A stretch of DNA of 64,000 nucleotides from Candidatus Aminicenantes bacterium (lineage in GTDB: Bacteria; Acidobacteriota; Aminicenantia; S016-38), in NCBI GenBank assembly GCA_026987025.1, contig JALSNJ010000040.1, positions 166,713 through 230,712 on the forward strand. The letters are read 5' to 3'. The notes beneath the pieces were generated by a model. The model made no database searches. It was not told the DNA's origin and saw nothing but the letters and a program-made list of their open reading frames with translations. The translations under genes were made by a program, and so were the position numbers. This document shows, piece by piece, positions 1 to 64,000 of the stretch. Within the stretch, counting starts at the first letter, position 1, and every line of letters begins with the position of its first letter.

Positions 1-129
1 CCTTTCTTCCATGTATTCAAAGGCCCTTCTGGAGCCAATTATCCAAAAATCCCCATCAATTTTTTCCAGGGCCTTTATTATAACCTCCGGGCCTATGCCC
101 CCGGGATCCCCTACGGTTATCAGGATCAT
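1..129 (-). CDS. pdxA: PdxA-family dehydrogenase (4-hydroxythreonine-4-phosphate dehydrogenase-like), N-terminal fragment running off the window
   Basis: Reverse-complement translation MILITVGDPGGIGPEVIIKALEK matches the PdxA N-terminal (I)T(x)GDPxGIGPE signature. Its ATG overlaps the stop of the hfq-like gene (ATGA). Confidence 0.55.
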   Translation of the reverse strand, partial: MILITVGDPGGIGPEVIIKALEKIDGDFWIIGSRRAFEYMEER

Positions 130-410
130 TTTTTGAGGGCTTCTTCGTCCTTTAGGATGTACTTTATAGCCTGTTTGAAAACCAAAAGGTTTGGTTCCCC
201 ATCCCTGTGGACCTTTATGACCTTATCATCGTACCATTCTATTCTTCCCTTCACCACTTCTCCATCCTGAAAAACAATTATCATGGGGGTTTTGTTTCGC
301 ATCTGTTTTAAATAATAGTAATTTTCAGCGTGGGTTTGATAGGGGGGCTTTTCCTTCTTCGCCCTGGGTGGGTGAGAAGGTGCCGTGGGGGGGATCAATT
401 TTCTACCCAT
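126..410 (-). CDS. hfq: Hfq-like Sm-fold RNA chaperone with an N-terminal Pro/Lys-rich extension
   Basis: Sm1-like stretch KTPMIIVFQDGEVVKGRIEWYDDKVIKV and Sm2-like FKQAI (compare YKHAI) in a 94-aa ORF. The true start may be an internal Met. Confidence 0.55.
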   Translation of the reverse strand: MGRKLIPPTAPSHPPRAKKEKPPYQTHAENYYYLKQMRNKTPMIIVFQDGEVVKGRIEWYDDKVIKVHRDGEPNLLVFKQAIKYILKDEEALKK

Positions 411-470
411 TTTTACCTCCTTTAAAAGGAATTATAATTTGTTGGGCTGAAAAAATCAAATTAAAATTTA

Positions 471-1355
471 TTGATGTTAATTGTAAAGGACCTTACCATA
501 AGAACTGCCGATTTTGACATCCTCCACAGCGTTTCCTTTAAAATAACCCCGGGTAAAGTTAAGGTGGTGGTGGGGGAATCCGGAGCCGGCAAATCCACCC
601 TGGGCCTCTTCCTGGCCGGCATTTTAAAGCCGGGTCTTTCATGGAGCGGGCGTGTACTTTACCGGGGAAGGGAGGTTGACCCTTTGGGGGAGGGGTGGAG
701 GGGAAGGATAGCCGGGCTGGTTCTCCAGGATCCTTATTCCTCCTTTGACCCCCGGAGAAGGATTTTGTATTCCCTGATGGAACCTCTGATGGTGAATTTT
801 TCCCTGACAAAAAGGGAGGCGGAAGAAAAGGCCCTCTTCTGGCTTCAGGAGGCAGGTTTTCCTGAGGAAAAGAGCCATTATTATCCCCACCAGTTGAGCG
901 GAGGGCTGCTTCAAAGGGCTGCCATCGCCGCTGCCTTGGTTCTGGAGCCTGAGCTCCTGGTGGCGGATGAACCCACCTCCGCCCTGGACCCACCCCTGAG
1001 GGCCGGAATAAGGGAGCTTATAAAAAAAATCTCCGAAGGAAGAGGGGTTCTTTACATAACCCACTTTATGGAGGATGCCCTTTTCTTCGGGGAAGATTAT
1101 TTAGTTCTTTACGGAGGTATGGTTATGGAGGAGGGCCCCCGGCTTCTTCATCCGTACTCAAAGCTCCTTCTCTCCTCGGTGATAAGGCCGGGAAAGGGGC
1201 TGCCGGAAGTAAAGGGATTTTCCCCGCACCCTTCTTCCCTTCCCCGGGGATGTCCCTTTAGGCCCCGTTGCGAGATGGCCAACCATAGATGTTATCATCT
1301 TCCTCCTTCCAGGAAAATTGGGGAAAATGTGGTGAGGTGCTGGAATGTCCCTTGA
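471..1355 (+). CDS. Opp/Dpp-type ABC transporter ATP-binding protein (OppD-like)
   Basis: Walker A GESGAGKST, ABC signature LSGGLLQRAAIA, Walker B LVADEPTSALD, and the C-terminal CPFRPRC oligopeptide-ATPase tail. Confidence 0.8.
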   Translation: MMLIVKDLTIRTADFDILHSVSFKITPGKVKVVVGESGAGKSTLGLFLAGILKPGLSWSGRVLYRGREVDPLGEGWRGRIAGLVLQDPYSSFDPRRRILYSLMEPLMVNFSLTKREAEEKALFWLQEAGFPEEKSHYYPHQLSGGLLQRAAIAAALVLEPELLVADEPTSALDPPLRAGIRELIKKISEGRGVLYITHFMEDALFFGEDYLVLYGGMVMEEGPRLLHPYSKLLLSSVIRPGKGLPEVKGFSPHPSSLPRGCPFRPRCEMANHRCYHLPPSRKIGENVVRCWNVP

Positions 1356-2184
1356 GCTTCTGGATGTGGAAAAAAGGCTGGGGGATTTTTACCTTAAAGG
1401 GGTAAAATTGAAGCTATCCCCGGGGGATACCCTGGGAATAGTGGGTGCCTCCGGTTCCGGGAAAACTACTGTGTTCAAAATACTGCTTCGCCTTCTCAGG
1501 CCCGATGGAGGGACTTATTTTTTGGACGGTATGGACGCCTTTAAAATGAAGCGGAGGCAGTTTTCCCGCCTCGTTCAGGGGGTCTTTCAGAACGCCTCCA
1601 AGGCGTTAAACCCCAGGAAAAAGGTGGAATTTCTCCTCAGGGAGCCTTATCTTATCCACAGGGACCTGGAAGTTAGAGTGGAAGAACTCTTAGAGGAAGT
1701 TTCCCTGCCTCCCCAGATACTGGGACTCTTCCCCGGCGAGCTCAGCGGAGGCCAGCAGCAGAGGGTGGTTCTTGCCAGGGCCTTAGCCCTTCAACCGAGA
1801 TACTTGATAGCCGACGAGCCTACTTCCGCCTTGGACCCCACCGTTCAGGTTCAGATCCTGAGGTTGCTTAAGGAAGTCCAGCGCAGGAGAAATATGGGCC
1901 TTGTTTTCATATCCCACGATATAAACCAGGTTTTATACATGAGCCAGAGACTTCTGATAGTTCTTTCGGGGATGGTTATGGAGGAGGGAAGGCTGGAGGA
2001 AATTATGAAGAACCCCTCGCCCTACACCCTTCAACTCCTTAGCCCCCGGGCTTTGAGGGAAAGGGAAGGGGGGGCCTGCCCATTTTACAGGCTCTGTCCT
2101 TCAGCAGGGCCTAAGTGCAAACAGGAGCTTCCTCCTCTAAAACCCGTGGGAAAGGAACACTGGGTCCGATGTCATTATCTTTGA
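1345..2184 (+). CDS. Opp/Dpp-type ABC transporter ATP-binding protein (OppF-like)
   Basis: Walker A GASGSGKTT, LSGGQQQRVVLARAL, IADEPTSALD, and a C-terminal CPFYRLCP motif. It overlaps the upstream ATPase gene by 11 nt. Confidence 0.8.
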   Translation: MSLELLDVEKRLGDFYLKGVKLKLSPGDTLGIVGASGSGKTTVFKILLRLLRPDGGTYFLDGMDAFKMKRRQFSRLVQGVFQNASKALNPRKKVEFLLREPYLIHRDLEVRVEELLEEVSLPPQILGLFPGELSGGQQQRVVLARALALQPRYLIADEPTSALDPTVQVQILRLLKEVQRRRNMGLVFISHDINQVLYMSQRLLIVLSGMVMEEGRLEEIMKNPSPYTLQLLSPRALREREGGACPFYRLCPSAGPKCKQELPPLKPVGKEHWVRCHYL

Positions 2185-2439
2185 TTATTTTTTGGGGCCT
2201 ATGCCTACAAAGATAGGGGCGGAGGACTTTTCGGCCACCTCGTTAAGTTCCTTCAAGATGGCCTCCAGGTCCCCGCCGTTTTCCGTAACCACCTCCTCCA
2301 CGGTTCCCCATACGGGGTCACCGCAAACTAAGGCGGGGATGGCGTGTTTTACGAAGACCTGGACCGTCTGAGGATATTTAGTGACCACTTCTTCAATGAG
2401 CATGTCCTTGGTTATAAGGGCCATTTTTCCCTCCTTCAA
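2185..2439 (-). CDS. DUF1858-domain protein (small redox-disulfide-like domain, second Cys missing)
   Basis: ITKDMLIEEVVTKYPQTVQVFVKHAIPALVCGDP...LEAILKELNE matches the DUF1858 consensus (ITxDMxIxEVLxKYPxTxEVFxKxGLxCxGCP). The start may be Met6. Confidence 0.55.
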   Translation of the reverse strand: MKEGKMALITKDMLIEEVVTKYPQTVQVFVKHAIPALVCGDPVWGTVEEVVTENGGDLEAILKELNEVAEKSSAPIFVGIGPKK

Positions 2440-2461
2440 TCACCTCTAAAATTATAACAAA

Positions 2462-4318
2462 TTAAGGGCAGAACAAAAGGTCCCCCTTCAGAAGTCTGAA
2501 GGCAAGGAGCCTTCCTCCCATGAAGGGCATCCCGGAGGAGGGGAAAATCGGTTCTTCGCCTTCTATTCTCCTCCGCTTCCTTCCGTTTAAGAGGACCGTC
2601 CCCCTTCCCTTCAAGTGCAGGGGGGCTTTTGTTATAAAGACAATGGGGTCATAGCGTCCGCCGGTCAGGCACCTTCCTTTGATGGAGGACCAGTTATAAA
2701 CCAGGGGCCTGCTCCTTTCCCCCATAAAGAGCATCCCCCTGGCCAGGGGTATCTGCGGCAGGGCCAGCAGGGGAAGGAGGAGGGTCATGAAGACCCCTGC
2801 AAGGTAAGCTCTTCTGTCGCCGGGCTTTTTTTTTATTCTGAGAATCAGGGTTAGAAGGAATAAAAGGGTAAGGGGAACCCATAAATAGTTGGGGACCCAG
2901 TTTCCGGGCATGGCCCTGGGATGCTTTGTAAAGGAGGGAAGGAGCCTCGGAAGGTAAACCGCCGGGGTGGACAGCCTGTGGAAGAGGAGGCCCACCCTGT
3001 TGGCAACATCGTGGGTGGTGGGTCCGTAATAAGCCGATGGAAGGGAGGAGAGGAAAAAAGAAAGCCCTAAGGAAAGCCCTGCCAGGAACCTGAAGGTGAG
3101 CTTGAGGTTTTGATTTTCGGCCTCCTTCAGGAAAAGGGCAAATCCCACAGCCAGAGCCCAGACCGCCGAGGCCAAGGGCCTGGCAGGAGGGCAGTATCCT
3201 CCCCGATGGGTTTGCCATCCGTAGTTGAAAACGAAGGGCAGAACCAGGATCAAGGAAGAGAGGGCGATTTTCTTTCTCCAAAACTTAATTAAGGCTGCCA
3301 AGGAGAAAACCGCCACCGGAGCATATGGAAGAAGTCCATCCCGCTGGTCCAGGAGATAATCTAAGAAGGTGGAGAACCTGTAATGCCAGGGGATTCTGTA
3401 AATTATGTCCTTCAAAATCTCCGCCCTTTGCTCTGCTGATAGAGGTCCGTAATATACCGAAAGTAGAGAGAAACTTCCGTAGTAGTGCTTCAGGAAGAGG
3501 AAAAAGAGGGAGGAAGGGAGCAGGGCGGGGAGGAGGAAATAGGGGGATTTCCTTTTTTGGAAATAAACGGAAAGCCCCAGAAGGAATATTAAATAAATTG
3601 TGTACTTGGCCCCGAACCAGGGGAGAGCTCCTGCGCCCAATCCCGCTGCCACGAGCATAAGTTTTTTGCCCTTCCAAAGGGAAAAAAGGGAAAAGGTTAA
3701 AATCAGGGCTACCGGTATTTCAGGAAAAACATGGAAGAAAAAGGGAAAGGCCGGCACGGTGAAGGCCACCAAGGCCGTGGAGTAGGTGGCCACATCTTCG
3801 GGGAATTCTCCCTTCAAAAGCAAATAGAGCAGGTAAAGAAAGAGCAGTCCATAAAGGGAAAAACCCAGCCTTATGATCAGCTTTTTCCCTTCCGGAGAAA
3901 AACCCCTGGCGGCGAGATAAAAGGGGATGGCCAGGGCTGAAGTCCCTGGAAGGTGTATGGAAAGCCATGTTTTTTTATTCACCGGTCTGGCGTGGGGAAG
4001 TATCCTTACCCATTTCCTTCTGTAAAACTCCCTCCACTGCTCCTGCAGGTACTGGTTTTTCACATTGATGTCCCCGTCGTAAATCAAGGATTTGGTGATA
4101 AGGAGATAATGGGGTTCGTCTCCGCTGAAGCCCAGGTTCTTCATTCTGACCACGGAGTAAAAAGAAAAAAGGAAGGAGAGAAGGAGGATGTGGCCGATTT
4201 TTAGTTTAAAATTTCCCCGGAAAAACCAGAGCCAACCCCAGAGCCAGAGAAAGAAGGCCACCCTGGCCAGGTGGTTAAGGGGGGAATAGGGAAAGAGGAA
4301 CTGAGAAATTATAACCAA
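2462..4318 (-). CDS. Polytopic membrane protein, putative GT-C-fold (PMT/ArnT-like) glycosyltransferase
   Basis: 618 aa with more than 10 predicted TM helices, an early-loop SGDEPHYLL motif resembling the DE motif of GT39/GT83 enzymes, and a 4-amino-4-deoxy-L-arabinose-transferase-like layout. Confidence 0.4.
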   Translation of the reverse strand: MVIISQFLFPYSPLNHLARVAFFLWLWGWLWFFRGNFKLKIGHILLLSFLFSFYSVVRMKNLGFSGDEPHYLLITKSLIYDGDINVKNQYLQEQWREFYRRKWVRILPHARPVNKKTWLSIHLPGTSALAIPFYLAARGFSPEGKKLIIRLGFSLYGLLFLYLLYLLLKGEFPEDVATYSTALVAFTVPAFPFFFHVFPEIPVALILTFSLFSLWKGKKLMLVAAGLGAGALPWFGAKYTIYLIFLLGLSVYFQKRKSPYFLLPALLPSSLFFLFLKHYYGSFSLLSVYYGPLSAEQRAEILKDIIYRIPWHYRFSTFLDYLLDQRDGLLPYAPVAVFSLAALIKFWRKKIALSSLILVLPFVFNYGWQTHRGGYCPPARPLASAVWALAVGFALFLKEAENQNLKLTFRFLAGLSLGLSFFLSSLPSAYYGPTTHDVANRVGLLFHRLSTPAVYLPRLLPSFTKHPRAMPGNWVPNYLWVPLTLLFLLTLILRIKKKPGDRRAYLAGVFMTLLLPLLALPQIPLARGMLFMGERSRPLVYNWSSIKGRCLTGGRYDPIVFITKAPLHLKGRGTVLLNGRKRRRIEGEEPIFPSSGMPFMGGRLLAFRLLKGDLLFCP

Positions 4319-4338
4319 AACGGAAGAGGCAAGAAAGA

Positions 4339-6378
4339 CTACCCCATGAGCACCTCTATTTCCTTTAATCGTTTCAGTTTGTCCCTGTATCGGGCCGCAA
4401 GCTCAAAGTCCATCCTCTCGGCTGACTCCCTCATCTTCCTCTCCAGCTCCTCCATCATTTTCTTTCTGTCCTCAGCGGTTATGTATTCCTCAGCGTCTTC
4501 CGCCACCCTTTCCACCTCAAAGTAGTCCGAGGCGCTCATCTCGTAGGCTATGTCCTTCTTGATGGTCCTGGGAGTAATACCATGGGCCCTGTTGTATTCC
4601 TCCTGAATTTTCCTCCTCCTGGCCGTCTCCTCCATGGCCTCCTTCATGGCCTGGGTTATCCTATCGGCGTACATTATAACCTTCCCCCTTACATTCCTGG
4701 CCGCCCTTCCGAAGGTCTGAATCAGGGCCGTGGTGGAGCGGAGGAACCCTTCTCTGTCCGCGTCAAAGATAACCACCAGGGAGACCTCGGGAAGGTCCAG
4801 CCCTTCCCTCAGGAGGTTTATTCCCACCAGAACATCAAATTGACCCTGACGCAGGGCCTTTATTATCTTCGTCCTTTCCAGGGTATCTATGTCGGAATGC
4901 AGATATTTTGCCCTTATTCCTACCGAGAGCAGGAAGGAGGTTAGTTCCTCCGCCAGCCTTTTGGTCAGGGTTGTCACCAGAACCCTATCCCCCATCTCCA
5001 CCCTTTTTTTAACCTCCCCCACAAAATCCTCAATCTGCCCTGCCGTGGGCCTTACTTCCACCTGGGGGTCCAGAAGGCCCGTGGGCCTTACCAGCTGTTC
5101 CACCACTGCGCCGCCAGCCCTTTGAAGCTCGTAGGGTCCTGGGGTTGCCGAAACATAGAGGACCTGGCCAACCCTGGCTTCCCATTCTTCAAACTTCAGG
5201 GGCCTGTTGTCCAGGGCGGAGGGGAGGCGGAAGCCGTATTCCACTAACTTCAATTTCCTGGACCGGTCCCCCTCGTACATGGCCCTGAGCTGGGGAATCG
5301 TCATGTGGCTTTCGTCTATTATTATGAGGGTGTCCTCCGGTATGTAATCCATTAAAGTAAAGGGGGGCTGGCCCGGAAGCCTTCCGCTGAGATGGCGGGA
5401 GTAATTTTCTATGCCAGGGCAGTGGCCCGTTTCCCTTAGGAGGAGCAGGTCGTATCTTGTCCTCCTCTCCAGCCTTTCAGCCTCCATTACCCTTCCCTGG
5501 GATAGAAGCTCCTTTACCCTTTCTTCCAGCTCCCTTTCTATAGCCTTCAGGGCCCTCTCCAGCCTTTCCCGGGGGGTTACAAAATAACTGGAAGGATAAA
5601 CGGTTATATGCCTCCTTTGGCTAAGAACCTTTCCGGAAATGGGGTCTATTTCAAAAATAGCGTCCACCTCCTTGCCGAAGAATTCTATTCTGTATCCCAC
5701 ATCCTCGTAGGGGGGGAATATCTCCAGCTGGTCTCCCCGGAGCCTGAACTTTCCGGGATAGGGAAGCTCCGAACGGGAGTACTGGATTTCCACCAGCTTT
5801 TTCACCACATCCCCTGGATTTAAGAGTTCCCCCTGATGAATTCTCAGCACCAGGCCGAAGTAAACCTCGGGGTCTCCCATGCCGTAAATGCAGGAGACCG
5901 AGGCCACCACTATGACATCCTTCCTTTCGTGGAGGGAGCGGGTTGCCCTGAGCCTGAATTTGTCCAGTTCCTCGTTTATGGTGGCTTCCTTGGCTATGTA
6001 GGTGTCGGTCTGGGGAATGTAGGCTTCGGGCTGGTAGTAATCGTAATAACTAACGAAGTATTCCACAGCGTTTTCGGGAAAGAACCTTCGGAATTCCTGA
6101 TAGAGCTGAGCCGCCAGGGTCTTGTTGTGGGAAATTATCAGAACCGGCCTTTGAAGCCTCTCTATTACATTGGCCATGGTGAAGGTCTTTCCGGAACCCG
6201 TCACCCCCAGCAGGACCACATGCTTATGCCCCCTTTTGAAGTAGTCCACGATCTTTTCTATGGCCTGGGGCTGATCCCCTGTAGGCTTATAGGGGGCTTT
6301 TAGTTTAAATCTATTCCAGTTTGATGGGCTGGAAGAGGGTGAGAAGGTTTGCCCTGCCATATCCCATGTAGTAATCAA
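4339..6378 (-). CDS. uvrB: Excinuclease ABC subunit B
   Basis: FKLKAPYKPTGDQPQAIEKI, helicase motif GVTGSGKTFTMANVI, YDYYQPEAY, and the C-terminal UvrB/UvrC-interaction helix ELAARYRDKLKRLKE. Confidence 0.95.
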   Translation of the reverse strand: MITTWDMAGQTFSPSSSPSNWNRFKLKAPYKPTGDQPQAIEKIVDYFKRGHKHVVLLGVTGSGKTFTMANVIERLQRPVLIISHNKTLAAQLYQEFRRFFPENAVEYFVSYYDYYQPEAYIPQTDTYIAKEATINEELDKFRLRATRSLHERKDVIVVASVSCIYGMGDPEVYFGLVLRIHQGELLNPGDVVKKLVEIQYSRSELPYPGKFRLRGDQLEIFPPYEDVGYRIEFFGKEVDAIFEIDPISGKVLSQRRHITVYPSSYFVTPRERLERALKAIERELEERVKELLSQGRVMEAERLERRTRYDLLLLRETGHCPGIENYSRHLSGRLPGQPPFTLMDYIPEDTLIIIDESHMTIPQLRAMYEGDRSRKLKLVEYGFRLPSALDNRPLKFEEWEARVGQVLYVSATPGPYELQRAGGAVVEQLVRPTGLLDPQVEVRPTAGQIEDFVGEVKKRVEMGDRVLVTTLTKRLAEELTSFLLSVGIRAKYLHSDIDTLERTKIIKALRQGQFDVLVGINLLREGLDLPEVSLVVIFDADREGFLRSTTALIQTFGRAARNVRGKVIMYADRITQAMKEAMEETARRRKIQEEYNRAHGITPRTIKKDIAYEMSASDYFEVERVAEDAEEYITAEDRKKMMEELERKMRESAERMDFELAARYRDKLKRLKEIEVLMG

Positions 6379-7537
6379 AGCCCGGAAGGCTCTCGCCGTT
6401 TACATCGTCGCTGGTGTATATAAGGGCCTTTCTGACCTGTTCCGGGGTCAGGTTGGGCTTCAGGCTCAGCAGAAGGCCCGCTGCCCCGCTTATTATTGGA
6501 GCGGCAAAGGAGGTTCCATTGCCTTCAGCGTAACCTCCGGGATAGGTGGAAATTATCTTCACCCCCGGAGCCACAAGGTCCAGGTGGGGGCCGAAGTTGG
6601 AAAATCCGGCCTTTTTGTCCTCCGGGTCGCTGGCGCCCACCGATATGCACTTGGGAGAATAAGCTGCCGGGTAGAGCAGGGCTCCGGCATCGTTTCCTGC
6701 AGCGGCTACCAGTACCACATTGTTCTCCTGAGCCCTGTCCACCGCCTCCTCCAGGACCAGGGAAGGTTTATCCCCTCCGGCGGACACATTTATCACCCTG
6801 GCTCCTCTCTCTATGGCGTATTCAATTCCATCGGCGAGCTCAGAATAAGTCCCAAGCCCCTGGGAATCAAAGCTCTTTATGGCCATTATTTTACATCCCC
6901 AGCAGATCCCTGCTATACCTTCCCCGTTGTTGGCCTTGGCCCCGATGATTCCTGCTACCATGGTACCGTGGCCGTTGTCGTCCCTGGGGTCCTCGTCGCT
7001 GTTTATGAAATCATAGCCCTTTATGACCTTCCCCTTGAGGTCGGGGTGATTGTAGGCCACTCCGGTGTCCACCACCGCCACCACAATTTCTTCAGAGCCG
7101 GTGGTGAATTTCCACGCATAGGTGGCTTTAACATCGGCTCCCTTTTTAAAGCCCTCCTTTCCTCCGTTATTTTTAAGATACCATTGGTCAGCGAAGTAGG
7201 CGTCGTTGGGGATAACCTCCTCATCTTCATCGGCTATCCTGGCCATGTAGTCCGGTTCTGCCCATAGCACCCTGGCATCCGAGACCAGAAGCCTCAGTAC
7301 CTCCCCTTTGTTTTTTACCTTGAAGACGGCCCATCCTTTGAGCAGGAGCCGTCTCTTCAGCTCTATGCCGTAATCGCGGCTGAGGCCCTTTATGTCGGCA
7401 TCCGGGTGCAATTTGACCAGTATCCTGGATGGGACCTCCTCTAAGGGGGGATTGAAGTTAGGTTCCCTGTCCTTGAGCTTGGCGCCTAAGAGAAACAGGG
7501 ATACCGCCAGAAGGGCTAATATTAATTTTTTCCTCAT
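6311..7537 (-). CDS. Secreted subtilisin-like serine protease (peptidase S8) with N-terminal propeptide
   Basis: Signal peptide MRKKLILALLAVSLFLLGA. Catalytic triad contexts VAVVDTGV (Asp), HGTMVAGIIGA (His) and GTSFAAPIISGAAGLL (Ser). Confidence 0.85.
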   Translation of the reverse strand: MRKKLILALLAVSLFLLGAKLKDREPNFNPPLEEVPSRILVKLHPDADIKGLSRDYGIELKRRLLLKGWAVFKVKNKGEVLRLLVSDARVLWAEPDYMARIADEDEEVIPNDAYFADQWYLKNNGGKEGFKKGADVKATYAWKFTTGSEEIVVAVVDTGVAYNHPDLKGKVIKGYDFINSDEDPRDDNGHGTMVAGIIGAKANNGEGIAGICWGCKIMAIKSFDSQGLGTYSELADGIEYAIERGARVINVSAGGDKPSLVLEEAVDRAQENNVVLVAAAGNDAGALLYPAAYSPKCISVGASDPEDKKAGFSNFGPHLDLVAPGVKIISTYPGGYAEGNGTSFAAPIISGAAGLLLSLKPNLTPEQVRKALIYTSDDVNGESLPGFDYYMGYGRANLLTLFQPIKLE

Positions 7538-7548
7538 GCTCTACCTCC

Positions 7549-8268
7549 TTAAAAAGTGAAGCCAACTTCCCCGTGGAAGCTCAGCCCGTTTAAAAACCCC
7601 ACGGAAATTCCACCGCTCAGGTGTTCTCCGCTGTAGAAGTTGCTGCCCAGGACTATTTCCACGGGAATTCTGGGTCTGATTTTTTCGTCGCTCTGTCCCT
7701 CTAAATCCTGAAACTTCTCCGTAAACTTCACGCTTCCCCAGAAATAATCAAAATAAACCCCTGCGTAGGGTTCTATGTTTTCCTGTCCTTCGTACATGGC
7801 CAGGACCCCCAATCTGAAGTCCCAGAAGTGAACCTTGCCCTCCACGGAGCCGGTTAAGTAGGCCGATTGCTCCACATCCCACTGGTGGGAGGAAAGAGAG
7901 TAGGAGATCTCAGGGTTCAAAACCAGGGAAAGTTCTTCGGAGAATACATAGGGTTCCCAGTAGGCCCCGGCGTAAATTGAATAATTGGGCTTGGAGTAGG
8001 AGGTGGAAATGGAGATGGGGAGGGAGACGAAGGTGAGCTCTTGCCCGAAGGAAGTCTTTCCGTAGGAGATGCCGAAGTAGAATTCGGAGGTTTCGCTGAT
8101 CAAAACCGAATTTTTAATACCTGTCAGGGAGAGGTTAAGGGATGTCTCCTTTTCCCCGATTTTTGCTTTCAGGCTTCTGTAGCCTCCCCTGAATATAAGG
8201 GTGTATTCCAGCCCTTCCCCCCCCATGAGAAAAAGGGAGAGGAGTAGAAACAAAACACCTTTCTTCAT
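7549..8268 (-). CDS. Hypothetical outer-membrane beta-barrel protein
   Basis: N-terminal signal peptide, alternating hydrophobic/polar beta-strand pattern, and a C-terminal aromatic residue (…GEVGFTF) typical of OMP barrels. Confidence 0.4.
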   Translation of the reverse strand: MKKGVLFLLLSLFLMGGEGLEYTLIFRGGYRSLKAKIGEKETSLNLSLTGIKNSVLISETSEFYFGISYGKTSFGQELTFVSLPISISTSYSKPNYSIYAGAYWEPYVFSEELSLVLNPEISYSLSSHQWDVEQSAYLTGSVEGKVHFWDFRLGVLAMYEGQENIEPYAGVYFDYFWGSVKFTEKFQDLEGQSDEKIRPRIPVEIVLGSNFYSGEHLSGGISVGFLNGLSFHGEVGFTF

Positions 8269-8939
8269 TTTCCCTCCTTTTTACACTTTGTTTTACCTTC
8301 CCAGATTTTCCCCCAGTTTCCCTCCCACACATACAATTTGCAGCCTATTTCATGGTCAAAGGCCTTGAGCTTCCAGTGGGCCTTTCCGCTTCCCTTAAGG
8401 TTGAAAATCCTGGTAATTTTCCTCTCCTCCTCTTCCATTATAAGCATGAGCCTGGCCTTGTCAACAAGGGAGTAGGAGAGTTCAATGTGAATGGTGTCGT
8501 CCCTGCAATAGAAATTCTCCACCTTTATTTTTCCCGCCCTTTGCTGGAGGGGGTTCACCACCGAAGATATAATGCTCATGGCCAGTCCGTGAAGCCTGAA
8601 TACCTTACCATCCAGAGAATAAACCCTCCAGGTCTGCGGAAAATCCTCTATCTTCCCCGAAAGAAATTCTATTATGTCCTTTCTGTCCACGGTAATCTGA
8701 AGCTTGGGGACCTTAAATTTCCTCAACACCAACGAAAACCTTTTCCCATAAGGGTAAGTAAAGGCCAGGGAGGAGAGCAGAACCGATGCCCTGGGTATAA
8801 TGTCCCGGGAATTCCATTCCCCTGCCTCACAGCTCAGGACCACCTCCCTTTCCAGGGCAAAAATCCTGGGTTGCTGGCAGCCGTATCTCAGAAGAACCTG
8901 CTGAAGCTCCATTACAATGGCCAGAATAAGGGCCGTCAC
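8265..8939 (-). CDS. Hypothetical protein
   Basis: 224-aa ORF translationally coupled (4-nt overlaps) to both neighbours in the peptidase operon. No recognisable motif. Confidence 0.3.
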   Translation of the reverse strand: MTALILAIVMELQQVLLRYGCQQPRIFALEREVVLSCEAGEWNSRDIIPRASVLLSSLAFTYPYGKRFSLVLRKFKVPKLQITVDRKDIIEFLSGKIEDFPQTWRVYSLDGKVFRLHGLAMSIISSVVNPLQQRAGKIKVENFYCRDDTIHIELSYSLVDKARLMLIMEEEERKITRIFNLKGSGKAHWKLKAFDHEIGCKLYVWEGNWGKIWEGKTKCKKEGK

Positions 8940-9781
8940 TGGAAGAACCTCCTGTATATTAGCTCAAAGACAACCTTCATTCCGGGTCTGGAGGTGAAGG
9001 GAGAGGAGAACATAACCCTTGCCTGGGAGTCTGAGCTGGTGAAGGCCTCGTCCGGGGAAAGGCCATTTTTTCTTAGGAGGAGATAGCTGTGGAGTCGTAC
9101 CCCTATGGGGTTGAAATCCTTTATATCAACGGCGTCCCAGCCCAGATATCTGTAAATTCCGGGAAGGGAGGGTTCCTCCCCGGACAGGGGCAGGCAAATC
9201 AACCCGGTTTTTTCCGGTGAAAACATCATGTATAGGGCCAATCGGTAAATGAAGTGGGCCTCCTTGGGGTCCTCGCCCACCCTGAAGGGGGGAACTTCCC
9301 TTATCCTTTCGTCCTCCCACCACTGTAGCCATAGGTAGTTTTCCCTTGAATTTGCCCTGGCCTTGGGTTCCACATCGGAAAGGGTGAAAATCCCTGCCCG
9401 GTAAAAGAGGTTCATTCCTGTTTTCCCGTCCCCTATAAGGTTTTGTTTCTTTACCCATCTTTTGCAGCGGGACTCCGGCATGGGGGGCTTTCCCCTGGAT
9501 GCAGGACAGGGGGAGAAGAAGAGCTTCCAGTTTCCCGGTCCCTTCAAAAGGAAGAAATACCTTCCTTCCCTGATGTAGGTCTCCCTTTTCCCGGGCTCCA
9601 GGAATATAGAGGCGGAGTTGTTCAGCAAAAGATAATCGCTGGAGTCGGTTTCCACCGAGATTTTTCCTGGAGAATCCAGGGTGAAGGAATAAACAGGGGT
9701 CCATCCCTTTTTGTCCAGCTTTCCGTGGGAAATAAGGTATGGCCTGGAACAAAGAAGAGCGAGTATAAGCAGGAACTTCAT
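8936..9781 (-). CDS. Hypothetical secreted protein
   Basis: Signal peptide MKFLLILALLCSRPYLIS. 281 aa with no recognisable domain. Overlaps the S9 peptidase stop by 4 nt. Confidence 0.35.
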   Translation of the reverse strand: MKFLLILALLCSRPYLISHGKLDKKGWTPVYSFTLDSPGKISVETDSSDYLLLNNSASIFLEPGKRETYIREGRYFFLLKGPGNWKLFFSPCPASRGKPPMPESRCKRWVKKQNLIGDGKTGMNLFYRAGIFTLSDVEPKARANSRENYLWLQWWEDERIREVPPFRVGEDPKEAHFIYRLALYMMFSPEKTGLICLPLSGEEPSLPGIYRYLGWDAVDIKDFNPIGVRLHSYLLLRKNGLSPDEAFTSSDSQARVMFSSPFTSRPGMKVVFELIYRRFFQ

Positions 9782-12135
9782 TTTCCTTCGTCCTGAAAGA
9801 GGGAATCCCAGAGGTCAGAATTTCCCCGAAGGTATTTTTCAAACCAGCCCATTATGGCCATATACCATCCTATTCTGTGCTTGTATCCCATAACCCAGTG
9901 GTTTTCTCCCTTTACAAGAACCAGGGCCACCGGCCTTTTAAGGAGTTCCAGGGCGGTAAACATCCGATGGCTTTCTCCTGGAGGCACATTGGTGTCGCTG
10001 GTCCCGTGAAGAAGGAGCAGGGGAGTTTTTATCCTGTGGGCGAAGAACAGGGGGGAGCGGTCCACATATATGTCCTTCCTGTTCCAGGGGAAGGAAAAGG
10101 CGGCGGAAATGGCGTTGTAGGTGTAACCCCAGTAACCTTCCCCCCAATAGGAGGGGATCATGCTTATGCCTGCGTGGGAGACTGCGGCGTCAAAAAAGTC
10201 GGTTTTCGTAACCAGGTATTGCGTCATAAAACCTCCGAAGGAAGCCCCTATGATTCCCTTCCTATCCACCCAGGGATGTTTCTTTACAAATCTTTTGCTG
10301 GCCTCAAGGATTATTTTCCCCGAAAGCTTCCCCCAATCGTTTACATGTTTTGCAGAGTACCACTGCCCGAAGCCCGTGGCTCCTGGAGGGGTCAGGGTGT
10401 AGACCACAAAGCCCTTGGCTGCCCACCATTCCTTGGGATATCTTCCGGCGAAGTCCCTGGTAATGGGGGAAGTGCCTCCGTAGTAGTAAATAATAAGGGG
10501 GTATTTCTTTGCCGGGTCAAAATCCGGAGGATAGTAGATTCTCCCTTTAACGGGGTATTTTCCTATCTTTAAATCCCAATCCTCCACCTTCCCCCACCTG
10601 ACCGAGGAGTATTTTTCCCAGGCCGGGAATAGGCGGAGGAGGACCTTTCCTTCTTTCGTCACCAACAGCCGATGCGGAAGATTTACCCCCGTGACTATAA
10701 CCGATATTACCCCTGAAGGAGAGACCCGAAGGTTCCTTACGACCTCACCCTCTAAGGGAATCTCCTTTATGACCCCGCTCTCTGCCCGATAAAGACGGAC
10801 ATAGGTTTTATCCTCAGCAGTAAAAACAATGTTTTTATTGTCCATCCAGTAGGCTGAAAGAACCGAGGGAGAGAATTCCTTAGTTAGGCACTCCACCTTC
10901 CGGGAGCCCAGATGGTATATCATAAGCTCTCCATCGTAGTCGTTGGGAATTTCCCCTTTCCCTAATCTTGAACATAATCCGGAAAAGGAGGAGGGTCCGC
11001 CTAAGAGCAGAAGTCTTTTCCCGTCGGGAGCCCATTTAACCGAGTTTATCCAGGGGTCCTTTACGATGTCCTGGATTTTTCCGGTTTCCAGGTCCAGCAA
11101 CTGATATTTGTTCAAAAGGTATGGTCTTCTGTTGGGGTCAAAATAGGTGTAGGAGAGAAGGAGGGTTTTTCCGTCGGGGCTCAGCTCTAAAGGTTGGGCC
11201 TCGGTGGTTATAAGCTTTCTGTCCATTGCGCTTTCAGGCCAGAATATGTGTATTTCGTTTTTACCTCCCCATCCCCTCTGGCGGTATGCAGGGTCCTTTA
11301 CCCTGTTGAGGCCGAACTCGTTGTATTCCTTTCTTTTACGATGAACCGTGTAAAGGAGGAAACTTCCGTCCCTGCTCCAAAGGTATGAGGAGAGGTTCTT
11401 GACCTCTAAAAGCTTCCTGTTTTTCCCCTCCACATCCGCTATCCACAGAGAATCTTTGAGCTTGTAGGAAATCTGATGATGGCCTGGTCTCCAGCGGGGA
11501 AGGCTGATTTTGAAGCCCCTGAAGGAGCGCAGCACCCTTCCTTCCTTCAGGGAATAGACCTCATACCATCTTTCCTCCTTGCCCTGCAAGTTCCAATTTC
11601 TGAGTTCCACCAGAAGGAATTTCCCGTCCCCGGAGGGAAGCCCCCTTTCCACCCTTAAGGAGTTCATGAGTTCCCAAAGGGAGAGGCTGTGTTCCGGGAA
11701 AAGGGAAGTGGAAAAATCCCCTGAGACCTTCAACCGGATTTCCCCTTCCTCCGGGCTTTCTACCCTTATAAGGAGGAAATGTTTTCCCTTTTCAAGGAGA
11801 CGGCAGGCCTTCATTTCTTTGCCCTGGCCCAGGGCCTGGCCGTCTAAGGAAACCTCTGCAGGAGCGCTGGATGAAATCCTTATTTTTTTCTTTCCCCAGT
11901 CGGTTATCAAATACAGAGCAAAATAGTGCACGGTGTGAGGCTCCGTTTTTATAAATGAGGGCGTTCTTTTCCATCGGAGGGAGAGGGCAGGGGAAACCCT
12001 CACCTCCTTTTCTTCCACTGCCGAGAAGGGTTCTATCTTGAGCGAGCTTCCCCGGGGCAGGGGACCGAGGTGGAGAAACTCCGCAGAGAAGCTCAGGGAT
12101 AGGAGCAAAAGAAACAAAACGGCCTTTCTCGTCAT
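9778..12135 (-). CDS. Secreted S9-family serine peptidase (prolyl oligopeptidase / acylaminoacyl-peptidase type) with N-terminal beta-propeller
   Basis: Signal peptide. WD40/TolB-like propeller repeats (SPDGK, APDGK). C-terminal alpha/beta-hydrolase with nucleophile elbow GASFGGFMT and HGTSDTNVPP. Confidence 0.85.
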   Translation of the reverse strand: MTRKAVLFLLLLSLSFSAEFLHLGPLPRGSSLKIEPFSAVEEKEVRVSPALSLRWKRTPSFIKTEPHTVHYFALYLITDWGKKKIRISSSAPAEVSLDGQALGQGKEMKACRLLEKGKHFLLIRVESPEEGEIRLKVSGDFSTSLFPEHSLSLWELMNSLRVERGLPSGDGKFLLVELRNWNLQGKEERWYEVYSLKEGRVLRSFRGFKISLPRWRPGHHQISYKLKDSLWIADVEGKNRKLLEVKNLSSYLWSRDGSFLLYTVHRKRKEYNEFGLNRVKDPAYRQRGWGGKNEIHIFWPESAMDRKLITTEAQPLELSPDGKTLLLSYTYFDPNRRPYLLNKYQLLDLETGKIQDIVKDPWINSVKWAPDGKRLLLLGGPSSFSGLCSRLGKGEIPNDYDGELMIYHLGSRKVECLTKEFSPSVLSAYWMDNKNIVFTAEDKTYVRLYRAESGVIKEIPLEGEVVRNLRVSPSGVISVIVTGVNLPHRLLVTKEGKVLLRLFPAWEKYSSVRWGKVEDWDLKIGKYPVKGRIYYPPDFDPAKKYPLIIYYYGGTSPITRDFAGRYPKEWWAAKGFVVYTLTPPGATGFGQWYSAKHVNDWGKLSGKIILEASKRFVKKHPWVDRKGIIGASFGGFMTQYLVTKTDFFDAAVSHAGISMIPSYWGEGYWGYTYNAISAAFSFPWNRKDIYVDRSPLFFAHRIKTPLLLLHGTSDTNVPPGESHRMFTALELLKRPVALVLVKGENHWVMGYKHRIGWYMAIMGWFEKYLRGNSDLWDSLFQDEGK

Positions 12136-12183
12136 CTTTGACCTCCGGAAAAATTTTAATATAATTTCTATCGGGAGGGAAAA

Positions 12184-12543
12184 ATGAAAAACAAGGGAAG
12201 TTCCACTTTCTTTAACCTTATTCTACTGGCCCTTATCGGTTATGGGGTATATGTGGCCTATGTTTACGGAAAAATGGAGATAGATAGAAGGGCTTTGATT
12301 TCCGATATTACCGATGCCATAGCAGGAAGGGATGAGCTGAGCGTTTCCCAGCTCAGGGAAAGGCTTATGGAGCTGGCGGAGGCGAAGAATCTGGACATAG
12401 ACCCGGACTCCGTATATATAAACAAAACCAGGGAGACCATCCATGTGGAGTTCACCTACTATGTGGAGAAAAACATGCTCTTCTGGCGTCTTCAAAAGGA
12501 AATCTTCATCAATCTGGACCTGCCGGCGGTGGCTGGTTTATGA
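12184..12543 (+). CDS. Small membrane-anchored hypothetical protein
   Basis: N-terminal TM helix FFNLILLALIGYGVYVAYVY. Good RBS. Stop overlaps the histidine-kinase start (ATGA). Confidence 0.4.
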   Translation: MKNKGSSTFFNLILLALIGYGVYVAYVYGKMEIDRRALISDITDAIAGRDELSVSQLRERLMELAEAKNLDIDPDSVYINKTRETIHVEFTYYVEKNMLFWRLQKEIFINLDLPAVAGL

Positions 12544-14819
12544 AGGAACATCTCCTTTCCCTGCTTACCATATCCTTAAACAAGCCCTTTGAAGAGGCGG
12601 CGGGGGAGTTTCTCTCAAGGGTTAGCGATTATTTCAAGGCCAAGGGCTATTCCTTAATTATAGTATTCAACCCCGAGGAACCCTTTGTGTTTCTTTCCCG
12701 GGGGATCTCCGATGACTACAGAAGATTCGTCCAGGAGAGGATGGAGGAACTTCCCGGGAGGTTCTCTTACCTGCAGGGAGAAATTTTGACCTTCCCGGAT
12801 GTCAGGAAGATTACCCCGGAAAAGGTCAGGGAGGCTCTTTTGAAGGAGGGAATTCTTTCCTACATAACGGTTCCCCTGGGATGGGAAGGGAAGCTCTTCG
12901 GTATCCTTACCCTTTATTTCCCCAAGAAGAGAAAGTTTAAAAGGAAATTCCTGGAGGAGATGAAGGCCTTGGCCTCGGTTTTCTCCTCATATCTTAACAA
13001 TTATTTCCTTTTCTCCACCCTGATGGAGAGAGAAAAAACCTTAAATACCATATTTGAAAGCTCCCCGGCTGCCATATTCGTGGTGCAGGATATGAAGTTT
13101 AAGGTGGTGAACCCTGCCTTCCAGAGGATAACCGGATATTCTTCTGAGGAGGCTAAAAATTTGTTCTTCTGGGAAATCGTTCATCCAGACCAGCAGGAGG
13201 AGGTTAAGGAGAGGGGAATAAGGAGGGAGAGGGGGGAAAGGGTCCAGCCGGAGCTTTACGAGATGAAAATAGTGGACAAGGAGGGCCGTCAAAAATGGGT
13301 GCTTTTCAGGGGCACTCCCATAAAGTTTCGGGGAAGGCCTGCCAACCTGGGGATAGCCTTTGATATAACGGAGAAGAAGGAGTTGGAAGATAAATTAACT
13401 TCCCTGGAGGAAAACCTCAAGGCCATTTACGAGGCCTCTGTCATGGGTATATACCTATTTGACCTGGAAAAGGGGATATACGAAATGGTAAATCCCCAGG
13501 GGAAAAAATTGCTGGGCATGGACCTTGAGGGGAAAAGACCGGAGGAGGTCTTTCCTCCGGAGGAGGTGGAAAGGATAAATGAGATCCTCAATTACATAAA
13601 GAAAACCAAGAAAACCCTTACCACCGTGGAGAAGTACCATACGGGTCTGGGAGAGAGGTTCATATTCGTCAGCAGGGCCCCGGTCTTCGGAAGCGACGGA
13701 AAGGTGAAGAAAGTGGTGGGTATATTCCGGGATATAACCGAAGAGGAGAGGGCCAAGCAGGAGTGGGAGAAAAGGGCCGATTTTTCCATGATGGAAAGGC
13801 TCATAGAGGTGGTGGCCAAGGAGCTCAACAACATTCTGAGCATAATCCTGGCCACTTCGGAAATAGGTCTGGAATCGGGCATTGACGAGACTACCTGGAG
13901 GAGAATAAACCAGAAGGCCAAGGAGGCCCAGAACTTTATCTACCAGCTCATGGAGATAGGAAGGGGAGGAGGCGGGGGTAAAACCACCGTGGAACTCAAC
14001 GAGTTCGTGAAGGAAAACATCCTCCTTTTGAGGTCCATGCTGCCCGGAAGGATAGGGCTCAGGTTCAATCCATGGCAGTTGCCCCTCTACACCTCATGCA
14101 ATCCTTCCGCCCTGAGAACTGCCCTTTCTCACCTGGTTCTAAACGCCAAGGAGGCCATAGAGGAGGAAGGGGAAATTGAAATAAACCTCGGAAAGGAGCA
14201 AAATTACGCCGTCTTAGAGGTTAAGGATACGGGGAGGGGAATGAGCGAGGGGGAAATTTCCAGGGCCTTTGAACCCTTCTTCTCCACCAAATCCCTTGAG
14301 GAAAACCCGGGGCTCGGATTGACCTTCGTCAAAAAGTTCGTGGAGAAGTTAGGAGGGGAAATCCAGCTCCACAGCTCGTCGGGAAAGGGTACCTCCGTTA
14401 TTTTAAAATTTCCCCTTAGTCCGGAGCCCCCGAAGGAGGCTAAGGAGATAGTTAAAAAAGCCTCCGGCGCAGAGATTCTCCTGGTGGAGGACGACCCTGA
14501 TGTCAGGAAGGTGGAACAGGAACTTCTTACCGTTTTGGGTTATAAAGTGATGGAGGCCTCCTCTGCCAGACAGGCCCTGGAAATAATAAGGGAAAAACCT
14601 CCATCCATAGTGGTTACCGACCTGTCCATGCCGGAGATGGGGGGAGCCCAGCTGGCCCAGGAAATAAAGAAAATAACCCCTTCCGTTAAAGTTCTTCTTA
14701 TAAGCGGATATGTAAGCGAAGACGAGCTGGAAAAATTCAAAAATATGGGCATAGACGGGGTTCTTCACAAACCCTTTGGACTGGAAGAACTGAAAAAGGC
14801 CCTGCGGGAACTCTCTTGA
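12540..14819 (+). CDS. Hybrid sensor histidine kinase / response regulator with PAS domains
   Basis: PAS-like modules, a HisKA-like dimerisation region, HATPase_c motifs (LEVKDTGRGMSEGE…GLGLTFVKKFVEKLGGEIQL), and a C-terminal receiver (ILLVEDDPDVRKV…VTDLSMPEMGG). Confidence 0.85.
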   Translation: MKEHLLSLLTISLNKPFEEAAGEFLSRVSDYFKAKGYSLIIVFNPEEPFVFLSRGISDDYRRFVQERMEELPGRFSYLQGEILTFPDVRKITPEKVREALLKEGILSYITVPLGWEGKLFGILTLYFPKKRKFKRKFLEEMKALASVFSSYLNNYFLFSTLMEREKTLNTIFESSPAAIFVVQDMKFKVVNPAFQRITGYSSEEAKNLFFWEIVHPDQQEEVKERGIRRERGERVQPELYEMKIVDKEGRQKWVLFRGTPIKFRGRPANLGIAFDITEKKELEDKLTSLEENLKAIYEASVMGIYLFDLEKGIYEMVNPQGKKLLGMDLEGKRPEEVFPPEEVERINEILNYIKKTKKTLTTVEKYHTGLGERFIFVSRAPVFGSDGKVKKVVGIFRDITEEERAKQEWEKRADFSMMERLIEVVAKELNNILSIILATSEIGLESGIDETTWRRINQKAKEAQNFIYQLMEIGRGGGGGKTTVELNEFVKENILLLRSMLPGRIGLRFNPWQLPLYTSCNPSALRTALSHLVLNAKEAIEEEGEIEINLGKEQNYAVLEVKDTGRGMSEGEISRAFEPFFSTKSLEENPGLGLTFVKKFVEKLGGEIQLHSSSGKGTSVILKFPLSPEPPKEAKEIVKKASGAEILLVEDDPDVRKVEQELLTVLGYKVMEASSARQALEIIREKPPSIVVTDLSMPEMGGAQLAQEIKKITPSVKVLLISGYVSEDELEKFKNMGIDGVLHKPFGLEELKKALRELS

Positions 14820-14869
14820 AATTTTCCCGGGACCCTGCTATCCTATAAGTCAATTTTCAGGAGGTAGAT

Positions 14870-15562
14870 ATGGCTGAGCTTAAGGAAATTGGAGAGGAAA
14901 CCGTCAAGCTCCTGGTCCCAAAGGACCTGGTGGTGGTGGCCGGTCATCCGAGGAGCGGCACATCCCTTACCTGTCAGCTTCTGGAAAGCGCCGGGGTGAA
15001 ATTTCCCTCCGACATCGGTCCCGATAGATACAACAAGAGGGGGTATTATGAGCTCAGCTTCGCCAAGGAGTTGGAGAAAAAGCTGATAGAAGAGGCCATG
15101 ACCGTGGAAAACACCAGGGCCCTGAACAGGGTGGTGGAGACCTTGAACCGGGCAGGGACCCCCAGTGGATTGAAGATCGTTATAGTCCCCGCCATATTTT
15201 TCTACAGACACATAACCAAGGGCGATATGAGGGCAGTTTTCGTCTTTCGCCATCCCGCCGATTGTAAGGCCAGCATGTTGAGGAGGGGAATATCCCAATT
15301 TCGCCTTTCCTGGTTTGAAAACAACAACGCCATAATAGCTGCCCACGAGAACATAAAGAGGAGCATAGTGATCAGCTACGAAACCCTTATGGAAGGGAGG
15401 CCCTGCATCAAAAGGGCCTTTAAGAAAATAGGATTTGATGTGGACCTGAGCGTTGTAAGAAAAACATACAGAACCCAGAAGGGAAGCGGCATGGTGGTAA
15501 CCGAGGAGGAAATGAAGGTTTACAAAAAACTTAAGAAACTGGAGAAGAAATCCTGCAAGTAA
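14870..15562 (+). CDS. Sulfotransferase-family protein (putative)
   Basis: N-terminal HPRSGTSL resembles the 5'-PSB PAPS-binding loop ((K/R)SGTT) of sulfotransferases, in a ~230-aa cytosolic-type fold. AGGAGG RBS. Confidence 0.45.
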   Translation: MAELKEIGEETVKLLVPKDLVVVAGHPRSGTSLTCQLLESAGVKFPSDIGPDRYNKRGYYELSFAKELEKKLIEEAMTVENTRALNRVVETLNRAGTPSGLKIVIVPAIFFYRHITKGDMRAVFVFRHPADCKASMLRRGISQFRLSWFENNNAIIAAHENIKRSIVISYETLMEGRPCIKRAFKKIGFDVDLSVVRKTYRTQKGSGMVVTEEEMKVYKKLKKLEKKSCK

Positions 15563-16750
15563 TCAAAAAAGCTTTCTGGCGTTTCTGAAAACATGGACCC
15601 CCTGTGGTCCTTCCCTTTTCTCCCCCAAGAACCTTATGGAGGAGAACCCAAATTTTTTCCTTATCCTTTCCACCGCCTCCATTATTCTTTCCTCAGGAGG
15701 GGTAAATAAAAGCTTCTGGTCAGCGTAAATAATGGAGGAGGCCTCCACTGCCAGCAGCCTTACAGGCTGACCTGTCATCAGGCTCCTTGCCATGGAAAGA
15801 GCTCGCTGATATATCCTGAGGGTGTCGTTGCCGGGGGGCGACAGGGGCAGGCATTTCTGGGATTCGGAAAAATCCGCCCTCCTTATTCTGAGGCATACTC
15901 TTTCTGACCTGGCTCCCTCCTCCCTTAACCTCATGGCCACCGAGTCGCTGAGGTAAAGTAAATGGGGCCTGGCTTCTTCCGGGGTATGGATGTCCTTTTC
16001 CAGAGTGTAGCCCCGGGAGACCGATTTCGGCCTTTCGTAGGCGATGCCCGGAGAAAAGTCCAGACCGTGAAGCTGCAGGAGAAGGTTTTCCCCTTTCTTC
16101 CCCAATGTTTCTTTCATTTTATCCTTAGAAAAGCTCAGTAAATCCGATACCGAATTCACCCCCAGGTTTTTCAGCAGGGCTAAGGTCTTTTTCCCTATGC
16201 CAGGGATGTCTTCTAAGGAAAAGGTTTTGAGGAATTCCAGCTCCTTATCCCGGGGAATGTAGAGGAAGCCGTTGGGCTTTGCCCTGGAGGCTGCCAGCTT
16301 CGCCGTTAACCTGGAGGAAGCCATGCCCAGGGATACCGTTATTCCCAGTTCCTTTACCATCGCCCTTCTTTTACGCCGAAGGGTTCCTATGGGGTCCCCG
16401 TAGAGAAGGTTGCAGCGGGAAAGGTCCACCACCCCCTCATCCTGGGAGAGAATTTCAAGGTCAGGGCTTATGGAGTAGAGAAGCTGGTAGAACTTCCTGG
16501 AGGACCTTTCGTAAAGGGGAAAATCCGGAGGAACCACTATGCAACGGGGACACAACCTCAGGGCCTGGAAGAGGGGCATCCCGGACTTGACACCGTATAC
16601 CCGGGCCTCGTAGGAGGCAGAGGCCACCACCGAACGGCGAAGGGAATTCCCCCCCACTATCAAGGGCTTCCCTCGCAGTTGCGGGTTTTTCAGCTGTTCT
16701 ACCTGGGCGTAAAAGGCGTCAATGTCAAAGTGGGCGAAGAGCTTCATCAC
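15563..16750 (-). CDS. dinB: DNA polymerase IV (Y-family)
   Basis: N-terminus MMKLFAHFDIDAFYAQVEQLKNPQLRGKPLIVGG and UmuC/DinB fold motifs (SIDEAFLD-like context, GIGKKT). Confidence 0.9.
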   Translation of the reverse strand: MMKLFAHFDIDAFYAQVEQLKNPQLRGKPLIVGGNSLRRSVVASASYEARVYGVKSGMPLFQALRLCPRCIVVPPDFPLYERSSRKFYQLLYSISPDLEILSQDEGVVDLSRCNLLYGDPIGTLRRKRRAMVKELGITVSLGMASSRLTAKLAASRAKPNGFLYIPRDKELEFLKTFSLEDIPGIGKKTLALLKNLGVNSVSDLLSFSKDKMKETLGKKGENLLLQLHGLDFSPGIAYERPKSVSRGYTLEKDIHTPEEARPHLLYLSDSVAMRLREEGARSERVCLRIRRADFSESQKCLPLSPPGNDTLRIYQRALSMARSLMTGQPVRLLAVEASSIIYADQKLLFTPPEERIMEAVERIRKKFGFSSIRFLGEKREGPQGVHVFRNARKLF

Positions 16751-16770
16751 TAATATTTTAACCCTCAGAG

Positions 16771-16803
16771 TTTAAATAAAAAACCCCGCCCTCGGAGAGG
16801 GCG
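16771..16803 (-). terminator. Rho-independent terminator after the fmdB-like gene
   Basis: A 10-bp GC stem (ccccgccctc/gagggcgggg) with a 3-nt loop, followed on the minus strand by a U-run (aaaaaa on the plus strand, 16775-16780). Confidence 0.5.
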
Positions 16804-16838
16804 GGGCGAGGAGGTGGGAGTGAGAAGGATTCAGGAGG

Positions 16839-17090
16839 TCAGGTTGAGTTTTGGGGTTTGGGGGGAGAGTTTTGGGGTTTATTTTTGGGGGAGTTCTTGG
16901 GTCCGCTCTTTTTGTTTTTATAATCGGTTACATACCATCCGCTTCCTTTGAAGTGAATGGCCGGAGGCGAGAGAACCTTTTTCAAAGGCCCACCGCATTT
17001 TGGACATACCTTCAGGGGTTCATCGCTGAACCTCTGAAGGGTTTCAAATCTATATCCACATTCCTCACAAACATATTCGTAAAGCGGCAT
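16839..17090 (-). CDS. FmdB-family zinc-ribbon protein
   Basis: MPLYEYVCEECGYRFE…CPKCGG is the FmdB/CxxC-CxxC zinc-ribbon signature. It is followed by a Lys/Pro-rich tail. The ORF could also start 5 codons earlier. Confidence 0.7.
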   Translation of the reverse strand: MPLYEYVCEECGYRFETLQRFSDEPLKVCPKCGGPLKKVLSPPAIHFKGSGWYVTDYKNKKSGPKNSPKNKPQNSPPKPQNST

Positions 17091-17177
17091 CTCTTCACCT
17101 CCCACTAAATTATAGCACCTGGGTCAACATCCTTCAACCGTTGACAGTGGAGCAAATTTTGATAAAATAGACTACGG

Positions 17178-17253
17178 TGCGGCTGTAGCTCAACAGGATA
17201 GAGCGTGGGATTCCTAATCCCAAGGTTGTGGGTTCGATTCCCGCCAGCCGCAC
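17178..17253 (+). tRNA. tRNA-Arg (anticodon CCT)
   Basis: Cloverleaf read by eye: acceptor TGCGGCT/AGCCGCA, D-arm GCTC…GAGC, anticodon stem TGGGA/TCCCA with loop TTCCTAA, T-arm GGTTCGATTCC. Confidence 0.8.
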
Positions 17254-17645
17254 TAAATCTCCTCCCTGTATATGACTCTTATCCAGTAATGAATTTTTTC
17301 TCCTGCCCCGGGAGGATTAAGGTCTATCACTGCAAATTCCCCTTCTCTTCTGAGGAGTCTCCCGTTCCATTGGCCGGCAGGGGTCTGGAAGGTGAACTCC
17401 TCCCCTTCCAGCAGGTCCGGGGGAAGGGAGGAAGCGGGAACCCTCTTTATTTTATTTTCGTCGTAGGGAACCGTAATCCAAAACTCCCTCTCTTCGTCCA
17501 CCTTCATGTCCTTTATCCTTTCCTCCAGCTCCGGCCATACTTCTCCGGTTCCTATCCTTATTTTCATGGGCCCCTGAAATTTGGAATTTCCCAGAACCCT
17601 CCCCTCCCGGTCCGTTATCCTGTACTCAACCACCAGAACTATCAC
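17253..17645 (-). CDS. slyD: FKBP-type peptidyl-prolyl cis-trans isomerase (SlyD-like)
   Basis: Aligns with SlyD: VVEYRITDREGRVL, PMKIRIGTGEVWPELEERIKDMKVDEEREF, YDENKIKRVP, and the C-terminal NPPGAGEKIHYWIRVIYREE. Confidence 0.7.
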   Translation of the reverse strand: MIVLVVEYRITDREGRVLGNSKFQGPMKIRIGTGEVWPELEERIKDMKVDEEREFWITVPYDENKIKRVPASSLPPDLLEGEEFTFQTPAGQWNGRLLRREGEFAVIDLNPPGAGEKIHYWIRVIYREEI

Positions 17646-19129
17646 TTCAATTCTTCCCAGATGGCTACTTCTATTACCCGATAATCGGTGCTGCCTGCCT
17701 TAACTTCGTGGGAGAAATTGTAGGTCCACCCTAAGGGCGGAAGAGGGCCGGCGGCTTCCGTGGTTACCAGAAACCGAGCGGGAAGGAAACCAAAGCCAGT
17801 AGCCGCCTCTAAGGGATTGGGATTGTCGCCGTGCTGTGCATCCACAGGAACCCATCCGTAGCCAGGAAAATAAACCTCCGCCCACCGGTGGAATACCCAA
17901 TCGTAGCCCGTTCCCCTTTCCACCACAGAACCCACATACCTGGCGGGTATCCCGGCAGCCCTTAAAAGGGCTATAAAGGAGAAGGTATATTCGGAGCAGG
18001 AGCCGGAGCCTCTTTTAAGAACCACCGGGGCCGGATTCCATCCACCTGCCAGTTCGTAATGCAACCTCTCCCCTATGAACTGGTAAATTTTCCTGACCTT
18101 CCTGTAATAATTTTTCTCTCCCTTTAAAATTTCTTCTACCAGGTGTTGTATGTAAGGGTTTTTTATGTCGTATTTTTCCCCGTCCCTCAGGTAAATTTGC
18201 TTGATTTTTTCGGGGATCTTTCCCTTTATGCTGGTGGGGGAGAGGAAATAGTGAACTTCTTGAAGTAGAACATCCACCTGCAAACCGCAATATCTTGCCT
18301 CCCCCGGCTTTAGGTTCCTTATCCGGCAGGTGGCTATCCTTTGTTCGTCTACCGTGGTGTAGGAGGGCCTGAAGAAGGGTTTGATTTTTAATATCTTCTG
18401 AAAATCCCTGTTCCTGGGCAGGGCGAAGTGAAATACCGCTTCTTTAACCCCTCCTCCGCCGGCTATAATTCCCTGCTTCAGTGTTATTCTCCACTTCTTT
18501 GCGGGGCCCCTAAGAAGTTTTTTCTGGAAAAAAGAATTTATGTCAATTTCGGTGATTTTCCCTGAGAAATCCAATATCCTTGCCCTGCCCTTTTCGTAGG
18601 ATATTCCCACCGGCAGGTTGCTCTTCACGGGGAAGAAATTGAGAACCCATCCAGTTTCCGGATCTATCTGATATATTTGCCTTCTCCTGGAGTCCAGTGC
18701 CCATAGGTAGCCGTCTCCGTAATCCGCCGAGGAAATTGTCCTGGAAGGGGAGGGAAAGGAGCCGAAGGAGGTTCCATCCTGAGGGGAGAGCCTGTATATT
18801 TTCCTTGAGGAAATCCCCCAGAGGCACCTGCGTTGGGGGTCCCATGCTACGGCCAGTAGGGGAGAGGGGCCTTCCAGAAGCACCTTCCTGAATTCCCCGC
18901 TCTCACTCAGGGCTACTATTTTGTTCTCCATTCTGGATACCACCCAGATATTTTTACCGTCCCAGGTAAGGTCCGTGGGAAGAACCAGATTAGCGTTTAG
19001 AGCTTTTCCGTTGACCTTCAGATTGGAGTCAAGGTAAAGAACAGCCTTTAAATTGCCCTTCCAGTAAAGCCCGATGGGCCTGAAGGCCCAGAGGGAAAGG
19101 CTCATTAAAAGTATCAATGCCCTTCTCAT
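17642..19129 (-). CDS. Secreted transglutaminase-like cysteine protease superfamily protein with N-terminal beta-propeller-like domain
   Basis: Signal peptide. Transglutaminase-core Cys/His/Asp contexts GSCSEYTFSFIALLRAAGIPARYV, FHRWAEVYF and VPVDAQ. Confidence 0.6.
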   Translation of the reverse strand: MRRALILLMSLSLWAFRPIGLYWKGNLKAVLYLDSNLKVNGKALNANLVLPTDLTWDGKNIWVVSRMENKIVALSESGEFRKVLLEGPSPLLAVAWDPQRRCLWGISSRKIYRLSPQDGTSFGSFPSPSRTISSADYGDGYLWALDSRRRQIYQIDPETGWVLNFFPVKSNLPVGISYEKGRARILDFSGKITEIDINSFFQKKLLRGPAKKWRITLKQGIIAGGGGVKEAVFHFALPRNRDFQKILKIKPFFRPSYTTVDEQRIATCRIRNLKPGEARYCGLQVDVLLQEVHYFLSPTSIKGKIPEKIKQIYLRDGEKYDIKNPYIQHLVEEILKGEKNYYRKVRKIYQFIGERLHYELAGGWNPAPVVLKRGSGSCSEYTFSFIALLRAAGIPARYVGSVVERGTGYDWVFHRWAEVYFPGYGWVPVDAQHGDNPNPLEAATGFGFLPARFLVTTEAAGPLPPLGWTYNFSHEVKAGSTDYRVIEVAIWEELK

Positions 19130-19188
19130 TTATCCCTCCTTGTCGGTTATTACGCTTTCATTATACCCCTGTCCCCTTGCAAATAAAA

Positions 19189-19223
19189 CTTGACAAATCC
19201 TTCCCAAAGGCTTAAATTTATCA
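19189..19223 (+). promoter_or_regulatory. Sigma70-type promoter for metK
   Basis: TTGACA (19189-19194), a 17-nt spacer, then TAAATT. AAGGAGG RBS 7 nt before the metK ATG. Confidence 0.35.
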
Positions 19224-19248
19224 TTTAATCCAAAGCAAGGAGGTTTCT

Positions 19249-20394
19249 ATGGGAAGGAGACATTTCTTTACATCAGAATCCGTAACCGAAGGCCATCCGG
19301 ATAAAATAGCGGATCAGATTTCCGATGCCATCCTGGATGAACTTATTAAACAGGATCCGAATTCCAGGGTGGCGGTGGAGACCTTGGTGACCACCGGCCT
19401 CGCCTTCATAGCCGGTGAAGTTACCACCAAGGCCTACGCTGACCTGCCGTCCATAGTCCGCCAGACCATAAAGGAAATAGGATACACCAGGGCAAAGTTC
19501 GGCTTCGATTACGAGACCTGTGCGGTGATATCCTCCATCCACGAGCAGTCCCCGGATATAGCCCTGGGCGTGGATACAGGGGGAGCCGGTGACCAGGGGA
19601 TCATGTTCGGTTATGCGGTCAGGGAAACCGAAGAGCTCATGCCCCTTCCTATAATGCTGGCCCATAAATTGGCCATGAGGCTGGCCCAGGTCAGAAAGGA
19701 AGGTATCCTGGATTTCCTGAGGCCGGACGGGAAAACCCAGGTTACGGTGGAATACGAGGATAAAAAACCGGTTAGAGTGGACGCCATCGTGGTTTCCACC
19801 CAGCACGATGAAAAAGTTTCCCTGGATGAAATAAAAGAAGCTTTGATAAAACATGTGATAACCCCCATAATTCCCCTGGGAATGATAGACAAGGACACCA
19901 AGTATTACATAAATCCCACGGGCAAGTTCGTTATAGGCGGGCCCATGGGAGATACTGGCCTTACTGGAAGGAAGGTTATAGTGGACACCTACGGGGGAAG
20001 GGCTTATCACGGAGGCGGATGTTTTTCGGGGAAGGATCCTACAAAGGTGGACCGCTCTGCTTCCTACATGGCCCGTTACATAGCAAAGAACATAGTGGCG
20101 GCAGGCCTTGCGGACGAGGTTTCCGTCCAGCTTGCCTACGCCATCGGTGTGGCGGAGCCGGTTTCTGTTTTCGTGGAAACCTTTGGAACAGGGAAGGTTC
20201 CGGAGGAAAGGCTGGAGAAGGCTATAAGGGAAGTTTTTCCCCTCACTCCCAGGGGGATGATTGAACACCTTGACCTTCTCAGGCCCATCTACAAAAAAAC
20301 AGCGGCCTACGGACATTTTGGCAGGAAGGACCCTGACTTTACCTGGGAGAAAACCGACAAGGTTGAGGAGCTGAGGGAGGCTGTGAAGGTATGA
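19249..20394 (+). CDS. metK: S-adenosylmethionine synthetase
   Basis: [24 protein letters not shown], the GGGAFSGKD-like loop (GGGCFSGKD), and [14 protein letters not shown]. Confidence 0.95.
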
Positions 20395-21647
20395 GATACC
20401 ATGTGAAGGACCTTTCCCTTGCCGATGAAGGCAAGCTCAGAATAGAGTGGGCCGAAGCCCAGATGCCTGTGCTTCGCAGGATCAGGGAAGAGTTCAGAAA
20501 AACCAGGCCCCTTCACGGAGTGAGGATAGCAGCCTGTTTACATGTGACCACAGAAACCGCCAACCTTATGATAACTCTTAAAGAAGGGGGGGCTCAGCTG
20601 GCACTCACCGCCTCCAATCCCCTTTCCACCCAGGACGATGTGGCTGCTGCGCTGGTTAAACATTTTGAGATACCCGTCTTTGCGATTAAAGGGGAGGACG
20701 AGAAAACCTATTATCAACATATAGAATCTGCCCTGGCCATAGAACCGGACCTGACCATGGACGATGGAGCTGACCTGGTTTCCACCCTTCATCGCAGGGG
20801 AGGTGCTGCTTTGGAAAAAGTGGTGGGTGGAACGGAAGAAACCACCACCGGAGTTATAAGGCTTAGGGCTATGGCCAAGGACGGGGTTCTTGCCTATCCC
20901 ATAATAGCGGTGAACGATGCCTACACCAAGCACCTTTTTGACAACCGCTACGGTACCGGACAGAGCACCATAGACGGGATATTGAGGGCTACTAACATTC
21001 TTCTGGCAGGAGCTGTTTTTGTGGTGGCAGGCTACGGCTGGTGTGGAAGGGGAGTGGCCATGAGGGCCAGGGGGGCCGGGGCCAAGGTGGTGATAACCGA
21101 AGTGGACCCCCTCAGGGCCCTGGAGGCCAACATGGACGGTTTCATGGTTATGAGGATGGAAGATGCTGCGAAGATAGGGGACATTTTCGTTACCGTCACC
21201 GGAGATAAACATGTAATTAGGAGAGAACACTTTGAACTGATGAAGGACGGTGCAGTGGTGGCCAACGCAGGGCATTTCAATGTGGAGATAGACATACCTG
21301 CCTTAGAGGATATGTCTATTTCTAAAAGAAGGATCAGGGAGTTTGTGGACGAATACAGGCTCCCCGACGGAAGGAGGATATACCTCCTGGCGGAGGGAAG
21401 GCTCATCAACCTTTCCGCCGCCGAAGGACATCCAGCGGCGGTTATGGACATGAGCTTTGCCAATCAGGCTCTTTCCGTGGTTTATCTCAAGGAGAACGCT
21501 AAAAATTTGGAGAGAAAGGTCTACAGGGTCCCCGAAGAAATAGATCGCAGAATAGCCAGAATGAAGCTGGACGCCCTGGGAATAAAAATAGATGAGCTTA
21601 CCCCTGAACAGAGGTCATACCTTGAAACCTGGAAGGAGGGAACATAA
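20391..21647 (+). CDS. ahcY: Adenosylhomocysteinase
   Basis: [25 protein letters not shown], the NAD-binding GYGWCGRG(V)A motif, and the C-terminal NAD-domain. Overlaps metK by 4 nt. Confidence 0.95.
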
Positions 21648-22402
21648 TGGGAGAGAATCACTGGACCACAGAAATAACGAAAATTGAACCCAACAAAATA
21701 GTGGTAAGGGGCTACAGAATTGACCAGTTAATGGGTAAATACTCTTTTCCTCAGGTGATCTACCTTATTTTGAAGGGGGAGCTACCCGACGAGCGCACAG
21801 GGAAAATTATAGATGCCATTCTGGTTTCATCGGTGGACCACGGGGCCACTCCTCCTTCCACTCTGGCAGCCAGGACCATAGCCTCCACCGGTTCCCCCCT
21901 CAACGCTGCCTTGGCCGGTGGAATTCTGGCCATTTACAAATACCACGGCGGAGCCATTGAAAATGCCATGAGACAGTTCAAGGAGATAGTGGAAGGGGGA
22001 AAGGATGTGAGGCAGTGGGTAGAGGAGAAGCTGAAGAACAAGCAGATAATCTACGGCTTCGGACACCGCTACCACAAAAACGACCCCAGAACCGCCAGGC
22101 TCTTCCAGATGGCGGAGGAGCTGGGATTTGCCGGCGAATATGTGAGGGCAGCCAGGGAGGTAGCCTCCGCCATTGAGGAGATAAAGGGCAAGCGACTCCC
22201 GGTGAATGTGGACGGGGCTATAGCAGCTATCCTATGCGAACTGGAATTTCCCCCGGAACTCGGAAATGCCTTCTTTATCATGGCCAGAACCCCGGGACTC
22301 ATAGCCCACATTTACGAGGAGCAGACCAGGATGAAACCCATGAGAAAGATAGACCCTGTAGACCACGAATATGTAGGGCCGCCGGAGAAGGATTTGACTT
22401 AA
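21647..22402 (+). CDS. Short citrate-synthase-family protein (citryl-CoA lyase-like)
   Basis: 251 aa carrying the citrate-synthase C-terminal catalytic signature YGFGHRYHKNDPR (compare GFGHRVY) and ARTPGLIAHIYEEQ (compare SRALGVLAH…E). Same length class as the Ccl of rTCA-using Aquificae. Start overlaps the ahcY stop (TAATG). Confidence 0.6.
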   Translation: MGENHWTTEITKIEPNKIVVRGYRIDQLMGKYSFPQVIYLILKGELPDERTGKIIDAILVSSVDHGATPPSTLAARTIASTGSPLNAALAGGILAIYKYHGGAIENAMRQFKEIVEGGKDVRQWVEEKLKNKQIIYGFGHRYHKNDPRTARLFQMAEELGFAGEYVRAAREVASAIEEIKGKRLPVNVDGAIAAILCELEFPPELGNAFFIMARTPGLIAHIYEEQTRMKPMRKIDPVDHEYVGPPEKDLT

Positions 22403-22428
22403 CCGAAAGGGTAAGTTAGAATTTCCAG

Positions 22429-22953
22429 ATGTTAATTCCCGTTGAAAAAATAGGTCCCAAAGGATTGGATTTGAGCCTTTATCTGATGGTAAATAAGGCG
22501 AGGCTCACGGAAGGGAAGGCTTCTTCTCCTATACACCTTAAGGTGAAGATCCGTAAGAAGGGGAATTTAATAAAGGCATGGGGAAAGGTAGAGGGAGAGG
22601 TTATGCTTACATGTAGCCGCTGCGCCGAGGAATTTCCCTTCCGAATAAACTCCAGCTTCTCCCTGGACCTGCTTCCCTTAGAGGAGCTTTCCAGCGGGGA
22701 GATGGAGCTGGAGGAAAAGGACATGGACACTGCCTTTTACAGCGAGGGAAATCTGGACCTGGACGCTCTGGCAGCGGACCAGATAAACCTTTCCATCCCC
22801 ATGAAGCCTCTTTGCAGGCCGGACTGCAAGGGTATATGCCCTGTCTGCGGAGCAAATAGAAACAAAGTGGATTGTGGCCACAGGCCGGAGACAAAGGACC
22901 CCAGGCTTTCTAAATTAAAATTCCTCCTGGAGGTTAAAAATGGCACAGCCTAA
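22429..22953 (+). CDS. yceD: YceD/DUF177 family protein (large-subunit accumulation factor)
   Basis: Two Cys pairs (CSRC…CPVCGAN) and the conserved position immediately upstream of rpmF. Confidence 0.7.
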   Translation: MLIPVEKIGPKGLDLSLYLMVNKARLTEGKASSPIHLKVKIRKKGNLIKAWGKVEGEVMLTCSRCAEEFPFRINSSFSLDLLPLEELSSGEMELEEKDMDTAFYSEGNLDLDALAADQINLSIPMKPLCRPDCKGICPVCGANRNKVDCGHRPETKDPRLSKLKFLLEVKNGTA

Positions 22954-23134
22954 GAGAAGACATTCAAGGTCCCGCAAGGGCAAAAGGCGTTCCCATCATC
23001 ACCTTAAAATGCCTGCCCTTTCCATATGCCCCAAGTGCGGAAATCCCTACATGCCCCACAGAGCCTGCCCTTATTGCGGGTATTACAAAGGAAGGCTTGT
23101 AATTCAGCCCATGGAAGAATACCTTGAAACATGA
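22940..23134 (+). CDS. rpmF: 50S ribosomal protein L32
   Basis: MAQPKRRHSRSRKGKRRSHHHLK…CPKCG…CPYCGYYKGRLV. Confidence 0.9.
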   Translation: MAQPKRRHSRSRKGKRRSHHHLKMPALSICPKCGNPYMPHRACPYCGYYKGRLVIQPMEEYLET

Positions 23135-24192
23135 AAATAGGAATTGATGGGATGGGGGGTGATTTCGCCCCCTTAAACATCGTGGAGGGAGTGGTGTTAG
23201 CCGCCCAGAAGACAGAGGATGAGGAGTTCGTGATTTACGGTCCGGAAAACCTCATAAGCAGGGAACTGGCCAAGTATCCCCCCCTGAAAAACATCAAAAT
23301 AGCTCATGCCCCTGAAGTGGTGGGCATGGGGGATAGTGTTTTATCCCTTCTCAGGAGAAAAAGGAGAACCTCCCTTCATCTGGGCCTTGAGGACCTGGCT
23401 AAGGGAAAGATAGATGCCTTTCTTTCGGCCGGGAACACCGCCGCCGTGGTGGCTCTTTCAAGAAAAATCGTAGGGACCGAGGAGGGCATAGAGAGGGGAG
23501 CTATACTGGTGGTGCTTCCCTCCCTTAAAGGGGAATTCGTTATGATAGATGCCGGGGCCAATGTTTACGCCAAGGGGCCGGACTACAGAAGGAATGCCAT
23601 AATAGGAAAGACCTTCTCCCAAGTAATTTTAGGGAAGAAGGAGCCCAGGGTTGCTCTTTTGAACATAGGTGAGGAATCCACCAAGGGGCACAGGGTTTTG
23701 AAGGAAGTGCATAAATCCCTCCGGGAAGCCCCCTTTAAATTTATAGGGAATGTGGAGAGCAGGGAGATATTCTTCAATAAGGCCGATGTGGTTCTTACCG
23801 ATGGATTTGTGGGAAACATAGTTCTCAAACTGGCCGAGGGGCTGGCAGAGCTTTTCGTAAGGTATTTGAAGGAAGCCCTTAAGGAAAAGTTTTTGTATAA
23901 AATAGGCTTTATCCTTTCGCGGGGTGCTTTTAAGAAATTGAGGGACAGGCTGGATTATTCGGAATACGGGGGAGGTCTTCTCGTGGGCTTTAAGGGGAAT
24001 ATAGTGGTTGCCCACGGAAGGAGCAGCGGAAGGGCCATAGAGAACGCCATACTATTTGCCAGGAGACTCCCTATGTCCAGGTTCAGGGAAGCATGGAGGC
24101 AGGAGGTGCTGAAGCACATACATTGGGTTGAAAAAGGAGAAAGGAGGGAAAATGGGAGTAATAGTAACGGGACTTGGAGCCTCGCTTCCTGA
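23131..24192 (+). CDS. plsX: Phosphate acyltransferase PlsX
   Basis: MKIGIDGMGGDFAP N-terminus and PlsX core motifs (VIYGPEN, GNTAAVVA). Confidence 0.9.
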   Translation: MKIGIDGMGGDFAPLNIVEGVVLAAQKTEDEEFVIYGPENLISRELAKYPPLKNIKIAHAPEVVGMGDSVLSLLRRKRRTSLHLGLEDLAKGKIDAFLSAGNTAAVVALSRKIVGTEEGIERGAILVVLPSLKGEFVMIDAGANVYAKGPDYRRNAIIGKTFSQVILGKKEPRVALLNIGEESTKGHRVLKEVHKSLREAPFKFIGNVESREIFFNKADVVLTDGFVGNIVLKLAEGLAELFVRYLKEALKEKFLYKIGFILSRGAFKKLRDRLDYSEYGGGLLVGFKGNIVVAHGRSSGRAIENAILFARRLPMSRFREAWRQEVLKHIHWVEKGERRENGSNSNGTWSLAS

Positions 24193-25135
24193 GCGCAGGC
24201 TAACCAACGAGGACCTTGAAAGGATGGTGGATACCTCCGACGAATGGATAACCACCAGGACCGGCATTAAGGAAAGAAGGATAGCGGGAGAAGATGAACC
24301 CAGCTCCAAATTCGCTATAGCTGCCGGGCGTCAGGCCCTGGAAGATGCAGGGTTGAAACCCAGCGATATTGATGCTGTGATTGTAGCTACCGTTACCCCT
24401 GACATGATGTTCCCCTCCACCGGCTGCATAGTAGCCAGCCAGCTGGGGATGGGTGAGATTCCCGCCTTTGACATATCCGCCGGATGCTCGGGTTTTATAT
24501 ACGCCATGAGCATAGCAGATTCCTTCATACGCAGCGGGAAGGCTGAAAATGTTTTGATAATAGGCGTGGAAACCCTGAGCAAAATTACCGATTGGACCGA
24601 CCGAAGCACATGCATCCTTTTCGGGGATGGGGCTGGGGCTGCGGTGCTTTCCCGCTCCGAGGAGGAGGGCATACTTTCCATAGAGCTTAGAGCCGATGGA
24701 AGCAAAGGGGAGCTTCTCTACATGCCCGCCGGAGGGAGCCGCCTTCCAGCCTCGGAATACACAGTGAAGAATCGCCTCCACTATATCAAGATGAACGGTA
24801 GGGAGGTATTCAAGCACGCGGTAACCAAGATGCCCGCCATATCCAAACTCGCCTTAGAGAAGGCTGGCGTGGATGTGAAGGATGTCTCCATATTCATACC
24901 CCATCAGGCCAATCAGAGGATAACGGTATCCACCGGGGAAAGGCTGGGCATAGATTTAAACAGGGTTTATTCCAACATAGATAGGTTCGGAAATACCTCC
25001 GCCGCTTCCATTCCCATAGCGTGGAGGGAGGCCTACGAAAAGGGGCTTATAAAGAAGGATGATATAATACTGCTGGCGGCCTTTGGAGCCGGTTTTACAT
25101 GGGGGGCTGCTGTGGTAAAATGGAGGAAACCATGA
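24152..25135 (+). CDS. fabH: 3-oxoacyl-ACP synthase III
   Basis: Active-site Cys context DISAGCSGFIYAM, and HQANQRI and FGNTSAASIP motifs. The start is either 24128 or 24152 and overlaps the plsX tail. Confidence 0.9.
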   Translation: MGVIVTGLGASLPERRLTNEDLERMVDTSDEWITTRTGIKERRIAGEDEPSSKFAIAAGRQALEDAGLKPSDIDAVIVATVTPDMMFPSTGCIVASQLGMGEIPAFDISAGCSGFIYAMSIADSFIRSGKAENVLIIGVETLSKITDWTDRSTCILFGDGAGAAVLSRSEEEGILSIELRADGSKGELLYMPAGGSRLPASEYTVKNRLHYIKMNGREVFKHAVTKMPAISKLALEKAGVDVKDVSIFIPHQANQRITVSTGERLGIDLNRVYSNIDRFGNTSAASIPIAWREAYEKGLIKKDDIILLAAFGAGFTWGAAVVKWRKP

Positions 25136-25857
25136 GAATGAAGGATAAGGTAGCTTTAATAACCGGAGGTAGCAGGGGTATAGGAAGGGCCATCGCCGAG
25201 AGGCTTATAAGTGAAGGGGCTAAGGTATGGATAGCCGATATCAACGAGGAACTCCTGGAGAAAACCTCCCGGGAGATAGGTGCCAGGGCGGTGAAGATGG
25301 ATGTTACCAGGGAAGAGGAAGTGGGCTCTGCCGTGGAGAAAATCTTAAAGGAAGAAGGTAGAATAGACTATCTCGTAAATAATGCCGGCATAACCAAGGA
25401 CAGGCTCTTGATGAGGATGAAGAGGCAGGATTGGGACGCGGTTCTGAATGTCAATCTTACCGGGGCCTTCATAGTGACGAAGGCGGTGATCCCTCATATG
25501 ATAAGGAAAAGGAGCGGAGCCATAGTGAACATTGCTTCGGTCATAGGGGAAATGGGAAATGCCGGACAGGCCAATTATGCGGCCTCCAAGGGAGGCCTTA
25601 TAGCCTTTACCAAGGCTGTAGCCAAGGAGGTAGCCTCCAGAAATGTAAGGGTAAACGCCGTGGCCCCGGGCTTCATCCTTACCCCCATGACAGAAGCTTT
25701 GCCCGAGAAAGTTAAAGAAGAGTATTTCAGGTTGATCCCCATGAAGAGATTTGCCCAGCCTGAGGAGGTGGCCTCGGTGGTGGCCTTTCTCCTTAGCGAC
25801 GATGCCTCCTACATAACCGGGGAGGTGATAAGGGTAAACGGCGGCTTATATACCTAA
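25132..25857 (+). CDS. fabG: 3-oxoacyl-ACP reductase (SDR)
   Basis: [17 protein letters not shown] (TGxxxGIG), NNAG, and the YAASKGG catalytic Tyr/Lys. ATG overlaps the fabH stop (ATGA). Confidence 0.85.
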
Positions 25858-25880
25858 AAACTACATATAAGGAGGTTCGC

Positions 25881-26126
25881 ATGACCAGAGAAGAAATCGA
25901 AGCCAAGGTTAAGGAAATTATTGCGGAAAAACTTACGGTGGATGAGGACAAATTGGTACCAGAAGCCAAGCTTATTGAGGATTTAGGGGCTGACTCCTTG
26001 GATATTCCAGACCTGGTGGCCGATTTTGAGGAGACCTTTGACATTGAGATTCCCGACGAGGACCTTGAAAAAATAGTAACCATAGGGGATATCGTGGACT
26101 ACATAGCCAACAAGCTGGGAGTATGA
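25881..26126 (+). CDS. acpP: Acyl carrier protein
   Basis: 81 aa with the LGADSLD phosphopantetheine-attachment motif. Confidence 0.9.
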
Positions 26127-27367
26127 GAAGGGTTGTAGTTACGGGAATAGGTATAGTCTCGCCTATAGGAATAGGGGTAGAGGAGAACTGGAACTCTTTA
26201 AGGGAAGGGAGGAGCGGTGTAGGTCCCATCACCCACTTTGATGCCTCCTCCCTCCCTTCAAGAATAGCCGGGGAAGTGAAAAATTTCTTCCCGGAAAAAT
26301 GGTTGTCCCCTAAGGATGCTAAAAGGCTTCCCCTTTTTCTTCAGTATGCGGCGGTGGCAGCCCAGGAGGCCTTTTCCATGGCCGGTCTGGAGGTTTCGGA
26401 CGAACTCGGGGAGAGGATGGGGGTGGCCATCGGCTCAGGCATAGGGGGAATAGGGGATATAGAAAAAAACACCCTGATACTAAAAGAGAAGGGATGGAAG
26501 AAAATATCCCCCTATTTCATTCCCTATGCCATTATAAACATGGCTTCCGGCTATGTGGCCATTCAGTTTAAGGCTTATGGTCCCAACCTTTCGGTGGTGA
26601 CGGCCTGCGCCACAGGGACCCATGCCATAGGGGAGGCCTTCAAGATGATACAGCGGGGGGCGGCGGATGTCATGATAGCCGGGGGAACCGAAAGCCCAAT
26701 AACTCCCTTAGGGGTGGCGGGTTTTTCCGCCATGAGGGCCCTTTCCACCCGGAACCACGAGCCTGAGAAAGCATCAAGACCCTTTGACAGAGAAAGGGAC
26801 GGGTTCGTGGTAGCCGAGGGAGCCGGGATATTGATTCTTGAAGCCTTGGAGCACGCCAGGGCCAGAGGGGCAAAGATAATAGCGGAAATCGTGGGATACG
26901 GGATGAGTTCCGATGCCTTCCACATAACGGCCCCGGACAAATCCGGGCACGGGGCTGCCAAGGCCATGAAGGCAGCCCTGGAGGACGCTGGAATATCCCC
27001 CCAGCAGGTGGATTACATCAACGCCCATGGGACATCCACCCTTCTCAACGATGTAACGGAGACCAGGGCCATAAAAATGGTCTTCGGCGACCGCGCCTAC
27101 AAAATCCCGGTGAGCTCCACCAAGTCTATGACCGGACACATGCTGGGAGCCGCCGGAGCTGCGGAGGCCATATACACTATTCTGGCGGTAAGCAGGGACT
27201 TTGTGCCCCCCACCATAAACTACGAAGTCCCGGACCCTGAGTGCGACCTGGATTATGTTCCCAACCGGGGAAGGGAAACCGTGGTGAACTATGCCCTGAG
27301 CAATTCCTTCGGCTTCGGGGGAACCAACGCCACCCTTCTCATAAAAAAATACACGGAGGGACCATGA
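26123..27367 (+). CDS. fabF: 3-oxoacyl-ACP synthase II
   Basis: [14 protein letters not shown], active-site [21 protein letters not shown] and [10 protein letters not shown]. Confidence 0.9.
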
Positions 27368-27918
27368 CTGTAATATTGATTATTCTGGGGATAGCGGTTT
27401 TACTGGTTTTCTGGTATGTGGCAACTTACAACAAATTCGTCCGCCTTCGCCAACAGGTAAAGAACGCCTGGGCACAGATAGATGTTCAGCTTAAAAGAAG
27501 GCACGACCTCATACCCAACCTGGTGAATTCAGTTAAGGGCTACATGCAACACGAAAGGGGAACCCTGGAGGCGGTGATCAACGCCCGCTCTAAGGCAGTT
27601 TCTGCCGCCACTCCCGAGGAGGCCATTGAGGCAGAGGGTGAACTTACCAGGGCTTTGAGGCAGCTTCTGGCGGTGGTGGAGAATTACCCTAACCTCAAGG
27701 CCGACCAGCATGTGCTGGAGCTTATGGAAGAGCTCAGAAACACGGAAAATCAGATAGCCTTTGCTCGCCAGGCTTACAACGATACGGTCATGATTTTCAA
27801 CTCCTCCATAAAGAAAATACCGGATTCCATAGTTGCTTCCCAGATGGGGCTTAAGGAATATCCCTTCTGGGAAATTGAGGAAGAGGGGGACAGGGAAGTT
27901 CCGGAGGTCCGTTTCTGA
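27364..27918 (+). CDS. lemA: LemA family membrane protein
   Basis: N-terminal TM followed by [33 protein letters not shown], the LemA consensus. ATG overlaps the fabF stop. Confidence 0.8.
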
Positions 27919-27936
27919 GGGGATGAGGGGTAGGAG

Positions 27937-29502
27937 GTGAGGGGCAAAACCTTCTGGGACATAGAGAGGTCCCGTAGGAGGGCTGCCTGGATCCTCTTCC
28001 TCCTGTTCTTCCCTTTCTTTACCCTTTCCCTGGTGGGGCTGTTCTATATCCTGAGGTTTACCGGTTTTCTCTGGGGGGGGAAATTTCCGGAGTTCCTGGG
28101 GGTGGCTTCCCTTATCTCCTTGGTGGTCTTCCTCATAGGAAAAGCCGGGGCCAAAAGGGAGAAGATCTTAGAATATTTAGTTTCCCTCAGGGCCCAAAGG
28201 CCGGACCTGCAGGACCTGAAGCACAAACAGGCTCAGAATGTGGTGAGGGAGATGGCTATAGCGGCTTCGGTTAAGGAACCGCAGCTGTACATAATCCCGG
28301 TTCTGGCCAGGAATGCTTTTTCCGCCTTTGACATAATAGCCGTTACCGAAGGAGCAGTTTCCTCCCTGGAGAGGGACGAACTTCAGGCGGTGGTGGCCCA
28401 TGAGATGGCCCATTATCTGAGGGGAGATTCCTATTACAAGGGCATAATATCCACCTTTCTCATGACCATAACCTCCCTCTTTGGAGCTTCCTTAGTCTTG
28501 GCGGGTTTATCCGACGATGAAAAGGGAAGAACTCGTCGGGGCGGGGGAGGAAGGATGTGGCTGATTGTGGCCTATCTTTATCTTGTCCAGTTTATGGCCA
28601 GGGTTCTCAATGCGGCCATTTCCAGGAGGATGGAGGAGCTGGCTGATGCCAGGGCCGTACAATTTACCAGAAACCCTCTGGCCCTGGCCTCTGCCCTTTA
28701 TAAAATCTCCAGGGACAGGGTGAGGGGACTGGCTTCCTTCGCCAATCCTGCCCTTTCCTCCCTTTTTATAATGCCCCCTACCGCCAGTTCCTTAGATGAG
28801 GGAAGCGGCCTCTTCTCCAACCTTTTCTCCACCCATCCCCCCATAAACAAGAGGATAGGCCTGCTTCTGGACCTTGCCCATTCGGATTGGGGAACTCTTA
28901 GGGATAGGGCTACTAGGAGAAAGCCCACCGGGGAGTGGTGGGTGGAAAGGGAAGGAAAATGGTTGGGCCCCTTTACCTTGGAGGAGCTCTTTCAAAAAAC
29001 ATGGCTCAGGGAAGGGGTAAAAATAAAGGGCAAAGAGAGGGAATTCGTATTCGGTCCTGAATTCCTGAAGAACTTCCAGAAAATTCAGGGGGGGTGTCCC
29101 CGGTGCGGAGGTCCCCTTTTCAACACACATTACCAGTTTGTCCCTGTCATAAAATGTGGAAGGTGCGGGGGTATCCTGGTCAGGGAAGGCAGGGCCATGA
29201 AGCTTATAGCCAGGGGAGAGGCCCTTATAACGAAGGGTGAGAAGAAGATCTCGGAGGAGGATCTGGAGGAGAAGAGGAAAATACTCCTGAAGAAGGGAGC
29301 CGACCCCAGGGCAGTGGACCCTTCCGAGGCCCTGCGATGCCCCTTTTGCGGAAAGCCCATGGAAAGGAGGTTTTTCAACTTCGTTACCTATACTCCAGTG
29401 GATTATTGTAAAAGGTGCGGATACATATTCTTTGATTCCGGGGAGCTGGAGATAATAATATCCGGTCTGCAGAGGCTCAGTTCCCTTTACAAAAAGGCGT
29501 AA
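27937..29502 (+). CDS. Membrane M48-family Zn-metallopeptidase (HtpX-like) fused to a GYF_2-like domain and two TFIIB-type zinc-ribbon domains
   Basis: HEXXH as VVAHEMAHYLRGD. N-terminal TM helices. A GYF_2-like stretch WWVEREGKWLGPFTLEELFQKTWL. Two zinc-ribbon pairs: CPRCGGPL…CGRCGG, and CPFCGKPM…CKRCGYIFFDSGELE. Confidence 0.7.
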   Translation: MRGKTFWDIERSRRRAAWILFLLFFPFFTLSLVGLFYILRFTGFLWGGKFPEFLGVASLISLVVFLIGKAGAKREKILEYLVSLRAQRPDLQDLKHKQAQNVVREMAIAASVKEPQLYIIPVLARNAFSAFDIIAVTEGAVSSLERDELQAVVAHEMAHYLRGDSYYKGIISTFLMTITSLFGASLVLAGLSDDEKGRTRRGGGGRMWLIVAYLYLVQFMARVLNAAISRRMEELADARAVQFTRNPLALASALYKISRDRVRGLASFANPALSSLFIMPPTASSLDEGSGLFSNLFSTHPPINKRIGLLLDLAHSDWGTLRDRATRRKPTGEWWVEREGKWLGPFTLEELFQKTWLREGVKIKGKEREFVFGPEFLKNFQKIQGGCPRCGGPLFNTHYQFVPVIKCGRCGGILVREGRAMKLIARGEALITKGEKKISEEDLEEKRKILLKKGADPRAVDPSEALRCPFCGKPMERRFFNFVTYTPVDYCKRCGYIFFDSGELEIIISGLQRLSSLYKKA

Positions 29503-29534
29503 TTTTTTCTATAATCCTTTCTCAGGAGGAAGAT

Positions 29535-30137
29535 ATGAAGAGAAGCGAAAGGCACAAAATCAAAAGGGACGATTTTTCCACCTTTATGGTGAGCTTTCTC
29601 AGGAAATTGAAACCTTACTGGAAGGAAATTTCCCTGGGGGTGGCGGTTCTATTGATAGCCCTGATAGGGTGGCTTTCCTACAGAGCTTATATGAATTCCA
29701 GGATAGAAAAGGCTAATTTCTACCTTGGACAGTCCGTTTATTATAACAAGGATGTGGACCTGTCCTCCTTTCCTGACCCAATACCCACCGCAGGCAAAAT
29801 ACTTGAAGCGAAAAAAATGGCGGACAGGGGAAAGTTCAAAGAAGCCATTTCATTTTTAAGTAAAGCAAAACCGTCGGGCAGGATGAAAAGCTATCTGCTT
29901 TTTTCCCTGGGGAGCCTTTATTACGAAACCAACGACTGCGGTAAGGCCATAGAGATGTGGAATAAGATATCTCAGGAGGACGAAAACTTCCCTTACGATG
30001 CCGCCTTAGCCTTTATGGGAAGGTGCTATAAAAACCTGGGCAAGGAAAAGCAAGCCTCCGCTACCTTCAATCAGATATTAAGCCTTTACAAAAACAGTCC
30101 GTACGCAGCGGAGGCCAATTTTAGAAGGGGGGAATAG
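29535..30137 (+). CDS. Membrane-anchored TPR-repeat protein
   Basis: One N-terminal TM (ISLGVAVLLIALIGWL) followed by TPR-like helices (ALAFMGRCYKNLGKEKQASATFNQIL). Confidence 0.5.
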   Translation: MKRSERHKIKRDDFSTFMVSFLRKLKPYWKEISLGVAVLLIALIGWLSYRAYMNSRIEKANFYLGQSVYYNKDVDLSSFPDPIPTAGKILEAKKMADRGKFKEAISFLSKAKPSGRMKSYLLFSLGSLYYETNDCGKAIEMWNKISQEDENFPYDAALAFMGRCYKNLGKEKQASATFNQILSLYKNSPYAAEANFRRGE

Positions 30138-31400
30138 ATGGCCAAAAACCTTGAAGAAGAAATTCTAAAATACATTAACGGGGTTCTGGAAGAGAGGAAG
30201 AAACTTCTTGAGAGCGGATGGGAGGAATTTTCTCAAAATCTTAAAAAGACATTGGATAGCTTTGCCCTCCACCTGAAGGTTGACTTCGCTCCCGTTGGAA
30301 GGGAAGGTCTCAAGGGCCTGGAAGAACTTCTGGAGGAAAAACCGTCAGAGGAAGCCCCTTCGGTTCTTCCCCTGGTCCTTTCCGGGATAAGAGGTTTGAG
30401 GGGAGAAAATTCTCAGGGAAGGTTAATAAATCATCTTTTGAACGCCCTGGCCAAGATTGTAAACAGGGCAGTGCTCTTCGTGGTGAAGGAAGGCAAGCTT
30501 GTGGGATGGGATGGAAGGGGATTTGAAGGGCTCACAGAACTTGACTTCAGAAAGATGGTGCTGCCCCTTTCATCGGAATCGGTTTTCTCCAAGGTGGTGG
30601 AGAAGGGAGGAATTTATCAGGGAAGTCTTCCAGTCCTCAAGGGGGATCGCAGGGTGCTTTCCCTCCTCGGAGGCGAGCCCCAGGAGTCCATCTTAATCCC
30701 TGTTGTGGTGAGGGGAAAGGTCTCCGGAATTCTCTATGCAGATGAATGGCCTGAGAAAACCGGAATAAAGCATCCTGAAGCGGTGGAGGTACTGGTGGAT
30801 TTCGCTGAGGCCATGGTGGAGCTTTTACCTTTAAGGGCCAAGTACCCGGTAAAACCCAAGGAGAGGATAAAAATAGAGGCGGAAAAACCCGGCGCTGCAG
30901 AGGAGGTCCCTTCCTTAGGGGATACTACCCGGAAAGAGGGGCTATTTAAACCCACAGGAACTCCTTCCCCTTTCACGGAAGAGGAGACGAGGCCCGGAAT
31001 TTCCAGGGAAGTCATGGAACTGGAAGAGGAAGTGGAGGAACTGGAAGTTCCGTCGGCAGAACAGCCCACCCCTTCCACCTTTGAGCCAGAGGTGGAGGAA
31101 GAAATAGAAGTGGAAGAGGAAGAAGAGATTCCCGAAGAAGACAGGGCCCTTTACGAAGCCGCCATGAGAAAGGCCCGGGTCCTGGTTTCCGACCTCATCC
31201 TTTACAACAGAGACCGCATAGAGAAGGCCAAGGAAAAGGGTAATATATACGAAGAGCTGAAGGATGAAATTGACCTGGCCATAGAAATATACAAAAAGAA
31301 GGCGGGGGATAAGGTTAAAAAGGACTTCCTTTACGAAGAATTGCTTAAAAAGGTGGCCGATGGGAATCCTTCCCTCCTGAAGGGCTACCCCGGTGCATGA
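30138..31400 (+). CDS. Hypothetical protein with a GAF-like N-terminal region and a Glu-rich low-complexity segment
   Basis: 420 aa. The central acidic run is EEEVEELEVP…EVEEEIEVEEEEEIPEED. No catalytic motif recognised. Start immediately abuts the TPR gene stop. Confidence 0.4.
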   Translation: MAKNLEEEILKYINGVLEERKKLLESGWEEFSQNLKKTLDSFALHLKVDFAPVGREGLKGLEELLEEKPSEEAPSVLPLVLSGIRGLRGENSQGRLINHLLNALAKIVNRAVLFVVKEGKLVGWDGRGFEGLTELDFRKMVLPLSSESVFSKVVEKGGIYQGSLPVLKGDRRVLSLLGGEPQESILIPVVVRGKVSGILYADEWPEKTGIKHPEAVEVLVDFAEAMVELLPLRAKYPVKPKERIKIEAEKPGAAEEVPSLGDTTRKEGLFKPTGTPSPFTEEETRPGISREVMELEEEVEELEVPSAEQPTPSTFEPEVEEEIEVEEEEEIPEEDRALYEAAMRKARVLVSDLILYNRDRIEKAKEKGNIYEELKDEIDLAIEIYKKKAGDKVKKDFLYEELLKKVADGNPSLLKGYPGA

Positions 31401-33130
31401 AAGCATCTAAGATTTCCCTCTTCATCTTCCTTTTTCTCCTGCTGACCGTCATATCCTCGTATTTCAGCTATCAAAGACTTGCGAATAGCCAGCGAAAAGG
31501 GAAAAAACATCCCCTGGATCTTCTCCCCTCCCTCCCCAATGAGGAGGCCCTCGCTTTAAGGAGGGCCAAGGACCTGCTCGTATATGGGAAGGCAGAGGCT
31601 GCCCTGAGGGCTTTAGATGGGGAGTTCCAAATGTTCAGGTGCTGGAAGGAGTACTTTCAGGGGCTTTCCCTGCTGAGGTTGAAAAGGGAGGAGGGATGGA
31701 GGCTTCTGCTGGGCATCCCCGGGGATTGTCCCCCCAGAAGATTGGCCCTCAGGTATGTTTTGTCCAATGCTCCAACAGAAGAGCTGAAGAAAATTCCGGC
31801 CTCTGAGCTTACGGAGGAAGAAAGGGCTGAACTCAACTACAGGCTGGGAAAATTGAAGCCTGAGGAGGTCTTTTGCAATTATCCCGGCCTTGCGGACAGG
31901 CTTAAGATAAACATCAGGAGGGAGGGGAAGGAGTGCCGGCGAAGGAGGTTTTCCTATTTTTTCTCCACAGCCCAATGGGCCAGGGCCTACAGGGAGGCCC
32001 TTACAGTTTACGATAAGGCCAGGGCTGCCTTTTACTGGAGGAAGTACAGAAGGGTCCTTTACCTTTTAAGAAGACCGAGAAACCCCAGGGAAGCCCTTTT
32101 GCTTTTTAGAGCCTATTTAAGGGCGGGTCAGAAAGCCAGGGCTCTCAGGATGAGGTGGAGCTTGAAAAGATTGGGGCTGGGCGAGGAGTTTCTCTGGAAA
32201 ATGGCCATGTATTACTATCCCGAGGAAAGGGGTTTCCAGCTTTTCCAGCAGTATCTGAGGAAATACCCTTCGGGGAAGTACTCCTCCCTGGCCAGGAGAT
32301 ACCTGGAACTGAGGGAGAAATGTCTGAAGGGGAAAGGGATTGATGAAGAAGGGGTCTCCTATGTGGACTTTAACCTTCCGGAGCCATCGGAGCGGGAGTT
32401 AGAGGTGGTTAGAAGGGCAGGTCTTCTATCCTCTGCTTTCCTTTACAGGGAGGCGATGGCAGAGTTGAAATTCGCCTTGAAAAAGGACAATTCTCCTCTT
32501 CTTAAATACTACTTAGGCGTGGTCTATTACAGGGCAGGGGATTATCTTAAGGGGCTGCGGGCTATAATCTCCGCCTTTGGGGGGATTCCCCGGGACCTCA
32601 GGACCCTGAAGTTAATATATCCCTTTCCCATGAGGGATAAAATAGAGAGCCTTGCCCTGCTTAACGGAATAGATCCGTTTTTGGCCGCAGCCCTTATCCA
32701 TCAGGAAAGCCTGTTCAACCCTTGGGCCCATTCCTACGCCGGGGCCATAGGACTTGTGCAGCTTACCCGCAGAACCTTTTCTTCCACGGTTTCCAGGATG
32801 GGGGCAGGGTTTTCCAACCCCTGGGACCCCCACGAAAATCTCACCGTGGGCTTGAGGCATTTTTCCGAGCTTTTGAACTATTACCAGGGACAGGTGGAAT
32901 ACGCCCTGGCGGCTTACAACGCCGGGATTGAGAGGGTTGACCGGTGGAGAACCTATCTTCCCTGCGCTGTCCCTTCCACCTTCGTGGAGCTCATTCCCAT
33001 AGAGCAAACGAGAAACTATGTTAAGAGCATAAAAAGAAAATGGAGAATATACAGGAGGCTTTACAGTGAAAGTAGCCTTGATTTTCGGGGGACGCTCTTC
33101 GGAGCACGAAATTTCCATAATATCCGCTAA
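31397..33130 (+). CDS. Soluble lytic murein transglycosylase (SLT domain) with an N-terminal TPR-like superhelical region
   Basis: SLT catalytic motif LIHQESLFNPWAHSYAGAIGLVQL (ES…GLMQ) and ALAAYNAGIERV (AYNAG). Signal/TM at the N-terminus. Confidence 0.7.
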   Translation: MKASKISLFIFLFLLLTVISSYFSYQRLANSQRKGKKHPLDLLPSLPNEEALALRRAKDLLVYGKAEAALRALDGEFQMFRCWKEYFQGLSLLRLKREEGWRLLLGIPGDCPPRRLALRYVLSNAPTEELKKIPASELTEEERAELNYRLGKLKPEEVFCNYPGLADRLKINIRREGKECRRRRFSYFFSTAQWARAYREALTVYDKARAAFYWRKYRRVLYLLRRPRNPREALLLFRAYLRAGQKARALRMRWSLKRLGLGEEFLWKMAMYYYPEERGFQLFQQYLRKYPSGKYSSLARRYLELREKCLKGKGIDEEGVSYVDFNLPEPSERELEVVRRAGLLSSAFLYREAMAELKFALKKDNSPLLKYYLGVVYYRAGDYLKGLRAIISAFGGIPRDLRTLKLIYPFPMRDKIESLALLNGIDPFLAAALIHQESLFNPWAHSYAGAIGLVQLTRRTFSSTVSRMGAGFSNPWDPHENLTVGLRHFSELLNYYQGQVEYALAAYNAGIERVDRWRTYLPCAVPSTFVELIPIEQTRNYVKSIKRKWRIYRRLYSESSLDFRGTLFGARNFHNIR

Positions 33131-34061
33131 GTCCGTTTACAAAAATTTTCCCCGGGGATACGAACCAGTTTGTATCTACATTACAAAGGAAGGAAAGTGG
33201 AAGTTCGTGAAAAATCCCTGGGAGCTGGAGGGAGAGGAATTTTCCTTCCTCCCCTGGGAAGGCAGAGACATGAAGGAAAGGATAGATATTTACTTTCCCC
33301 TGTTGCACGGACCCTTTGGGGAGGACGGAAGCCTTCAGGGACTTTTAGAGCTGGCCGAAGTTCCCTATGTGGGCTCAGGGATACTTGGTTCTGCCCTGGG
33401 TATGGATAAAGCCTTTATGAAAATGGCCTTTGAGAAGGAAGGACTTCCGGTGGTTAACTACAGGGTTATAAGGAAGTGGGAGGAGGTCTCTTTGGAGGAG
33501 TTAAAAAGGGAGTTTAGCCTGCCGGTTTTCGTAAAGCCTGCAAACCTGGGCTCCAGCGTGGGAATTACCAAGGTTAAATCCTGGGACGAACTTTCGGGGG
33601 CCCTGCAAGAGGCCTTTTCCCACGATTACAAGGCAGTGGTGGAGCAGGGGGTGGAGGCCAGGGAAATAGAGTGCTCGGTGCTGGGGAACGAGGAACCCAG
33701 AGCTTCCCTTCCAGGGGAGGTTATACCCTACCGGGAATTCTACGATTACAGGGACAAGTACATAGAGGGAAAAACGAAGTTCAGGATACCTGTGAAGCTT
33801 TCCCCGGAGCTGGAGGGGAGAATCAGGGAATATGCGGTGAGGGCTTTCAGGGCGGTGGAGGCCTGGGGTTTTGCCAGGGTGGATTTCTTCCTGGAGGGAG
33901 AAAAAATATATGTTAACGAAATAAACACCATACCCGGCTTCACCGAGATAAGCATGTTTCCCAAGCTATGGGAAGTTTCAGGGCTTCCCTTTCCTAAACT
34001 GGTGGAAAAATTGATAGAATTGGGTTTTGAAAGATGGGAAAAATGGAGAAGAAAAGGATAA
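33066..34061 (+). CDS. ddl: D-alanine--D-alanine ligase
   Basis: (V)KVALIFGGRSSEHEISIISAKSV N-terminus and the ATP-grasp motifs. GTG start overlaps the SLT gene by 65 nt. Confidence 0.9.
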   Translation: MKVALIFGGRSSEHEISIISAKSVYKNFPRGYEPVCIYITKEGKWKFVKNPWELEGEEFSFLPWEGRDMKERIDIYFPLLHGPFGEDGSLQGLLELAEVPYVGSGILGSALGMDKAFMKMAFEKEGLPVVNYRVIRKWEEVSLEELKREFSLPVFVKPANLGSSVGITKVKSWDELSGALQEAFSHDYKAVVEQGVEAREIECSVLGNEEPRASLPGEVIPYREFYDYRDKYIEGKTKFRIPVKLSPELEGRIREYAVRAFRAVEAWGFARVDFFLEGEKIYVNEINTIPGFTEISMFPKLWEVSGLPFPKLVEKLIELGFERWEKWRRKG

Positions 34062-34465
34062 TGGCCCTGGATGTGGGTGATAAAAGAATAGGAATCGCCC
34101 TCACGGACCTGACCCTCACCATAGTGAACCCGCTTCAAACTTACAAAAGAAGGACCTCAAAGGAGGATGCAGGATACATAGCCCATCTTTGCAGTCAATG
34201 GGATGTGGGTCTGGTGGTGGTGGGACTGCCCCTCAGGCTTTCCGGCCAGGAGGGGAGCCAGGCCCGGAAGGTGAAAAAATTTGCGGACCTTCTGAGGAAG
34301 CATGGCCTCAAGGTGGAATTCTGGGACGAGAGGTTCTCCACGGACCAGGCCATGGAATTTCTCAGAGGGAGGTCTCCGGAGGAAAAAAAGAGCAAGAAGG
34401 ATTCCATAGCTGCTGCCATAATCCTTGAAGAGTATTTGAGGGAAAAAATTGAGAAGAACAATTGA
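34034..34465 (+). CDS. ruvX: Holliday-junction-resolvase-like nuclease YqgF/RuvX
   Basis: RIMALDVGDKRIGIALTD catalytic-Asp context, and the position upstream of mltG. Confidence 0.85.
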   Translation: MGKMEKKRIMALDVGDKRIGIALTDLTLTIVNPLQTYKRRTSKEDAGYIAHLCSQWDVGLVVVGLPLRLSGQEGSQARKVKKFADLLRKHGLKVEFWDERFSTDQAMEFLRGRSPEEKKSKKDSIAAAIILEEYLREKIEKNN

Positions 34466-35441
34466 GACCGTGGCATTCTGGGCCGTTGTTTTTCTGGGAT
34501 TCGGCCTTTTCCTTTTTATGAAGGAATATCACATGTATTACAGGGGCTACAGGGGTGAGAGCAAGAAGATAAGGATAGAAAGGGGAAGTTCCGCCAGGGA
34601 TGTTGCCGTCCTTCTTGAAAGGGAAGGCATTATAAAGCATAAAACCACATTCCTGATATTTCACCGTCTTTTCTTTAAAGGGGCTCCCCTTCAGGCAGGG
34701 GTTTATCGCTTTTGCAGGCCCCTGAGGACCGTGGATGTTATAAGAAAGCTGGTAAAGGGAGAGATAGCCACCTTCAGGGTTTCTGTGCCGGAGGGCCTGA
34801 CGGTGGAGGAGACCGCGGAGGTTTTTTCCCCCTATCTTTACCCTCCGGCCTTTATGGAGGCCGCCGGAAACTGGTGGTTGATAAAGGACCTTGACCCTGA
34901 GGCCAGGGACCTGGAGGGTTATCTTTTCCCCGATACCTATGTTTTTCCTGAGGATGTCCTTCCGTCTCTGGTGGTAAAGAGGATGGTTCAGAACTTCAAG
35001 AGGAAATTTACCCCGGAGCTTAAGGCAAGGGCTAAGGAAATGGGGATGAGTATAAGGGAAGTGGTTACCTTGGCCTCAATTATAGAAAAGGAGTCCTCCA
35101 ACGATGAAGAGAAACCGTTGATTTCCTCGGTTTTTCATAACCGCTTGAAGCTTGGTATGCCCCTTCAGAGCGACCCTACCATAATATACGCCATGAAAAA
35201 AATGGGGATATGGAAGGGTAGGCTTTACAGAAAACACTATCGGCAGGTGAAGTCCCCCTATAACACTTACCTCCATAGGGGCCTTCCCCCTGGCCCCATA
35301 TGCAACCCTGGCCTTTCATCCATAAAGGCTGCCCTTTACCCGGCTAAAACCGACTACCTTTACTTTATAGCCGTAGGTGGAAAACACGAATTTTCAAGGA
35401 CCTATCAACAGCACCTCCAGATTTTAAGGAGCAGAAGGTGA
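34449..35441 (+). CDS. mltG: Endolytic murein transglycosylase MltG (YceG family)
   Basis: N-terminal TM and YceG-like core (LQSDPTIIYA, YNTYLHRGLPPGPICNPG). Confidence 0.85.
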   Translation: MRRTIETVAFWAVVFLGFGLFLFMKEYHMYYRGYRGESKKIRIERGSSARDVAVLLEREGIIKHKTTFLIFHRLFFKGAPLQAGVYRFCRPLRTVDVIRKLVKGEIATFRVSVPEGLTVEETAEVFSPYLYPPAFMEAAGNWWLIKDLDPEARDLEGYLFPDTYVFPEDVLPSLVVKRMVQNFKRKFTPELKARAKEMGMSIREVVTLASIIEKESSNDEEKPLISSVFHNRLKLGMPLQSDPTIIYAMKKMGIWKGRLYRKHYRQVKSPYNTYLHRGLPPGPICNPGLSSIKAALYPAKTDYLYFIAVGGKHEFSRTYQQHLQILRSRR

Positions 35442-36676
35442 AACGGGCGATTATAGAGGGCGGAAGATTGCTTCAGGGAGAGGTCAGGATTTCCGGGGCC
35501 AAGAACGCTGCCCTTCCGGAGCTGGCCGCCAGCCTTTTAACCGCCCACGAGCTGGTACTGCATCGGGTTCCCAGGGTTAAGGATGTGGAGACCATGCTGG
35601 AGCTGCTCCTGGAGCTCGGAGGGGAGGTTCATGTGGGTGAGGATGTGAGAATAAAGATGGAAAGGGTCCAGGGCGAGACCAGGGAAGAGCTTTTCAGGGC
35701 CATGAGGGCTTCGGTTCTGGTTTTAGGTCCGCAGCTGGCGAGGTTCGGGAGGGGTGAGATTCTGTGGCCCGGTGGATGTTCCATAGGAGAGAGGCCCATT
35801 GACTTCCACCTTCGGGCTCTGGAGAAAATGGGGGCTGAGATAAGGGAGGAGAACGGGAGGATAAAGGCCAGGGCAAGGAAGCTGAAGGGAGCGAAAATAA
35901 GGTTTCCGCGGATCACCGTTACCGGCACGGAAAACATCATGATGGCCGCCTCTTTAGCCAGGGGAGAAACCCTTATAGAGAACCCTGCCCTGGAGCCGGA
36001 GGTTAAGGACCTGTCCCGGCTTTTGGTTAAAATGGGGGCGGGGATTTCCTGGGAAAGGGACGGTCTCCACATAGAGGGGGTGGATGAGCTAAAGGGGGCT
36101 GAACATACGGTGATTCCGGATAGAATAGAGGCCGGCACCTTTCTGGTGGCCGGAGCCCTGGCCGGGGGGGATGTGAAGATTTCCGGCTGCAATCCGGCTC
36201 ACCTCAAGGCCGTTCTGGGGGCAGCAGGTGAGGCGGGGGTGGAATTTGAGAGCGGGGAGGATTGGATAAGGGTTAAGGGTGGAAGGGATTTTCTTCCGCT
36301 GCACATAGAAACCCGGGAATATCCCGGTTTTCCCACGGACATGCAGGCCCAGATGATGGTTCTCTTGTGTTTTGCCAGGGGTACTTCCACCGTCAGGGAT
36401 AACATATTTCCCCACAGGTTCCGCCACGGGGAGGAACTGCGTAAGATGGGGGCAAATATTGAAATTTACCCTGGAAAGGCTATAATTAAAAGGGTGAGAA
36501 AGCTTAGAGGAACGAAGGTGCTGGCCACGGACCTCAGAGCTTCGGCCTCCTTGGTCATAGCAGGTCTGGTGGCCCAGGGAAGGACCGTGGTAGAAGACAT
36601 TTTTCATCTAAAAAGAGGATACGAGGATTTCTTCCAGAAATTGAGGAATTTAGGCGCTGAGATAAAGGAGGAGTGA
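35438..36676 (+). CDS. murA: UDP-N-acetylglucosamine 1-carboxyvinyltransferase
   Basis: RISGAKNAALP, the active-site-loop Cys context PGGCSIGERPID, and EPSP-synthase fold repeats. GTG start. Confidence 0.95.
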   Translation: MKRAIIEGGRLLQGEVRISGAKNAALPELAASLLTAHELVLHRVPRVKDVETMLELLLELGGEVHVGEDVRIKMERVQGETREELFRAMRASVLVLGPQLARFGRGEILWPGGCSIGERPIDFHLRALEKMGAEIREENGRIKARARKLKGAKIRFPRITVTGTENIMMAASLARGETLIENPALEPEVKDLSRLLVKMGAGISWERDGLHIEGVDELKGAEHTVIPDRIEAGTFLVAGALAGGDVKISGCNPAHLKAVLGAAGEAGVEFESGEDWIRVKGGRDFLPLHIETREYPGFPTDMQAQMMVLLCFARGTSTVRDNIFPHRFRHGEELRKMGANIEIYPGKAIIKRVRKLRGTKVLATDLRASASLVIAGLVAQGRTVVEDIFHLKRGYEDFFQKLRNLGAEIKEE

Positions 36677-37017
36677 TGAAGGATTGCGTTTTTTGCAAGA
36701 TAGTCAGGGGAGAAATCCCTGCTAAAAAGGTTTACGAGGACGAGGAATACTTAGCCTTCCACGATATTGATCCCCAGGCTCCGGTTCACATTCTAATCAT
36801 TCCCAAGAAGCACATAGAGAGCCTTGATGCCGCAGGGGAAGAGTACAGAAGCCTTCTGGGGGGGCTGCTTCTTGTGGCCAGAAAAGTGGCTGAGGACATG
36901 AAACTTGAAAAGGGATACCGTCTGGTTATAAACACCGGTCCGGATGGGGGACAGGCTGTTTTTCACCTTCACTTACACCTTCTCGGAGGCAGGGCCCTGG
37001 CCTGGCCTCCGGGATAA
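36676..37017 (+). CDS. HIT-family (histidine triad) nucleotide hydrolase
   Basis: CVFCKIVRGEIPA and the triad HLHLHLLGG. Confidence 0.85.
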   Translation: MKDCVFCKIVRGEIPAKKVYEDEEYLAFHDIDPQAPVHILIIPKKHIESLDAAGEEYRSLLGGLLLVARKVAEDMKLEKGYRLVINTGPDGGQAVFHLHLHLLGGRALAWPPG

Positions 37018-37030
37018 AAAGGAGGTAGCC

Positions 37031-37984
37031 ATGAGGAAAATCGCAACATTCATAGGGGTTTTTGCTTTACTTTCCTCCATTGCCCTGGCCCAGGCCTACA
37101 GGGGGAAGTCAAGGCTCAGGGGATTCGTCTACGACGAGCAGGGAAAGCCCTTAGAGGGGGTGGAAGTGAAGCTTTATTGCGTCAAGGCAGCGGCCGGCTT
37201 TACCACCAAAACCGACAAGAAGGGGGAGTGGAAGGCCTTCTGGATAAGGGGGGGCAGGTGGGACATTGACTTTTACAAGCCCGGTTATGAGGTAAAGAAG
37301 ATCTCCGTTTATTTGAAGGAAGGGGAAAGGAAACCCCCCATTGAGATAAAGCTCAAGAAAATAAAGGGCCTGGTTATAACCCCTGAACTGGAAGGCCTGC
37401 TGGTGGAGGGAAACAAGCTTTTCAAGCAGGGAAAGTACAAGGAGGCCCTGGAAAAGTTTCAGGAAATAATCAAGCAGTTCCCCGACGCCTATCCCATTTA
37501 CATAAACATAGGGAACTGCTACTTTCAGATGAATCAGTACGACAGGGCCATTGAGGCTTACAAGAAGGTTCTGCAGAAGGACAAAAACAACATAAGGGCT
37601 TTCATTGCCATTGGAAACGCTTACCTCAACAAAGGCAACACAGAGGAGGCCATGAAGTGGTACGGAAAAATAGAGATGGACAAGATAGACGACCCAACGG
37701 TGCTTTACAACCTGGGAACGATTTACTACAACAACGCCAAGTATGACCTGGCTCTGAAGTACTACGAGAAGTGCGTGGAACTTAACCCCAAGGACCTGGA
37801 CGGTCTTTATCAGCTGGGTTTAACCTACACCGCCCTGATGAAGTTTGACAAGGCCTTAGAGGTTTTCAAAAAATACCTTGAGCTGGATAACGAATCGGAA
37901 AGGGCTCAGACGGTTAAGGAGACCATAAAGTACATAGAGGATACCATTAAGGAGGAAAAACAGCTTAAGAAAAAACAAAAATAG
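37031..37984 (+). CDS. Secreted protein with a carboxypeptidase-regulatory-like beta-domain followed by TPR repeats
   Basis: Signal peptide MRKIATFIGVFALLSSIALAQA, a GFVYDEQGKPLEGVEVKLY beta-sandwich motif, and multiple TPR helices (AYKKVLQKDKNNIRAFIAIGNAYLNKGN…). AGGAGG RBS. The upstream in-frame extension was rejected. Confidence 0.55.
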   Translation: MRKIATFIGVFALLSSIALAQAYRGKSRLRGFVYDEQGKPLEGVEVKLYCVKAAAGFTTKTDKKGEWKAFWIRGGRWDIDFYKPGYEVKKISVYLKEGERKPPIEIKLKKIKGLVITPELEGLLVEGNKLFKQGKYKEALEKFQEIIKQFPDAYPIYINIGNCYFQMNQYDRAIEAYKKVLQKDKNNIRAFIAIGNAYLNKGNTEEAMKWYGKIEMDKIDDPTVLYNLGTIYYNNAKYDLALKYYEKCVELNPKDLDGLYQLGLTYTALMKFDKALEVFKKYLELDNESERAQTVKETIKYIEDTIKEEKQLKKKQK

Positions 37985-37993
37985 GAGGAAAAA

Positions 37994-38854
37994 TTGAGAA
38001 AAATCCTTATCTTAACCCTGATCCCCCTTTTCCTTCTATCCTCAGATTTCAAGAAGGAGAAGGAGAAGGTCTTTGACGAGCTCATGCTCATAATGACCAA
38101 GCAGGAGAAAAAGGAGTTCAAAAAAATAGACAGCCAGGAGGAGCTTCGCAAGTTCGTGGAGGATTTCTGGAGGAGGAGGGACCCTGACCCTTCCGACGAA
38201 AGGAACGAGGTTAAGGAGACTTACTACAAGAGGATGGAAGAAACAAAGCGACTTTTCCGGGAGCCCGGAAGGAAGCCCTGGCTCACGGACCGGGGTAGAG
38301 TTTACATGATCCTGGGAAGGCCCACCTTCTGGAAAAAGGAGGTGATGCAGAAGGGCACCACGGAAAATTACGAGCGCTGGGATTACGAGGACCTCCATCT
38401 GGTAATTTTCTTCGTGGATAGACATGGAATGGGAAAGTACGAGCTTTCCCAGCCCAGCCCGAAGTTCATAGATATTTACGAGCACGAGAGGAAGTTTTTC
38501 CTTCCCAGAGCAACTAAAGTCTCCATGACCCTTTCGGTGGAAATAGATAGAAAGGCCAAAAAACTGTACATCCACATACCCTTAAATTCCTTTGCCTTTA
38601 CTAAAAAGGAAGGGAAGTTCTACGCCAATTTCCTCCTTCGCTTCTCCTACGGCCATCCCCAGGAGGCCCAGCCCAGGACCTTTGAGCAGAAGATGAGCGT
38701 GGGGGTTTCAGCTAAGGATATAAAGGCAGGGAACAAGGAGATCACCATCCCCCTTTCCATAGCTCCCCTCAAGGGGGAATATGTGATAATAATAGAAATA
38801 GAGGACCTTGTATCCGGCAACAAGGTCTCCAAAACCTATAAATTGAAGATTTAA
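37994..38854 (+). CDS. GWxTD-domain secreted protein (putative)
   Basis: Signal peptide. KPWLTDRGRVYMILGRP matches the GWxTD motif (GWxTDRG…Y…GxP). Confidence 0.45.
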   Translation: MRKILILTLIPLFLLSSDFKKEKEKVFDELMLIMTKQEKKEFKKIDSQEELRKFVEDFWRRRDPDPSDERNEVKETYYKRMEETKRLFREPGRKPWLTDRGRVYMILGRPTFWKKEVMQKGTTENYERWDYEDLHLVIFFVDRHGMGKYELSQPSPKFIDIYEHERKFFLPRATKVSMTLSVEIDRKAKKLYIHIPLNSFAFTKKEGKFYANFLLRFSYGHPQEAQPRTFEQKMSVGVSAKDIKAGNKEITIPLSIAPLKGEYVIIIEIEDLVSGNKVSKTYKLKI

Positions 38855-38863
38855 GGAGGAGAT

Positions 38864-39757
38864 ATGAGAAAATCCCAATCAATATTGGCGATTCTGGCCT
38901 TTGCGTTTCTTGTCCTTGGGGCTTCAAAGGCTCCAGGAGAGCTCAAATTGCCCAAAAAGGTGGAGAAAGCTTTCAAGAAGGCCCTCAAAAAGGGTGAGTT
39001 TAAAAATCCCTACAATCTGCAGATCATAGACCAGATGAACTTCCTGATGGGGGGAGGGCAGAACTTCGTGGTGCTGCTTTTTAAGGGCAACGTCCCGGGA
39101 CCCAAGGAAGGGGAGAACAACTACCTTTATGCCAGAGTAATAAGGAAGGACGGCGGCTACATGAACTTGATAAAAGTTGTCAAAGGCAAGGCTAAAGACT
39201 TCTATTCCTTTGCCGTTCTAATTGCCCCTGGCAATTACAGATTTCTCATGGGGGTTGGTGATAAAAAGGGCAAGAAATTTTCCATGATAATGACGGTGCT
39301 TAATGTTCCGTCCTTGGGGAAGCCCGGTGAGATAACCTATTCTAAGCCCATGTTTATAAAGAACTTCACCAGGGGGGACAGGCAGGAGGTTCTGGGAGCT
39401 GTGATCCCCGATGCCTTTTACTCTGGAATGATAAAAATAATCCCCTATCGCCAGTACAAATTCAAATCCGACGAGCAACCCACGGTTTTCATGTACCTTT
39501 ACGGCCTTGGGAAGGACGAGACTGGCCTGGCCAAGGGAACCGTTACCTTTACCATAATGAAGGGCGGCAAGGAATATGTGAAGTTCAAAGGAACCTCCCT
39601 TAAGGGAAGGGGTGGAATTGGTATAATTGACCAGCCCATACTTCTCAAGAAGGAAAATAAACCGCTTCCTAAAGGGAACTACCAGCTGAAGATAAAAGTC
39701 AAGGACGAGCTTCTGGGCAAGGAGGTGGAGATTAACCTTCCCTTTGAAGTGATATGA
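38864..39757 (+). CDS. Hypothetical secreted protein
   Basis: Signal peptide MRKSQSILAILAFAFLVLGASKA. Beta-rich and Lys-rich. No known motif. RBS GGAGGAG. Confidence 0.35.
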   Translation: MRKSQSILAILAFAFLVLGASKAPGELKLPKKVEKAFKKALKKGEFKNPYNLQIIDQMNFLMGGGQNFVVLLFKGNVPGPKEGENNYLYARVIRKDGGYMNLIKVVKGKAKDFYSFAVLIAPGNYRFLMGVGDKKGKKFSMIMTVLNVPSLGKPGEITYSKPMFIKNFTRGDRQEVLGAVIPDAFYSGMIKIIPYRQYKFKSDEQPTVFMYLYGLGKDETGLAKGTVTFTIMKGGKEYVKFKGTSLKGRGGIGIIDQPILLKKENKPLPKGNYQLKIKVKDELLGKEVEINLPFEVI

Positions 39758-41013
39758 ACCTTTACCAGGAATTTCTCTGGAGGGGGTTTATATACCAGGA
39801 AAGCGAGGGTGCCAGGGAAGCTCTATCTAAGGGAAAAATAGTGGGCTACATAGGCTTTGACCCCACTGCCCCCAGCCTCCATGTGGGTTCTCTTCTGCCC
39901 ATCATGGGATTGGTTCACCTCCAGAGATACGGCCATACCCCCATAGCGGTGATGGGTGGGGCCACCGGAATGATAGGGGACCCCAGCGGAAAGAGCAAGG
40001 AACGGGTGCTGCTGGAGAGGGAAACCCTGGAGAGGAACCTCCAGGGGATAAGGAAGCAGCTGGAGAGGTTCTTATCCTTCGGGGGGGAAAATCCGGCAAT
40101 TATGGTGGACAATTACGACTGGACCCATAAACTCAGCGTCATTGACTTCCTCCGGGACATAGGAAAGCATTTCTCCGTGGGATACATGCTTTCCAAGGAG
40201 TCGGTGAAAAGGAGGCTGGAGGGGTCAGGAATCTCCTACACCGAGTTCTCCTACATGCTCCTTCAGGCCTACGATTTCCTTTACCTTTTTGACAAATACA
40301 GATGCACCCTTCAGATGGGAGGCTCAGACCAGTGGGGGAACATAACGGCAGGGATAGACCTCATAAGAAAGGTAAGGGGAGCCAGGGCCTACGGCATAGT
40401 ATTTCCCCTTCTGACCACCGCCTCCGGGGCTAAGTTTGGAAAAACCGAGGAGGGGACCGTATGGCTGGACCCTGAGATGACCTCCCCCTACAGGTTCTAT
40501 CAGTTCTGGATGAACGCCGACGACAGGGATGTTCCCAAGTACCTCAGGCTCTTTACCCTGCTTTCCAGGGAAGAGATAGAGGCTTTAGAGGAGGAGCTAA
40601 AGGAAAGACCGGAGAAAAGATTGGCCCAAAGGCGGCTGGCGGAGGAGGTGACCAGAATGGTTCACGGGGAGGAGGGCCTTAAAAGGGCCAAGAGGGCCAG
40701 CGAGGTTCTTTTCGGAGGGTCCTTAGAAGGAATTACGGCCCGGGAACTTGAGGAAATAATGGGACATGTCCCTTCCCGGCAAATTAGCAGGGACGAACTG
40801 AGCAGATTCACGGTTCTGGACCTGGCCCTGAAGGCCGGCCTGATCTCCTCCAGGGGGGAGGGCAAGAGGCTGATATCCTCCGGGGGGCTCTACCTGAACA
40901 ACAGGAAGGTGGATTCCCCGGCCAGAAGGATAGGGGAGGCCGACCTCATAGAGGGAAGGCTTCTGGTGCTCCGCAAGGGAAAGAAAAACTATCTTCTGGT
41001 TAAGGTAAAATAA
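39754..41013 (+). CDS. tyrS: Tyrosine--tRNA ligase
   Basis: HIGH motif as HVGSLLPI, KMSKS as KFGKTEEG, and a C-terminal S4-like domain. Confidence 0.95.
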   Translation: MNLYQEFLWRGFIYQESEGAREALSKGKIVGYIGFDPTAPSLHVGSLLPIMGLVHLQRYGHTPIAVMGGATGMIGDPSGKSKERVLLERETLERNLQGIRKQLERFLSFGGENPAIMVDNYDWTHKLSVIDFLRDIGKHFSVGYMLSKESVKRRLEGSGISYTEFSYMLLQAYDFLYLFDKYRCTLQMGGSDQWGNITAGIDLIRKVRGARAYGIVFPLLTTASGAKFGKTEEGTVWLDPEMTSPYRFYQFWMNADDRDVPKYLRLFTLLSREEIEALEEELKERPEKRLAQRRLAEEVTRMVHGEEGLKRAKRASEVLFGGSLEGITARELEEIMGHVPSRQISRDELSRFTVLDLALKAGLISSRGEGKRLISSGGLYLNNRKVDSPARRIGEADLIEGRLLVLRKGKKNYLLVKVK

Positions 41014-41032
41014 AAAACTTCAAGGAGGTAAT

Positions 41033-41752
41033 GTGAGAAAAATTCTTTTACCCTTTCTCCTTTTAGCCATGGTATGGGGGGCTTCGCCTCAGGACCCCTT
41101 AAAGGAGGCGGACCAATTAATTGAAAAGAGGGAGAACCTTCAGCAGGTGGCGAAGGCCATGGACATCCTCAAGAAGGAGCTTTCCGTTCATCCCTATGAG
41201 GCCGGCTGGAGGTATTTGAGGGCAACCTATTATTTCGGAAAGAAGTGCAGGGACAAGGACAAAAAAATTAAAGCTTATCAGGAGGGCATCAAACTGGGGG
41301 AGGACCTGGTGAAGAAGTATCCTGACCGGGTTGAGGGTCACTTCTGGCTGGGCGTTCTCTACGGGGTTTACGGGGAGGCCAGGGGGGTTATGAAAAGCCT
41401 TTTCCTCATAAAGCCCATAAAAAGGGAGATGAATGCCGTTTTGCGTTTGGACCCCGGCTACGATTGCGGAGGAGCTCAGAGGGTTCTCGGCAGACTTTAT
41501 TACAAAGTTCCGGGCCTTTTCGGAGGCAGCAAAAGCAAATCCTTGAAGTACCTTCTGGAGTCAAAGAAAATATGCCCCCACAGTCTCCTTACGAGAATTT
41601 ACCTGGCGGAGACCCTGATTTCCAGAAAGAAGAAGCAGCAGGCTAAGGCAGAGCTGGAAGAAGCCCTTAACTTAGAGCCCATTCCCTCGGAGAAACCCGA
41701 GGAAGAGGAGTATCGGACCAGAATAAAGGAGCTTCTTTCAAAGCTTAGATAA
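41033..41752 (+). CDS. Secreted TPR-like hypothetical protein
   Basis: Signal peptide. Helical-repeat character. No catalytic motif. Confidence 0.35.
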   Translation: MRKILLPFLLLAMVWGASPQDPLKEADQLIEKRENLQQVAKAMDILKKELSVHPYEAGWRYLRATYYFGKKCRDKDKKIKAYQEGIKLGEDLVKKYPDRVEGHFWLGVLYGVYGEARGVMKSLFLIKPIKREMNAVLRLDPGYDCGGAQRVLGRLYYKVPGLFGGSKSKSLKYLLESKKICPHSLLTRIYLAETLISRKKKQQAKAELEEALNLEPIPSEKPEEEEYRTRIKELLSKLR

Positions 41753-41816
41753 CCTCTCCCACAGCGTTTAGGGAATTTTACCCTTGACAATCGCCAGGGT
41801 TTGAGCCATCATATAA

Positions 41817-42173
41817 TTGATGCTTTGGGAAATAGCTTTACTCATTGTTTCGGTGGCTGTTCTTGTCTTTGTGGTGTTCTCCATCCCTGCCCTTTTACAA
41901 ATAAGGGATTCGGCCAAGGAGTTTGAATTTACCCTCAAGGAATTCCGCCAGACCCTTGTGAGGGTAAATAAGGCGGTGGACAAAGCCGACGAGTCCCTGG
42001 ATGAGGGAAGAAAAGCCCTCAGGAAAATAGAGAAGGCTTTGGATGCGGTGGATCAGACCCTGGGAGGCTCCACCCTCAGGTTTCTTGCGAAGCCTGTGTC
42101 GGGCCTTCTGGAGGCCATGCCGGTTATACTCTCCGCCAGCAAAATTTACAGAAAATATATAAGAAGGAGGTGA
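41817..42173 (+). CDS. DUF948-like membrane protein
   Basis: N-terminal TM plus a coiled-coil. Typical partner of YtxH-like genes. Confidence 0.45.
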   Translation: MMLWEIALLIVSVAVLVFVVFSIPALLQIRDSAKEFEFTLKEFRQTLVRVNKAVDKADESLDEGRKALRKIEKALDAVDQTLGGSTLRFLAKPVSGLLEAMPVILSASKIYRKYIRRR

Positions 42174-42177
42174 TAAA

Positions 42178-42426
42178 ATGGAGGACAGGGGAGCAACTTT
42201 CTTTGAGCTCTCTGTGGCTTTTCTTCTGGGTGCAGTTATAGGAGCCGGAGTGGCTCTTATGTTCGCACCGGCTCCCGGTCAGGAAACCAGGAAAAAACTG
42301 GCAGAGGTGGGTGAAAAGGCCATAGAGACCGGTAAGAAAATAGTGGAGGAAGGGAAGGAGAAGGTAACCCAGGTGGCCGAAACCGCCAAAAGCAGGCTTA
42401 AGAAAAAGCAGACGGAAAGCGCCTGA
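42178..42426 (+). CDS. YtxH-like small membrane protein
   Basis: LLGAVIGAGVALMFAPAPGQETRKKL matches the YtxH (GxxxGAGxALLFAP) signature. Confidence 0.5.
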   Translation: MEDRGATFFELSVAFLLGAVIGAGVALMFAPAPGQETRKKLAEVGEKAIETGKKIVEEGKEKVTQVAETAKSRLKKKQTESA

Positions 42427-42442
42427 GCCTGATATCCAAGAT

Positions 42443-42468
42443 GCCCCCCTGCAGGGGGGCTTTTTTAA
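42443..42468 (+). terminator. Rho-independent terminator
   Basis: gcccccc-tgca-ggggggc hairpin followed by tttttt. Confidence 0.6.
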
Positions 42469-42475
42469 TTTATAA

Positions 42476-44969
<2,494 letters not shown>

Positions 44970-44970
<1 letters not shown>

Positions 44971-45041
44971 GCGGGCGACGGGACTCGAACCCGCAACCAC
45001 GAGCTTGGGAAGCTCGCACTCTGCCATTGAGTTACGCCCGC
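44970..45041 (-). tRNA. tRNA-Gly (anticodon CCC)
   Basis: Reverse complement GCGGGCGTAACTCAATGGCAGAGTGCGAGCTTCCCAAGCTCGTGGTTGCGGGTTCGAGTCCCGTCGCCCGC. Anticodon loop TTCCCAA. Abuts the symporter stop codon. Confidence 0.8.
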
Positions 45042-45431
45042 TGACAGATTTTATTTTAATCAAAAAAAATCCCTCCGTCAACCTCCCGAATTGCTTAACC
45101 TTTAAAAACTTAAAAAGGTAAGGCCTTATCCCATTTCCTTGAAGTTTTTTGGGAACTTATTTAAGATTGGATTATCCGATCTGAAAGGCAGGCAATAGTG
45201 TGTGTAGACGGTTCAAGAACCGCCGCAGAAGGAGGATGCGGGCTGAGGGTTAGTCGCCTTCTTCAGGCTCTATCTGGAAGGTTTCCTATCCCGGAAGTTT
45301 TTGTTTTTGCCTTAGCCTTTCTTTTGAGTATTTATCACATAGGGGCGATAAAGGAAAGAAGGTCGTTTAAGGGAATAATGGTCTTTAGAATAAAAATCCA
45401 CAGCAAGAGGCTAAATCGGGAATCCTGAGGG

Positions 45432-47501
45432 TCACATAATTGTTACATCCTCTATCCTCACCGGGGAGGAAAAGACTATCTTAACCCTGTTGGAATTCCG
45501 TTCCAGGGGGGATTTTCTAAAATCAAGGAGGATTTCTTTCATACCCCCTATTTTTCTCTCCAGCAGGAACCTTCCGTTCAGGTAAACCCTTATCTTCCCC
45601 TGGAAGGCCCTTTTGAGAATCAAGTGCAACTTCTTCCTTCTCAGGTGAAAGGTGGAGTACCTCCTTACCAGCACCCTTACGGGCTCCCTTTCTATCACCT
45701 TTATCAGGGTAAATTTTTCCGTTTCCTTGAGGACCACCCCGTATTTTCTAATTTCTTTAACCCTCCTTTTAAGAAGTTCCTTCCACTCCTGGTTCTTAAT
45801 CAGGTCCCAATGGATTATGATGAAATTGACGGAGTAATTTCTGAGAAACCACCTTAAGTTTCTGTCCACCAGGAATTTTTTTGAATTGGCCCTTCCCCTG
45901 GCCTTTGGGTAATCCTGCGGATAGAAGGCGGCCCTTCCGTTTATTAAATAGTTCCAGTGAACTCTGGAATAAAAATTGTAAAGGTTGTTTCTCGGGGCCA
46001 GGAGCCCCCGATAAAAGGGAATCTCAAGTATAACCCTGTTTTCCTCCCTGGGGAGGTAATGGTAAACCTGGGGTGGGGACGGGAATTTCCTATAAAAGCC
46101 CGCCTCCGGATAGTAATTTTCCAGAAAAATCAAAGGGAAAAGCAGGCAGAGGAATGCGGTTTTCCTGCCGGGGGAGTTTATTTTGCCCAGAAGGTATTTG
46201 AAGCCTTCTATGGAGAAGTAGAGCAGTAGAGGATAAAGAAGCAGATACGACCTGGTGGGTGCCCTCAGTCCTTTCATGCCCGGAATGATAGAGGAAATTG
46301 CATAATATGGGGAAAACTTTATAGATGGGGCTAATGTAGAGAAATTGAAGAAAATGCAGGAGTATAAGATGGTGGTGAGGAGGAAGATTCTTTCCATAGG
46401 GGATAGGGCTTTCCTTTTAAATATAATGTGAAGGCTTTTGCCAATAAGCAGGATGAAAATAACCCTTGTCAGGGCAAGGTTTCCCAGAATCAGGGAAAGA
46501 ATGAGCAAAAGCCATACGAAGATGGAAAGGAAAGGCCCTCTTCTTAAATCCCTGAAGAGGAAGGATATGACCCCCAGCGTCAAAAACATCCCCAGGGAAA
46601 GAGGATAGGTTCCCCTCCTGAAAAAAGGGGCGTAGATTTTAAAGGCGAGCCAGGAATTATTGACCAGTAGGTTTTTTAGCCCCACCAGGTGGGAAAGGGG
46701 AATTAGCCTTTCGGTTCCGCTTCTGCGAAAGACTATTAAATACGGGTAAAAAACGGCGAGGATGGCCAGGGAGGTAAGGGCAAAGGTTCCCAGAGTCTTC
46801 AAAAAATCCCTCCCCCTTAACTCCCCCTCAAGCAGGAGCGCTGCAAGGAAGATGGGCAGGAAAAGGCCCAGGAGGTAGGTGCCCATGTAGGTGCTGAAGA
46901 AAAAGACTAAAAACCCCCAGAATCCCGTAAGTAGCAAGAAAAGCTCCCTTTTGGTTTTCAAATACTTTACGAAGAAAAATAGGAAAAGGGGTATGAGGGT
47001 GTGGGAGAGGATGTTTATGTGGACGAAGTTCACATAATTGGATGTGGCAAAGGCATAGGCGGTGGAGAAAAGGGCTGCCATTTCCCGATTTTCCGTTAAT
47101 TCCCTCAGAAGGAGAAAACTTCCCCACATGCCCACGAAGAGGAAAAACAAAATCAAAAAATTGTATATGATGTGGGGATTATCGGTCATAAGGCCTATGG
47201 GAAGGGCCAGGAAGGCGTGTCCCAAAAGATGGTGGGTGTAAAAGGTAGCATAACTGTTAGGGTAAAAGAAGTTCATGTGCCATAGATTGTAGAATCTGAG
47301 GTGTTTTATCTGATGTATGTGCCAATCTATGATGCTCATGATCAAAAGGGAATCCCTGTTTCCTCCGTAGGGGCTCCTGGAGGTAAATTTCAATATGAGC
47401 AGGGGATGGGAGAGGAGGAGCACCAGGGCAAAGAAGAGAAGTATCTTCCACCGGCCTTCGGCTTTAGCCGTGAGCTCACGGCTTTTTCCTGGGCTTTTCA
47501 A
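45432..47501 (-). CDS. Large polytopic membrane protein (YfhO-like / putative GT-C glycosyltransferase) with a C-terminal soluble domain
   Basis: 689 aa. About 14 TM helices in the first 440 aa, then a ~250-aa hydrophilic Lys/Arg-rich tail. The 4-nt start/stop overlap with the upstream mosaic gene shows co-transcription. Confidence 0.4.
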   Translation of the reverse strand: MKSPGKSRELTAKAEGRWKILLFFALVLLLSHPLLILKFTSRSPYGGNRDSLLIMSIIDWHIHQIKHLRFYNLWHMNFFYPNSYATFYTHHLLGHAFLALPIGLMTDNPHIIYNFLILFFLFVGMWGSFLLLRELTENREMAALFSTAYAFATSNYVNFVHINILSHTLIPLFLFFFVKYLKTKRELFLLLTGFWGFLVFFFSTYMGTYLLGLFLPIFLAALLLEGELRGRDFLKTLGTFALTSLAILAVFYPYLIVFRRSGTERLIPLSHLVGLKNLLVNNSWLAFKIYAPFFRRGTYPLSLGMFLTLGVISFLFRDLRRGPFLSIFVWLLLILSLILGNLALTRVIFILLIGKSLHIIFKRKALSPMERIFLLTTILYSCIFFNFSTLAPSIKFSPYYAISSIIPGMKGLRAPTRSYLLLYPLLLYFSIEGFKYLLGKINSPGRKTAFLCLLFPLIFLENYYPEAGFYRKFPSPPQVYHYLPREENRVILEIPFYRGLLAPRNNLYNFYSRVHWNYLINGRAAFYPQDYPKARGRANSKKFLVDRNLRWFLRNYSVNFIIIHWDLIKNQEWKELLKRRVKEIRKYGVVLKETEKFTLIKVIEREPVRVLVRRYSTFHLRRKKLHLILKRAFQGKIRVYLNGRFLLERKIGGMKEILLDFRKSPLERNSNRVKIVFSSPVRIEDVTIM

Positions 47502-48910
47502 CGGAGGATTGGTTTTCTCTTTGGGCGGGAGGGTCCGGGTCTTTCAGCAGGGCGGGGGGGCGATTTGAAGGGGAAGAAAGGCCGCCCTGAAAGGCCAGGG
47601 CCCTTTGTGGCTCTTGCTGAAGCCGGCGAAGGGCTCAGAACCACGCCCTCTCCACCATATTTATATGGTGTTCTATACTCAACAAGACCTGGAATTACAA
47701 CATAGTCTGTTCCATTCCTTTTTTTAAAGAATATATAAGCAGCTCTGAATTCTCTTTTACCAGGAACATAATGACCACCACCATACATACTATCTAATAA
47801 TCCTGTTGTAATATCATCATCACCACCTGGAAAAATAAAACCCTTCATTATCTCTTGGATTGTCATTCTTATGTTTCCTGCCGGTGACCTTGCTCTTGCG
47901 CTCTTTAATTCAAATGTTCTATCATCTACTGTTCTCATAGCACCTCCTATATCACTTTCCATATACTTAAGTATACCATCTTCTAGATCATCATTATCAC
48001 TTACATCAATCTTATTATCTTGAATAACACCAAAGCTTAACTTAGATACTAAGTCTGTTAATATCTCTCTTATTGTTGTTTTAACCAACACACCACTCTT
48101 TGGGTCTGTTCCAAAAGGGGCTATATTTAATAATTCTTTATTAGGATAAACCTCAATCTCAAGATCATTACCTGGTTTTGCAGATGCATAATATGCTTCA
48201 TTTGTAATCTCACTATAAGAAAAGTAAGCAGCAGCAGATTGTTTAATTCTAAAATTATTTCTTGTATCAAATATATTTTCAGGGACATAGCTGTCAATAG
48301 TTACTTCAAACACAGAATTATCTTTAAACTCAGGTGTATCCATTACTTCACCCATAAGTTCTTTTTTTATTCTTTTATTTGGTTTATCAGGAGATACATT
48401 AACCCATATTGTATAATCACCTTCTTTAAGCATAGGTGATTCTAATTCTACAATACCTTTACTGTTTGTTGTTCCTTGAGCTATTATCTCATTGCTATTA
48501 TCTTTTGTAATATAAACCTTAACACCACTAAAATCATTTATTCTTTCAAAGGTTATTGGTTCTCCTGTCTTCCATCTCGTTATGCTTGGAAAATTCTTAT
48601 ATGCATCCTCCAGCTTGACTTTAACCTTAATAGGCCTTGGCTCATGGGGAGTTTGTTTCTTCCCTGGGGAGGAAAGAAGGTAGAGGGCGGCTCCCGCCCC
48701 TAAGAGAACAGCACCTCCCAGAAGGTAGACCCATCCCCTTCGGTGTTTTTTCCCCTCCACAGCCACAGCCCCGGAGGGGACCCCGGCCCGGGAGGCCCTT
48801 CCGTAGGAGGGGCCAAGCAGCAGAAGAAGGCAGAGGAGGGAAACCAGAAGGCGGCTCGCCCACCGGCGGTGGCCCTTCGCCGAAAAAGCCCTGTCCTTCC
48901 GCTGGAGCAT
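47498..48910 (-). CDS. Membrane-anchored/secreted protein with a compositionally foreign (AT-rich) core domain; function unknown
   Basis: SD GGAGGTGA 4 nt before the ATG. N-terminal hydrophobic anchor VYLLGGAVLLGAGAALYLL. The core (~47690-48645) is ~30% GC and uninterrupted in-frame. A carboxypeptidase-regulatory/transthyretin-like beta motif (GEPITFERINDFSGVKVYITKDNSNEIIAQGTTNSKGIVELE…GDYTIWV) and a Pro/Arg-rich tail. Confidence 0.5.
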   Translation of the reverse strand: MLQRKDRAFSAKGHRRWASRLLVSLLCLLLLLGPSYGRASRAGVPSGAVAVEGKKHRRGWVYLLGGAVLLGAGAALYLLSSPGKKQTPHEPRPIKVKVKLEDAYKNFPSITRWKTGEPITFERINDFSGVKVYITKDNSNEIIAQGTTNSKGIVELESPMLKEGDYTIWVNVSPDKPNKRIKKELMGEVMDTPEFKDNSVFEVTIDSYVPENIFDTRNNFRIKQSAAAYFSYSEITNEAYYASAKPGNDLEIEVYPNKELLNIAPFGTDPKSGVLVKTTIREILTDLVSKLSFGVIQDNKIDVSDNDDLEDGILKYMESDIGGAMRTVDDRTFELKSARARSPAGNIRMTIQEIMKGFIFPGGDDDITTGLLDSMYGGGHYVPGKREFRAAYIFFKKRNGTDYVVIPGLVEYRTPYKYGGEGVVLSPSPASARATKGPGLSGRPFFPFKSPPRPAERPGPSRPKRKPILR

Positions 48911-48927
48911 CCTTCACCTCCGGGGAA

Positions 48928-48958
48928 ATTCTAAACCCCTCCGCCCAGGGATGTCAAG
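48928..48958 (-). promoter_or_regulatory. Sigma70-like promoter for the mosaic gene
   Basis: On the minus strand: TTGACA (48958-48953), a 19-nt spacer, then TAGAAT (48933-48928), then SD and ATG at 48910. Confidence 0.35.
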
Positions 48959-49004
48959 GCAGAGCTGGTTTCCAAAGGGAACCGTTTTTTAATTTCAGCA
49001 AAAC

Positions 49005-50588
49005 TCAAACTGAAAAACGCAGGGAAAAGGTGGAAGGACCTTTAATCGGAACCCTTAAACGGGGGGCCCCATGGGACTTTATGAAATCTATTTCCCTTCT
49101 GCAGCCCGGCGGGAGTTCCATCCTGAGGATGGTTCCTTCCCTTTTCATTTCTACCAGATCCTCCACCAGGGAAAGGGAGGTGCCGGGAAAAAGCACGGCG
49201 TTCCACAGGAATTTTCCCTCCAGCACCTCTATTTGAACCTTGAAGCCTCCTTTTTCTCTTATTATCTTCAGCTCCCCTGCCCCGGTGGCCCCGGAGGTTA
49301 TCTTTCCCCTGAAGGAGTCTCTATCGCAGGATATCAGCTTGAAGTCCATTCCCTCCCCTTCCCCCCAGAGACCTGTGCTCTTTTCTTTATCGCCCTTGTC
49401 AACGAGGGATAGAATCTGATAGCCGTCAGCCATTACTACCATGGAGAAGGCCTGGTCAGGGGATGTGGGGCTATGGCTTAAAATTATCTTAAGATTCCGG
49501 TGATGAAGGGTGGCGAAGGAGGCCTCCGCTGAGCAAAAGCCCCGGGGCTCAAAGGAGCCCGCCAGGGGTTTTACGAAGACTTCCACCCCTTCCACCGGCC
49601 GGGTCCCCACCTTGGAGCTCTGGTGGAAGGAACAGAGCAGTGAGATCAGGAACTCCGGATTTCTGGTGAATAAGTGCAAAGGAAGAAGATAATAACCCTC
49701 CTTTCCTCCTATGTACGGCAGGCCATCTCTGGAGTTTATCTCCATCAAAATTCTGGCCGCCGCCTCCATCTTGTCCCACGCCTCTCCTATGAGGTACTTA
49801 TTCTTGGCCAGAAGAAGGGTGGAGTAAAGGGAGGCCTCAAAGAAGGAAAGGTGTTCCTCCACCGACCTTCCTTTGTAGAAGCCCTCTTTGTCGGTTTCTT
49901 TGTGAAGGAAGGAGATGAATTCCTCCAGGAACTGGTCAAAATCAGGGGCTGGCATGGAGAATTTTCTTAGGAATACCCCCGAGAAGATCAGGGAGGGGAG
50001 CCTGAGAACCCTGAGCCATCCCCGGGGATTTACTTCCTGCCTTATGAACAGGTAGTGTTGAAGGATGGAGGCTGCTAATTTCCGGAGATTTTTCTCATCC
50101 TTAGAAAATTCCTCCTTCAGGGCATCGTAAAGCAGGGGAAAAACCACGGCCCTGGTCATTACGGCCCTTTCGCTCTTCCAGCCTATTCCCCGCAGGGGCG
50201 GGTTTTTGTCTATCCATCCGATGAGGGTGGAGACCGTTTTTTTGTATAAATTTCCGTCGCCTTTGTACAAGTAGGAAAGGGCAGGGAGGAGCAACCAGGA
50301 AAAACCTGTAAGGACTTCGGCGTCCCCCGGGCATCCTCCCTTTTTAAGGCAGGATTGTGAGGGAAGGGGAAGCTTTCCTGTAAAGGGAAGGGCAATTTTA
50401 TTGGACAGGAATTCTTCCCTGGCCCTGCGGATGAAAGGGGGCTCTTCTTTGTCGGGACGGCGGAGTAGGAAGTTAAACTTAAGGGGAAAAATGGGTTTTG
50501 CCTCCTTAGCCTCCGCCCTGAGCCATTTTTCTTTTTTAGAAGGAACCAGGCTTTTTAAGTCAATCATTGCCTTTTTATGATAAAACAA
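49005..50588 (-). CDS. Heparinase II/III-like protein (putative polysaccharide lyase / glycan-modifying enzyme)
   Basis: 527 aa. Alpha-helical toroid-like N-terminal half and beta-rich C-terminal half. Resembles the heparinase II/III family proteins common in O-antigen/capsule loci. The call is tentative. Confidence 0.35.
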   Translation of the reverse strand: MFYHKKAMIDLKSLVPSKKEKWLRAEAKEAKPIFPLKFNFLLRRPDKEEPPFIRRAREEFLSNKIALPFTGKLPLPSQSCLKKGGCPGDAEVLTGFSWLLLPALSYLYKGDGNLYKKTVSTLIGWIDKNPPLRGIGWKSERAVMTRAVVFPLLYDALKEEFSKDEKNLRKLAASILQHYLFIRQEVNPRGWLRVLRLPSLIFSGVFLRKFSMPAPDFDQFLEEFISFLHKETDKEGFYKGRSVEEHLSFFEASLYSTLLLAKNKYLIGEAWDKMEAAARILMEINSRDGLPYIGGKEGYYLLPLHLFTRNPEFLISLLCSFHQSSKVGTRPVEGVEVFVKPLAGSFEPRGFCSAEASFATLHHRNLKIILSHSPTSPDQAFSMVVMADGYQILSLVDKGDKEKSTGLWGEGEGMDFKLISCDRDSFRGKITSGATGAGELKIIREKGGFKVQIEVLEGKFLWNAVLFPGTSLSLVEDLVEMKREGTILRMELPPGCRREIDFIKSHGAPRLRVPIKGPSTFSLRFSV

Positions 50589-50591
50589 AAA

Positions 50592-52313
50592 TCACCAGTT
50601 TCCAAAAACTTTCACACCCAGAACCCTTCTGTCTTTGCTTGCGAGAACCCTGGCCGGCACAAAAGTGGGGTGAACCCTGAGCTCCAGGAATCCCCTTCCC
50701 GTTATCCTCAATTCAACCCTCCTTTGAGCCGGGCTGAATACGACTGTCTTCAGCTTTTTTCCTCTCCAGAAGACCTCCGCCCTCTGGAAGGGTATTCCGG
50801 TTTCCTCAAAGGGAAAGGCGGACTCCAGAACCAGGGGCTTTTTAAAAGAAAAGTAAATTCCGGCTTCGCCAGCGCTCCAGCGGAACCTACCTTCCCGGCC
50901 ATAGAGGCCGTAGAAGTACGGTTTCCCCTTCTTCAAACACCAGTGGGCTGGATGCAATTTCTGGAAGGATAGAAGGCCCCCGAGGATGAAGAACAGAGAT
51001 AGGATAATGGGTAGTGCCCTGGGAAGTTTTATCTTCGCGGGGGTGAGCTTGCTCAAAAGGAAGAAAAACAAGAGGATAACCTCTGGATTCCAGAGGACGC
51101 TGTGCACGAGGAAGGCTATCAAGAACAGCACAAAAACCCTCTTTTCAGGGCCGGGCCTTGCCAGGAGGAAGGGGACGAGAAAGACCACGAAGGCGATGAG
51201 CCCGACGAGACCCAGCTCGGCGGCTACCCCGAGATAAACCGATGGGACCACATCGTTGACCTTAGGGTGGTCGTATTCTGCCATTACGAAGAATATGAAA
51301 TTCCCCGGGCCCACTCCGGAGAGGGGAGCCTCCCTCAAAGCCCTCAGTGCCCTGGAATAGAGGAAGTTTCTCCCTTCGGTCAGGAGGGTTAAATTTCCCG
51401 GGTTTCTGGCGTATTTCCCCATTCTTTTCCACAGGTGAGGCAGGGAGAGAAGGAGGAAAAACAAAAGAAGGGAGAAGTATTTAAACTTGAATTTCCCCAC
51501 TTTTTTCCTGTCCAGGGCAAAAAAGACAAGGGCTAAAACCATCATGAGGAGGCCCGTTCTGGAGGAGGAAAGAACCAGCACGCCCAGGGGAGGGAGGGAC
51601 CAGAGGGCCTCTTTGAATGTGTTTGACCTCAGGAGAATCCAGGAGAAAAGGGCCGCCGAAAATATCCCTGCGGCGTTGGGGTCCGAGAAGGTGCCGTTGA
51701 ACCGGTGAATCCATCTCCAGGGGCCGGAGGGGAGGAAAAATGGCCCTGCGAATTTCTGCACCAGGGCCGCGGCCAGGGGGATGATGGTGGCGGCGGAAAG
51801 AACCCTCAGCCCTTCCTCAACCTTTACCCTTTTAAAAAAGAGGTATCCCAAAGGGCCTGCCGTGTAGAGAAGGAGGGTTGTGGCCAGGAGCAGGACCCCA
51901 AAGGAAAAGCGGGGACCTCCGGGAGCCACCGGGGTATCCTTTAAAAAGGCCAGGGGAGAGAGGGTCAAATTGGACCAGCGAAGCAGAAGGAAGAAGGCCC
52001 CAAGCCATATTAAAATGAGAAAGGGAGAGTAATAGGGCACATTTAATTTTTCCCGCCGCTGAGCCAGGAGGTATCCTGCCACCGGATATATGGAAAAACC
52101 CAGATAATTGAAGGGAATTTCCACCGGAAGGAACCAGGCCAAGGCGTTTACCAGGGGAACCAGGAACAGTGGTAAGTAAGGAGCCCTTCGGGTTAAGGTT
52201 CCGGCCAGGAAACCTGTGAGAAAAAGCCCCAGAAAGAACGGGAGGGCACCCAGCCGGGAGAAGGCCCAGATGTGGAGAAGGAAGGCCAAGGCCGCAGCTA
52301 TTTCAAAGCTCAA
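50592..52313 (-). CDS. O-antigen ligase / polymerase-like (Wzy_C-type) membrane protein with a C-terminal periplasmic extension
   Basis: Twelve predicted TMs with a large loop (…SSSRTGLLMMVLALVFFAL…) typical of WaaL/Wzy_C proteins, plus a ~150-aa C-terminal soluble domain. Confidence 0.5.
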   Translation of the reverse strand: MSFEIAAALAFLLHIWAFSRLGALPFFLGLFLTGFLAGTLTRRAPYLPLFLVPLVNALAWFLPVEIPFNYLGFSIYPVAGYLLAQRREKLNVPYYSPFLILIWLGAFFLLLRWSNLTLSPLAFLKDTPVAPGGPRFSFGVLLLATTLLLYTAGPLGYLFFKRVKVEEGLRVLSAATIIPLAAALVQKFAGPFFLPSGPWRWIHRFNGTFSDPNAAGIFSAALFSWILLRSNTFKEALWSLPPLGVLVLSSSRTGLLMMVLALVFFALDRKKVGKFKFKYFSLLLFFLLLSLPHLWKRMGKYARNPGNLTLLTEGRNFLYSRALRALREAPLSGVGPGNFIFFVMAEYDHPKVNDVVPSVYLGVAAELGLVGLIAFVVFLVPFLLARPGPEKRVFVLFLIAFLVHSVLWNPEVILLFFFLLSKLTPAKIKLPRALPIILSLFFILGGLLSFQKLHPAHWCLKKGKPYFYGLYGREGRFRWSAGEAGIYFSFKKPLVLESAFPFEETGIPFQRAEVFWRGKKLKTVVFSPAQRRVELRITGRGFLELRVHPTFVPARVLASKDRRVLGVKVFGNW

Positions 52314-53376
52314 AGAGGTCCTCCTCCTGGACTTCTTCCAGTATCCACGAAGGAGGTGTAAGGCCGAATTTTTCCAGGGACATCCCGAAAAGTCCCCGGA
52401 TCTCCTCCAGGTCCCTCAGAGGGGAAATCCTCTCCAGGGTGTTCCATACATACTCTAAAGCGTCCCTGGTGGATACCTTTATGTCCTCTATTTTTTCATT
52501 GGAGAAAACAAAAAGGGGGGTGAAATTACCCACTTCCTTCAGGTCCTTTAGCAATTTCTTCCTCAAAAGAGGAAACTTCTGACCGAGGCTCCGGAGGAAG
52601 TCGTTGAGGGCTGAGCTTAAAAGCTTTTTCTCCGGCTCAAATTTTTTCATAAGGTCCAGTCCCACCTCAAGCCTTGAAATTTTGTTTAGAAACTCAAAAA
52701 CCAACTCCCCCTTTATAACATCCCCGTGCTGGGGGGCAATGACCTCGGGCATGGGGTTAAGGAGGGTTATTCTGGCCACCGTTTCCTGTAGGGCCCAGCG
52801 GGTGGGCATGTAAATCTGGTGGAATATGGAGATTCCCTTCCACGATTCGGAATTAGCGTAAACTCCCTCGCCCTTTCTGGTATTGAACCCGGCCAGAAAA
52901 TCCCCTGAGTAAAGAACCCTGCTCTCTAAGTCAAAGAACATGGTGGAGCCACGGAAATGACAGAAATATGCCGGGACGAACTGTATTTTATGCCCGGTTT
53001 TTTTAAGGGTAATTATTCTTCTGGATATAGGTTCCACCCCCTTCAGTTTTTTCTCGTCCACCCCGTACATTTTTATTAGCCTCAGGGTATCCACCGAGGA
53101 TATAATCACGGCCCTGGGAGCCAGGGAAAGAAGGGCGAGCACATTGGCTGAAACATCCGGGTCCTGGTGGCTCAGGAAAATAATATCAAGGTTTTCCACG
53201 CATCCTGCCAGTTCTCTCATGGCATCCACAATCATTTCCAGGTCCAGCTTAGTACCGGGGTCCATTACCATCACCAGTTGGACTTCTTCCTTTCGGAATA
53301 CCTTTATATAGATGTTCCTGTGGAAATCCCTCTCCCCGCTCCTTAGGAGATAAAAATTTCTTCCTATGGTCTCCAT
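52303..53376 (-). CDS. Metallo-beta-lactamase-fold protein (degenerate HxHxDH motif)
   Basis: DIIFLSHQDPDVSAN sits at the position of the MBL HxHxDH motif, with downstream His/Asp ligand contexts (APQHGDVI). About 190 aa of helical C-terminal extension. Confidence 0.4.
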   Translation of the reverse strand: METIGRNFYLLRSGERDFHRNIYIKVFRKEEVQLVMVMDPGTKLDLEMIVDAMRELAGCVENLDIIFLSHQDPDVSANVLALLSLAPRAVIISSVDTLRLIKMYGVDEKKLKGVEPISRRIITLKKTGHKIQFVPAYFCHFRGSTMFFDLESRVLYSGDFLAGFNTRKGEGVYANSESWKGISIFHQIYMPTRWALQETVARITLLNPMPEVIAPQHGDVIKGELVFEFLNKISRLEVGLDLMKKFEPEKKLLSSALNDFLRSLGQKFPLLRKKLLKDLKEVGNFTPLFVFSNEKIEDIKVSTRDALEYVWNTLERISPLRDLEEIRGLFGMSLEKFGLTPPSWILEEVQEEDLFEL

Positions 53377-53499
53377 GGTTGCCCCTTCTGGCCTTACAAG
53401 TAAATAATAGGAAGGGGAGGTAAAAATGGCAAGGAAAAGGGTTTTTTCTGGAAAAATTCCTTTATTTTTCGTAAAAATAGATGTGAGATTAATAAGGAG

Positions 53500-56400
53500 G
53501 TGGACTATATGAGAAAATTCTTAGCCCTTTTAATCCTTCCGGTACTGCTTCTGGCGGGCACCAGGCTTTTAAGGATGCCACATATCAGCGGGGACAAAAT
53601 CGTTTTCTCCTATCAGGGGGATATCTGGATAGCCCCGGCCTCCGGGGGCAGGGCCCACAAACTCACCTCTTATCCTGGCTTTGAGTCCTACCCGAGGTTT
53701 TCCCCCGACGGGAAATATGTGGCCTTTACCGGTCAATATCAGGGAGGGGTGGATGTTTATGTGGTGCCCTTGAGCGGAGGGGATCCGGTTAAACTTACCT
53801 ATCATCCGGGGTGGGAAGAGGTGGTGGGGTGGACCCCCGATGGAAGGGTGGTTTTCGTCTCCGACAGGGAAGCCATATTCCCCACAGCCACGGCCTTTTA
53901 CTCGGTGGACCTGAAGGGGGGTTTTCCGGAGAAGCTGCCCATTGATAGGGGCAGTTTCATAGACTTTTCCCCCGACGGAAGGTATGCCGTCTTCAACAGG
54001 AACAGCGGTTATTTCTGGTGGTGGAAGAGGTATAAGGGCAGCGCCAACCTGGATGTCTGGATTGTGGACCTGAAGAAAAGAAAATTCCGCAGGCTCACCT
54101 CCTGGAAGGGAAACGATGCCTGGCCCATGTGGGGAGCGGATGGAAGGGTTTACTTCGTATCGGAAAGGGACGGTATAGCCAACCTTTATTCCCTGGACCC
54201 CATGGCCAAAAATCCTGCCTCCACCATAAAAAAACACACTAATTTCAAGGAGGACGGCATCCAGTGGCCCTCCATTTCCACCGAAAGGGACAGAATAGCC
54301 TTTGAGCAGAACGGAGAGATTTATGTGTATTACATAAGAAGCGGCAGGCTGGTTAAGCTGGACATCCAGGCCAGAGGGGACCTTCCCTTTCCCTTAAAGG
54401 AGGTTACCAATCCCCAAAAGCTCCTGGGTTCCTTTTCACTTTCCCCCGGCGGAAAAAGGCTGGCTTTGGAAGCCAGGGGGGAGATATTCTCGGTGCCCAG
54501 GAAATACGGCCCCACCAGAAACCTTACCCGCAGTCCCAGAAGGGATAGGGACCCGGCCTGGTCCCCGGACGGAAAATTCGTTGCCTTCGTCTCCGACCGG
54601 GACGGGGAGGAGCAGCTCTATCTTGCGGAGGAGAAAACCGGAAAGTTGAACAGGCTCACCCGCATCCCCCTGTTCAAGAAGCACCCGCTCTGGTCCCCGG
54701 ATGGGCAGAAGATAGCCTTTGCCACCAACGATGGGGGAATCCACATAGTATTTGTGAAGGATAAAAGGACCCTCCTGGTGGACAAAAACCCCACGGGGAT
54801 GAGCCTTGACTACAGCTGGTCTCCGGACAGCAATTTCTTGGCTTATACAAAGAGGGGGAGAAATGGATTGGGGGATATTTTCGTCTACAACCTCAAAGAG
54901 AGGAAGAGCTACAGGTTGATATCCTCCTCCTTTGACGACTTCAGCCCTTCCTTCACTCCGGATGGGAAGAGGCTTATCTACCTATCCATGGATGTAATAA
55001 AGCCCTCCTTTGACTTCTTTGCGGAGATGATAACGGTCAGGGGAGGAACCAGGATTATGAGCGTGGACCTGGTGCCAGGGCTTGCAAACATTTACGAACC
55101 GCAGCCCGACGAGGTGGAGGTAAAGCGGGAAGGGAAAAAAGGAAAAGGGAAGGCGGAAGAGAAGAAAAAAGGCGTTCAGGTTAGGATAGTTTTTCAGGGC
55201 ATAACCGAAAGGATAAGAGCGGTTCCCGTGCCCGCTGGCCAATATTACACCCTGGCGGCGGTGGGGAATTACTACATCTTCTGGGACTACAAGGAGAAGG
55301 CCCTTAAGGCCTACAATATTAAGTCCAGAAAAACCGAAACCTTCGTGAAGGGGATAGAGGGCTACGACATATCCCCCGATGGTAAATTCATCGCTTACAG
55401 AAAGGGAAAGAAAATTGCCATAGCCAGGCTGGGCAAAGTCTCCAGGGACGAGTTCGTTTCCCTTCAGGGATTGAGGATGGAGCTGGACAGGCTGGCGGAG
55501 TGGAGGCAAATCTTTGACGAGGCCTGGCGAATGGTGAAGGACTACTTCTACGACAAGAACCTTCACGGCGTGGATTGGAAGAAGGTAAGGAAGCATTACG
55601 AGGCCCTTCTTCCCTATGTAAGGACCCGTCAGGAGCTCAACATGCTGCTGGAGGAAATGGTGGGGGAGCTCAACGCCTCCCACCAGGGGGCCAGGGGCGG
55701 CGACTTCGGGGTGAAACTTCCCAGGTACAATGTGGGTTTCCTGGGGGTTAAATTCTCCCCTGACCGCTCCAGGGGGCTTTACCGGATTGTCCACATATAC
55801 GCCCACGACCCCGATGTCAGGGCCTTCCACAACCCCGCCTCTGGACTTTTAAAGGAAGGGGAATACATATTGAAGATCGGAGGTCAGCCGGTTTCCGCAT
55901 CCAAGAACATTTACTCCTACCTGGTGGGTTATGCCGGAAAGGAGGTGGAACTTGAGGTTTCCCCGGATGGTAGCAAAGAAAGGGCCAGGAAGGTGATAAT
56001 AAAGGCCATCTCCTCCGAGGCCATGCTCATCTACCACGACTGGGTGGAGAGGAATCGCAGGTATGTGGAGGAGAAAAGCGGAGGAAAAATCGGCTACATC
56101 CACCTCCACGACATGGTGAACTTCGGAATGAGTCAGTTCCTGCGCTGGATAAACGCCTATCGCTATAAGGAGGCCATAATCATAGATGTAAGATTTAACG
56201 GTGGAGGGGGAATTGACCCCTACCTCATAGACATTTTAGAGAGGAGGCCGTATCAGACGGTGAAGGGAAGGAACCAGATAGCGGTGGAAAGGCCCATGGG
56301 AGGATTTTACGGTCATGTGGCCGTTCTAATAAACCAGTTCTCCTATTCCGATGCGGAGGTCTTTCCTGCCGCCTTTAAGGCAAGAAAACTCGGCACCCTC

Positions 56401-56676
56401 ATAGGCGTTCCCACCTTGGGCTTCGTCATAGCCGTCACCTCCTATCCCATGATAGACGGAGGATATGTAAGGAGGACAAGTTGGGGTCTCTGGGAGCTCA
56501 GCGGTGAGATGCTTGAAGGAAGGGGAGCCATACCCGATATCTATGTGGAAAATCCGCCGGAGGCCGTCCTGGCCGGGAAGGACCCCCAGCTGGATAGGGC
56601 CATAGATTATCTTCTGAAGCAGATAAAGGAACATCCCAGAAGGGAGTATCCAAGGCACTACTTCAAAAAACACTGA
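53500..56676 (+). CDS. Tricorn-protease-like protein (tandem beta-propellers, PDZ, S41 C-terminal peptidase)
   Basis: 1058 aa. Signal peptide. Repeated TolB/WD40-like blades (SPDGKYVAF, SPDGRYAVF, SPDGKFVAF, SPDGQKIAF). A PDZ-like segment (ILKIGGQPV). A C-terminal S41 domain (IIDVRFNGGGGIDPYLID…). Confidence 0.75.
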   Translation: MDYMRKFLALLILPVLLLAGTRLLRMPHISGDKIVFSYQGDIWIAPASGGRAHKLTSYPGFESYPRFSPDGKYVAFTGQYQGGVDVYVVPLSGGDPVKLTYHPGWEEVVGWTPDGRVVFVSDREAIFPTATAFYSVDLKGGFPEKLPIDRGSFIDFSPDGRYAVFNRNSGYFWWWKRYKGSANLDVWIVDLKKRKFRRLTSWKGNDAWPMWGADGRVYFVSERDGIANLYSLDPMAKNPASTIKKHTNFKEDGIQWPSISTERDRIAFEQNGEIYVYYIRSGRLVKLDIQARGDLPFPLKEVTNPQKLLGSFSLSPGGKRLALEARGEIFSVPRKYGPTRNLTRSPRRDRDPAWSPDGKFVAFVSDRDGEEQLYLAEEKTGKLNRLTRIPLFKKHPLWSPDGQKIAFATNDGGIHIVFVKDKRTLLVDKNPTGMSLDYSWSPDSNFLAYTKRGRNGLGDIFVYNLKERKSYRLISSSFDDFSPSFTPDGKRLIYLSMDVIKPSFDFFAEMITVRGGTRIMSVDLVPGLANIYEPQPDEVEVKREGKKGKGKAEEKKKGVQVRIVFQGITERIRAVPVPAGQYYTLAAVGNYYIFWDYKEKALKAYNIKSRKTETFVKGIEGYDISPDGKFIAYRKGKKIAIARLGKVSRDEFVSLQGLRMELDRLAEWRQIFDEAWRMVKDYFYDKNLHGVDWKKVRKHYEALLPYVRTRQELNMLLEEMVGELNASHQGARGGDFGVKLPRYNVGFLGVKFSPDRSRGLYRIVHIYAHDPDVRAFHNPASGLLKEGEYILKIGGQPVSASKNIYSYLVGYAGKEVELEVSPDGSKERARKVIIKAISSEAMLIYHDWVERNRRYVEEKSGGKIGYIHLHDMVNFGMSQFLRWINAYRYKEAIIIDVRFNGGGGIDPYLIDILERRPYQTVKGRNQIAVERPMGGFYGHVAVLINQFSYSDAEVFPAAFKARKLGTLIGVPTLGFVIAVTSYPMIDGGYVRRTSWGLWELSGEMLEGRGAIPDIYVENPPEAVLAGKDPQLDRAIDYLLKQIKEHPRREYPRHYFKKH

Positions 56677-56719
56677 ACCCTGTTGACTGAGGAAGGGCAA
56701 GTCATTTAAACTTTTATTC

Positions 56720-57661
56720 GTGAAGAAGATTTCAGTGGTTATTCCGGTCTATAACGAGGAGGAAAACCTCCTTCCTTTGTACGACGAGCTTAAGGAAGTT
56801 CTGAAGGACCTTCCCCTGGAGCACGAGATAATAATGGTGGATGACGGGAGCAAAGACCGCTCCTGGGAGATAATAAAGGACTTAGCCAGCAGGGACCCAT
56901 CGGTTAAAGGGATAAGGTTTCGCAGGAATTTCGGCCAGACCCCTGCCATGGTGGCGGGTTTCCACGAGGCCACCGGCGATGTGGTGGTGACCATGGACGC
57001 CGACAGGCAGAACGACCCCAAGGACATTCCCAGGCTCCTGGAGAAGATGAGGGAAGGATACGACATAGTGAGCGGCTGGAGGAAGGACAGGAAGGACCCC
57101 TTCCTCACCAGAAAGTTGCCCTCCATCATAGCCAATAAACTCATCTCCTGGGTGACGGGCCTTCACCTTCACGATTACGGCTGCACCCTCAAGGCTTACA
57201 AAGCAGAAGTGGTGAAGAACATAGACCTTTACGGTCAGATGCACAGGTTCATTCCTGCGGTGGCCTCCATGTACGGGGTGGAGGTGGCGGAGATAGTGGT
57301 AAACCACAGGCCCAGGGTGGCGGGAAAATCAAAATATGGCCTTTCCAGAACCTTCAAGGTTATCCTTGACCTTATTTCCCTCAAGTTCCTCCTGAGCTAT
57401 TCCACAAGACCTCTCCACATCTTCGGTGGACTGGGCCTTCTTTCCTTTACCCTGGGGATGATATCCGGGCTTTACCTTACCTACATAAAATATGTGCACA
57501 GGAAGCCCATAGGAAATCGCCCTCTTCTTTCTCTAACGGTCTTATTGATTTTAGCAGGGGTTCAGCTAATAGTTCTGGGACTGCTGGGTGAGCTCCTCAC
57601 CAGGGCCTATCACGAAAGCTCCGGCAAGAAGATATATTCCGTAAAGGAAAGGGTGCCTTAA
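56720..57661 (+). CDS. GT2 polyprenol-phosphate glycosyltransferase (GtrB/ArnC/DPM1-like)
   Basis: ISVVIPVYNEEENL, the DxD-like MVDDGSKD, DADRQNDP, and two C-terminal TM helices. Confidence 0.85.
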   Translation: MKKISVVIPVYNEEENLLPLYDELKEVLKDLPLEHEIIMVDDGSKDRSWEIIKDLASRDPSVKGIRFRRNFGQTPAMVAGFHEATGDVVVTMDADRQNDPKDIPRLLEKMREGYDIVSGWRKDRKDPFLTRKLPSIIANKLISWVTGLHLHDYGCTLKAYKAEVVKNIDLYGQMHRFIPAVASMYGVEVAEIVVNHRPRVAGKSKYGLSRTFKVILDLISLKFLLSYSTRPLHIFGGLGLLSFTLGMISGLYLTYIKYVHRKPIGNRPLLSLTVLLILAGVQLIVLGLLGELLTRAYHESSGKKIYSVKERVP

Positions 57662-57859
57662 ACCTCCGTTGAGCGGAAAAAAAGAAGGGGGGACCCTGTC
57701 CCCCCTACGGATATCTATTTCCAAAAAAGCCACCCCCCGTTTTTAATTAGCAAATCCTGTGCCACATTTCGCCCCCGGTAGAGGCCGTTTTTTTCGCCTG
57801 AGGTGTAAAAAGACTTTACATCGCAGGATAAAAAATTTACATTCCCCCTCCCTTTTTCC

Positions 57860-57890
57860 ACGACGGAGGTATGTTGTATAATAAAGTTGA
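57860..57890 (+). promoter_or_regulatory. Putative promoter of fbaB
   Basis: TTGTATAAT extended -10-like element ~30 nt upstream of the AAGGAGG RBS. Confidence 0.3.
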
Positions 57891-57915
57891 AACTAAAATA
57901 TAAAGGAGGGGTGAG

Positions 57916-58965
57916 ATGATAGATGTGGAAAAAATCCTTGGAGACGAGGCCGACTACCTTTTAAACCATAAGTGCACCACCATTCCCAAGGAAATGCTGC
58001 ACCTTCCCGGGCCGGATTTTGTGGACAGAATTTTCGTTCAGACCGACAGGCCCCCTGCTGTGCTGAGGAACCTGCAGCTCATTTTCAACACCGGAAGGCT
58101 TGCCGGCACTGGCTATCTCTCAATACTTCCCGTGGACCAGGGGGTGGAGCACTCCGCCGGGGCCTCCTTTGCCCCCAATCCCATTTATTTTGACCCTGAA
58201 AACATAGTTAAATTGGCCATTGAAGGCGGATGCAACGCTGTGGCCACCACCCTGGGGGTTTTAGGGGCCGTTTCCAGAAAATATGCCCACAAAATTCCTT
58301 TCATAGTTAAGATCAACCACAACGAGCTTTTGACCTATCCCAACAAATACGACCAGACCCTCTTTGCCTCGGTGGAGCAGGCCTTTAACCTGGGGGCCGT
58401 GGGAGTGGGAGCCACCGTTTACTTCGGTTCCCCTGAGTCCAGAAGGCAAATTCAGGAGATATCCCAGGCCTTTGAGTACGCCCACAGCCTGGGTATGGTT
58501 ACGGTTCTCTGGGCTTACCTGAGAAACAAGGCCTTCAAGACGGAGGAAAAGGACTACCATGTGGCGGCGGACCTGACAGGGCAGGCCAATTACTTAGGGG
58601 CCACCATTGAGGCGGACATAATAAAGCAAAAGCAACCGGAGAACAACGGGGGATTTATAGCACTTAAATTCGGCAAGACCCATCCCAAGATGTACGAGGA
58701 GCTCATGAGCGACCATCCCATTGACCTGACCCGTTATCAGGTGGCCAATTGTTATATGGGAAGGATAGGGCTTATCAACTCCGGAGGGCCCTCCGGAAAG
58801 AACGACCTGCAGCAGGCCGTAAAGACCGCCGTGATAAATAAGAGGGCAGGGGGAATGGGTCTCATAACCGGAAGGAAGGCCTTCCAGAAACCCATGAAGG
58901 AAGGGGTGGAGCTTCTCCACGCCATTCAGGATGTTTACCTCAACAAGGACATAACGGTAGCGTAG
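57916..58965 (+). CDS. fbaB: Class I fructose-bisphosphate aldolase (DhnA/FbaB type)
   Basis: Near-colinear identity to E. coli FbaB: [49 protein letters not shown], and [10 protein letters not shown]. Confidence 0.9.
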
Positions 58966-58997
58966 GACTTGACAGGGGGGATATAATAATTTCGGAC

Positions 58998-59074
<77 letters not shown>

Positions 59075-59132
59075 TCCCCCTTTTAGAGCCGTCCCTTGCA
59101 ATCTCCCCCCTGGCATTATATAATTTCCCTTC

Positions 59133-60062
59133 ATGAGAAAACTTTTTGTTTTAATCTCCCTTTTGTTTCTGCTCCCTTTCTGCAAATCCGGGAAGGATAA
59201 ACCCTCCAGGCCTAAATTCCCCAAGGAGGAAGGCGAATACCGTGCTGTTCTGCAGATAGGGGATAGAACTTATACCACCAGGGATTTTGAGATTTTCCTG
59301 GAGGGAAAGAGAATCTCTAAAAAGGGTTTGTCGGCGGCGGCCCGTTCTTCGCTGTTTCGGAGGTTCGTTAACACGAGATTATTGCTCCGGGATGCCGAAA
59401 GAAGAAAGATAATACTGAATCCCGACGAGATTTCCCTTTATAGAAAGATACTTGAGGACCTGAAGGTTAAGGTGGATGCGTCGGTTTTAAAGTCCATCTA
59501 CGAAAACCTCATAATAAGCAAGTACCTGGGAGAAGTAGTTTACAAAGGCTTAAAGGTTAGCGACCAGGAAGCCTACGAATACTACAGAAGCCATCCCCAG
59601 GAGTTCATCAGAAAGGAAAGGGTAAAGCTGCACCACATTCTCGTTGACTCTGAGCCCTTAGCTCTTCAACTCAGGGAGAAGCTTTCCAGGGCTGGGGTGA
59701 AGGAGTTTGAAGCCCTGGCCAGGAAATTTTCCACAGCCCCCGAGGCTAAAAACGGTGGGAGGATGGGCTGGTATGAGAAGGGCGACCTTCCCCCGGAAAT
59801 GGAGGATGTGGTCTTTTCCCTGGCTCCAGGGGAGATTTCTCAGGTGGTAAAGACCTCCATGGGTTATCACATATTCCGCCTGGACCAGCGCCAGCCCCAG
59901 AGGATGCTGGGCTTCCAGGAGGTGAAGGATAGGATTAAACAGAAGCTTCTGGAGGAAAAGAGGGATAGGGCCCTGGAGCAATGGATAGAAAGGCTCAAAA
60001 AGCAATACAATGTTATCCTTTACCCTGAGAACCTGGATTTTAGATACAAGGAGGAGGAATGA
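59133..60062 (+). CDS. Parvulin-type peptidyl-prolyl isomerase (SurA/PrsA-like lipoprotein)
   Basis: Lipobox LLPFC. A PpiC domain (KVKLHHILV…NGGRMGWYEKGDLPPEMEDVVFSLAPGEISQVVKTSMGYHIFRL). Confidence 0.7.
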   Translation: MRKLFVLISLLFLLPFCKSGKDKPSRPKFPKEEGEYRAVLQIGDRTYTTRDFEIFLEGKRISKKGLSAAARSSLFRRFVNTRLLLRDAERRKIILNPDEISLYRKILEDLKVKVDASVLKSIYENLIISKYLGEVVYKGLKVSDQEAYEYYRSHPQEFIRKERVKLHHILVDSEPLALQLREKLSRAGVKEFEALARKFSTAPEAKNGGRMGWYEKGDLPPEMEDVVFSLAPGEISQVVKTSMGYHIFRLDQRQPQRMLGFQEVKDRIKQKLLEEKRDRALEQWIERLKKQYNVILYPENLDFRYKEEE

Positions 60063-60994
60063 AAAAATTGGCGCTTTCCCTCGCCCTGGGTTCCCTGCTT
60101 CTGGCAGGGGAATACAAACTGGTGGACGAAGTCCTGGCGGTGGTGGGCGACGAGATAATCACCCTTTCCGATGTAAAGGCTTACGAGAAGGAACTTTACA
60201 AATTTTTATCCCAGAAATACAGTGGCCAGGAACTTGAGGAGAAATTTGCCCAGGAGAGAAAAGGGCTTCTGGATAACATGATACAGAGGAAGCTCCTCTT
60301 GGTAAAGGCCCGCCAGGAAGGCCTTACCGTGGATGAGGAGTTAAAGATAACCATGAAGAACCTCGCAAAACAATACGGATTTTCCACGGTTGAGGAACTG
60401 GAGCAGGCCATGAAAGCCCAGGGGATGGATGTGGAGGAGTGGAAGAGAACGGCTAAGGAAAACCTGCTCCAGCAAAAGCTCATACAGCGGGAAGTGGAGG
60501 CGAAGATTTCGGTTACCGAAGGGGAAATAAGGGATTATTACGAGGCCCATAGGGCGGAATTCGGGGAGCCGGCCCGATGGGTTCTAAGGGCCATAAAGGT
60601 GAAAAAGGGTGGGGAAGCAGAGGCCCGGAAAAGGAAAATAGACGAAGTCCTGGCGAAAAAGGGATTTGACGAGGCGGTGAAGCTTTCGGCTCCACCCTTC
60701 AACGGCAACGGGGGAGAATTGGGAGAGCTTACCGTGGATGAAATAAGGCCTGAGTTTCTTGGGGCCATAAAGAAAACCCCTGCCGGAGCCCTCACCCCCT
60801 GGCTGGAGGCAGAGGACGGATGGTACAAATTCCTGGTGGAGAAATACATCCCTCCCAGGTTTAAAACCCTTTCCCAGGTGAGGAAGGAGATAGAGAACAA
60901 AATCCTTGCCAGAAAAAGGCAGGAAGCTTTGAAGAAGTTTATTGAGGAACTTAAAAAAGAAATTCCAGTGAGGATTCTCCGCCGCTATCCATGA
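60059..60994 (+). CDS. SurA N-terminal-domain protein (periplasmic chaperone-like)
   Basis: Signal peptide. EVLAVVGDEIITLSDV is the SurA N-domain consensus. A degenerate rotamase-like C-terminus. 4-nt overlaps on both sides. Confidence 0.5.
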   Translation: MKKLALSLALGSLLLAGEYKLVDEVLAVVGDEIITLSDVKAYEKELYKFLSQKYSGQELEEKFAQERKGLLDNMIQRKLLLVKARQEGLTVDEELKITMKNLAKQYGFSTVEELEQAMKAQGMDVEEWKRTAKENLLQQKLIQREVEAKISVTEGEIRDYYEAHRAEFGEPARWVLRAIKVKKGGEAEARKRKIDEVLAKKGFDEAVKLSAPPFNGNGGELGELTVDEIRPEFLGAIKKTPAGALTPWLEAEDGWYKFLVEKYIPPRFKTLSQVRKEIENKILARKRQEALKKFIEELKKEIPVRILRRYP

Positions 60995-62472
60995 AGGTTA
61001 TGATTTTCGTTCCCCCCGGGGGGTATTTCGCCGAGAGGTGGTCCAGGGGTCCCTTCATGCCTCCCTTAGGGATAATATACATAGGGACTGTGCTAAAGAA
61101 CCACGGGGTGGATGTGGAGCTGGTTCCTGCGGAACTTTACAACCTCAGCTGGAGGGAGATCGCCAGGAAAATAGAGACGGAAAAGCCGGATGTGGTGGGG
61201 GTCACCTCCACCACCGAAAACAGGTTCCAGGCCTTCAAACTGTTGAAAATAGCCAAGAAAGCCAGACCCCAGGTCTGGACGGTTTTCGGAGGGCCCCACG
61301 CCTCCATGGCCGCCAGGGATACCCTAAAGCACCTTCCCTATGTGGATATAGTGGTGAGGAACGAAGGGGAGATTACCACCCTGGAGTTGGTGCAGGCCCT
61401 TCAGCAGTCTGACCCCTATAAAAACCTTGAAAAGGTGCTGGGAATATCCTTCAGAACTCCCGAGGGCATGGTGGTGGAAAACCCCAAAAGGCCCTACATA
61501 AAACCCTTAGACCTGCTTCCCATCCCGGACAGGGAGTTAATACATTTCAGGGATTACGGTTTTTCCATGGAGATTCCGGGAAAGGGCAGGGTCCCTGCCC
61601 TGAACATGATGACCTCCCGGGGCTGCCCCTTCAACTGCAATTTCTGCGCCACCCCGGTTAACTGGGGAAGGGCCGTCAGGATGCACTCGGTGGAAAGGGT
61701 TATTCAAGAGATAGAGTTGGGGATGAAGGAATACGGCATAAAGGCCGTGTGGTTTTACGACGATACCTTTGATGCCAATCCTAAAAGGCTGGAAAGGCTT
61801 TGCGACATATTCATAGAGAGAAAATACAACATAAACTGGTATGCGGAGGTCAGGGTTGACATATTGACCAAGCCCCTTCTTGAAAAGATGGTCCGCTCCG
61901 GGCTCTACTACCTCTCCTTCGGGGTGGAGGCAGGCTCGGAGAGGGTAAGGAAGGAGATTATAAGAAAAAATGTGGACATTGAGCAGGTCAGGAGAACGAT
62001 TAAATGGGCCAGGGAGCTGGGAATTACCCCCAATCCCTTCTTCATATTTTCCCATCCTACGGAAACCTGGGAGGAGGCCCGCCAGACCATAAGTTTGATA
62101 GAGGAATTCAGCCAGGATTGTGACATATCCGTATCCATCCTCCACATATACCCCGGCACCGACCTTGAGAGGACGGCCAAGCAGCTGGGGGTTTTGCCCC
62201 GGGATTTCACCTGGACCCGGAAGAGGGACCCCAGGATAATTACCCTCCCGGCGGCCCAGGGGGATGTTCCACTTTTCAAGCACCTGCTTACCTGGGCGCA
62301 GATCAGCGAGCTGGTTTTCCGCTGGAACCTGGCCCAGAGGAAGGTTTCCGTATGGAGAAAAGCCCTGCAGGCCCTGAAGAACCTCAGGAGCTGGAGGGAC
62401 ATTCCCCGATATGCGGTCATGCTCTATGTTTACCTGAAGCTCAAGATTAAAAAAGCTCTGGGAAAACTGTGA
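60991..62472 (+). CDS. B12-binding radical SAM protein
   Basis: N-terminal cobalamin-binding Rossmann-like domain (PPLGIIYIGTVLKNHGVDVELV…VVGVTSTT). TSRGCPFNCNFCATP CxxxCxxC cluster. SPASM-less C-terminus. Confidence 0.8.
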   Translation: MKVMIFVPPGGYFAERWSRGPFMPPLGIIYIGTVLKNHGVDVELVPAELYNLSWREIARKIETEKPDVVGVTSTTENRFQAFKLLKIAKKARPQVWTVFGGPHASMAARDTLKHLPYVDIVVRNEGEITTLELVQALQQSDPYKNLEKVLGISFRTPEGMVVENPKRPYIKPLDLLPIPDRELIHFRDYGFSMEIPGKGRVPALNMMTSRGCPFNCNFCATPVNWGRAVRMHSVERVIQEIELGMKEYGIKAVWFYDDTFDANPKRLERLCDIFIERKYNINWYAEVRVDILTKPLLEKMVRSGLYYLSFGVEAGSERVRKEIIRKNVDIEQVRRTIKWARELGITPNPFFIFSHPTETWEEARQTISLIEEFSQDCDISVSILHIYPGTDLERTAKQLGVLPRDFTWTRKRDPRIITLPAAQGDVPLFKHLLTWAQISELVFRWNLAQRKVSVWRKALQALKNLRSWRDIPRYAVMLYVYLKLKIKKALGKL

Positions 62473-63602
62473 TGGACCTTATTCTGGTGAGATACGGGGA
62501 AATAGCGCTGAAGGGAGCCAACAGGGCTAAATTTGAAAGAACCCTGGAGGAGAACATAAGGGCCTACCTTAAAAGGGAGGGCATTTCCTTTTCAGGGGTT
62601 TCCCGCAAAAGAAGCCGCATTTTTATATTTAACCCATCGTCAGTCCCTGACCTATCCGAGGTGCTGGGGGTGGTATCCTATTCTCCGGCCTGGGAATTTG
62701 CCAGCCTTGAGGAAGTGAAGGATTTCTTAAGATCACAGGAGGAGGTCTTCAAAAACGCTTCCTCCTTTAGAATAACTGCCTCCAGAGCCGACAAGAACTA
62801 TCCCCTGACCTCCCCGGAAATAGAGAGGGAACTGGGGGCCGTGGTTCACGGAACCTTTTCCACCCCGGTGGACCTTAAAAATCCCCAGGTCAATGTGGGG
62901 GTGGAATACATAGATGAGTTTTTCTACCTTTACTTTGAGAAGATTCCGGGCTGGGGAGGGCTCCCCGTGGGAAGCAGCGGCAAACTGGTGGTCCTTCTTT
63001 CCGGAGGGATAGATTCCCCGGTGGCCGCCTTTCTGATGATGAAGAGGGGGGCAGAGCTCATTCTCCTGCACTTTCGCAGGGAGCCCCTCACGGACAGGAT
63101 AGGGGAAATTCACGCCGCCCTCTCCCGGTTCTCCGCAGGCAGGGAACCGCAGCTGGTCATCATGGAGCTGGGAAGGGTAAAGAAGTTCTACGACATAATC
63201 AGGAGGAGGGACGAAACCCACAGGTACATGTGCGTTCTCTGCAAGCACATGATGCTCAGAACTGCGGAAAAACTTGCCTTTAAAAAGGGAGCCCTGGGAA
63301 TCGTTACCGGCGACAGCCTCGCCCAGGTGGCTTCCCAGACCCTGGAGAACTTAGCTGCCCAGCGCTACGGGCTTAAACTTCCTGTTTATTCCCCTCTTAT
63401 AGGCCTTGATAAAACCGAAATAGTTAACATAGCAAAAAAAATAGGAACCTACACCCCATCCATTGAGCACAGGGAAAAACCCTGTCCCATACACTCCCAT
63501 CCTGTCACTAAGGCCAGGATGGATAAATTTTTCCAGTTCTGGGATGAGGTGACGGAAAAACTGGGATATTTGCCCTGGGAGAAATTCTTCGGGAAAAAGT
63601 AA
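62469..63602 (+). CDS. thiI: tRNA 4-thiouridine(8) synthase ThiI
   Basis: THUMP-like N-terminus and PP-loop VLLSGGIDSPVAAFLMMKRGAE. Overlaps the rSAM gene (ATGA). Confidence 0.85.
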   Translation: MMDLILVRYGEIALKGANRAKFERTLEENIRAYLKREGISFSGVSRKRSRIFIFNPSSVPDLSEVLGVVSYSPAWEFASLEEVKDFLRSQEEVFKNASSFRITASRADKNYPLTSPEIERELGAVVHGTFSTPVDLKNPQVNVGVEYIDEFFYLYFEKIPGWGGLPVGSSGKLVVLLSGGIDSPVAAFLMMKRGAELILLHFRREPLTDRIGEIHAALSRFSAGREPQLVIMELGRVKKFYDIIRRRDETHRYMCVLCKHMMLRTAEKLAFKKGALGIVTGDSLAQVASQTLENLAAQRYGLKLPVYSPLIGLDKTEIVNIAKKIGTYTPSIEHREKPCPIHSHPVTKARMDKFFQFWDEVTEKLGYLPWEKFFGKK

Positions 63603-63613
63603 AAGGAGGAGAC

Positions 63614-64000
63614 ATGGCGAAATTTCCGAAAACCTTCTGGGCAGCTAACACCGTGGAGCTTTTTGAGAGGGCCGCCTATTACTCCGTGGCCTCCTTCGTG
63701 GTCATTTATTTCCACGAAGTTCTGGGAATGAGCCCCACCTTTTCCACCTTCCTGAACGGCACCATCCTGTGGGGGCTTATCTATTTTCTGCCTCCTTTAA
63801 GCGGAACCTTAGCGGACAGGTTCGGCTTTAAAAGATCCCTTTCCATAACCTTCATTCTTCTTTTCTTTGGGTATTTGACCGTGGGAACGGTTAAAAACTT
63901 TTGGCATGGCCCTGATTATGCCCTTCCGGTGGTAGCGGGGATAGTCCTCATCGGAATCGGAGGTTCCTTCGTCAAGCCGTGCATTTCCGGAACCGTCCAG
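63614..64000 (+). CDS. MFS transporter, POT/PTR2 (peptide transporter)-like, N-terminal fragment running off the window
   Basis: FWAANTVELFERAAYYSVASFVVIYF matches the POT signature (ELWERFSYYG), and TM helices follow. RBS AAGGAGG. Confidence 0.55.
   Translation, partial: MAKFPKTFWAANTVELFERAAYYSVASFVVIYFHEVLGMSPTFSTFLNGTILWGLIYFLPPLSGTLADRFGFKRSLSITFILLFFGYLTVGTVKNFWHGPDYALPVVAGIVLIGIGGSFVKPCISGTVQ

Follow-up and report, generated by a model that had tools for sequence, protein, structure and literature searches.

A block of five open reading frames, all present on the minus strand of the analysed window (the whole 64,000-nt stretch of Aminicenantes DNA), encodes an S9 peptidase, three proteins designated U1, U2 and U3, and an S8 subtilase. 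This gene content, two secreted serine proteases around three unknowns, is as the sequence-only reading had described it. The block and its neighbours comprise the following features:

9778-12135, minus strand: S9 peptidase, 785 aa
8936-9781, minus strand: U1, 281 aa, an orphan, secreted or periplasmic
8265-8939, minus strand: U2, 224 aa, GTG start codon, an orphan
8437-8464, minus strand: internal promoter, perfect sigma-70 consensus, within the U2 coding region
7549-8268, minus strand: U3, 239 aa, putative outer-membrane beta-barrel
6311-7537, minus strand: S8 subtilase, 408 aa, thermitase type
4339-6378, minus strand: uvrB, start at ATG 6360 or TTG 6378
2462-4318, minus strand: polytopic membrane protein, 618 aa, final gene of the co-directional array
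12184-12543, plus strand: membrane-anchored protein, 119 aa, divergent from S9
12540-14819, plus strand: hybrid sensor kinase (PAS-HATPase-receiver), divergent from S9

S9, U1, U2 and U3 are joined by three 4-nt overlaps (ATGA, GTGA and ATGA), as had been claimed. Between U3 and S8 there is indeed a short gap, which measures 11 nt and not 12 nt, and the span 7549-12135 formerly assigned to all five genes leaves out S8, located at 6311-7537. Each of the five genes is preceded by a Shine-Dalgarno-like sequence (GGAGG or AGGAG). The overlaps along with these ribosome-binding sites are counted as translational coupling in favour of the digestive role proposed below. All five products carry signal-like N-termini and have no further transmembrane segment. 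Neither paralogues nor RNA elements were found within the 64-kb window.

The tight co-directional array continues past S8 with uvrB and the gene for the 618-aa membrane protein, to position 2462. The start of uvrB, which has the same orientation, falls within the 3' end of S8, and the N-terminal UvrB motif FKLKAPYKPTGDQP follows directly after the S8 stop codon, with no start codon in between. In the relatives, UvrB Pfam domains and an identical S8-uvrB overlap are found. The 618-aa protein, encoded 20 nt after uvrB, has at least 8 hydrophobic segments, and its orthologues match PF13231 (PMT_2) below the cutoff (E = 8e-4 and 2e-3). It is possibly a PMT_2-like GT-C glycosyltransferase. Its gene is found in synteny on all contigs that reach far enough. 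Upstream of S9, the divergent gene for the 119-aa protein, which has an N-terminal transmembrane segment, overlaps the hybrid sensor kinase gene by 4 nt. The arrangement of this sensor-kinase pair is conserved in all loci, and the Pfam domains are seen in the relatives.

The promoter within U2, TTGACA-16-TATAAT, precedes the U3 start by about 170 nt. No other sequence in the 64-kb window matches the consensus perfectly (0.01 matches expected), and the element occupies the identical position in all clade-A relatives, though synonymous sites are saturated. In clade B, the counterpart reads TTGACA-17-TAAACT and is located 19-47 nt before the U3 start. Since a near-consensus promoter is conserved in every relative, U3, S8 and uvrB probably have a promoter of their own. 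Another promoter-like sequence, TTGACC-16-TATAAT at 12138-12165 on the plus strand, lies ahead of the divergent gene pair. The conserved internal promoter and the array running into uvrB speak against one simple five-gene operon, as which the block had initially been regarded. Judged by its sequence, the array is one of seven co-directional genes in the order S9-U1-U2, putative promoter, U3-S8-uvrB-membrane protein.

The S9 peptidase matches PF00326 with 115.4 bits (cutoff 22.6, E = 3e-33). Its active site is intact: The triad motifs GASFGG (Ser632), HGTSD (Asp714) and GENH (His746) are kept in the orthologues and stand in catalytic order at positions 630, 710 and 743. A signal-like N-terminus is followed by an extra domain of ~160 aa, for which the Pfam search gave no match, a putative propeller region and an alpha/beta-hydrolase domain. 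Among solved structures, S9/acylaminoacyl peptidases (8wt1, 7ep9, PH0594) are the best matches. In the propeller region, DPPIV_N reaches 24.6 bits in sum with no single stretch passing, PDB alignments extend over residues 208-316, and TolB and PD40-type matches are faint. The combination of a putative propeller and an alpha/beta-hydrolase with a Ser-Asp-His triad is shared with S9C-type acylaminoacyl peptidases and DPP5 (Pyrococcus PH0594, Porphyromonas Dpp5), from which the enzyme differs by the ~160-aa N-terminal domain without family match. The score against the NCBIfam Dpp5 equivalog (NF053518) is 125 bits and thus far under the cutoff of 900.

The S8 subtilase matches PF00082 over residues 149-394 (210 bits, E = 4e-62). 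Here, too, the active site is intact. The triad Asp157, His190 and Ser343 is conserved, and the motifs VVDTG, HGTMVAG and GTSF(A/S)AP are kept. The protein comprises a signal peptide, a pro-region of ~100 aa and the catalytic domain without a C-terminal extension; a recognisable outer-membrane export or anchoring domain was not found. The pro-region of the window protein has no Pfam match. In two orthologues, this region was compared with the fervidolysin prodomain PF22148 (cutoff 21): That from L003 matches with 25.6 bits, that from L001 scores 20.3 bits and remains under the cutoff. The closest solved structures are those of Ak.1 protease (5e-64) and thermitase (1e-54), thermostable extracellular enzymes of broad specificity. 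With these S8A enzymes the subtilase shares a full-length catalytic alignment, the Asp-His-Ser triad, a putative N-terminal prodomain and a thermophilic source. In contrast to them, it belongs to a diderm host, an Aminicenantes bacterium, and its gene is located between a putative barrel gene and uvrB. An assignment as mycosin (TIGR03921) was rejected: The score is 225 bits against 278.75, the C-terminal hydrophobic segment is missing and no ESX genes are found nearby.

U1, U2 and U3 are orphans, and none of them has a match in a Pfam search of the block proteins. They are real genes because their orthologues, which go down to 30-54 % identity, keep length and order and show low Ka/Ks values. 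The refuting case named in the earlier note, middle ORFs without orthologues, is thus not what was found. All three evolve under purifying selection, with Ka/Ks values of 0.07-0.19 and nearly saturated synonymous sites.

According to a structure model and its fold matches, U1 is predicted to adopt a jelly-roll beta-sandwich at its N-terminus, at about residues 13-92, and a helical domain towards the C-terminus; the model is of low confidence overall (pLDDT 57). The C-terminal end is an invariant IYRR(F/Y)FQ. The fold of this N-domain is similar to that of the PPC and collagen-binding domains that accompany secreted proteases, a class that is a generic beta-sandwich, and other jelly-rolls score almost equally. 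Moreover, PPC domains are part of the protease, whereas in U1 the domain belongs to a separate polypeptide and is fused to a helical domain. No sequence match of the N-domain to the Pfam PPC model was found, and profile comparison of U1 with the S9 N-domain was not significant. Searches of Pfam and NCBIfam with U1 and with every family member, and a profile search of the PDB, yielded no homologues outside the family. Likewise, an HMM search run exhaustively against 1.84 billion representative proteins returned the family only. One extra match, P0019, was discarded as a kinesin-motor repeat artefact.

The U2 family consists of five clusters and a distant clade at 30-32 % identity (Ka/Ks 0.14-0.19). 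U2 has a hydrophobic N-terminus, a predicted Ig/FN3-like C-terminal beta-sandwich and four invariant cysteines (C21, C37, C145 and C219). Four invariant cysteines are typical of extracytoplasmic proteins. The AF2 model reaches a pLDDT of 70-84 over residues 137-218, with a low-confidence overall value of 61, and in Foldseek it finds generic Ig/FN3 matches. U2 has no sequence match in Pfam or PDB, and a profile comparison with U1 was not significant. In the family alignments of U1 and U2, conserved catalytic-type residues were not found. Lipoprotein anchoring of both proteins was considered and rejected: The sequence motifs are at odds with a lipobox, and the cysteine in the U1 signal region is missing in the distant clade.

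U3 is the best conserved of the three unknowns (Ka/Ks 0.07). It begins with the N-terminal signal peptide MKKGVLFLLLSLFLMGG and ends with GEVGFTF, of which GFTF is nearly invariant (GITF in L003). The mature part contains no cysteine, 17 % aromatic residues and 10 % glycine. About 11-13 partly overlapping amphipathic segments of period 2 can be discerned, and there is no hydrophobic helix. By heuristic criteria, the signal peptide, the C-terminal aromatic beta-signal and the amphipathic strands agree with the barrel-like character ascribed to U3 before. Six of seven U3 family members weakly match the NCBIfam outer-membrane barrel family TDE1717 (NF049866), the best match (E = 5e-5, 21 bits) lying below the curated cutoff of 135. 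This weak match was the sole result of the remote homology searches with U2 and U3.

The whole block is found in eight of eight species-level relatives that carry any of the five genes. The co-occurrence check that had been suggested for the five genes thus turned out positive, and all eight lineages belong to one narrow Aminicenantes group. The carriers are uncultured Aminicenantes/Acidobacteriota, several of them from hydrothermal samples, and a scan of genome and metagenome contigs revealed no distant loci outside this lineage. Between the clades the outer flanks are rearranged and the block is kept. UvrB is 77-90 % identical across the clades, and uvrB, the gene for the glycosyltransferase-like membrane protein and the divergent sensor-kinase pair are equally syntenic. 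Since these neighbours are equally syntenic in a narrow group, synteny does not distinguish a five-gene functional module from a block of mixed function. Likewise, adjacency is not specific to proteolysis because uvrB and the membrane protein gene are packed equally tightly. Of the dedicated proteolysis module that had been postulated, the conserved protease block holds, and the tie specific to the five genes is weakened.

The preferred reading, to which we assign a probability of roughly 45 %, is that the block is an envelope set for the digestion of proteins to peptides, used for nutrition in heat-loving Aminicenantes and complemented by lineage-specific accessory proteins. We infer the functional link between the five genes, their localisation, a two-step cascade and the roles of U1-U3 as follows. 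The five products would reside in the envelope, i.e. in periplasm and outer membrane. The thermitase-type endopeptidase S8, synthesised with a putative prodomain, would cleave proteins to oligopeptides. S9, from a family whose propeller restricts access to short peptides, would shorten these oligopeptides to uptake size. U3 may serve as an outer-membrane beta-barrel pore or anchor. U1 with its jelly-roll and helical domain and U2 with its presumably disulfide-bonded, Ig-like domain would be non-catalytic accessories for substrate binding or for keeping the enzymes at the outer membrane. The same logic is known from Porphyromonas gingivalis, where surface endopeptidases feed periplasmic S9/S46 exopeptidases: Here as there, an endopeptidase would be combined with an S9 enzyme that trims oligopeptides, and the organism would live on peptides. 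However, the P. gingivalis endopeptidase is a C25 gingipain and not an S8 enzyme, the type IX secretion signal is absent here, and the genes are dispersed there and here clustered with three orphan proteins. According to PMC6469976, Aminicenantes are specialised in degrading proteins and peptides, and their peptidases are highly transcribed. A peptide transporter gene is not adjacent to the block. Nothing in the evidence shows a new mechanism, and the proteases themselves are ordinary.

The adjacency could also reflect shared inheritance without shared function, a reading we consider doubtful, but the foremost among the alternatives. S8 and S9 would then be independent general envelope proteases, U1-U3 would have an unrelated structural or cell-surface role, and a nine-gene block including uvrB would have been passed down as a whole within a lineage that is young and narrow. 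This would agree with the uvrB gene overlapping S8 and the membrane protein gene 20 nt further on, both as syntenic as the proteases, with the phylogenetic narrowness of the group that follows from the UvrB identities, and with the promoter within U2. Furthermore, all relatives found belong to one lineage, so that they provide no independent case of co-occurrence. On the other hand, start/stop overlaps tie S9, U1, U2 and U3 together, the five products have signal-like N-termini unlike UvrB, the type of domain found at the U1 N-terminus occurs attached to secreted proteases, and the block was kept while its outer flanks were rearranged between the clades.

Two further possibilities place the proteases in an outer-membrane assembly. 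In a complex like dentilisin, which is distinctly unlikely, S8 would join U1 and U2 at a barrel formed by U3 and perhaps process these two partners, with S9 as companion. Both the Treponema denticola operon prcB-prcA-prtP and the block have an S8 gene beside non-catalytic envelope accessories and a plausible outer-membrane association, and here the array is tight and includes a putative barrel gene. S8 lacks an anchoring domain of its own, the Ka/Ks of U3 is unusually low for a porin, the invariant C-terminal end of U1 suggests a docking motif, and S8 and U3 weakly match the PrtP model and the Treponema barrel family, respectively. Yet, the PrtP model yields 120 bits at a cutoff of 300 and the barrel family remains equally below its threshold (21 vs 135), all proteins are devoid of a conserved lipobox, and homology to PrcA/PrcB was not detected in Pfam, NCBIfam and family-wide searches. 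Whereas the dentilisin operon encodes lipoproteins and PrcA/PrcB, the block has S9 and a putative barrel. More unlikely still is an apparatus in which U1-U3, as barrel plus two periplasmic adaptors, would export, anchor or activate S8, and perhaps S9, at the diderm surface; a known sorting domain is missing from S8 and S9.

A cluster for RiPP maturation or defence with S8 and S9 as processing proteases is very improbable. S9 has a sub-threshold match to a lasso-peptide isopeptidase and S8 to PatA/PatG and IetS/IteS, but all scores are far under the family cutoffs, every protein has a signal-like N-terminus, and the block contains no precursor peptide, cyclase, ATP-dependent enzyme, transporter or IetA partner. 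A RiPP cluster was rejected for the missing precursor and cytoplasmic maturation enzymes and the signal-like N-termini throughout. As to a defence system, also dismissed, PADLOC gives generic subtilase/IetS-type matches for S8 and no partner proteins. Overall, Pfam, NCBIfam and PADLOC revealed no named system, in line with the original impression.

On present evidence, the block is an ordinary protease pair beside lineage-specific neighbours. If U1-U3 did form an export or anchoring apparatus, it would represent a new mode of protease display in diderms, restricted to thermophilic Aminicenantes. S8 and S9 are two presumably thermostable proteases of possible use. Aminicenantes occur in abundance, have not been cultured and presumably feed on proteins and peptides, and the block is a concrete candidate for the handling of proteins at the cell surface by a thermophilic branch of this group.

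S9 and S8 are two secreted serine protease genes on the minus strand, which enclose three orphan genes, U1, U2 and U3. The sequence-only reading had described five co-directional genes; they are tightly packed minus-strand ORFs, and both this content and the three 4-nt start/stop overlaps (S9-U1, U1-U2 and U2-U3) are borne out. The U3-S8 gap is 11 nt, one less than the 12 nt claimed, and the span 7549-12135 assigned to the five genes omits S8. A GGAGG-like ribosome-binding site lies upstream of all five starts. The long ORFs 8352..9086 (plus) and 9126..9842 (minus), located on the other strand or in other frames, are shadows of U1, U2 and U3.

Genes of the protease block and its neighbours
12184-14819, plus strand: gene pair for a 119-aa protein with N-terminal membrane anchor and a hybrid histidine kinase
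12135..9778, minus strand: S9 peptidase, 785 aa
9781..8936, minus strand: U1, 281 aa
8939..8265, minus strand: U2, 224 aa, GTG start
8268..7549, minus strand: U3, 239 aa
7537..6311, minus strand: S8 subtilase, 408 aa
ATG 6360 or TTG 6378, minus strand: start of uvrB, within the 3'-terminal part of S8 (overlap region 6311-6378)
2462-4318, minus strand: polytopic membrane protein, 618 aa, 20 nt past uvrB

U1, U2 and U3 are real genes. Middle ORFs lacking orthologues would have spoken against the sequence-only reading, but orthologues of all three exist, with unchanged lengths and order at identities as low as 36 % (U1), 30 % (U2) and 52 % (U3). In comparisons with two relatives, in which synonymous sites are near saturation, Ka/Ks is low (0.14-0.19 for U1 and U2, 0.07 for U3). 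A Pfam search of the five block proteins yielded no match for U1, U2 or U3. When 1.84 billion representative proteins were searched with a U1 profile, no relatives outside the family came up; the sole additional match, a repeated kinesin fragment, is not a relative. Scanning metagenomes with a U3 profile returned only already known loci. Each of U1, U2 and U3 represents a new family of narrow distribution, without detectable relatives.

All carriers of the block are metagenome-assembled genomes designated "Candidatus Aminicenantes" or "Acidobacteria". U1 falls into eight clusters at 90 % identity, i.e. about eight species-level lineages. UvrB is 77-90 % identical among them, so that the carrier group is phylogenetically narrow. 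The context was viewed for every U1 lineage. On each sufficiently long contig the genes co-occur in one and the same order: the divergent hybrid sensor kinase and 119-aa protein, then S9-U1-U2-U3-S8-uvrB and a membrane protein of ~560-620 aa. Outside these nine genes, the flanks differ between clade A (the window locus and five relatives) and clade B (L001 and L003), and the downstream flank varies even inside clade B. Within 10 kb of the block, clade B carries further envelope hydrolase-related genes (L003 19309-20876; L001 2628-4706), a tricorn-type protease in L003 and a CBM9/DUF5916 protein in both loci.

S8 and S9 each add a new member to a well-known family (PF00082, E = 4e-62, and PF00326, E = 3e-33, respectively). 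The nearest relatives of S8 are Ak.1 protease and thermitase. It has a signal peptide, a pro-region of ~100 aa, which in an orthologue fits the fervidolysin prodomain model, and conserved Asp157, His190 and Ser343; it lacks a C-terminal extension. S9 is closest to S9/acylaminoacyl peptidases, resembles Dpp5 weakly, carries a signal peptide and conserves Ser632, Asp714 and His746. Scores of the proteases against the Dpp5, mycosin, PrtP, PatA, lasso isopeptidase and IteS equivalog models all lie far under the cutoffs. An extra N-terminal domain of ~160 aa in S9 (residues 1-160; 11656-12135, minus strand) matches no Pfam family and is kept in all orthologues, in clade B with a 16-residue insertion. 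It has a short 'GKHFLLIK'-type strand motif in common with the U1 jelly-roll. The profile comparison of this domain with U1 is not significant, and in such comparisons U1, U2 and the domain show no sign of being paralogues.

The N-terminus of U2 is hydrophobic, four of its Cys are invariant, and its predicted structure has, with moderate confidence, a C-terminal Ig/FN3-like sandwich. U1 and U2 are probably non-catalytic periplasmic proteins, one of which has a domain typical of secreted proteases. U3 had been proposed to be barrel-like. Its features agree: a classic signal peptide, no Cys or hydrophobic helix, a composition rich in Gly, Ser, Thr and aromatics, roughly twelve amphipathic segments of period 2 and the C-terminal end GFTF. 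The match to an outer-membrane barrel family is weak and found in six of seven members; U3 is a probable outer-membrane barrel.

The co-directional array runs on beyond S8. In the UvrB frame, the conserved N-terminal motif FKLKAPYKPTGDQP directly follows the stop codon of S8, and no start codon separates the two; therefore, uvrB must start at 6360 or 6378. Since this start lies inside S8 and the overlap (about 50-68 nt here, ~50 nt as annotated in relatives) is conserved, a DNA-repair gene and the gene of a secreted protease seem to share a transcript. The array always ends with the gene for the 618-aa-type membrane protein. This protein has a GDEPHY motif in its first loop region. The window protein itself draws no Pfam match, and its orthologues show weak similarity to the GT-C glycosyltransferase model PMT_2 (E = 8e-4 and 2e-3).

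Predicted promoters of U3 and tRNA genes of the window
8464..8437, minus strand: sigma-70 consensus TTGACA-N16-TATAAT inside the U2 coding sequence
L006 11318-11345; L009 9748-9775; L010 11153-11180; L015 8318-8345; L016 8321-8348: the same U2-internal promoter in clade A
L001 11546-11574; L003 11552-11580: near-consensus TTGACA-17-TAAACT immediately upstream of U3 in clade B
17179-17253: tRNA Arg-CCT
44969-45041: tRNA Gly-CCC
58998-59074: tRNA Met-CAT

The site inside U2, about 170 nt upstream of U3, is the only perfect match in the 64-kb window (0.01 expected). Although synonymous divergence is saturated, the remaining five clade-A genomes all have it at exactly the same position, and in most loci the U3-proximal promoter is the only such site within 15-20 kb. 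This conserved placement, inside U2 or upstream of U3, implies a separate predicted promoter for U3-S8-uvrB. The 48 nt upstream of S9 contain no consensus promoter on its strand. From the U3-proximal promoter, a split layout is therefore likely: S9-U1-U2, with or without read-through, as one part, and U3-S8-uvrB plus the membrane protein gene, served by a strong internal promoter, as the other. The 119-aa gene (weak DUF4845 match) diverges from S9 across these 48 nt and overlaps by 4 nt the gene for a hybrid histidine kinase, which is cytoplasmic and has PAS/GAF and receiver domains. Both genes are kept in all relatives, and together they may regulate the block. Rfam and ARAGORN detected only the three tRNA genes in the window and no riboswitch or leader near the block.

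The arrangement is a cluster of genes for extracytoplasmic proteases, joined by orphan accessories, and, as had been claimed, fits no named system. The products of S9, U1, U2, U3 and S8 all appear extracytoplasmic, and the most economical reading, with a probability of about 0.45, is a set of envelope proteins that digests protein to peptides and includes accessory proteins specific to the lineage. The main rival, inherited synteny of genes without shared function, is rather unlikely; it gains from the co-packaged uvrB, which shows that genes packed this tightly need not work together. A narrower variant of the main reading, a dedicated dentilisin-like surface complex, is improbable. U3, the probable barrel, could also belong to a novel apparatus of barrel and adaptors that would export or anchor proteases, which we consider quite improbable. 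Nothing in the evidence points to a new working principle. RiPP and defence readings are disfavoured.

Judged by their sequences, S8 and S9 look like active serine peptidases that may complement each other, one as endopeptidase and one as oligopeptide trimmer. In the proposed digestion set, they would convert proteins to peptides at the envelope, aided by the lineage-specific accessories. Aminicenantes have independently been reported to be specialists in protein and peptide degradation (PMC6469976).

Follow-up and report, generated by a model that had tools for sequence, protein, structure and literature searches.

A Wzy_C/heparinase-like gene pair and a GT-C insertion beside tRNA-Gly in an uncultured Candidatus Aminicenantes bacterium

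The DNA described here (the window, 64 kb in full) comes from an uncultured Candidatus Aminicenantes bacterium. Within 12 kb of it, five minus-strand genes are found together with a divergently transcribed Tricorn-like protease gene and a GT2 glycosyltransferase gene (Table 1). [quoted passage not shown] The gene positions given in a preliminary description of this DNA were all confirmed by ORF calling, and its family and fold assignments hold for the GT2 (PF00535), the GT-C fold, Wzy_C (PF04932) and the heparinase-like protein (profile searches and PDB entry 4mmh). An Rfam scan of the window returned tRNAs only, and the tRNA-Gly at the end of the minus-strand genes is kept in the relatives L003 and L004.

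Table 1. Features of the locus, in positions of the window
Feature	Position	Strand	Basis or remark
tRNA-Gly (anticodon CCC)	44969-45041	-	ARAGORN; Rfam tRNA 67.9 bits
Insertion, ~3.9 kb	45042-49004	.	blastn collinearity with L003, L004
Promoter-like site of tRNA-Gly, TTGACG-17-TAAAAT	45053-45081	-	10/12 consensus matches
GT-C-fold membrane glycosyltransferase, 689 aa	45432-47501	-	ORF call
Orphan gene, 470 aa	47498-48910	-	4-nt overlap with start of 689-aa gene
AT-rich in-frame core of 470-aa gene	47651-48650	-	GC / GC3 windows
Shine-Dalgarno GGAGGTGA ahead of 470-aa gene's ATG at 48910	within 48917-48957	-	sequence scan
Promoter-like site before 470-aa gene, TTGACA-18-TAGAAT	48957-48928	-	11/12 consensus matches
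Heparinase II/III-like protein, 527 aa	49005-50588	-	3 nt past Wzy_C stop
Wzy_C-family protein, 573 aa	50592-52313	-	PF04932
ODP-family MBL-fold protein, 357 aa	52303-53376	-	11-nt overlap with start of 573-aa gene
Promoter-like site upstream of ODP gene, TTGCCA-17-TATTAT	53404-53432	-	10/12 consensus matches
Tricorn-like S41 protease	53500-56676	+	Pfam domains
GT2, 313 aa	56720-57661	+	PF00535

The minus-strand genes were originally described as one co-directional, overlapping series. The shared direction and the tight spacing are confirmed, but a 94-nt gap with a near-consensus promoter splits the 527-aa gene from the 470-aa gene, and the five genes therefore probably form two transcription units. 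The Tricorn-like protease was identified correctly in the same description; it has a signal peptide and the Pfam domains PD40, Tricorn_C1, PDZ_Tricorn and Peptidase_S41. Its gene likewise adjoins the block in L003, L005 and L006, whereas L010 has no such arrangement; it is a conserved neighbour within the Aminicenantes only.

The Wzy_C gene lies directly upstream of the heparinase-like gene in seven of seven contigs (the window, L003/L009, L004, L005, L006/L008, L007 and L010), and these two are the sole genes of the block that are always adjacent. In L010, the pair is 37-40% identical and is found in an unrelated gene context. Identity to the orthologs is 53-74% for the pair and 76-96% for the flanking genes; the pair thus diverges much faster than its neighbours, which fits a strain-variable surface glycan. 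A literature search for a described pairing of Wzy_C with a heparinase found none.

The 573-aa protein matches PF04932 with an E-value of 4.5e-13 (49.7 bits against a gathering cutoff of 31.7; domain at aa 243-376), and all orthologs examined have a precomputed PF04932 match. Hydropathy gives about 11-12 hydrophobic segments, and the ortholog alignment reveals the invariant residues H293, R297, R315, R321 and D354 in a large loop. Judged from its sequence, this is a Wzy_C-family (O-antigen ligase/polymerase-like) polytopic membrane protein. It shares with WaaL, Wzy and PglL (PF04932) the polytopic build and the significant Wzy_C domain, has a large loop with invariant His, Arg and Asp, and, like many waaL and pglL genes, its gene lies outside any sugar-assembly cluster. 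In contrast to these systems, it has an extra aromatic-rich C-terminal domain of ~120 aa, and its gene is always trailed by the gene of a cytoplasmic heparinase-like protein. Comparison with solved structures, using both the single sequence and the ortholog profile, gave no useful match, and hhalign of the Wzy_C alignment with Escherichia coli K-12 WaaL gave no informative alignment. The assignment comes from one Pfam match, and with no alignment to a solved structure or to WaaL, ligase and polymerase are not separable.

For the 527-aa protein, of which the true start is likely the ATG at 50567, 24 nt past the Wzy_C stop, a Pfam scan gave nothing above threshold, and the single sequence found no useful match among solved-structure sequences. 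An exhaustive profile search resulted in 135 matches, the distant ones bearing Hepar_II_III_N and Hepar_II_III_C, and a profile of canonical members aligns to aa 95-325 at 102.8 bits. In addition, a profile search of the PDB matches heparinase III (4mmh) at an E-value of 1.5e-52, Foldseek finds the same structure at 1.9e-13 with a low-confidence model (pLDDT 56), and the sister protein P0031 matches PF07940 at 1.4e-21. These comparisons place the protein as a homolog, in sequence and fold, of heparinase II/III (PF16889, PF07940; PL12-type). With the heparinase III/PL12 lyases (4mmh, 5jmd, 4fnv), it has in common the alpha-toroid plus beta-sandwich architecture and the significant homology of residues 95-325 to Hepar_II_III_N-containing proteins.

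The proposed catalytic Asn, Tyr and His of heparinase III (N240, Y294 and H424) were mapped by the 4mmh alignment and by literature numbering. Unlike the heparinase III/PL12 enzymes, the 527-aa protein has no equivalents of these residues: the position of the NH dyad is a gap or W-L-R, and the Tyr is replaced by E245. The alignment to canonical members also shows neither the GDxD nor the HxHxD motif, the DPGT...HNT block is missing across the Aminicenantes clade of the family, and the C-terminal domain is no longer matched by the canonical profile. Further differences are its length (527 aa versus about 640 aa) and, in the hydropathy analysis, no signal peptide or TM segment. From the alignments and the low-confidence model, we infer that the protein is catalytically dead.

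The residues H178, H246, E244, E251, N129 and R146 are, on the other hand, invariant in the 527-aa family, and the retained H178, H246, N129 and R146 would allow for a re-wired active site. The protein could then be an active lyase or uronate C5-epimerase that, together with a Wzy_C polymerase, makes or sizes a uronic-acid polymer, in analogy to AlgL in alginate synthesis or to the lyase-fold epimerases AglQ and VNG1058H in archaeal N-glycans. The heparinase fold and homology are secure, the gene of the nearest canonical relative adjoins a UDP-sugar dehydrogenase gene, and lyase-fold epimerases have precedent in lipid-linked glycan assembly (PMC3827465, PMC12624080). However, the substitution or deletion of the Asn-His dyad, the Tyr and the HxH His, together with the loss of the DPGT...HNT block and the divergent C-terminal domain, makes such an enzyme unlikely. 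Also, AglQ from Haloferax is similar to alginate-lyase, GH88 and AGE-type folds (PMC3827465) and not to heparinase II/III, so that it is a loose analogy.

[quoted passage not shown] The 527-aa gene resembles those of the cluster-encoded relatives P0032 and P0034 in its association with glycan-assembly genes, but differs from the heparinase-like genes of capsule and O-antigen clusters in being paired with Wzy_C alone, with no full Wzx/Wzy cluster. We propose that the pair is a two-gene module (unit A), with the heparinase-like gene 3-24 nt behind the Wzy_C gene. The Wzy_C protein would be WaaL- or PglL-like and would work on the outer side of the inner membrane, moving an undecaprenyl-diphosphate-linked glycan onto a lipid or protein acceptor, while the apparently inactive heparinase-like protein may be a non-lytic accessory on the cytoplasmic side, acting in substrate binding, scaffolding or regulation.

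The gene upstream of this module (unit B) was described earlier as encoding an MBL-fold protein, which is correct and can be refined to the ODP type (PF19583, E-value 1e-40). The 357-aa protein is homologous to the oxygen-binding di-iron protein of PDB 6qnm/6qrq (E-value 3e-22), with the MBL-fold di-iron domain aligned over aa 37-244 and the SHQDPDVS motif conserved. In contrast to ODP, it has an extra C-terminal region of ~110 aa, no chemotaxis genes are near its gene, and the gene overlaps the Wzy_C start. The similarity identifies it as an O2/iron-sensor homolog with no evident glycan role. The ODP gene is present in the window and L004 only and is absent in L003, L005 and L010; it is an optional, putatively oxygen/iron-sensing gene that one sub-lineage would have acquired upstream of unit A, and is probably regulatory or unrelated.

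The 689-aa protein has about 13-14 TM helices, followed at the C-terminus by a soluble domain of ~230 aa that includes a beta-sandwich, and shows the multi-TM GT-C fold with an acidic residue in extracytoplasmic loop 1. The YfhO identity first suggested for this protein is not supported: Pfam and NCBIfam scans gave no match, YfhO (PF09586) included, and none of 24 members of its family matched YfhO at E <= 0.01. The protein alone found no useful match among solved-structure sequences, and its relatives weakly touch PTPS_related, PMT_2 and DUF6311. It thus differs from the GT-Cs that use polyprenyl-phosphate sugars (ArnT, PglB/STT3, PMT, AftD, DPY19; YfhO) in matching no curated family. The 313-aa protein matches PF00535 (E-value 3e-37) and, below curated cutoffs, the NCBIfam families ArnC (1.6e-63, the best) and PgfS (5.7e-51). 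With a GT-A domain containing DDGS and DAD motifs and two C-terminal TM helices, it is a predicted GT2 polyprenyl-phosphate glycosyltransferase of the ArnC/GtrB type.

Pairing a polyprenyl-phosphate GT2 with a GT-C follows the established logic of extracytoplasmic glycosylation. As in the ArnC/ArnEF/ArnT, GtrB/GtrA/GtrC and CsbB/GtcA/YfhO systems, an ArnC/GtrB-type GT2 and a GT-C are encoded in the window, 9 kb apart, and in L012 a distant GT-C relative shares one operon with GT2 and NDP-sugar genes. Unlike in the Arn and Gtr systems, no GtrA- or ArnEF-type flippase gene is found near the pair or among the window ORFs, which leaves the three-component arrangement incomplete, and the two genes lie on opposite strands and are not co-inherited. 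They are not syntenic in relatives, and the GT2 is 92% identical in L003, where the local GT-C is absent. The GT2 plus GT-C part of the pathway logic put forward in the preliminary description is supported by the L012 operon but not by the GT2 of L003. Wzy_C, the heparinase-like gene and the orphan are all missing from the eight other loci with GT-C relatives that were checked (L002, L011, L012, L019-L023). Based on its fold and on GT2 partners (in L012 and at 56.7 kb), the GT-C may take a polyprenyl-phosphate sugar, e.g., the product of the ArnC-like GT2 at 56.7 kb, and would glycosylate an extracytoplasmic acceptor, such as lipid A, a glycan or the co-transcribed orphan protein.

The GT-C and orphan genes are part of an insertion. 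Collinearity with L003 and L004 in blastn ends at 45042 and restarts near 49500; in both of these close relatives, the insertion is absent, and the tRNA lies 47 nt past the heparinase-like stop. The same tRNA-Gly promoter is found there directly behind this stop, and in the window it marks the right-hand edge of the insertion, which contains a 390-bp spacer, the GT-C gene and the 470-aa gene with its promoter. Of the two, L004 is the nearer relative of the window, which makes a single insertion more parsimonious than the same deletion occurring twice; this polarity rests on three genomes. The inserted segment (unit C), which lies between the end of the heparinase-like gene and the promoter of tRNA-Gly, probably has a promoter of its own. 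In it, the orphan membrane protein gene is followed by the GT-C gene, and their 4-nt overlap suggests translational coupling.

In the preliminary description, the whole 45.4-53.4 kb block was considered as a possible variably present island, with universal conservation as the finding that would speak against it. The part next to tRNA-Gly (45.04-49.0 kb) is indeed variable, but all relatives examined have the Wzy_C/heparinase-like pair, and this refutes the proposal for that part on its own terms. That the segment at 45.0-49.0 kb is a classical horizontally acquired genomic island integrated at tRNA-Gly is highly unlikely, even though it adjoins the tRNA, is absent in relatives, has GC dips to 0.43-0.46 and contains the 470-aa gene with its strongly foreign codon usage. 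Relative to the tRNA, the insert is found on the 5' (promoter) side rather than at the 3' end, no integrase occurs among the called genes of the window, and the junction shows only AATT(C) microhomology, with neither long direct repeats nor a duplicated piece of the tRNA. Furthermore, the GT-C gene has a host-like GC3 of 0.60 and closest homologs that are about 50% identical and come from metagenome contigs, and the foreign look is confined to a 1-kb core of one gene.

This core lies in frame within the 470-aa gene, with a GC of 0.24-0.38 and a GC3 of 0.07-0.33, while the gene ends are host-like with a GC of about 0.6. It is the only stretch of the 64-kb window with a GC below 0.38 (300-nt windows), its 3' boundary near 47650 is abrupt, and against a window GC3 norm of 0.628 +/- 0.037 the whole gene has a z of -8.5. 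The protein was initially called mosaic, and in terms of composition it is a real mosaic and a clean case of domain-level mosaicism. It has two N-terminal hydrophobic segments by hydropathy, a weak Ig-like signal at aa 127-182 (weak bMG3, Big_13 and Big_1 matches) and a Pro/Arg-rich tail. Among 5.8 billion protein clusters, it matched only itself, and no match was found in the PDB, PHROGs, phage genomes or IMG/VR; the last three results also speak against a phage origin. An assembly chimera is unlikely, since NCBI, JGI, Logan, ENA and GEM all contain the identical protein, including from a second strain with slightly different neighbouring proteins. An intein or mobile element as the core was rejected, as there is no Hint or endonuclease domain and the boundaries (…YGG|EGV…) have no intein splice residues, and the C7 tract in the tail is not an unusual, phase-variable homopolymer since G/C runs of at least 7 are common in the window. 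The gene after the L002 GT-C ortholog was also considered but is not homologous; its product has a hydrophobic N-terminus and a Ser/Gly/Thr-rich linker.

What the data show, namely the genes present, their folds and synteny, the limits of the insertion and the base composition, makes it somewhat probable that this region combines three units with separate inheritance and is not one dedicated glycan pathway; the donors and acceptors of the glycan and the function given to the heparinase-like protein are proposals built on these data. The region was first read as a single integrated pathway, in which the GT2 charges undecaprenyl phosphate, the GT-C adds the sugar to a glycan or protein outside, Wzy_C polymerises or ligates and the heparinase-like protein trims, with the mosaic surface protein or a surface polysaccharide as the target. 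All required folds occur within 12 kb, the five minus-strand genes share one direction with little space between them, and the L012 operon joins a GT-C relative to a GT2. This pathway is nevertheless rather unlikely: the block is not one co-inherited cluster, as only the Wzy_C/heparinase-like pair travels together in relatives, the 470-aa and GT-C genes have a promoter of their own in front of them, the GT2 persists in a relative with no local GT-C, and the heparinase-like protein is cytoplasmic and has no lyase residues. It also counts against this pathway that the called genes of the 64-kb window include no Wzx flippase, priming phosphoglycosyltransferase (PGT), PCP chain-length regulator or OPX/exporter; none of the components expected near a Wzx/Wzy-dependent polysaccharide locus (Wzx, PGT, cytoplasmic glycosyltransferases, PCP/OPX) is among them.

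A sulfatase-family lipoprotein has orthologs next to the heparinase-like gene in L005 and next to the GT-C gene in L012; in L002 and L019, they are found within 5 kb of the GT-C gene. This shared neighbour is an indirect tie between the two modules across genomes, which favours the single pathway and counts against the composite reading. Units A and C are also directly adjacent in the window genome, which could reflect a shared function.

A more far-reaching joint reading can be formulated, although it is distinctly unlikely as a whole. Wzy_C and the catalytically dead cytoplasmic heparinase-fold protein would form a previously unrecognised two-subunit glycan ligase/polymerase, in which the pseudo-lyase recognises the substrate or acts as a gate. 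The site between this pair and the tRNA-Gly promoter would be a swap site for envelope-modifying cassettes, here occupied by a GT-C that is translationally coupled to its own surface-protein substrate, the ectodomain of which was replaced in frame by very low-GC donor DNA.

To our knowledge, nothing is known of the envelope of Aminicenantes, as these bacteria are uncultured. Every component family at this locus is already known, so current understanding is not overturned; the locus consists of known families in a new arrangement. What looked like a glycan cluster is resolved into a Wzy_C/pseudo-heparinase pair that is conserved but evolves fast, and a GT-C insertion of recent date; both are concrete targets for tests in a heterologous host. 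Should the heparinase-fold protein be a non-catalytic subunit of a Wzy_C enzyme, this could help explain the recurrence of heparinase II/III-like genes in capsule and O-antigen loci, and why such a gene, with no known role, can be required for capsule, as VV0358 is in V. vulnificus.

The genes beside tRNA-Gly on this metagenome-derived contig (ENA ERZ27262668) are best read as a composite locus of three units: a Wzy_C protein paired with a heparinase-like protein (unit A), a gene for a di-iron MBL-fold protein (ODP; unit B), and a 3.9-kb insertion carrying an orphan gene and a GT-C gene (unit C). All genes named in the preliminary description, namely the five minus-strand ORFs, tRNA-Gly, the tricorn-like protease and the GT2 gene, were found, which confirms the observation itself. 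Its interpretation as one glycan pathway is partly supported.

Features of the locus and of related contigs (L002 to L019); unprefixed coordinates are window positions
Feature	Position	Strand	Basis or remark
gltP-like SDF transporter	43894-44970		ORF
tRNA-Gly(CCC)	44969-45041	-	same strand as the five ORFs
tRNA-Gly promoter, TTGACG-17-TAAAAT	45081-45053	-	motif match
GT-C, 689 aa	45432-47501	-	ORF
Orphan, 470 aa	47498-48910	-	ORF
AT-rich core of orphan gene	47651-48650	-	1 kb, in frame
Near-consensus promoter, TTGACA-18-TAGAAT, 11/12	within 94-nt gap	-	motif match
Heparinase-like, 527 aa	49005-50588	-	longest ORF
Wzy_C, 573 aa	50592-52313	-	ORF
ODP, 357 aa	52303-53376	-	ORF
Promoter-like site before ODP gene	53432-53404	-	motif match
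Tricorn-like protease	53500-56676	+	Pfam tricorn domain set
GT2	56720-57661	+	Pfam/NCBIfam
Sulfatase-family lipoprotein	L005:11560-13536		directly after heparinase-like gene
Sulfatase-family lipoprotein	L012:10271-12328		directly after GT-C gene
Sulfatase-family lipoprotein	L002:2374-4377		5 kb from GT-C gene
Sulfatase-family lipoprotein	L019:2646-4649		5 kb from GT-C gene
GT-C relative	L011:7506-9350		28% identical; adjoins enolase
Protein after GT-C, 414-422 aa	L002:12130-13398		no Pfam match
Protein after GT-C, 414-422 aa	L019:10118-11362		no Pfam match
Operon divergent from Wzy_C/heparinase-like pair	L010:1177-5519

The Wzy_C and heparinase-like genes are adjacent in 7/7 contigs and therefore form a conserved module. 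In the close relative L003 (= L009), the order is tricorn <-> Wzy_C - heparinase-like - tRNA-Gly - gltP - eno, without the ODP, 470-aa and GT-C genes. The other close relative, L004, has ODP - Wzy_C - heparinase-like - tRNA-Gly - gltP - eno and lacks the 470-aa and GT-C genes; among the loci compared, the ODP gene is found only here and in the window. L005 and L006 carry tricorn <-> Wzy_C - heparinase-like - sulfatase-family gene, L007 the Wzy_C C-terminus followed by the heparinase-like gene, and L010 a pair only 37-40% identical in an entirely different neighbourhood. Identity to the L003 and L004 counterparts is 53-56% for the heparinase-like protein, 63-74% for Wzy_C and 76-96% for the flanking proteins (e.g. 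GT2 92%, FBA 96%). Such fast divergence of the pair would be typical of variable-surface-glycan genes. Over its 3' 500 nt, the heparinase-like gene gives no DNA alignment with L003 and L004. The divergent operon in L010 encodes a faintly LuxE-like protein, an unknown protein, a faintly Acetyltransf_6-like protein and a Phosphodiest protein (alkaline-phosphatase superfamily), which may be envelope-modification partners.

The 527-aa protein, like the 689- and 470-aa proteins, has no significant family match in Pfam or NCBIfam. A word-indexed search returned five close relatives only; an exhaustive profile search returned 135 proteins, the distant ones (about 640 aa) bearing Hepar_II_III_N and Hepar_II_III_C. 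The nearest out-group relative, P0031, matches Hepar_II_III_C at 1.4e-21, a profile of canonical members only aligns residues 95-325 (102.8 bits), and the combined profile matches heparinase III 4mmh at 1.5e-52. The AlphaFold model is poor (pLDDT 56), yet its best PDB match is still 4mmh (1.9e-13). The proposed heparinase II/III homology thus stood, but the canonical motifs are gone. In the alignment, the Asn-His dyad position is a gap or W-L-R, E245 takes the place of the Tyr in the "YH" motif with H246 retained, GDxD reads GGKE, and HxHxD is absent; a DPGT...HNT block is deleted in the heparinase-like proteins of the Aminicenantes clade. The altered columns correspond to 4mmh chain residues N216, Y270 and H400 or, with a +24 offset, N240, Y294 and H424, residues that have been proposed as catalytic in Pedobacter heparinase III. 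The protein is a degenerate heparinase II/III homologue. Together with the lost motifs, the lack of a signal peptide or TM segment makes it most likely a cytoplasmic protein other than a canonical lyase. Two of its closest canonical relatives, P0032 and P0034, sit within classical polysaccharide clusters (Bac_transf, Polysacc_synt, GT4s, DegT, UDP-sugar dehydrogenase), and this branch is therefore associated with biosynthesis, not degradation.

The Wzy_C assignment of its 573-aa neighbour held, with E 4.5e-13 in Pfam, exceeding the gathering score. A ligase or oligosaccharyltransferase-type reaction is favoured, with about an even chance of being correct, because unit A is on its own, a frequent situation for waaL and pglL genes; a polymerase is the rather doubtful alternative. 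Unit A is a lineage-core, fast-evolving module, in which the cytoplasmic protein of heparinase fold would act as an accessory without lytic activity. The optional unit B gene encodes an ODP-type MBL domain (Pfam, E 1e-40). Its product can be aligned to 6qnm and 6qrq, oxygen-binding di-iron proteins of solved structure (3e-22), SHQDPDVS motif included. It is of the sensor type and not a glycan enzyme. The ODP C-terminal extension (aa 182-315) weakly resembles the encapsulin cargo protein 6n63 (E 0.0014).

The five minus-strand ORFs are co-directional and tightly packed. The 357-aa gene overlaps the 573-aa gene start by 11 nt, an overlap of 4 nt joins the 470-aa gene to the 689-aa gene, and the longest 527-aa ORF opens 3 nt after the 573-aa stop. 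Its likely start is the ATG at 50567, 24 nt downstream of that stop, because orthologs begin MIDLK. The only loose spacing is a 94-nt gap between the 527- and 470-aa genes, which holds the near-consensus promoter; GGAGGTGA is the Shine-Dalgarno sequence before the orphan ATG at 48910. These signals argue for likely separate transcription units, predicted as ODP with Wzy_C and heparinase-like, 470-aa with GT-C, and the tRNA alone.

At the nucleotide level, collinearity with L003 and L004 spans 40004-45042, the latter being the 5' end of tRNA-Gly, and resumes only near 49500. In both relatives, the tRNA promoter lies about 8 nt and the tRNA 47 nt past the heparinase-like stop; the window tRNA retains this promoter, with about 3.9 kb interposed after the stop. 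The junctions show AATT(C) microhomology only, with no long repeats or duplicated tRNA fragment, and no integrase is among the called genes. The window is nearer to L004 than to L003, so one insertion in the window lineage is more parsimonious than two identical deletions. Of the block beside tRNA-Gly that the preliminary description marked for a check of variable presence, this 3.9 kb is absent from both relatives, and the Wzy_C/heparinase-like pair is present in 7/7 contigs. Unit C would accordingly be an insertion of recent date that carries a promoter of its own. The neighbouring gltP-like ORF has only 358 aa and matches family profiles from about position 39-54 on, its usual N-terminus missing. 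The stop of this ORF shares 2 nt with the 3' end of the convergent tRNA-Gly, and the short form is kept in L003 and L004.

The orphan had been described as a mosaic protein, and its composition is sharply mosaic. GC is 0.58-0.70 (GC3 0.53-0.80) for residues 1 to about 85, 0.24-0.38 (0.07-0.33) for about 100 to 420 and about 0.62 (about 0.5-0.6) for 421 to 470. The AT-rich core, with an abrupt 3' boundary near 47650, lies between ends of host-like GC (about 0.6) and is the sole sub-0.38 GC run in the 64-kb window. Whole-gene GC3 is 0.314 vs 0.628 +/- 0.037 in 32 other genes (z = -8.5). Searches of 5.8 billion protein clusters, PDB, PHROGs, phage genomes and IMG/VR gave no homologue; weak Ig-like hints occur at aa 127-182. 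By our estimate, >300 open codons in 31% GC DNA would arise by chance at about 1e-11, and an identical protein is present in five public sources, a second strain included; the orphan is therefore a real gene, with a central domain that appears to be of very-low-GC origin.

The 689-aa protein was described as YfhO/GT-C-like. It has 24 homologues, three of them close (about 50% identical); remote ones bear DUF6311, PTPS_related or PMT_2, in some cases together with discoidin domains. YfhO was rejected, as none of the 24-member family matches it. The AlphaFold model built on this alignment is confident (pLDDT 82.5, pTM 0.85), with about 13-14 TM helices followed by about 230 C-terminal residues that form an alpha/beta and beta-sandwich domain, and its top Foldseek matches in PDB are all GT-C: STT3, DPY19, PglB, AftD, ArnT (the best), AftA and ALG12. 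GT-C enzymes are expected to have an acidic residue in the first external loop; the near-invariant D50 follows TM1. The protein is a GT-C enzyme, not a YfhO member. Its gene has host-like GC3 (0.60), the lower total GC coming from amino-acid composition.

The GT-C enzyme probably uses a polyprenyl-phosphate sugar, which the ArnC-like GT2 encoded at 56.7 kb might supply. This GT2 (E 3e-37; ArnC and PgfS top NCBIfam matches, both under equivalog cutoffs) combines DDGS and DAD motifs with two TM helices at its C-terminus, the polyprenyl-phosphate glycosyltransferase architecture proposed for it. One candidate acceptor is the orphan, predicted to be co-transcribed: its gene overlaps the GT-C start by 4 nt, and its tail is rich in Pro and Ser. 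Of the proposed GT2, GT-C and ligase logic, the first two steps find general support, not specific to this locus, in L012, where the operon of a GT-C relative also contains NDP-sugar, GT2, methyltransferase and sulfatase-family genes. GT-C homologues in L002, L019 (48-50% identical, context different), L011 and L012 are unlinked to Wzy_C or heparinase-like genes.

In L011, from another lineage, the GT-C gene is convergent to an enolase-YtxH-DUF948 block without gltP, tRNA-Gly, Wzy_C or heparinase-like genes, which could be coincidence or an older tie of the family to the eno locus. In a sister lineage (L002, L019), an unrelated protein is encoded after the GT-C ortholog; the L002 copy begins with a hydrophobic stretch and has a linker rich in Ser, Gly, Thr and Lys. 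This arrangement parallels the orphan membrane protein beside the window GT-C gene. Sulfatase-family orthologs (658-685 aa, 34-50% identical, lipobox Cys) carry an FTRA Thr-type motif, not the CxPxR formylglycine motif, and no copy is in the window. As a common neighbour, they weakly link the heparinase-like and GT-C modules functionally.

The remaining called genes of the 64 kb are housekeeping: fatty-acid synthesis, SAM cycle, TyrRS, EPSP synthase, UvrB, proteases, FBA, SurA-like PPIases and ThiI. None encodes a Wzx-, GtrA- or ArnEF-type flippase, priming transferase, cytoplasmic GT4, chain-length regulator or exporter. All families are known and no new principle is demonstrated; what is new is the arrangement, which pairs Wzy_C with an apparently cytoplasmic, degenerate protein of heparinase fold, and a GT-C gene with a mosaic orphan.

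Follow-up and report, generated by a model that had tools for sequence, protein, structure and literature searches.

A probable mosaic gene in a surface-glycan operon of a Candidatus Aminicenantes bacterium, with a low-GC lipoprotein gene fragment at its centre

How did a sharply AT-rich block come to lie, in frame, inside a single ORF whose surroundings have the composition of the host? The question is raised by the ORF encoding P0001 (470 aa) on contig JALSNJ010000040.1 of a Candidatus Aminicenantes bacterium; the window, i.e. the whole stretch of DNA analysed, is 64,000 nucleotides long, and the coordinates given here are those of the window (Table 1). We consider it likely that P0001 is a mosaic: illegitimate recombination would have placed part of a foreign lipoprotein gene within a host gene of a surface-glycan operon.

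Composition and coding capacity of the block

Inside the ORF the GC content drops from 0.56-0.65 to 0.28-0.36. With maximum-likelihood GC changepoints at 47657 and 48632, the block measures 976 bp at 31.8% GC, whereas the window as a whole has 50.7%; among 950-bp segments from outside the region the standard deviation was 2.4%, and the lowest of them had 42.4% GC. Along P0001, GC3 falls from 0.69 (codons 1-90) to 0.18 (codons 91-415) and rises again to 0.51 (codons 416-470); in the 46 other ORFs of at least 150 aa in the window it ranges from 0.54 to 0.70. GC1 and GC2 of the block are likewise shifted to low-GC values. The log-likelihood of synonymous codon choice, which is independent of amino-acid content, was +0.67 per codon for the N-terminal flank, -0.75 for the block and 0.33-0.69 for the host genes. 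By GC, GC3 and synonymous codon choice, the block thus has the composition of horizontally acquired DNA. The sharp AT-rich block and its different codon dialect, both of which the original prediction had claimed, were borne out, the latter as a difference in synonymous choice and not in amino-acid content alone.

The block is also genuinely coding, as had been supposed: it has no stop in the frame of the ORF, 12-60 in the other five frames, and a mean of 30 (minimum, 14) in 2000 shuffles. The 470-codon frame is uninterrupted, with codons 1-84 of host type and codons 102-420 of foreign type, so that the gene is chimeric and the claimed in-frame join of the core to an N-terminal segment with host codons holds. 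The junctions were placed by synonymous-codon likelihood in zones of about 50 nt each (codons 85-102 and codons 420-435). The earlier statement that the boundaries were abrupt within 10 nt was therefore too tight, and the low-coordinate edge, which had been put at 47690, lies instead at about 47651, possibly at 47606. The flanks of the block have 62-64% GC, near the top of what host sequence of this length shows. Neither target-site duplications nor direct or inverted repeats of any significance were found to bracket the block; for want of such repeats, and as no integrase or transposase turned up among the genes called up to 10 kb on either side, an integron or other site-specific cassette was rejected.

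Table 1. Features of the P0001 locus (window coordinates)
Feature	Coordinates	Strand	Remarks
tRNA-Gly(CCC)	44969..45041	-	3' end abuts SDF transporter gene
Downstream gene, 689-aa multi-pass membrane protein	45432..47501	-	host codon usage
Chimeric ORF P0001, 470 aa	47498..48910	-	ATG at 48910, Shine-Dalgarno-like site before ATG
Pro/Arg-rich tail	47498..47605	-	~62% GC; coding-like in none of six frames; ends in TGA
3' junction zone, codons 421-435	47606..47650	-	mixed codon choice; GC changepoint 47657
Foreign low-GC block, codons 102-420, minimal extent	47651..48606	-	GC ~32%, GC3 ~0.18; homology to mature part of P0029/P0002
Unrecognised ~230-aa domain, aa ~177-410	47681..48382	-	family alignments
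Prealbumin/Cna-B/Big-like beta-sandwich, aa ~119-176	48383..48556	-	HMMER, family profile
5' junction zone, codons 85-101	48607..48658	-	mixed codon choice; GC changepoint 48632
Host-type N-terminal segment, codons 1-84	48659..48910	-	synonymous LLR +0.67 per codon
Shine-Dalgarno-like GGAGGTGA	48914..48921	-	pattern match only; ends 3 nt before ATG
Sigma-70-like promoter match, TTGACA-18-TAGAAT	48928..48957	-	11/12; pattern match only
Upstream gene, 527 aa	49005..50588	-	no family match; host codon usage
Wzy_C (O-antigen ligase/polymerase-like) membrane protein	50592..52313	-	PF04932, E 4.5e-13; same gene string

Sharp compositional junctions would also arise from an assembly chimera, in which reads of a low-GC organism were misjoined into the host contig, and this had been the null hypothesis for the locus. 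Two contigs matching the window exactly were retrieved, which were assembled separately although the assemblies may share sequencing libraries: an ENA MEGAHIT contig (300 kb), 100% identical over 21.4 kb, and a Logan contig (14 kb), 100% identical over 14.3 kb. The gene order is equal in the two places shown. Exact-protein look-ups of P0001 gave 4-5 contigs in all, including JGI and NCBI contigs, of which only the ENA and Logan contigs were retrieved. To produce the block, an assembler would have had to misjoin twice at a distance of 1 kb and then return precisely to the host contig, and the same error would have to recur base for base in the ENA MEGAHIT k141 and Logan pipelines. The in-frame join with an open tail, the identical P0001 listed for the JGI and NCBI contigs, and the lack of any junction repeat able to mislead a de Bruijn graph also speak against it, and we attach next to no credence to an artefact of this kind.

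Relatives and domains of the block

Full-length relatives of the block are few: P0002, P0029 and its near-identical companion P0030, which form two 90% clusters, in about 15 billion proteins. P0002 was the one full-length relative among 1.84 billion cluster representatives searched exhaustively with HMMER (E = 1.2e-8; 1e-17 in pairwise BLASTP with P0001), and P0029 (402 aa, with a lipoprotein-type N-terminus) was added by a profile search. The relatives are about 30% identical to P0001, too distant for any of them to represent the donor itself, and all three are probably lipoproteins, the lipobox-type N-termini reading ...VFSSSC in P0002 (reconstructed) and ...FNLSC in P0029. These three are the known members of the family, which has no Pfam or NCBIfam model. 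The full P0001 query retrieved only itself in a word-indexed search of 5.8 billion proteins. It had no match in a sequence search of the PDB and none above threshold in Pfam, NCBIfam, PHROGs or PADLOC. No match was obtained by blastn of the block against phage genomes or with the family profile against viral contigs, and the family profile against JGI metagenome contigs returned the P0029 contig again and none besides.

The homology spans aa ~95 to ~410 of P0001 and aa ~38 to ~300 of P0029; it begins near the end of the signal peptide of the relatives and stops short of their C-terminus. P0001 thus lacks both the signal peptide and the C-terminus of the donor type. It shares with the family the beta-sandwich and the following ~230-aa domain, with about 70 invariant positions, but has host-coded ends in place of the Cys-bearing lipoprotein signal peptide and the C-terminal region. 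The contigs of P0002 and P0029 have 30-35% GC throughout, and the GC3 of the neighbour genes is about 0.27. P0002 adjoins a Transposase_31 gene; P0029 adjoins IS110 and YafQ genes and lies downstream of GT2 and GT4 genes. When the P0001 locus is included, genes for glycan synthesis are neighbours at two of three loci.

Homologues of the block were thus found only in genomes of ~32% GC, where they are compositionally at home. Because this coincides with the break in codon usage and with a host N-terminus in frame, acquisition from a low-GC donor, as originally predicted, is the best explanation. The contrary reading is that P0001 is an old resident gene, the AT-rich codons of its core having been kept by selection or local mutation bias, for example for expression control or avoidance of RNA structure. 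Surface-glycan loci are commonly below average in GC, which is a point in favour of such a gene. The neighbours in the same operon, including the Wzy_C and 689-aa genes, nevertheless have host GC3 values (0.60-0.66), the switch occurs within one ORF and in about 50 nt at each end, GC1 and GC2 are low too, and the homologues are confined to the low-GC genomes; we hold an old resident to be very hard to believe. Homology of the GC-rich ends to the family termini would imply an old resident copy with a replaced core. The ends were rejected as a diverged family signal peptide and C-terminus, since local alignments did not exceed shuffles (p = 0.15-0.2); note that one N-terminal alignment reached p = 0.02, and that it overlaps the uncertain junction zone.

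For the beta-sandwich, the original prediction had proposed a transthyretin/CarbopepD-like motif, which the matches support weakly. In Pfam, bMG3, Big_1, Big_13 and CarboxypepD_reg all matched below threshold (best score, 17.4 bits for bMG3 against a cut-off of 34.9). HMMER matches to the Ig-repeat proteins P0003 (a Big_1-repeat protein; E = 7.5e-8) and P0005 (E = 1.9e-4) were confined to this domain, and the family profile matched a collagen-adhesin domain (PDB 6fwv, E = 2.6e-4). The pattern GTTNSKG-IVEL...GDYTIWV resembles Cna-B/prealbumin-like domains (transthyretin-like, CarboxypepD_reg, Big), a likeness of sub-threshold to modest significance. Unlike surface proteins with such domains, P0001 carries a single domain and no tandem arrays, and none of the isopeptide or sortase features of the Cna-B type was seen in it. 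The ~230-aa domain had no match in Pfam, NCBIfam, PHROGs, PADLOC or PDB sequences. Its family-invariant motifs are SD.G.A, ARAP.G.I, GGDD, DS..G and RN..DY.V, and every one of them is kept in the P0001 core. AlphaFold2 with a 4-sequence alignment gave a mean pLDDT of 35 both with P0001 first and with P0029 first.

Ends of the ORF and the nature of the fusion

Under the host codon table, none of the other five frames of the N-terminal segment scores as high as that of the ORF. By hydropathy and charge, the segment opens with a basic N-terminus, followed by a hydrophobic stretch like that of a signal peptide (aa 21-33), a strongly basic loop (+5) and a transmembrane-like stretch (aa 59-80; 19-22 residues). 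P0001 does not have the features of a bacterial lipoprotein: the position aligned to the lipobox of the relatives reads ...LLSSPGKK, and the LLCLL around its sole N-terminal Cys (position 27) does not make a lipobox. The tail at the other end resembles out-of-frame translations of host DNA. The ends had been described as native-looking, which is right for the N-terminal segment with its host codons and does not apply to the Pro/Arg tail. No homologues of either flank were found among the proteins searched, and no paralogues of them within the 64-kb window. The promoter and Shine-Dalgarno site predicted for the ORF are both present, as pattern matches only; the promoter-like match sits upstream of the ORF in a 94-nt spacer of host composition. 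The TGA stop of P0001 overlaps the TTG start of the downstream 689-aa gene (47498-47501).

For the direction of the transfer and its mechanism, we infer the following course. Donor DNA of ~0.96-1.05 kb and around 30% GC or lower, coding for the mature portion of an envelope lipoprotein from a rare family, minus the signal peptide and the C-terminal ~60-100 residues, would have been joined without homology, by illegitimate recombination, into a gene of an uncultured bacterium of ~51% GC. Transcription and translation of the chimera would begin on host signals (promoter-like site, Shine-Dalgarno sequence, and basic N-terminus with two hydrophobic segments), and translation would continue in frame through the foreign beta-sandwich and then the ~230-aa domain. 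The chimera would terminate in a Pro/Arg-rich tail of 35-50 residues from DNA of host composition, its stop overlapping the start of the next gene. The event is presumably recent on an evolutionary scale, because compositional amelioration is wholly absent. The product may be exported or anchored via the host-coded N-terminus and may act in the cell envelope, where the glycan from the neighbouring genes would be a possible substrate or partner.

The same transfer may, on the other hand, have been a non-functional accident, in which the fragment came to lie in, or in the 3' region of, a small gene for a host membrane protein and gave a young fused pseudogene. A two-pass topology would put the block, which evolved as an exported lipoprotein domain, in the cytoplasm, and the chimera may for this reason be non-functional; two hydrophobic segments with a +5 loop are in any case an awkward topology for an ectodomain. 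No selection would be needed for the open frame: the donor DNA would have brought one of its own, a 5' join falls in frame one time in three, and stops are scarce in GC-rich host DNA. The tail is non-coding-like in any frame, the donor lipobox and C-terminal ~60-100 residues are missing, and the lack of amelioration leaves little time for selection. Against an accident, the promoter-like site, the strong Shine-Dalgarno sequence and the stop/start overlap are all in place, the core retains all family-invariant motifs, and both retrieved contigs carry the same sequence, although none of these is proof of function. We regard a pseudogene as unlikely, but of all the alternatives it is the one to be taken seriously.

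Known systems and the setting of the locus

The original prediction had further considered a polymorphic, exchangeable ectodomain. A fixed, host-coded anchor and tail between which foreign domains are swapped across strains would fit the constant ends and foreign middle, the surface-glycan setting, and the mobile-element genes that adjoin the family elsewhere. Every contig found encodes the identical protein, however, the two that were retrieved do not differ from the window, and no alternative alleles were found; no silent cassettes, flanking repeats, recombination sites or recombinase were seen, homologues of the flanks were found nowhere, and the similarity of the flanks to the family termini is not significant. 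A cassette of this kind is thus very improbable. A broader proposal has two forms. Either the anchor and tail would be a scaffold that recruits foreign ectodomains, i.e. a polymorphic, exchangeable surface module, or, more modestly, the ~230-aa domain would be a new fold, and the envelope-lipoprotein family to which it belongs would be very small, mobile and tied to glycan loci, passing from phylum to phylum as a module the size of a domain. We think this proposal improbable, if less so than the cassette.

Polymorphic toxins of the Rhs/CdiA type show a sharp in-frame GC drop, the low-GC C-terminal tip being exchanged horizontally. They carry RHS/YD or filamentous-haemagglutinin repeats, a PxxxxDPxGL or VENN motif and a downstream immunity gene. 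P0001 resembles them in that an in-frame GC drop marks a foreign module on a host-type part, but its foreign part is central and not C-terminal. Such a toxin was rejected: RHS/YD repeats, a VENN or PxxxxDPxGL motif, a toxin domain and an immunity gene were absent in Pfam, PADLOC and the neighbourhood, the next gene encodes the 689-aa host-type membrane protein, and neither alternative tips nor orphan cassettes came to light.

A parallel to the preferred reading, a mosaic made by fragment transfer, is within-gene lateral genetic transfer, a common process which yields mosaic genes and for which breakpoints were found in 19.6% of 1,462 orthologue sets (Chan, Beiko, Darling & Ragan 2009, PMC2817436). 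As in those cases, the breakpoint of P0001 is inside an ORF and the gene is partly foreign. The cases in PMC2817436 are mostly homologous replacements between orthologues, whereas P0001 has no detectable resident homologue, its donor and recipient differ by ~20% GC, and the host sequence on to which the fragment was fused is unrelated to it. Because the fragment is joined to unrelated sequence and no resident homologue is detectable, illegitimate recombination with gene fusion is indicated. P0001 reveals no new mechanism, as within-gene lateral transfer is well documented (PMC2817436). It would be an unusually clean natural case of a gene fragment, not a whole gene, crossing a gap of ~20% GC and caught in frame behind host expression and targeting signals before any amelioration, and would illustrate one route to new domain combinations in envelope proteins. 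It also points to a protein family that has hardly been sampled and to a host lineage that has not been sampled.

As to this lineage, exact-sequence look-ups of three host proteins returned the same strain only, and the host enolase had a best identity of 59-66% among the matches listed (185,579 species genomes scanned), spread over many phyla. The 689-aa neighbour had no match in species-representative genomes or JGI metagenome contigs; its best homologues are 48-50% identical, belong to organisms of ~42% GC and, as their gene context differs, are not positional orthologues. Since the collections searched hold no close relatives of the host, insertion and replacement are indistinguishable at this locus.

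The predicted glycan/cell-envelope cluster was confirmed by the Wzy_C gene two genes upstream of P0001, and distant homologues of the 689-aa protein have a DUF6311 or PTPS_related (GT-C-like) domain in Pfam. The tRNA-Gly gene has the cluster on its 5' side, and all genes of the cluster except the block have host-type codons; a tRNA-associated genomic island was rejected on these grounds. An Rfam scan returned tRNA only. The ORF had been placed next to a tRNA gene, and the tRNA-Gly gene is indeed present, at a distance of 2.4 kb and with a host-type gene between.

Composition and junctions of the low-GC block

The predicted minus-strand ORF was present as described and encodes a protein of 470 aa (P0001). 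In a 200-bp sliding window, GC content was 0.56-0.65 at both ends of the ORF versus 0.28-0.36 between them, and a two-breakpoint likelihood fit delimited a block of 976 bp with 31.8% GC; the whole window has 50.7% GC, and 950-bp windows outside the region showed an SD of 2.4% and a GC minimum of 42.4%. GC3 dropped from 0.69 in codons 1-90 to 0.18 in codons 91-415 and rose again to 0.51 in codons 416-470; it was 0.54-0.70 in 46/46 other window ORFs of at least 150 aa, including the immediate up- and downstream neighbours in the same-strand string. The compositional anomaly is far beyond chance expectation. The reading frame, claimed to run uninterrupted through the block, had no stop codon, versus 12-60 in the remaining five frames and a mean of 30 per frame (minimum, 14) in shuffled blocks; thus, the block is genuine coding sequence.

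The junctions were placed with a likelihood ratio on synonymous codon choice alone, so that amino-acid content could not drive the score (codon tables: 44 host genes of the window versus 23 genes from the two ~32% GC contigs that bear P0002 and P0029, full-length relatives of the block). The score per codon was +0.33 to +0.69 for host genes, +0.67 for ORF codons 1-101, -0.75 for the block, and just +0.2 to +0.3 for the ORF tail. Codons 85 and 102 fitted equally as the 5' breakpoint, and codons 420 and 435 as the 3' breakpoint. The boundaries were therefore sharp, but the ~10 nt given in the original prediction is too tight for the ~50-nt resolution of the codon likelihood, and the lower edge, put at 47690, falls 40-85 nt inside the block.

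Coordinates of the features (window positions unless a contig is named)
Feature	Position	Strand	Remark
Chimeric ORF	47498..48910	-	P0001
Low-GC block	47657 and 48632		GC changepoints
5' breakpoint interval	48658..48607
3' breakpoint interval	47651..47606
Sigma-70-like match	48270-48297	-	TTGACA-16-TATATT
Tail hairpin	47584-47601	-	GCCCTGG CCTT TCAGGGC, 7 bp, GC-rich
Tail imperfect inverted repeat	47530-47604		18 nt
689-aa gene	45432..47501	-	downstream neighbour
Host enolase gene	42488-43768
GWxTD-domain gene	37994-38854	+	flanks region
Tricorn-protease-like gene	53500-56676	+	1058 aa, flanks region
Split P0002 gene	L003 9765-10885		JGI 3300021467, Ga0190334_1000515; 91-aa ORF (signal VFSSSC and beta-sandwich start) and 294-aa ORF
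Low-GC3 stretch	L003 6468-10885
P0029 locus	L094 7592-13280		JGI 3300026531, Ga0256835_1000226
689-aa homologue, closest on a large contig	L004 10001-12076		ENA ERZ27262658 k141_221091; 48% identity

The null hypothesis, that a low-GC block had been misjoined into the host contig, requires two misjoins at a distance of 1 kb that both preserve the frame, and a host contig that continues beyond them; different assemblers would also have had to make them identically. The junctions hold no repeats that could mislead assembly into such misjoins. The identical protein is recorded in NCBI, JGI, ENA, Logan and GEM sources, on 4-5 contigs of 14 kb to 300 kb (exact-protein look-ups), and two retrieved contigs (ENA MEGAHIT, 300 kb; Logan, 14 kb) showed 100% identity with the window across 21.4 and 14.3 kb, respectively, through both junctions. 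The block is very unlikely to be an assembly artefact.

Relatives of the block and of the host

The block protein had no above-threshold match in Pfam, NCBIfam, PHROGs, PADLOC or PDB sequences. An exhaustive HMMER search of 1.84 billion cluster representatives with P0001 residues 91-415 gave four non-self matches: P0003 and P0005, Ig-repeat surface proteins matching at residues ~119-176 only; P0004, a repeat-rich protein matching a short piece of the query; and P0002, matching residues 160-405 (HMMER E 1.2e-8; pairwise BLASTP against the block, E 1e-17, 29% identity). A profile search added P0029, an intact protein of 402 aa with a lipoprotein-type signal at its N-terminus (MKKNFYYFAFLLFVLILFFNLSC-KK), and its near-identical cluster-mate P0030. 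P0002 is the 3' portion of a gene with a one-base frameshift near position 9935 of its contig L003, which may reflect a sequencing error or mark a real pseudogene; bridging it yielded an N-terminus, MKSRGYLVSFVLIVGVLVFSSSC-KK, with the same beta-sandwich after it, and the two joined ORFs form a ~373-aa protein collinear with P0029. Since homology in the three-way alignment spans P0001 ~95 to ~410 and P0029 ~38 to ~300, the window gene carries the mature part of a P0029-type protein, and it lacks the family's signal peptide, lipobox Cys and last ~60-100 residues.

The first domain of the block is predicted to be a prealbumin/Cna-B/Big-like beta-sandwich. In the second (~230 aa), both acidic and basic motifs are conserved, but it has no recognisable relatives, and the AlphaFold2 models from the four-sequence alignment were unusable (mean pLDDT, 35). 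The block also contains a near-consensus sigma-70-like match (Table); spurious intragenic promoters of this kind are a frequent product of AT-rich foreign DNA.

L003 and L094, the contig of P0029, have 30-35% GC along their full length (gene GC3, about 0.27), and GC3 of the two homologues is 0.19-0.33; the family fits the composition of its low-GC contigs, whose GC is the same as that of the block. Foreign codon usage, the open frame and homologues at ~32% GC together support the claim that low-GC coding DNA was acquired horizontally and grafted in frame. Mobile-element genes lie beside the family member at both other loci: the P0002 gene adjoins a Transposase_31 gene, and the P0029 gene immediately follows genes for GT2 and GT4 glycosyltransferases and is itself followed by a YafQ-type toxin pair and by an IS110 transposase; its glycan-gene surroundings parallel those of the window gene. 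On the ~31% GC contig L003, the P0002 gene and two neighbours have GC3 of 0.11-0.19 versus the usual ~0.28; one of these neighbours encodes a secreted, Cys-rich protein of 360 aa, the Transposase_31 (Rpn-like) gene is among them, and this family member may lie within an acquired islet of its own.

On the host side, enolase showed a best identity of 59-66% among the matches listed from 185,579 species representatives, the top ones coming from Spirochaetales, Bacillota, Acidobacteriota, Planctomycetota and others, and the 90%-identity clusters of enolase and TyrRS have one member each. From these sequences, the host lineage appears deeply, essentially unsampled. The 689-aa neighbour had no match in the 185,579 species-representative genomes or in JGI metagenome contigs; its best homologues (48-50% identity) are found in another gene neighbourhood in ~42% GC organisms. 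The L004 homologue lies in a stretch of 31-36% GC on a contig of ~43% GC, and its gene context is unrelated, with Cupin_5 upstream and a Gly/Ser/Lys-rich protein of 422 aa downstream; mobility is possible for this membrane-protein family too, or the low GC could simply reflect its F/L/I/N/K-rich composition.

Ends and origin of the chimeric ORF

A TTGACA-18-TAGAAT match (pattern match only) and the Shine-Dalgarno-like GGAGGTGA are located 5' of the ATG. Read in its true frame, the N-terminal segment scored as coding DNA of the host type, and this frame was the best of six with the host codon table, yet it ranked no higher than the 5th percentile among true host chunks. The basic N-terminus (net +6) precedes a very hydrophobic, signal-peptide-like stretch of 13 residues (aa 21-33), and a basic loop (net +5) precedes a hydrophobic stretch of 19-22 residues (aa 59-80); these are the sole hydrophobic segments of P0001, and location of the core outside the membrane would depend on whether one or both insert. 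The C-terminal 35-50 residues are enriched in Pro, Arg, Ser and Gly; judged by the host codon table, none of the six frames scored as coding there, and the residues resemble out-of-frame translations of host DNA from other parts of the window; we read the tail as probable read-through into host sequence previously untranslated in this frame. Its stop codon and the TTG start codon of the 689-aa gene overlap. The hairpin and inverted repeat within its coding region could be relics of an earlier non-coding 3' region.

Neither end of the ORF was more similar to the P0029 or P0002 termini than shuffled controls were, and nothing therefore points to the overwriting of an older, resident member of the family. 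The best-supported reading is a recent non-homologous gene-fragment transfer: a fragment of a gene from a very low-GC donor would have entered a host gene, or the 3' region of one, by a join that needed no homology, and host signals for expression and targeting would now precede the resulting chimeric ORF. Lateral transfer of parts of genes is well documented (within-ORF breakpoints in 19.6% of 1,462 orthologue sets; Chan et al., PMC2817436), so that the event is of a known kind; less usual here are how large the compositional gap is, that there is no resident homologue, and that the host sequence to which the fragment is fused is unrelated.

Gene neighbourhood and possible function

The same-strand string comprises, in order, genes for an ODP-domain protein, a Wzy_C (O-antigen ligase/polymerase-like) protein, a 527-aa protein with no family match, the chimera, and the 689-aa multi-pass membrane protein. 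With Wzy_C in the string and DUF6311 or PTPS_related domains in distant homologues of the 689-aa protein, the proposed glycan/cell-envelope cluster holds. All cluster genes save the block have host codon usage; the block alone, not the cluster, is foreign. A tRNA gene is indeed nearby; it is not immediately adjacent, tRNA-Gly(CCC) lying 2.4 kb off, past the 689-aa gene, with its 3' end pointing away from the cluster. Among the called genes of the +/-10-kb flanks there was no integrase.

From the lipoprotein signals of the relatives, the adhesin-like beta-sandwich and the glycan genes at two of the three loci, our working guess, a low-confidence one, is that P0001 may be an envelope protein binding or processing glycan from the neighbouring genes; the suggestion of a polymorphic, exchangeable ectodomain was not supported. 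A serious alternative, if a somewhat unlikely one, is that the chimera is young, arose by accident and has no function. Of the two genes flanking the region (Table), the 1058-aa ORF as delimited is absent from the protein collection, in which the called product is 1055 aa, and its start codon thus differs from the public call.
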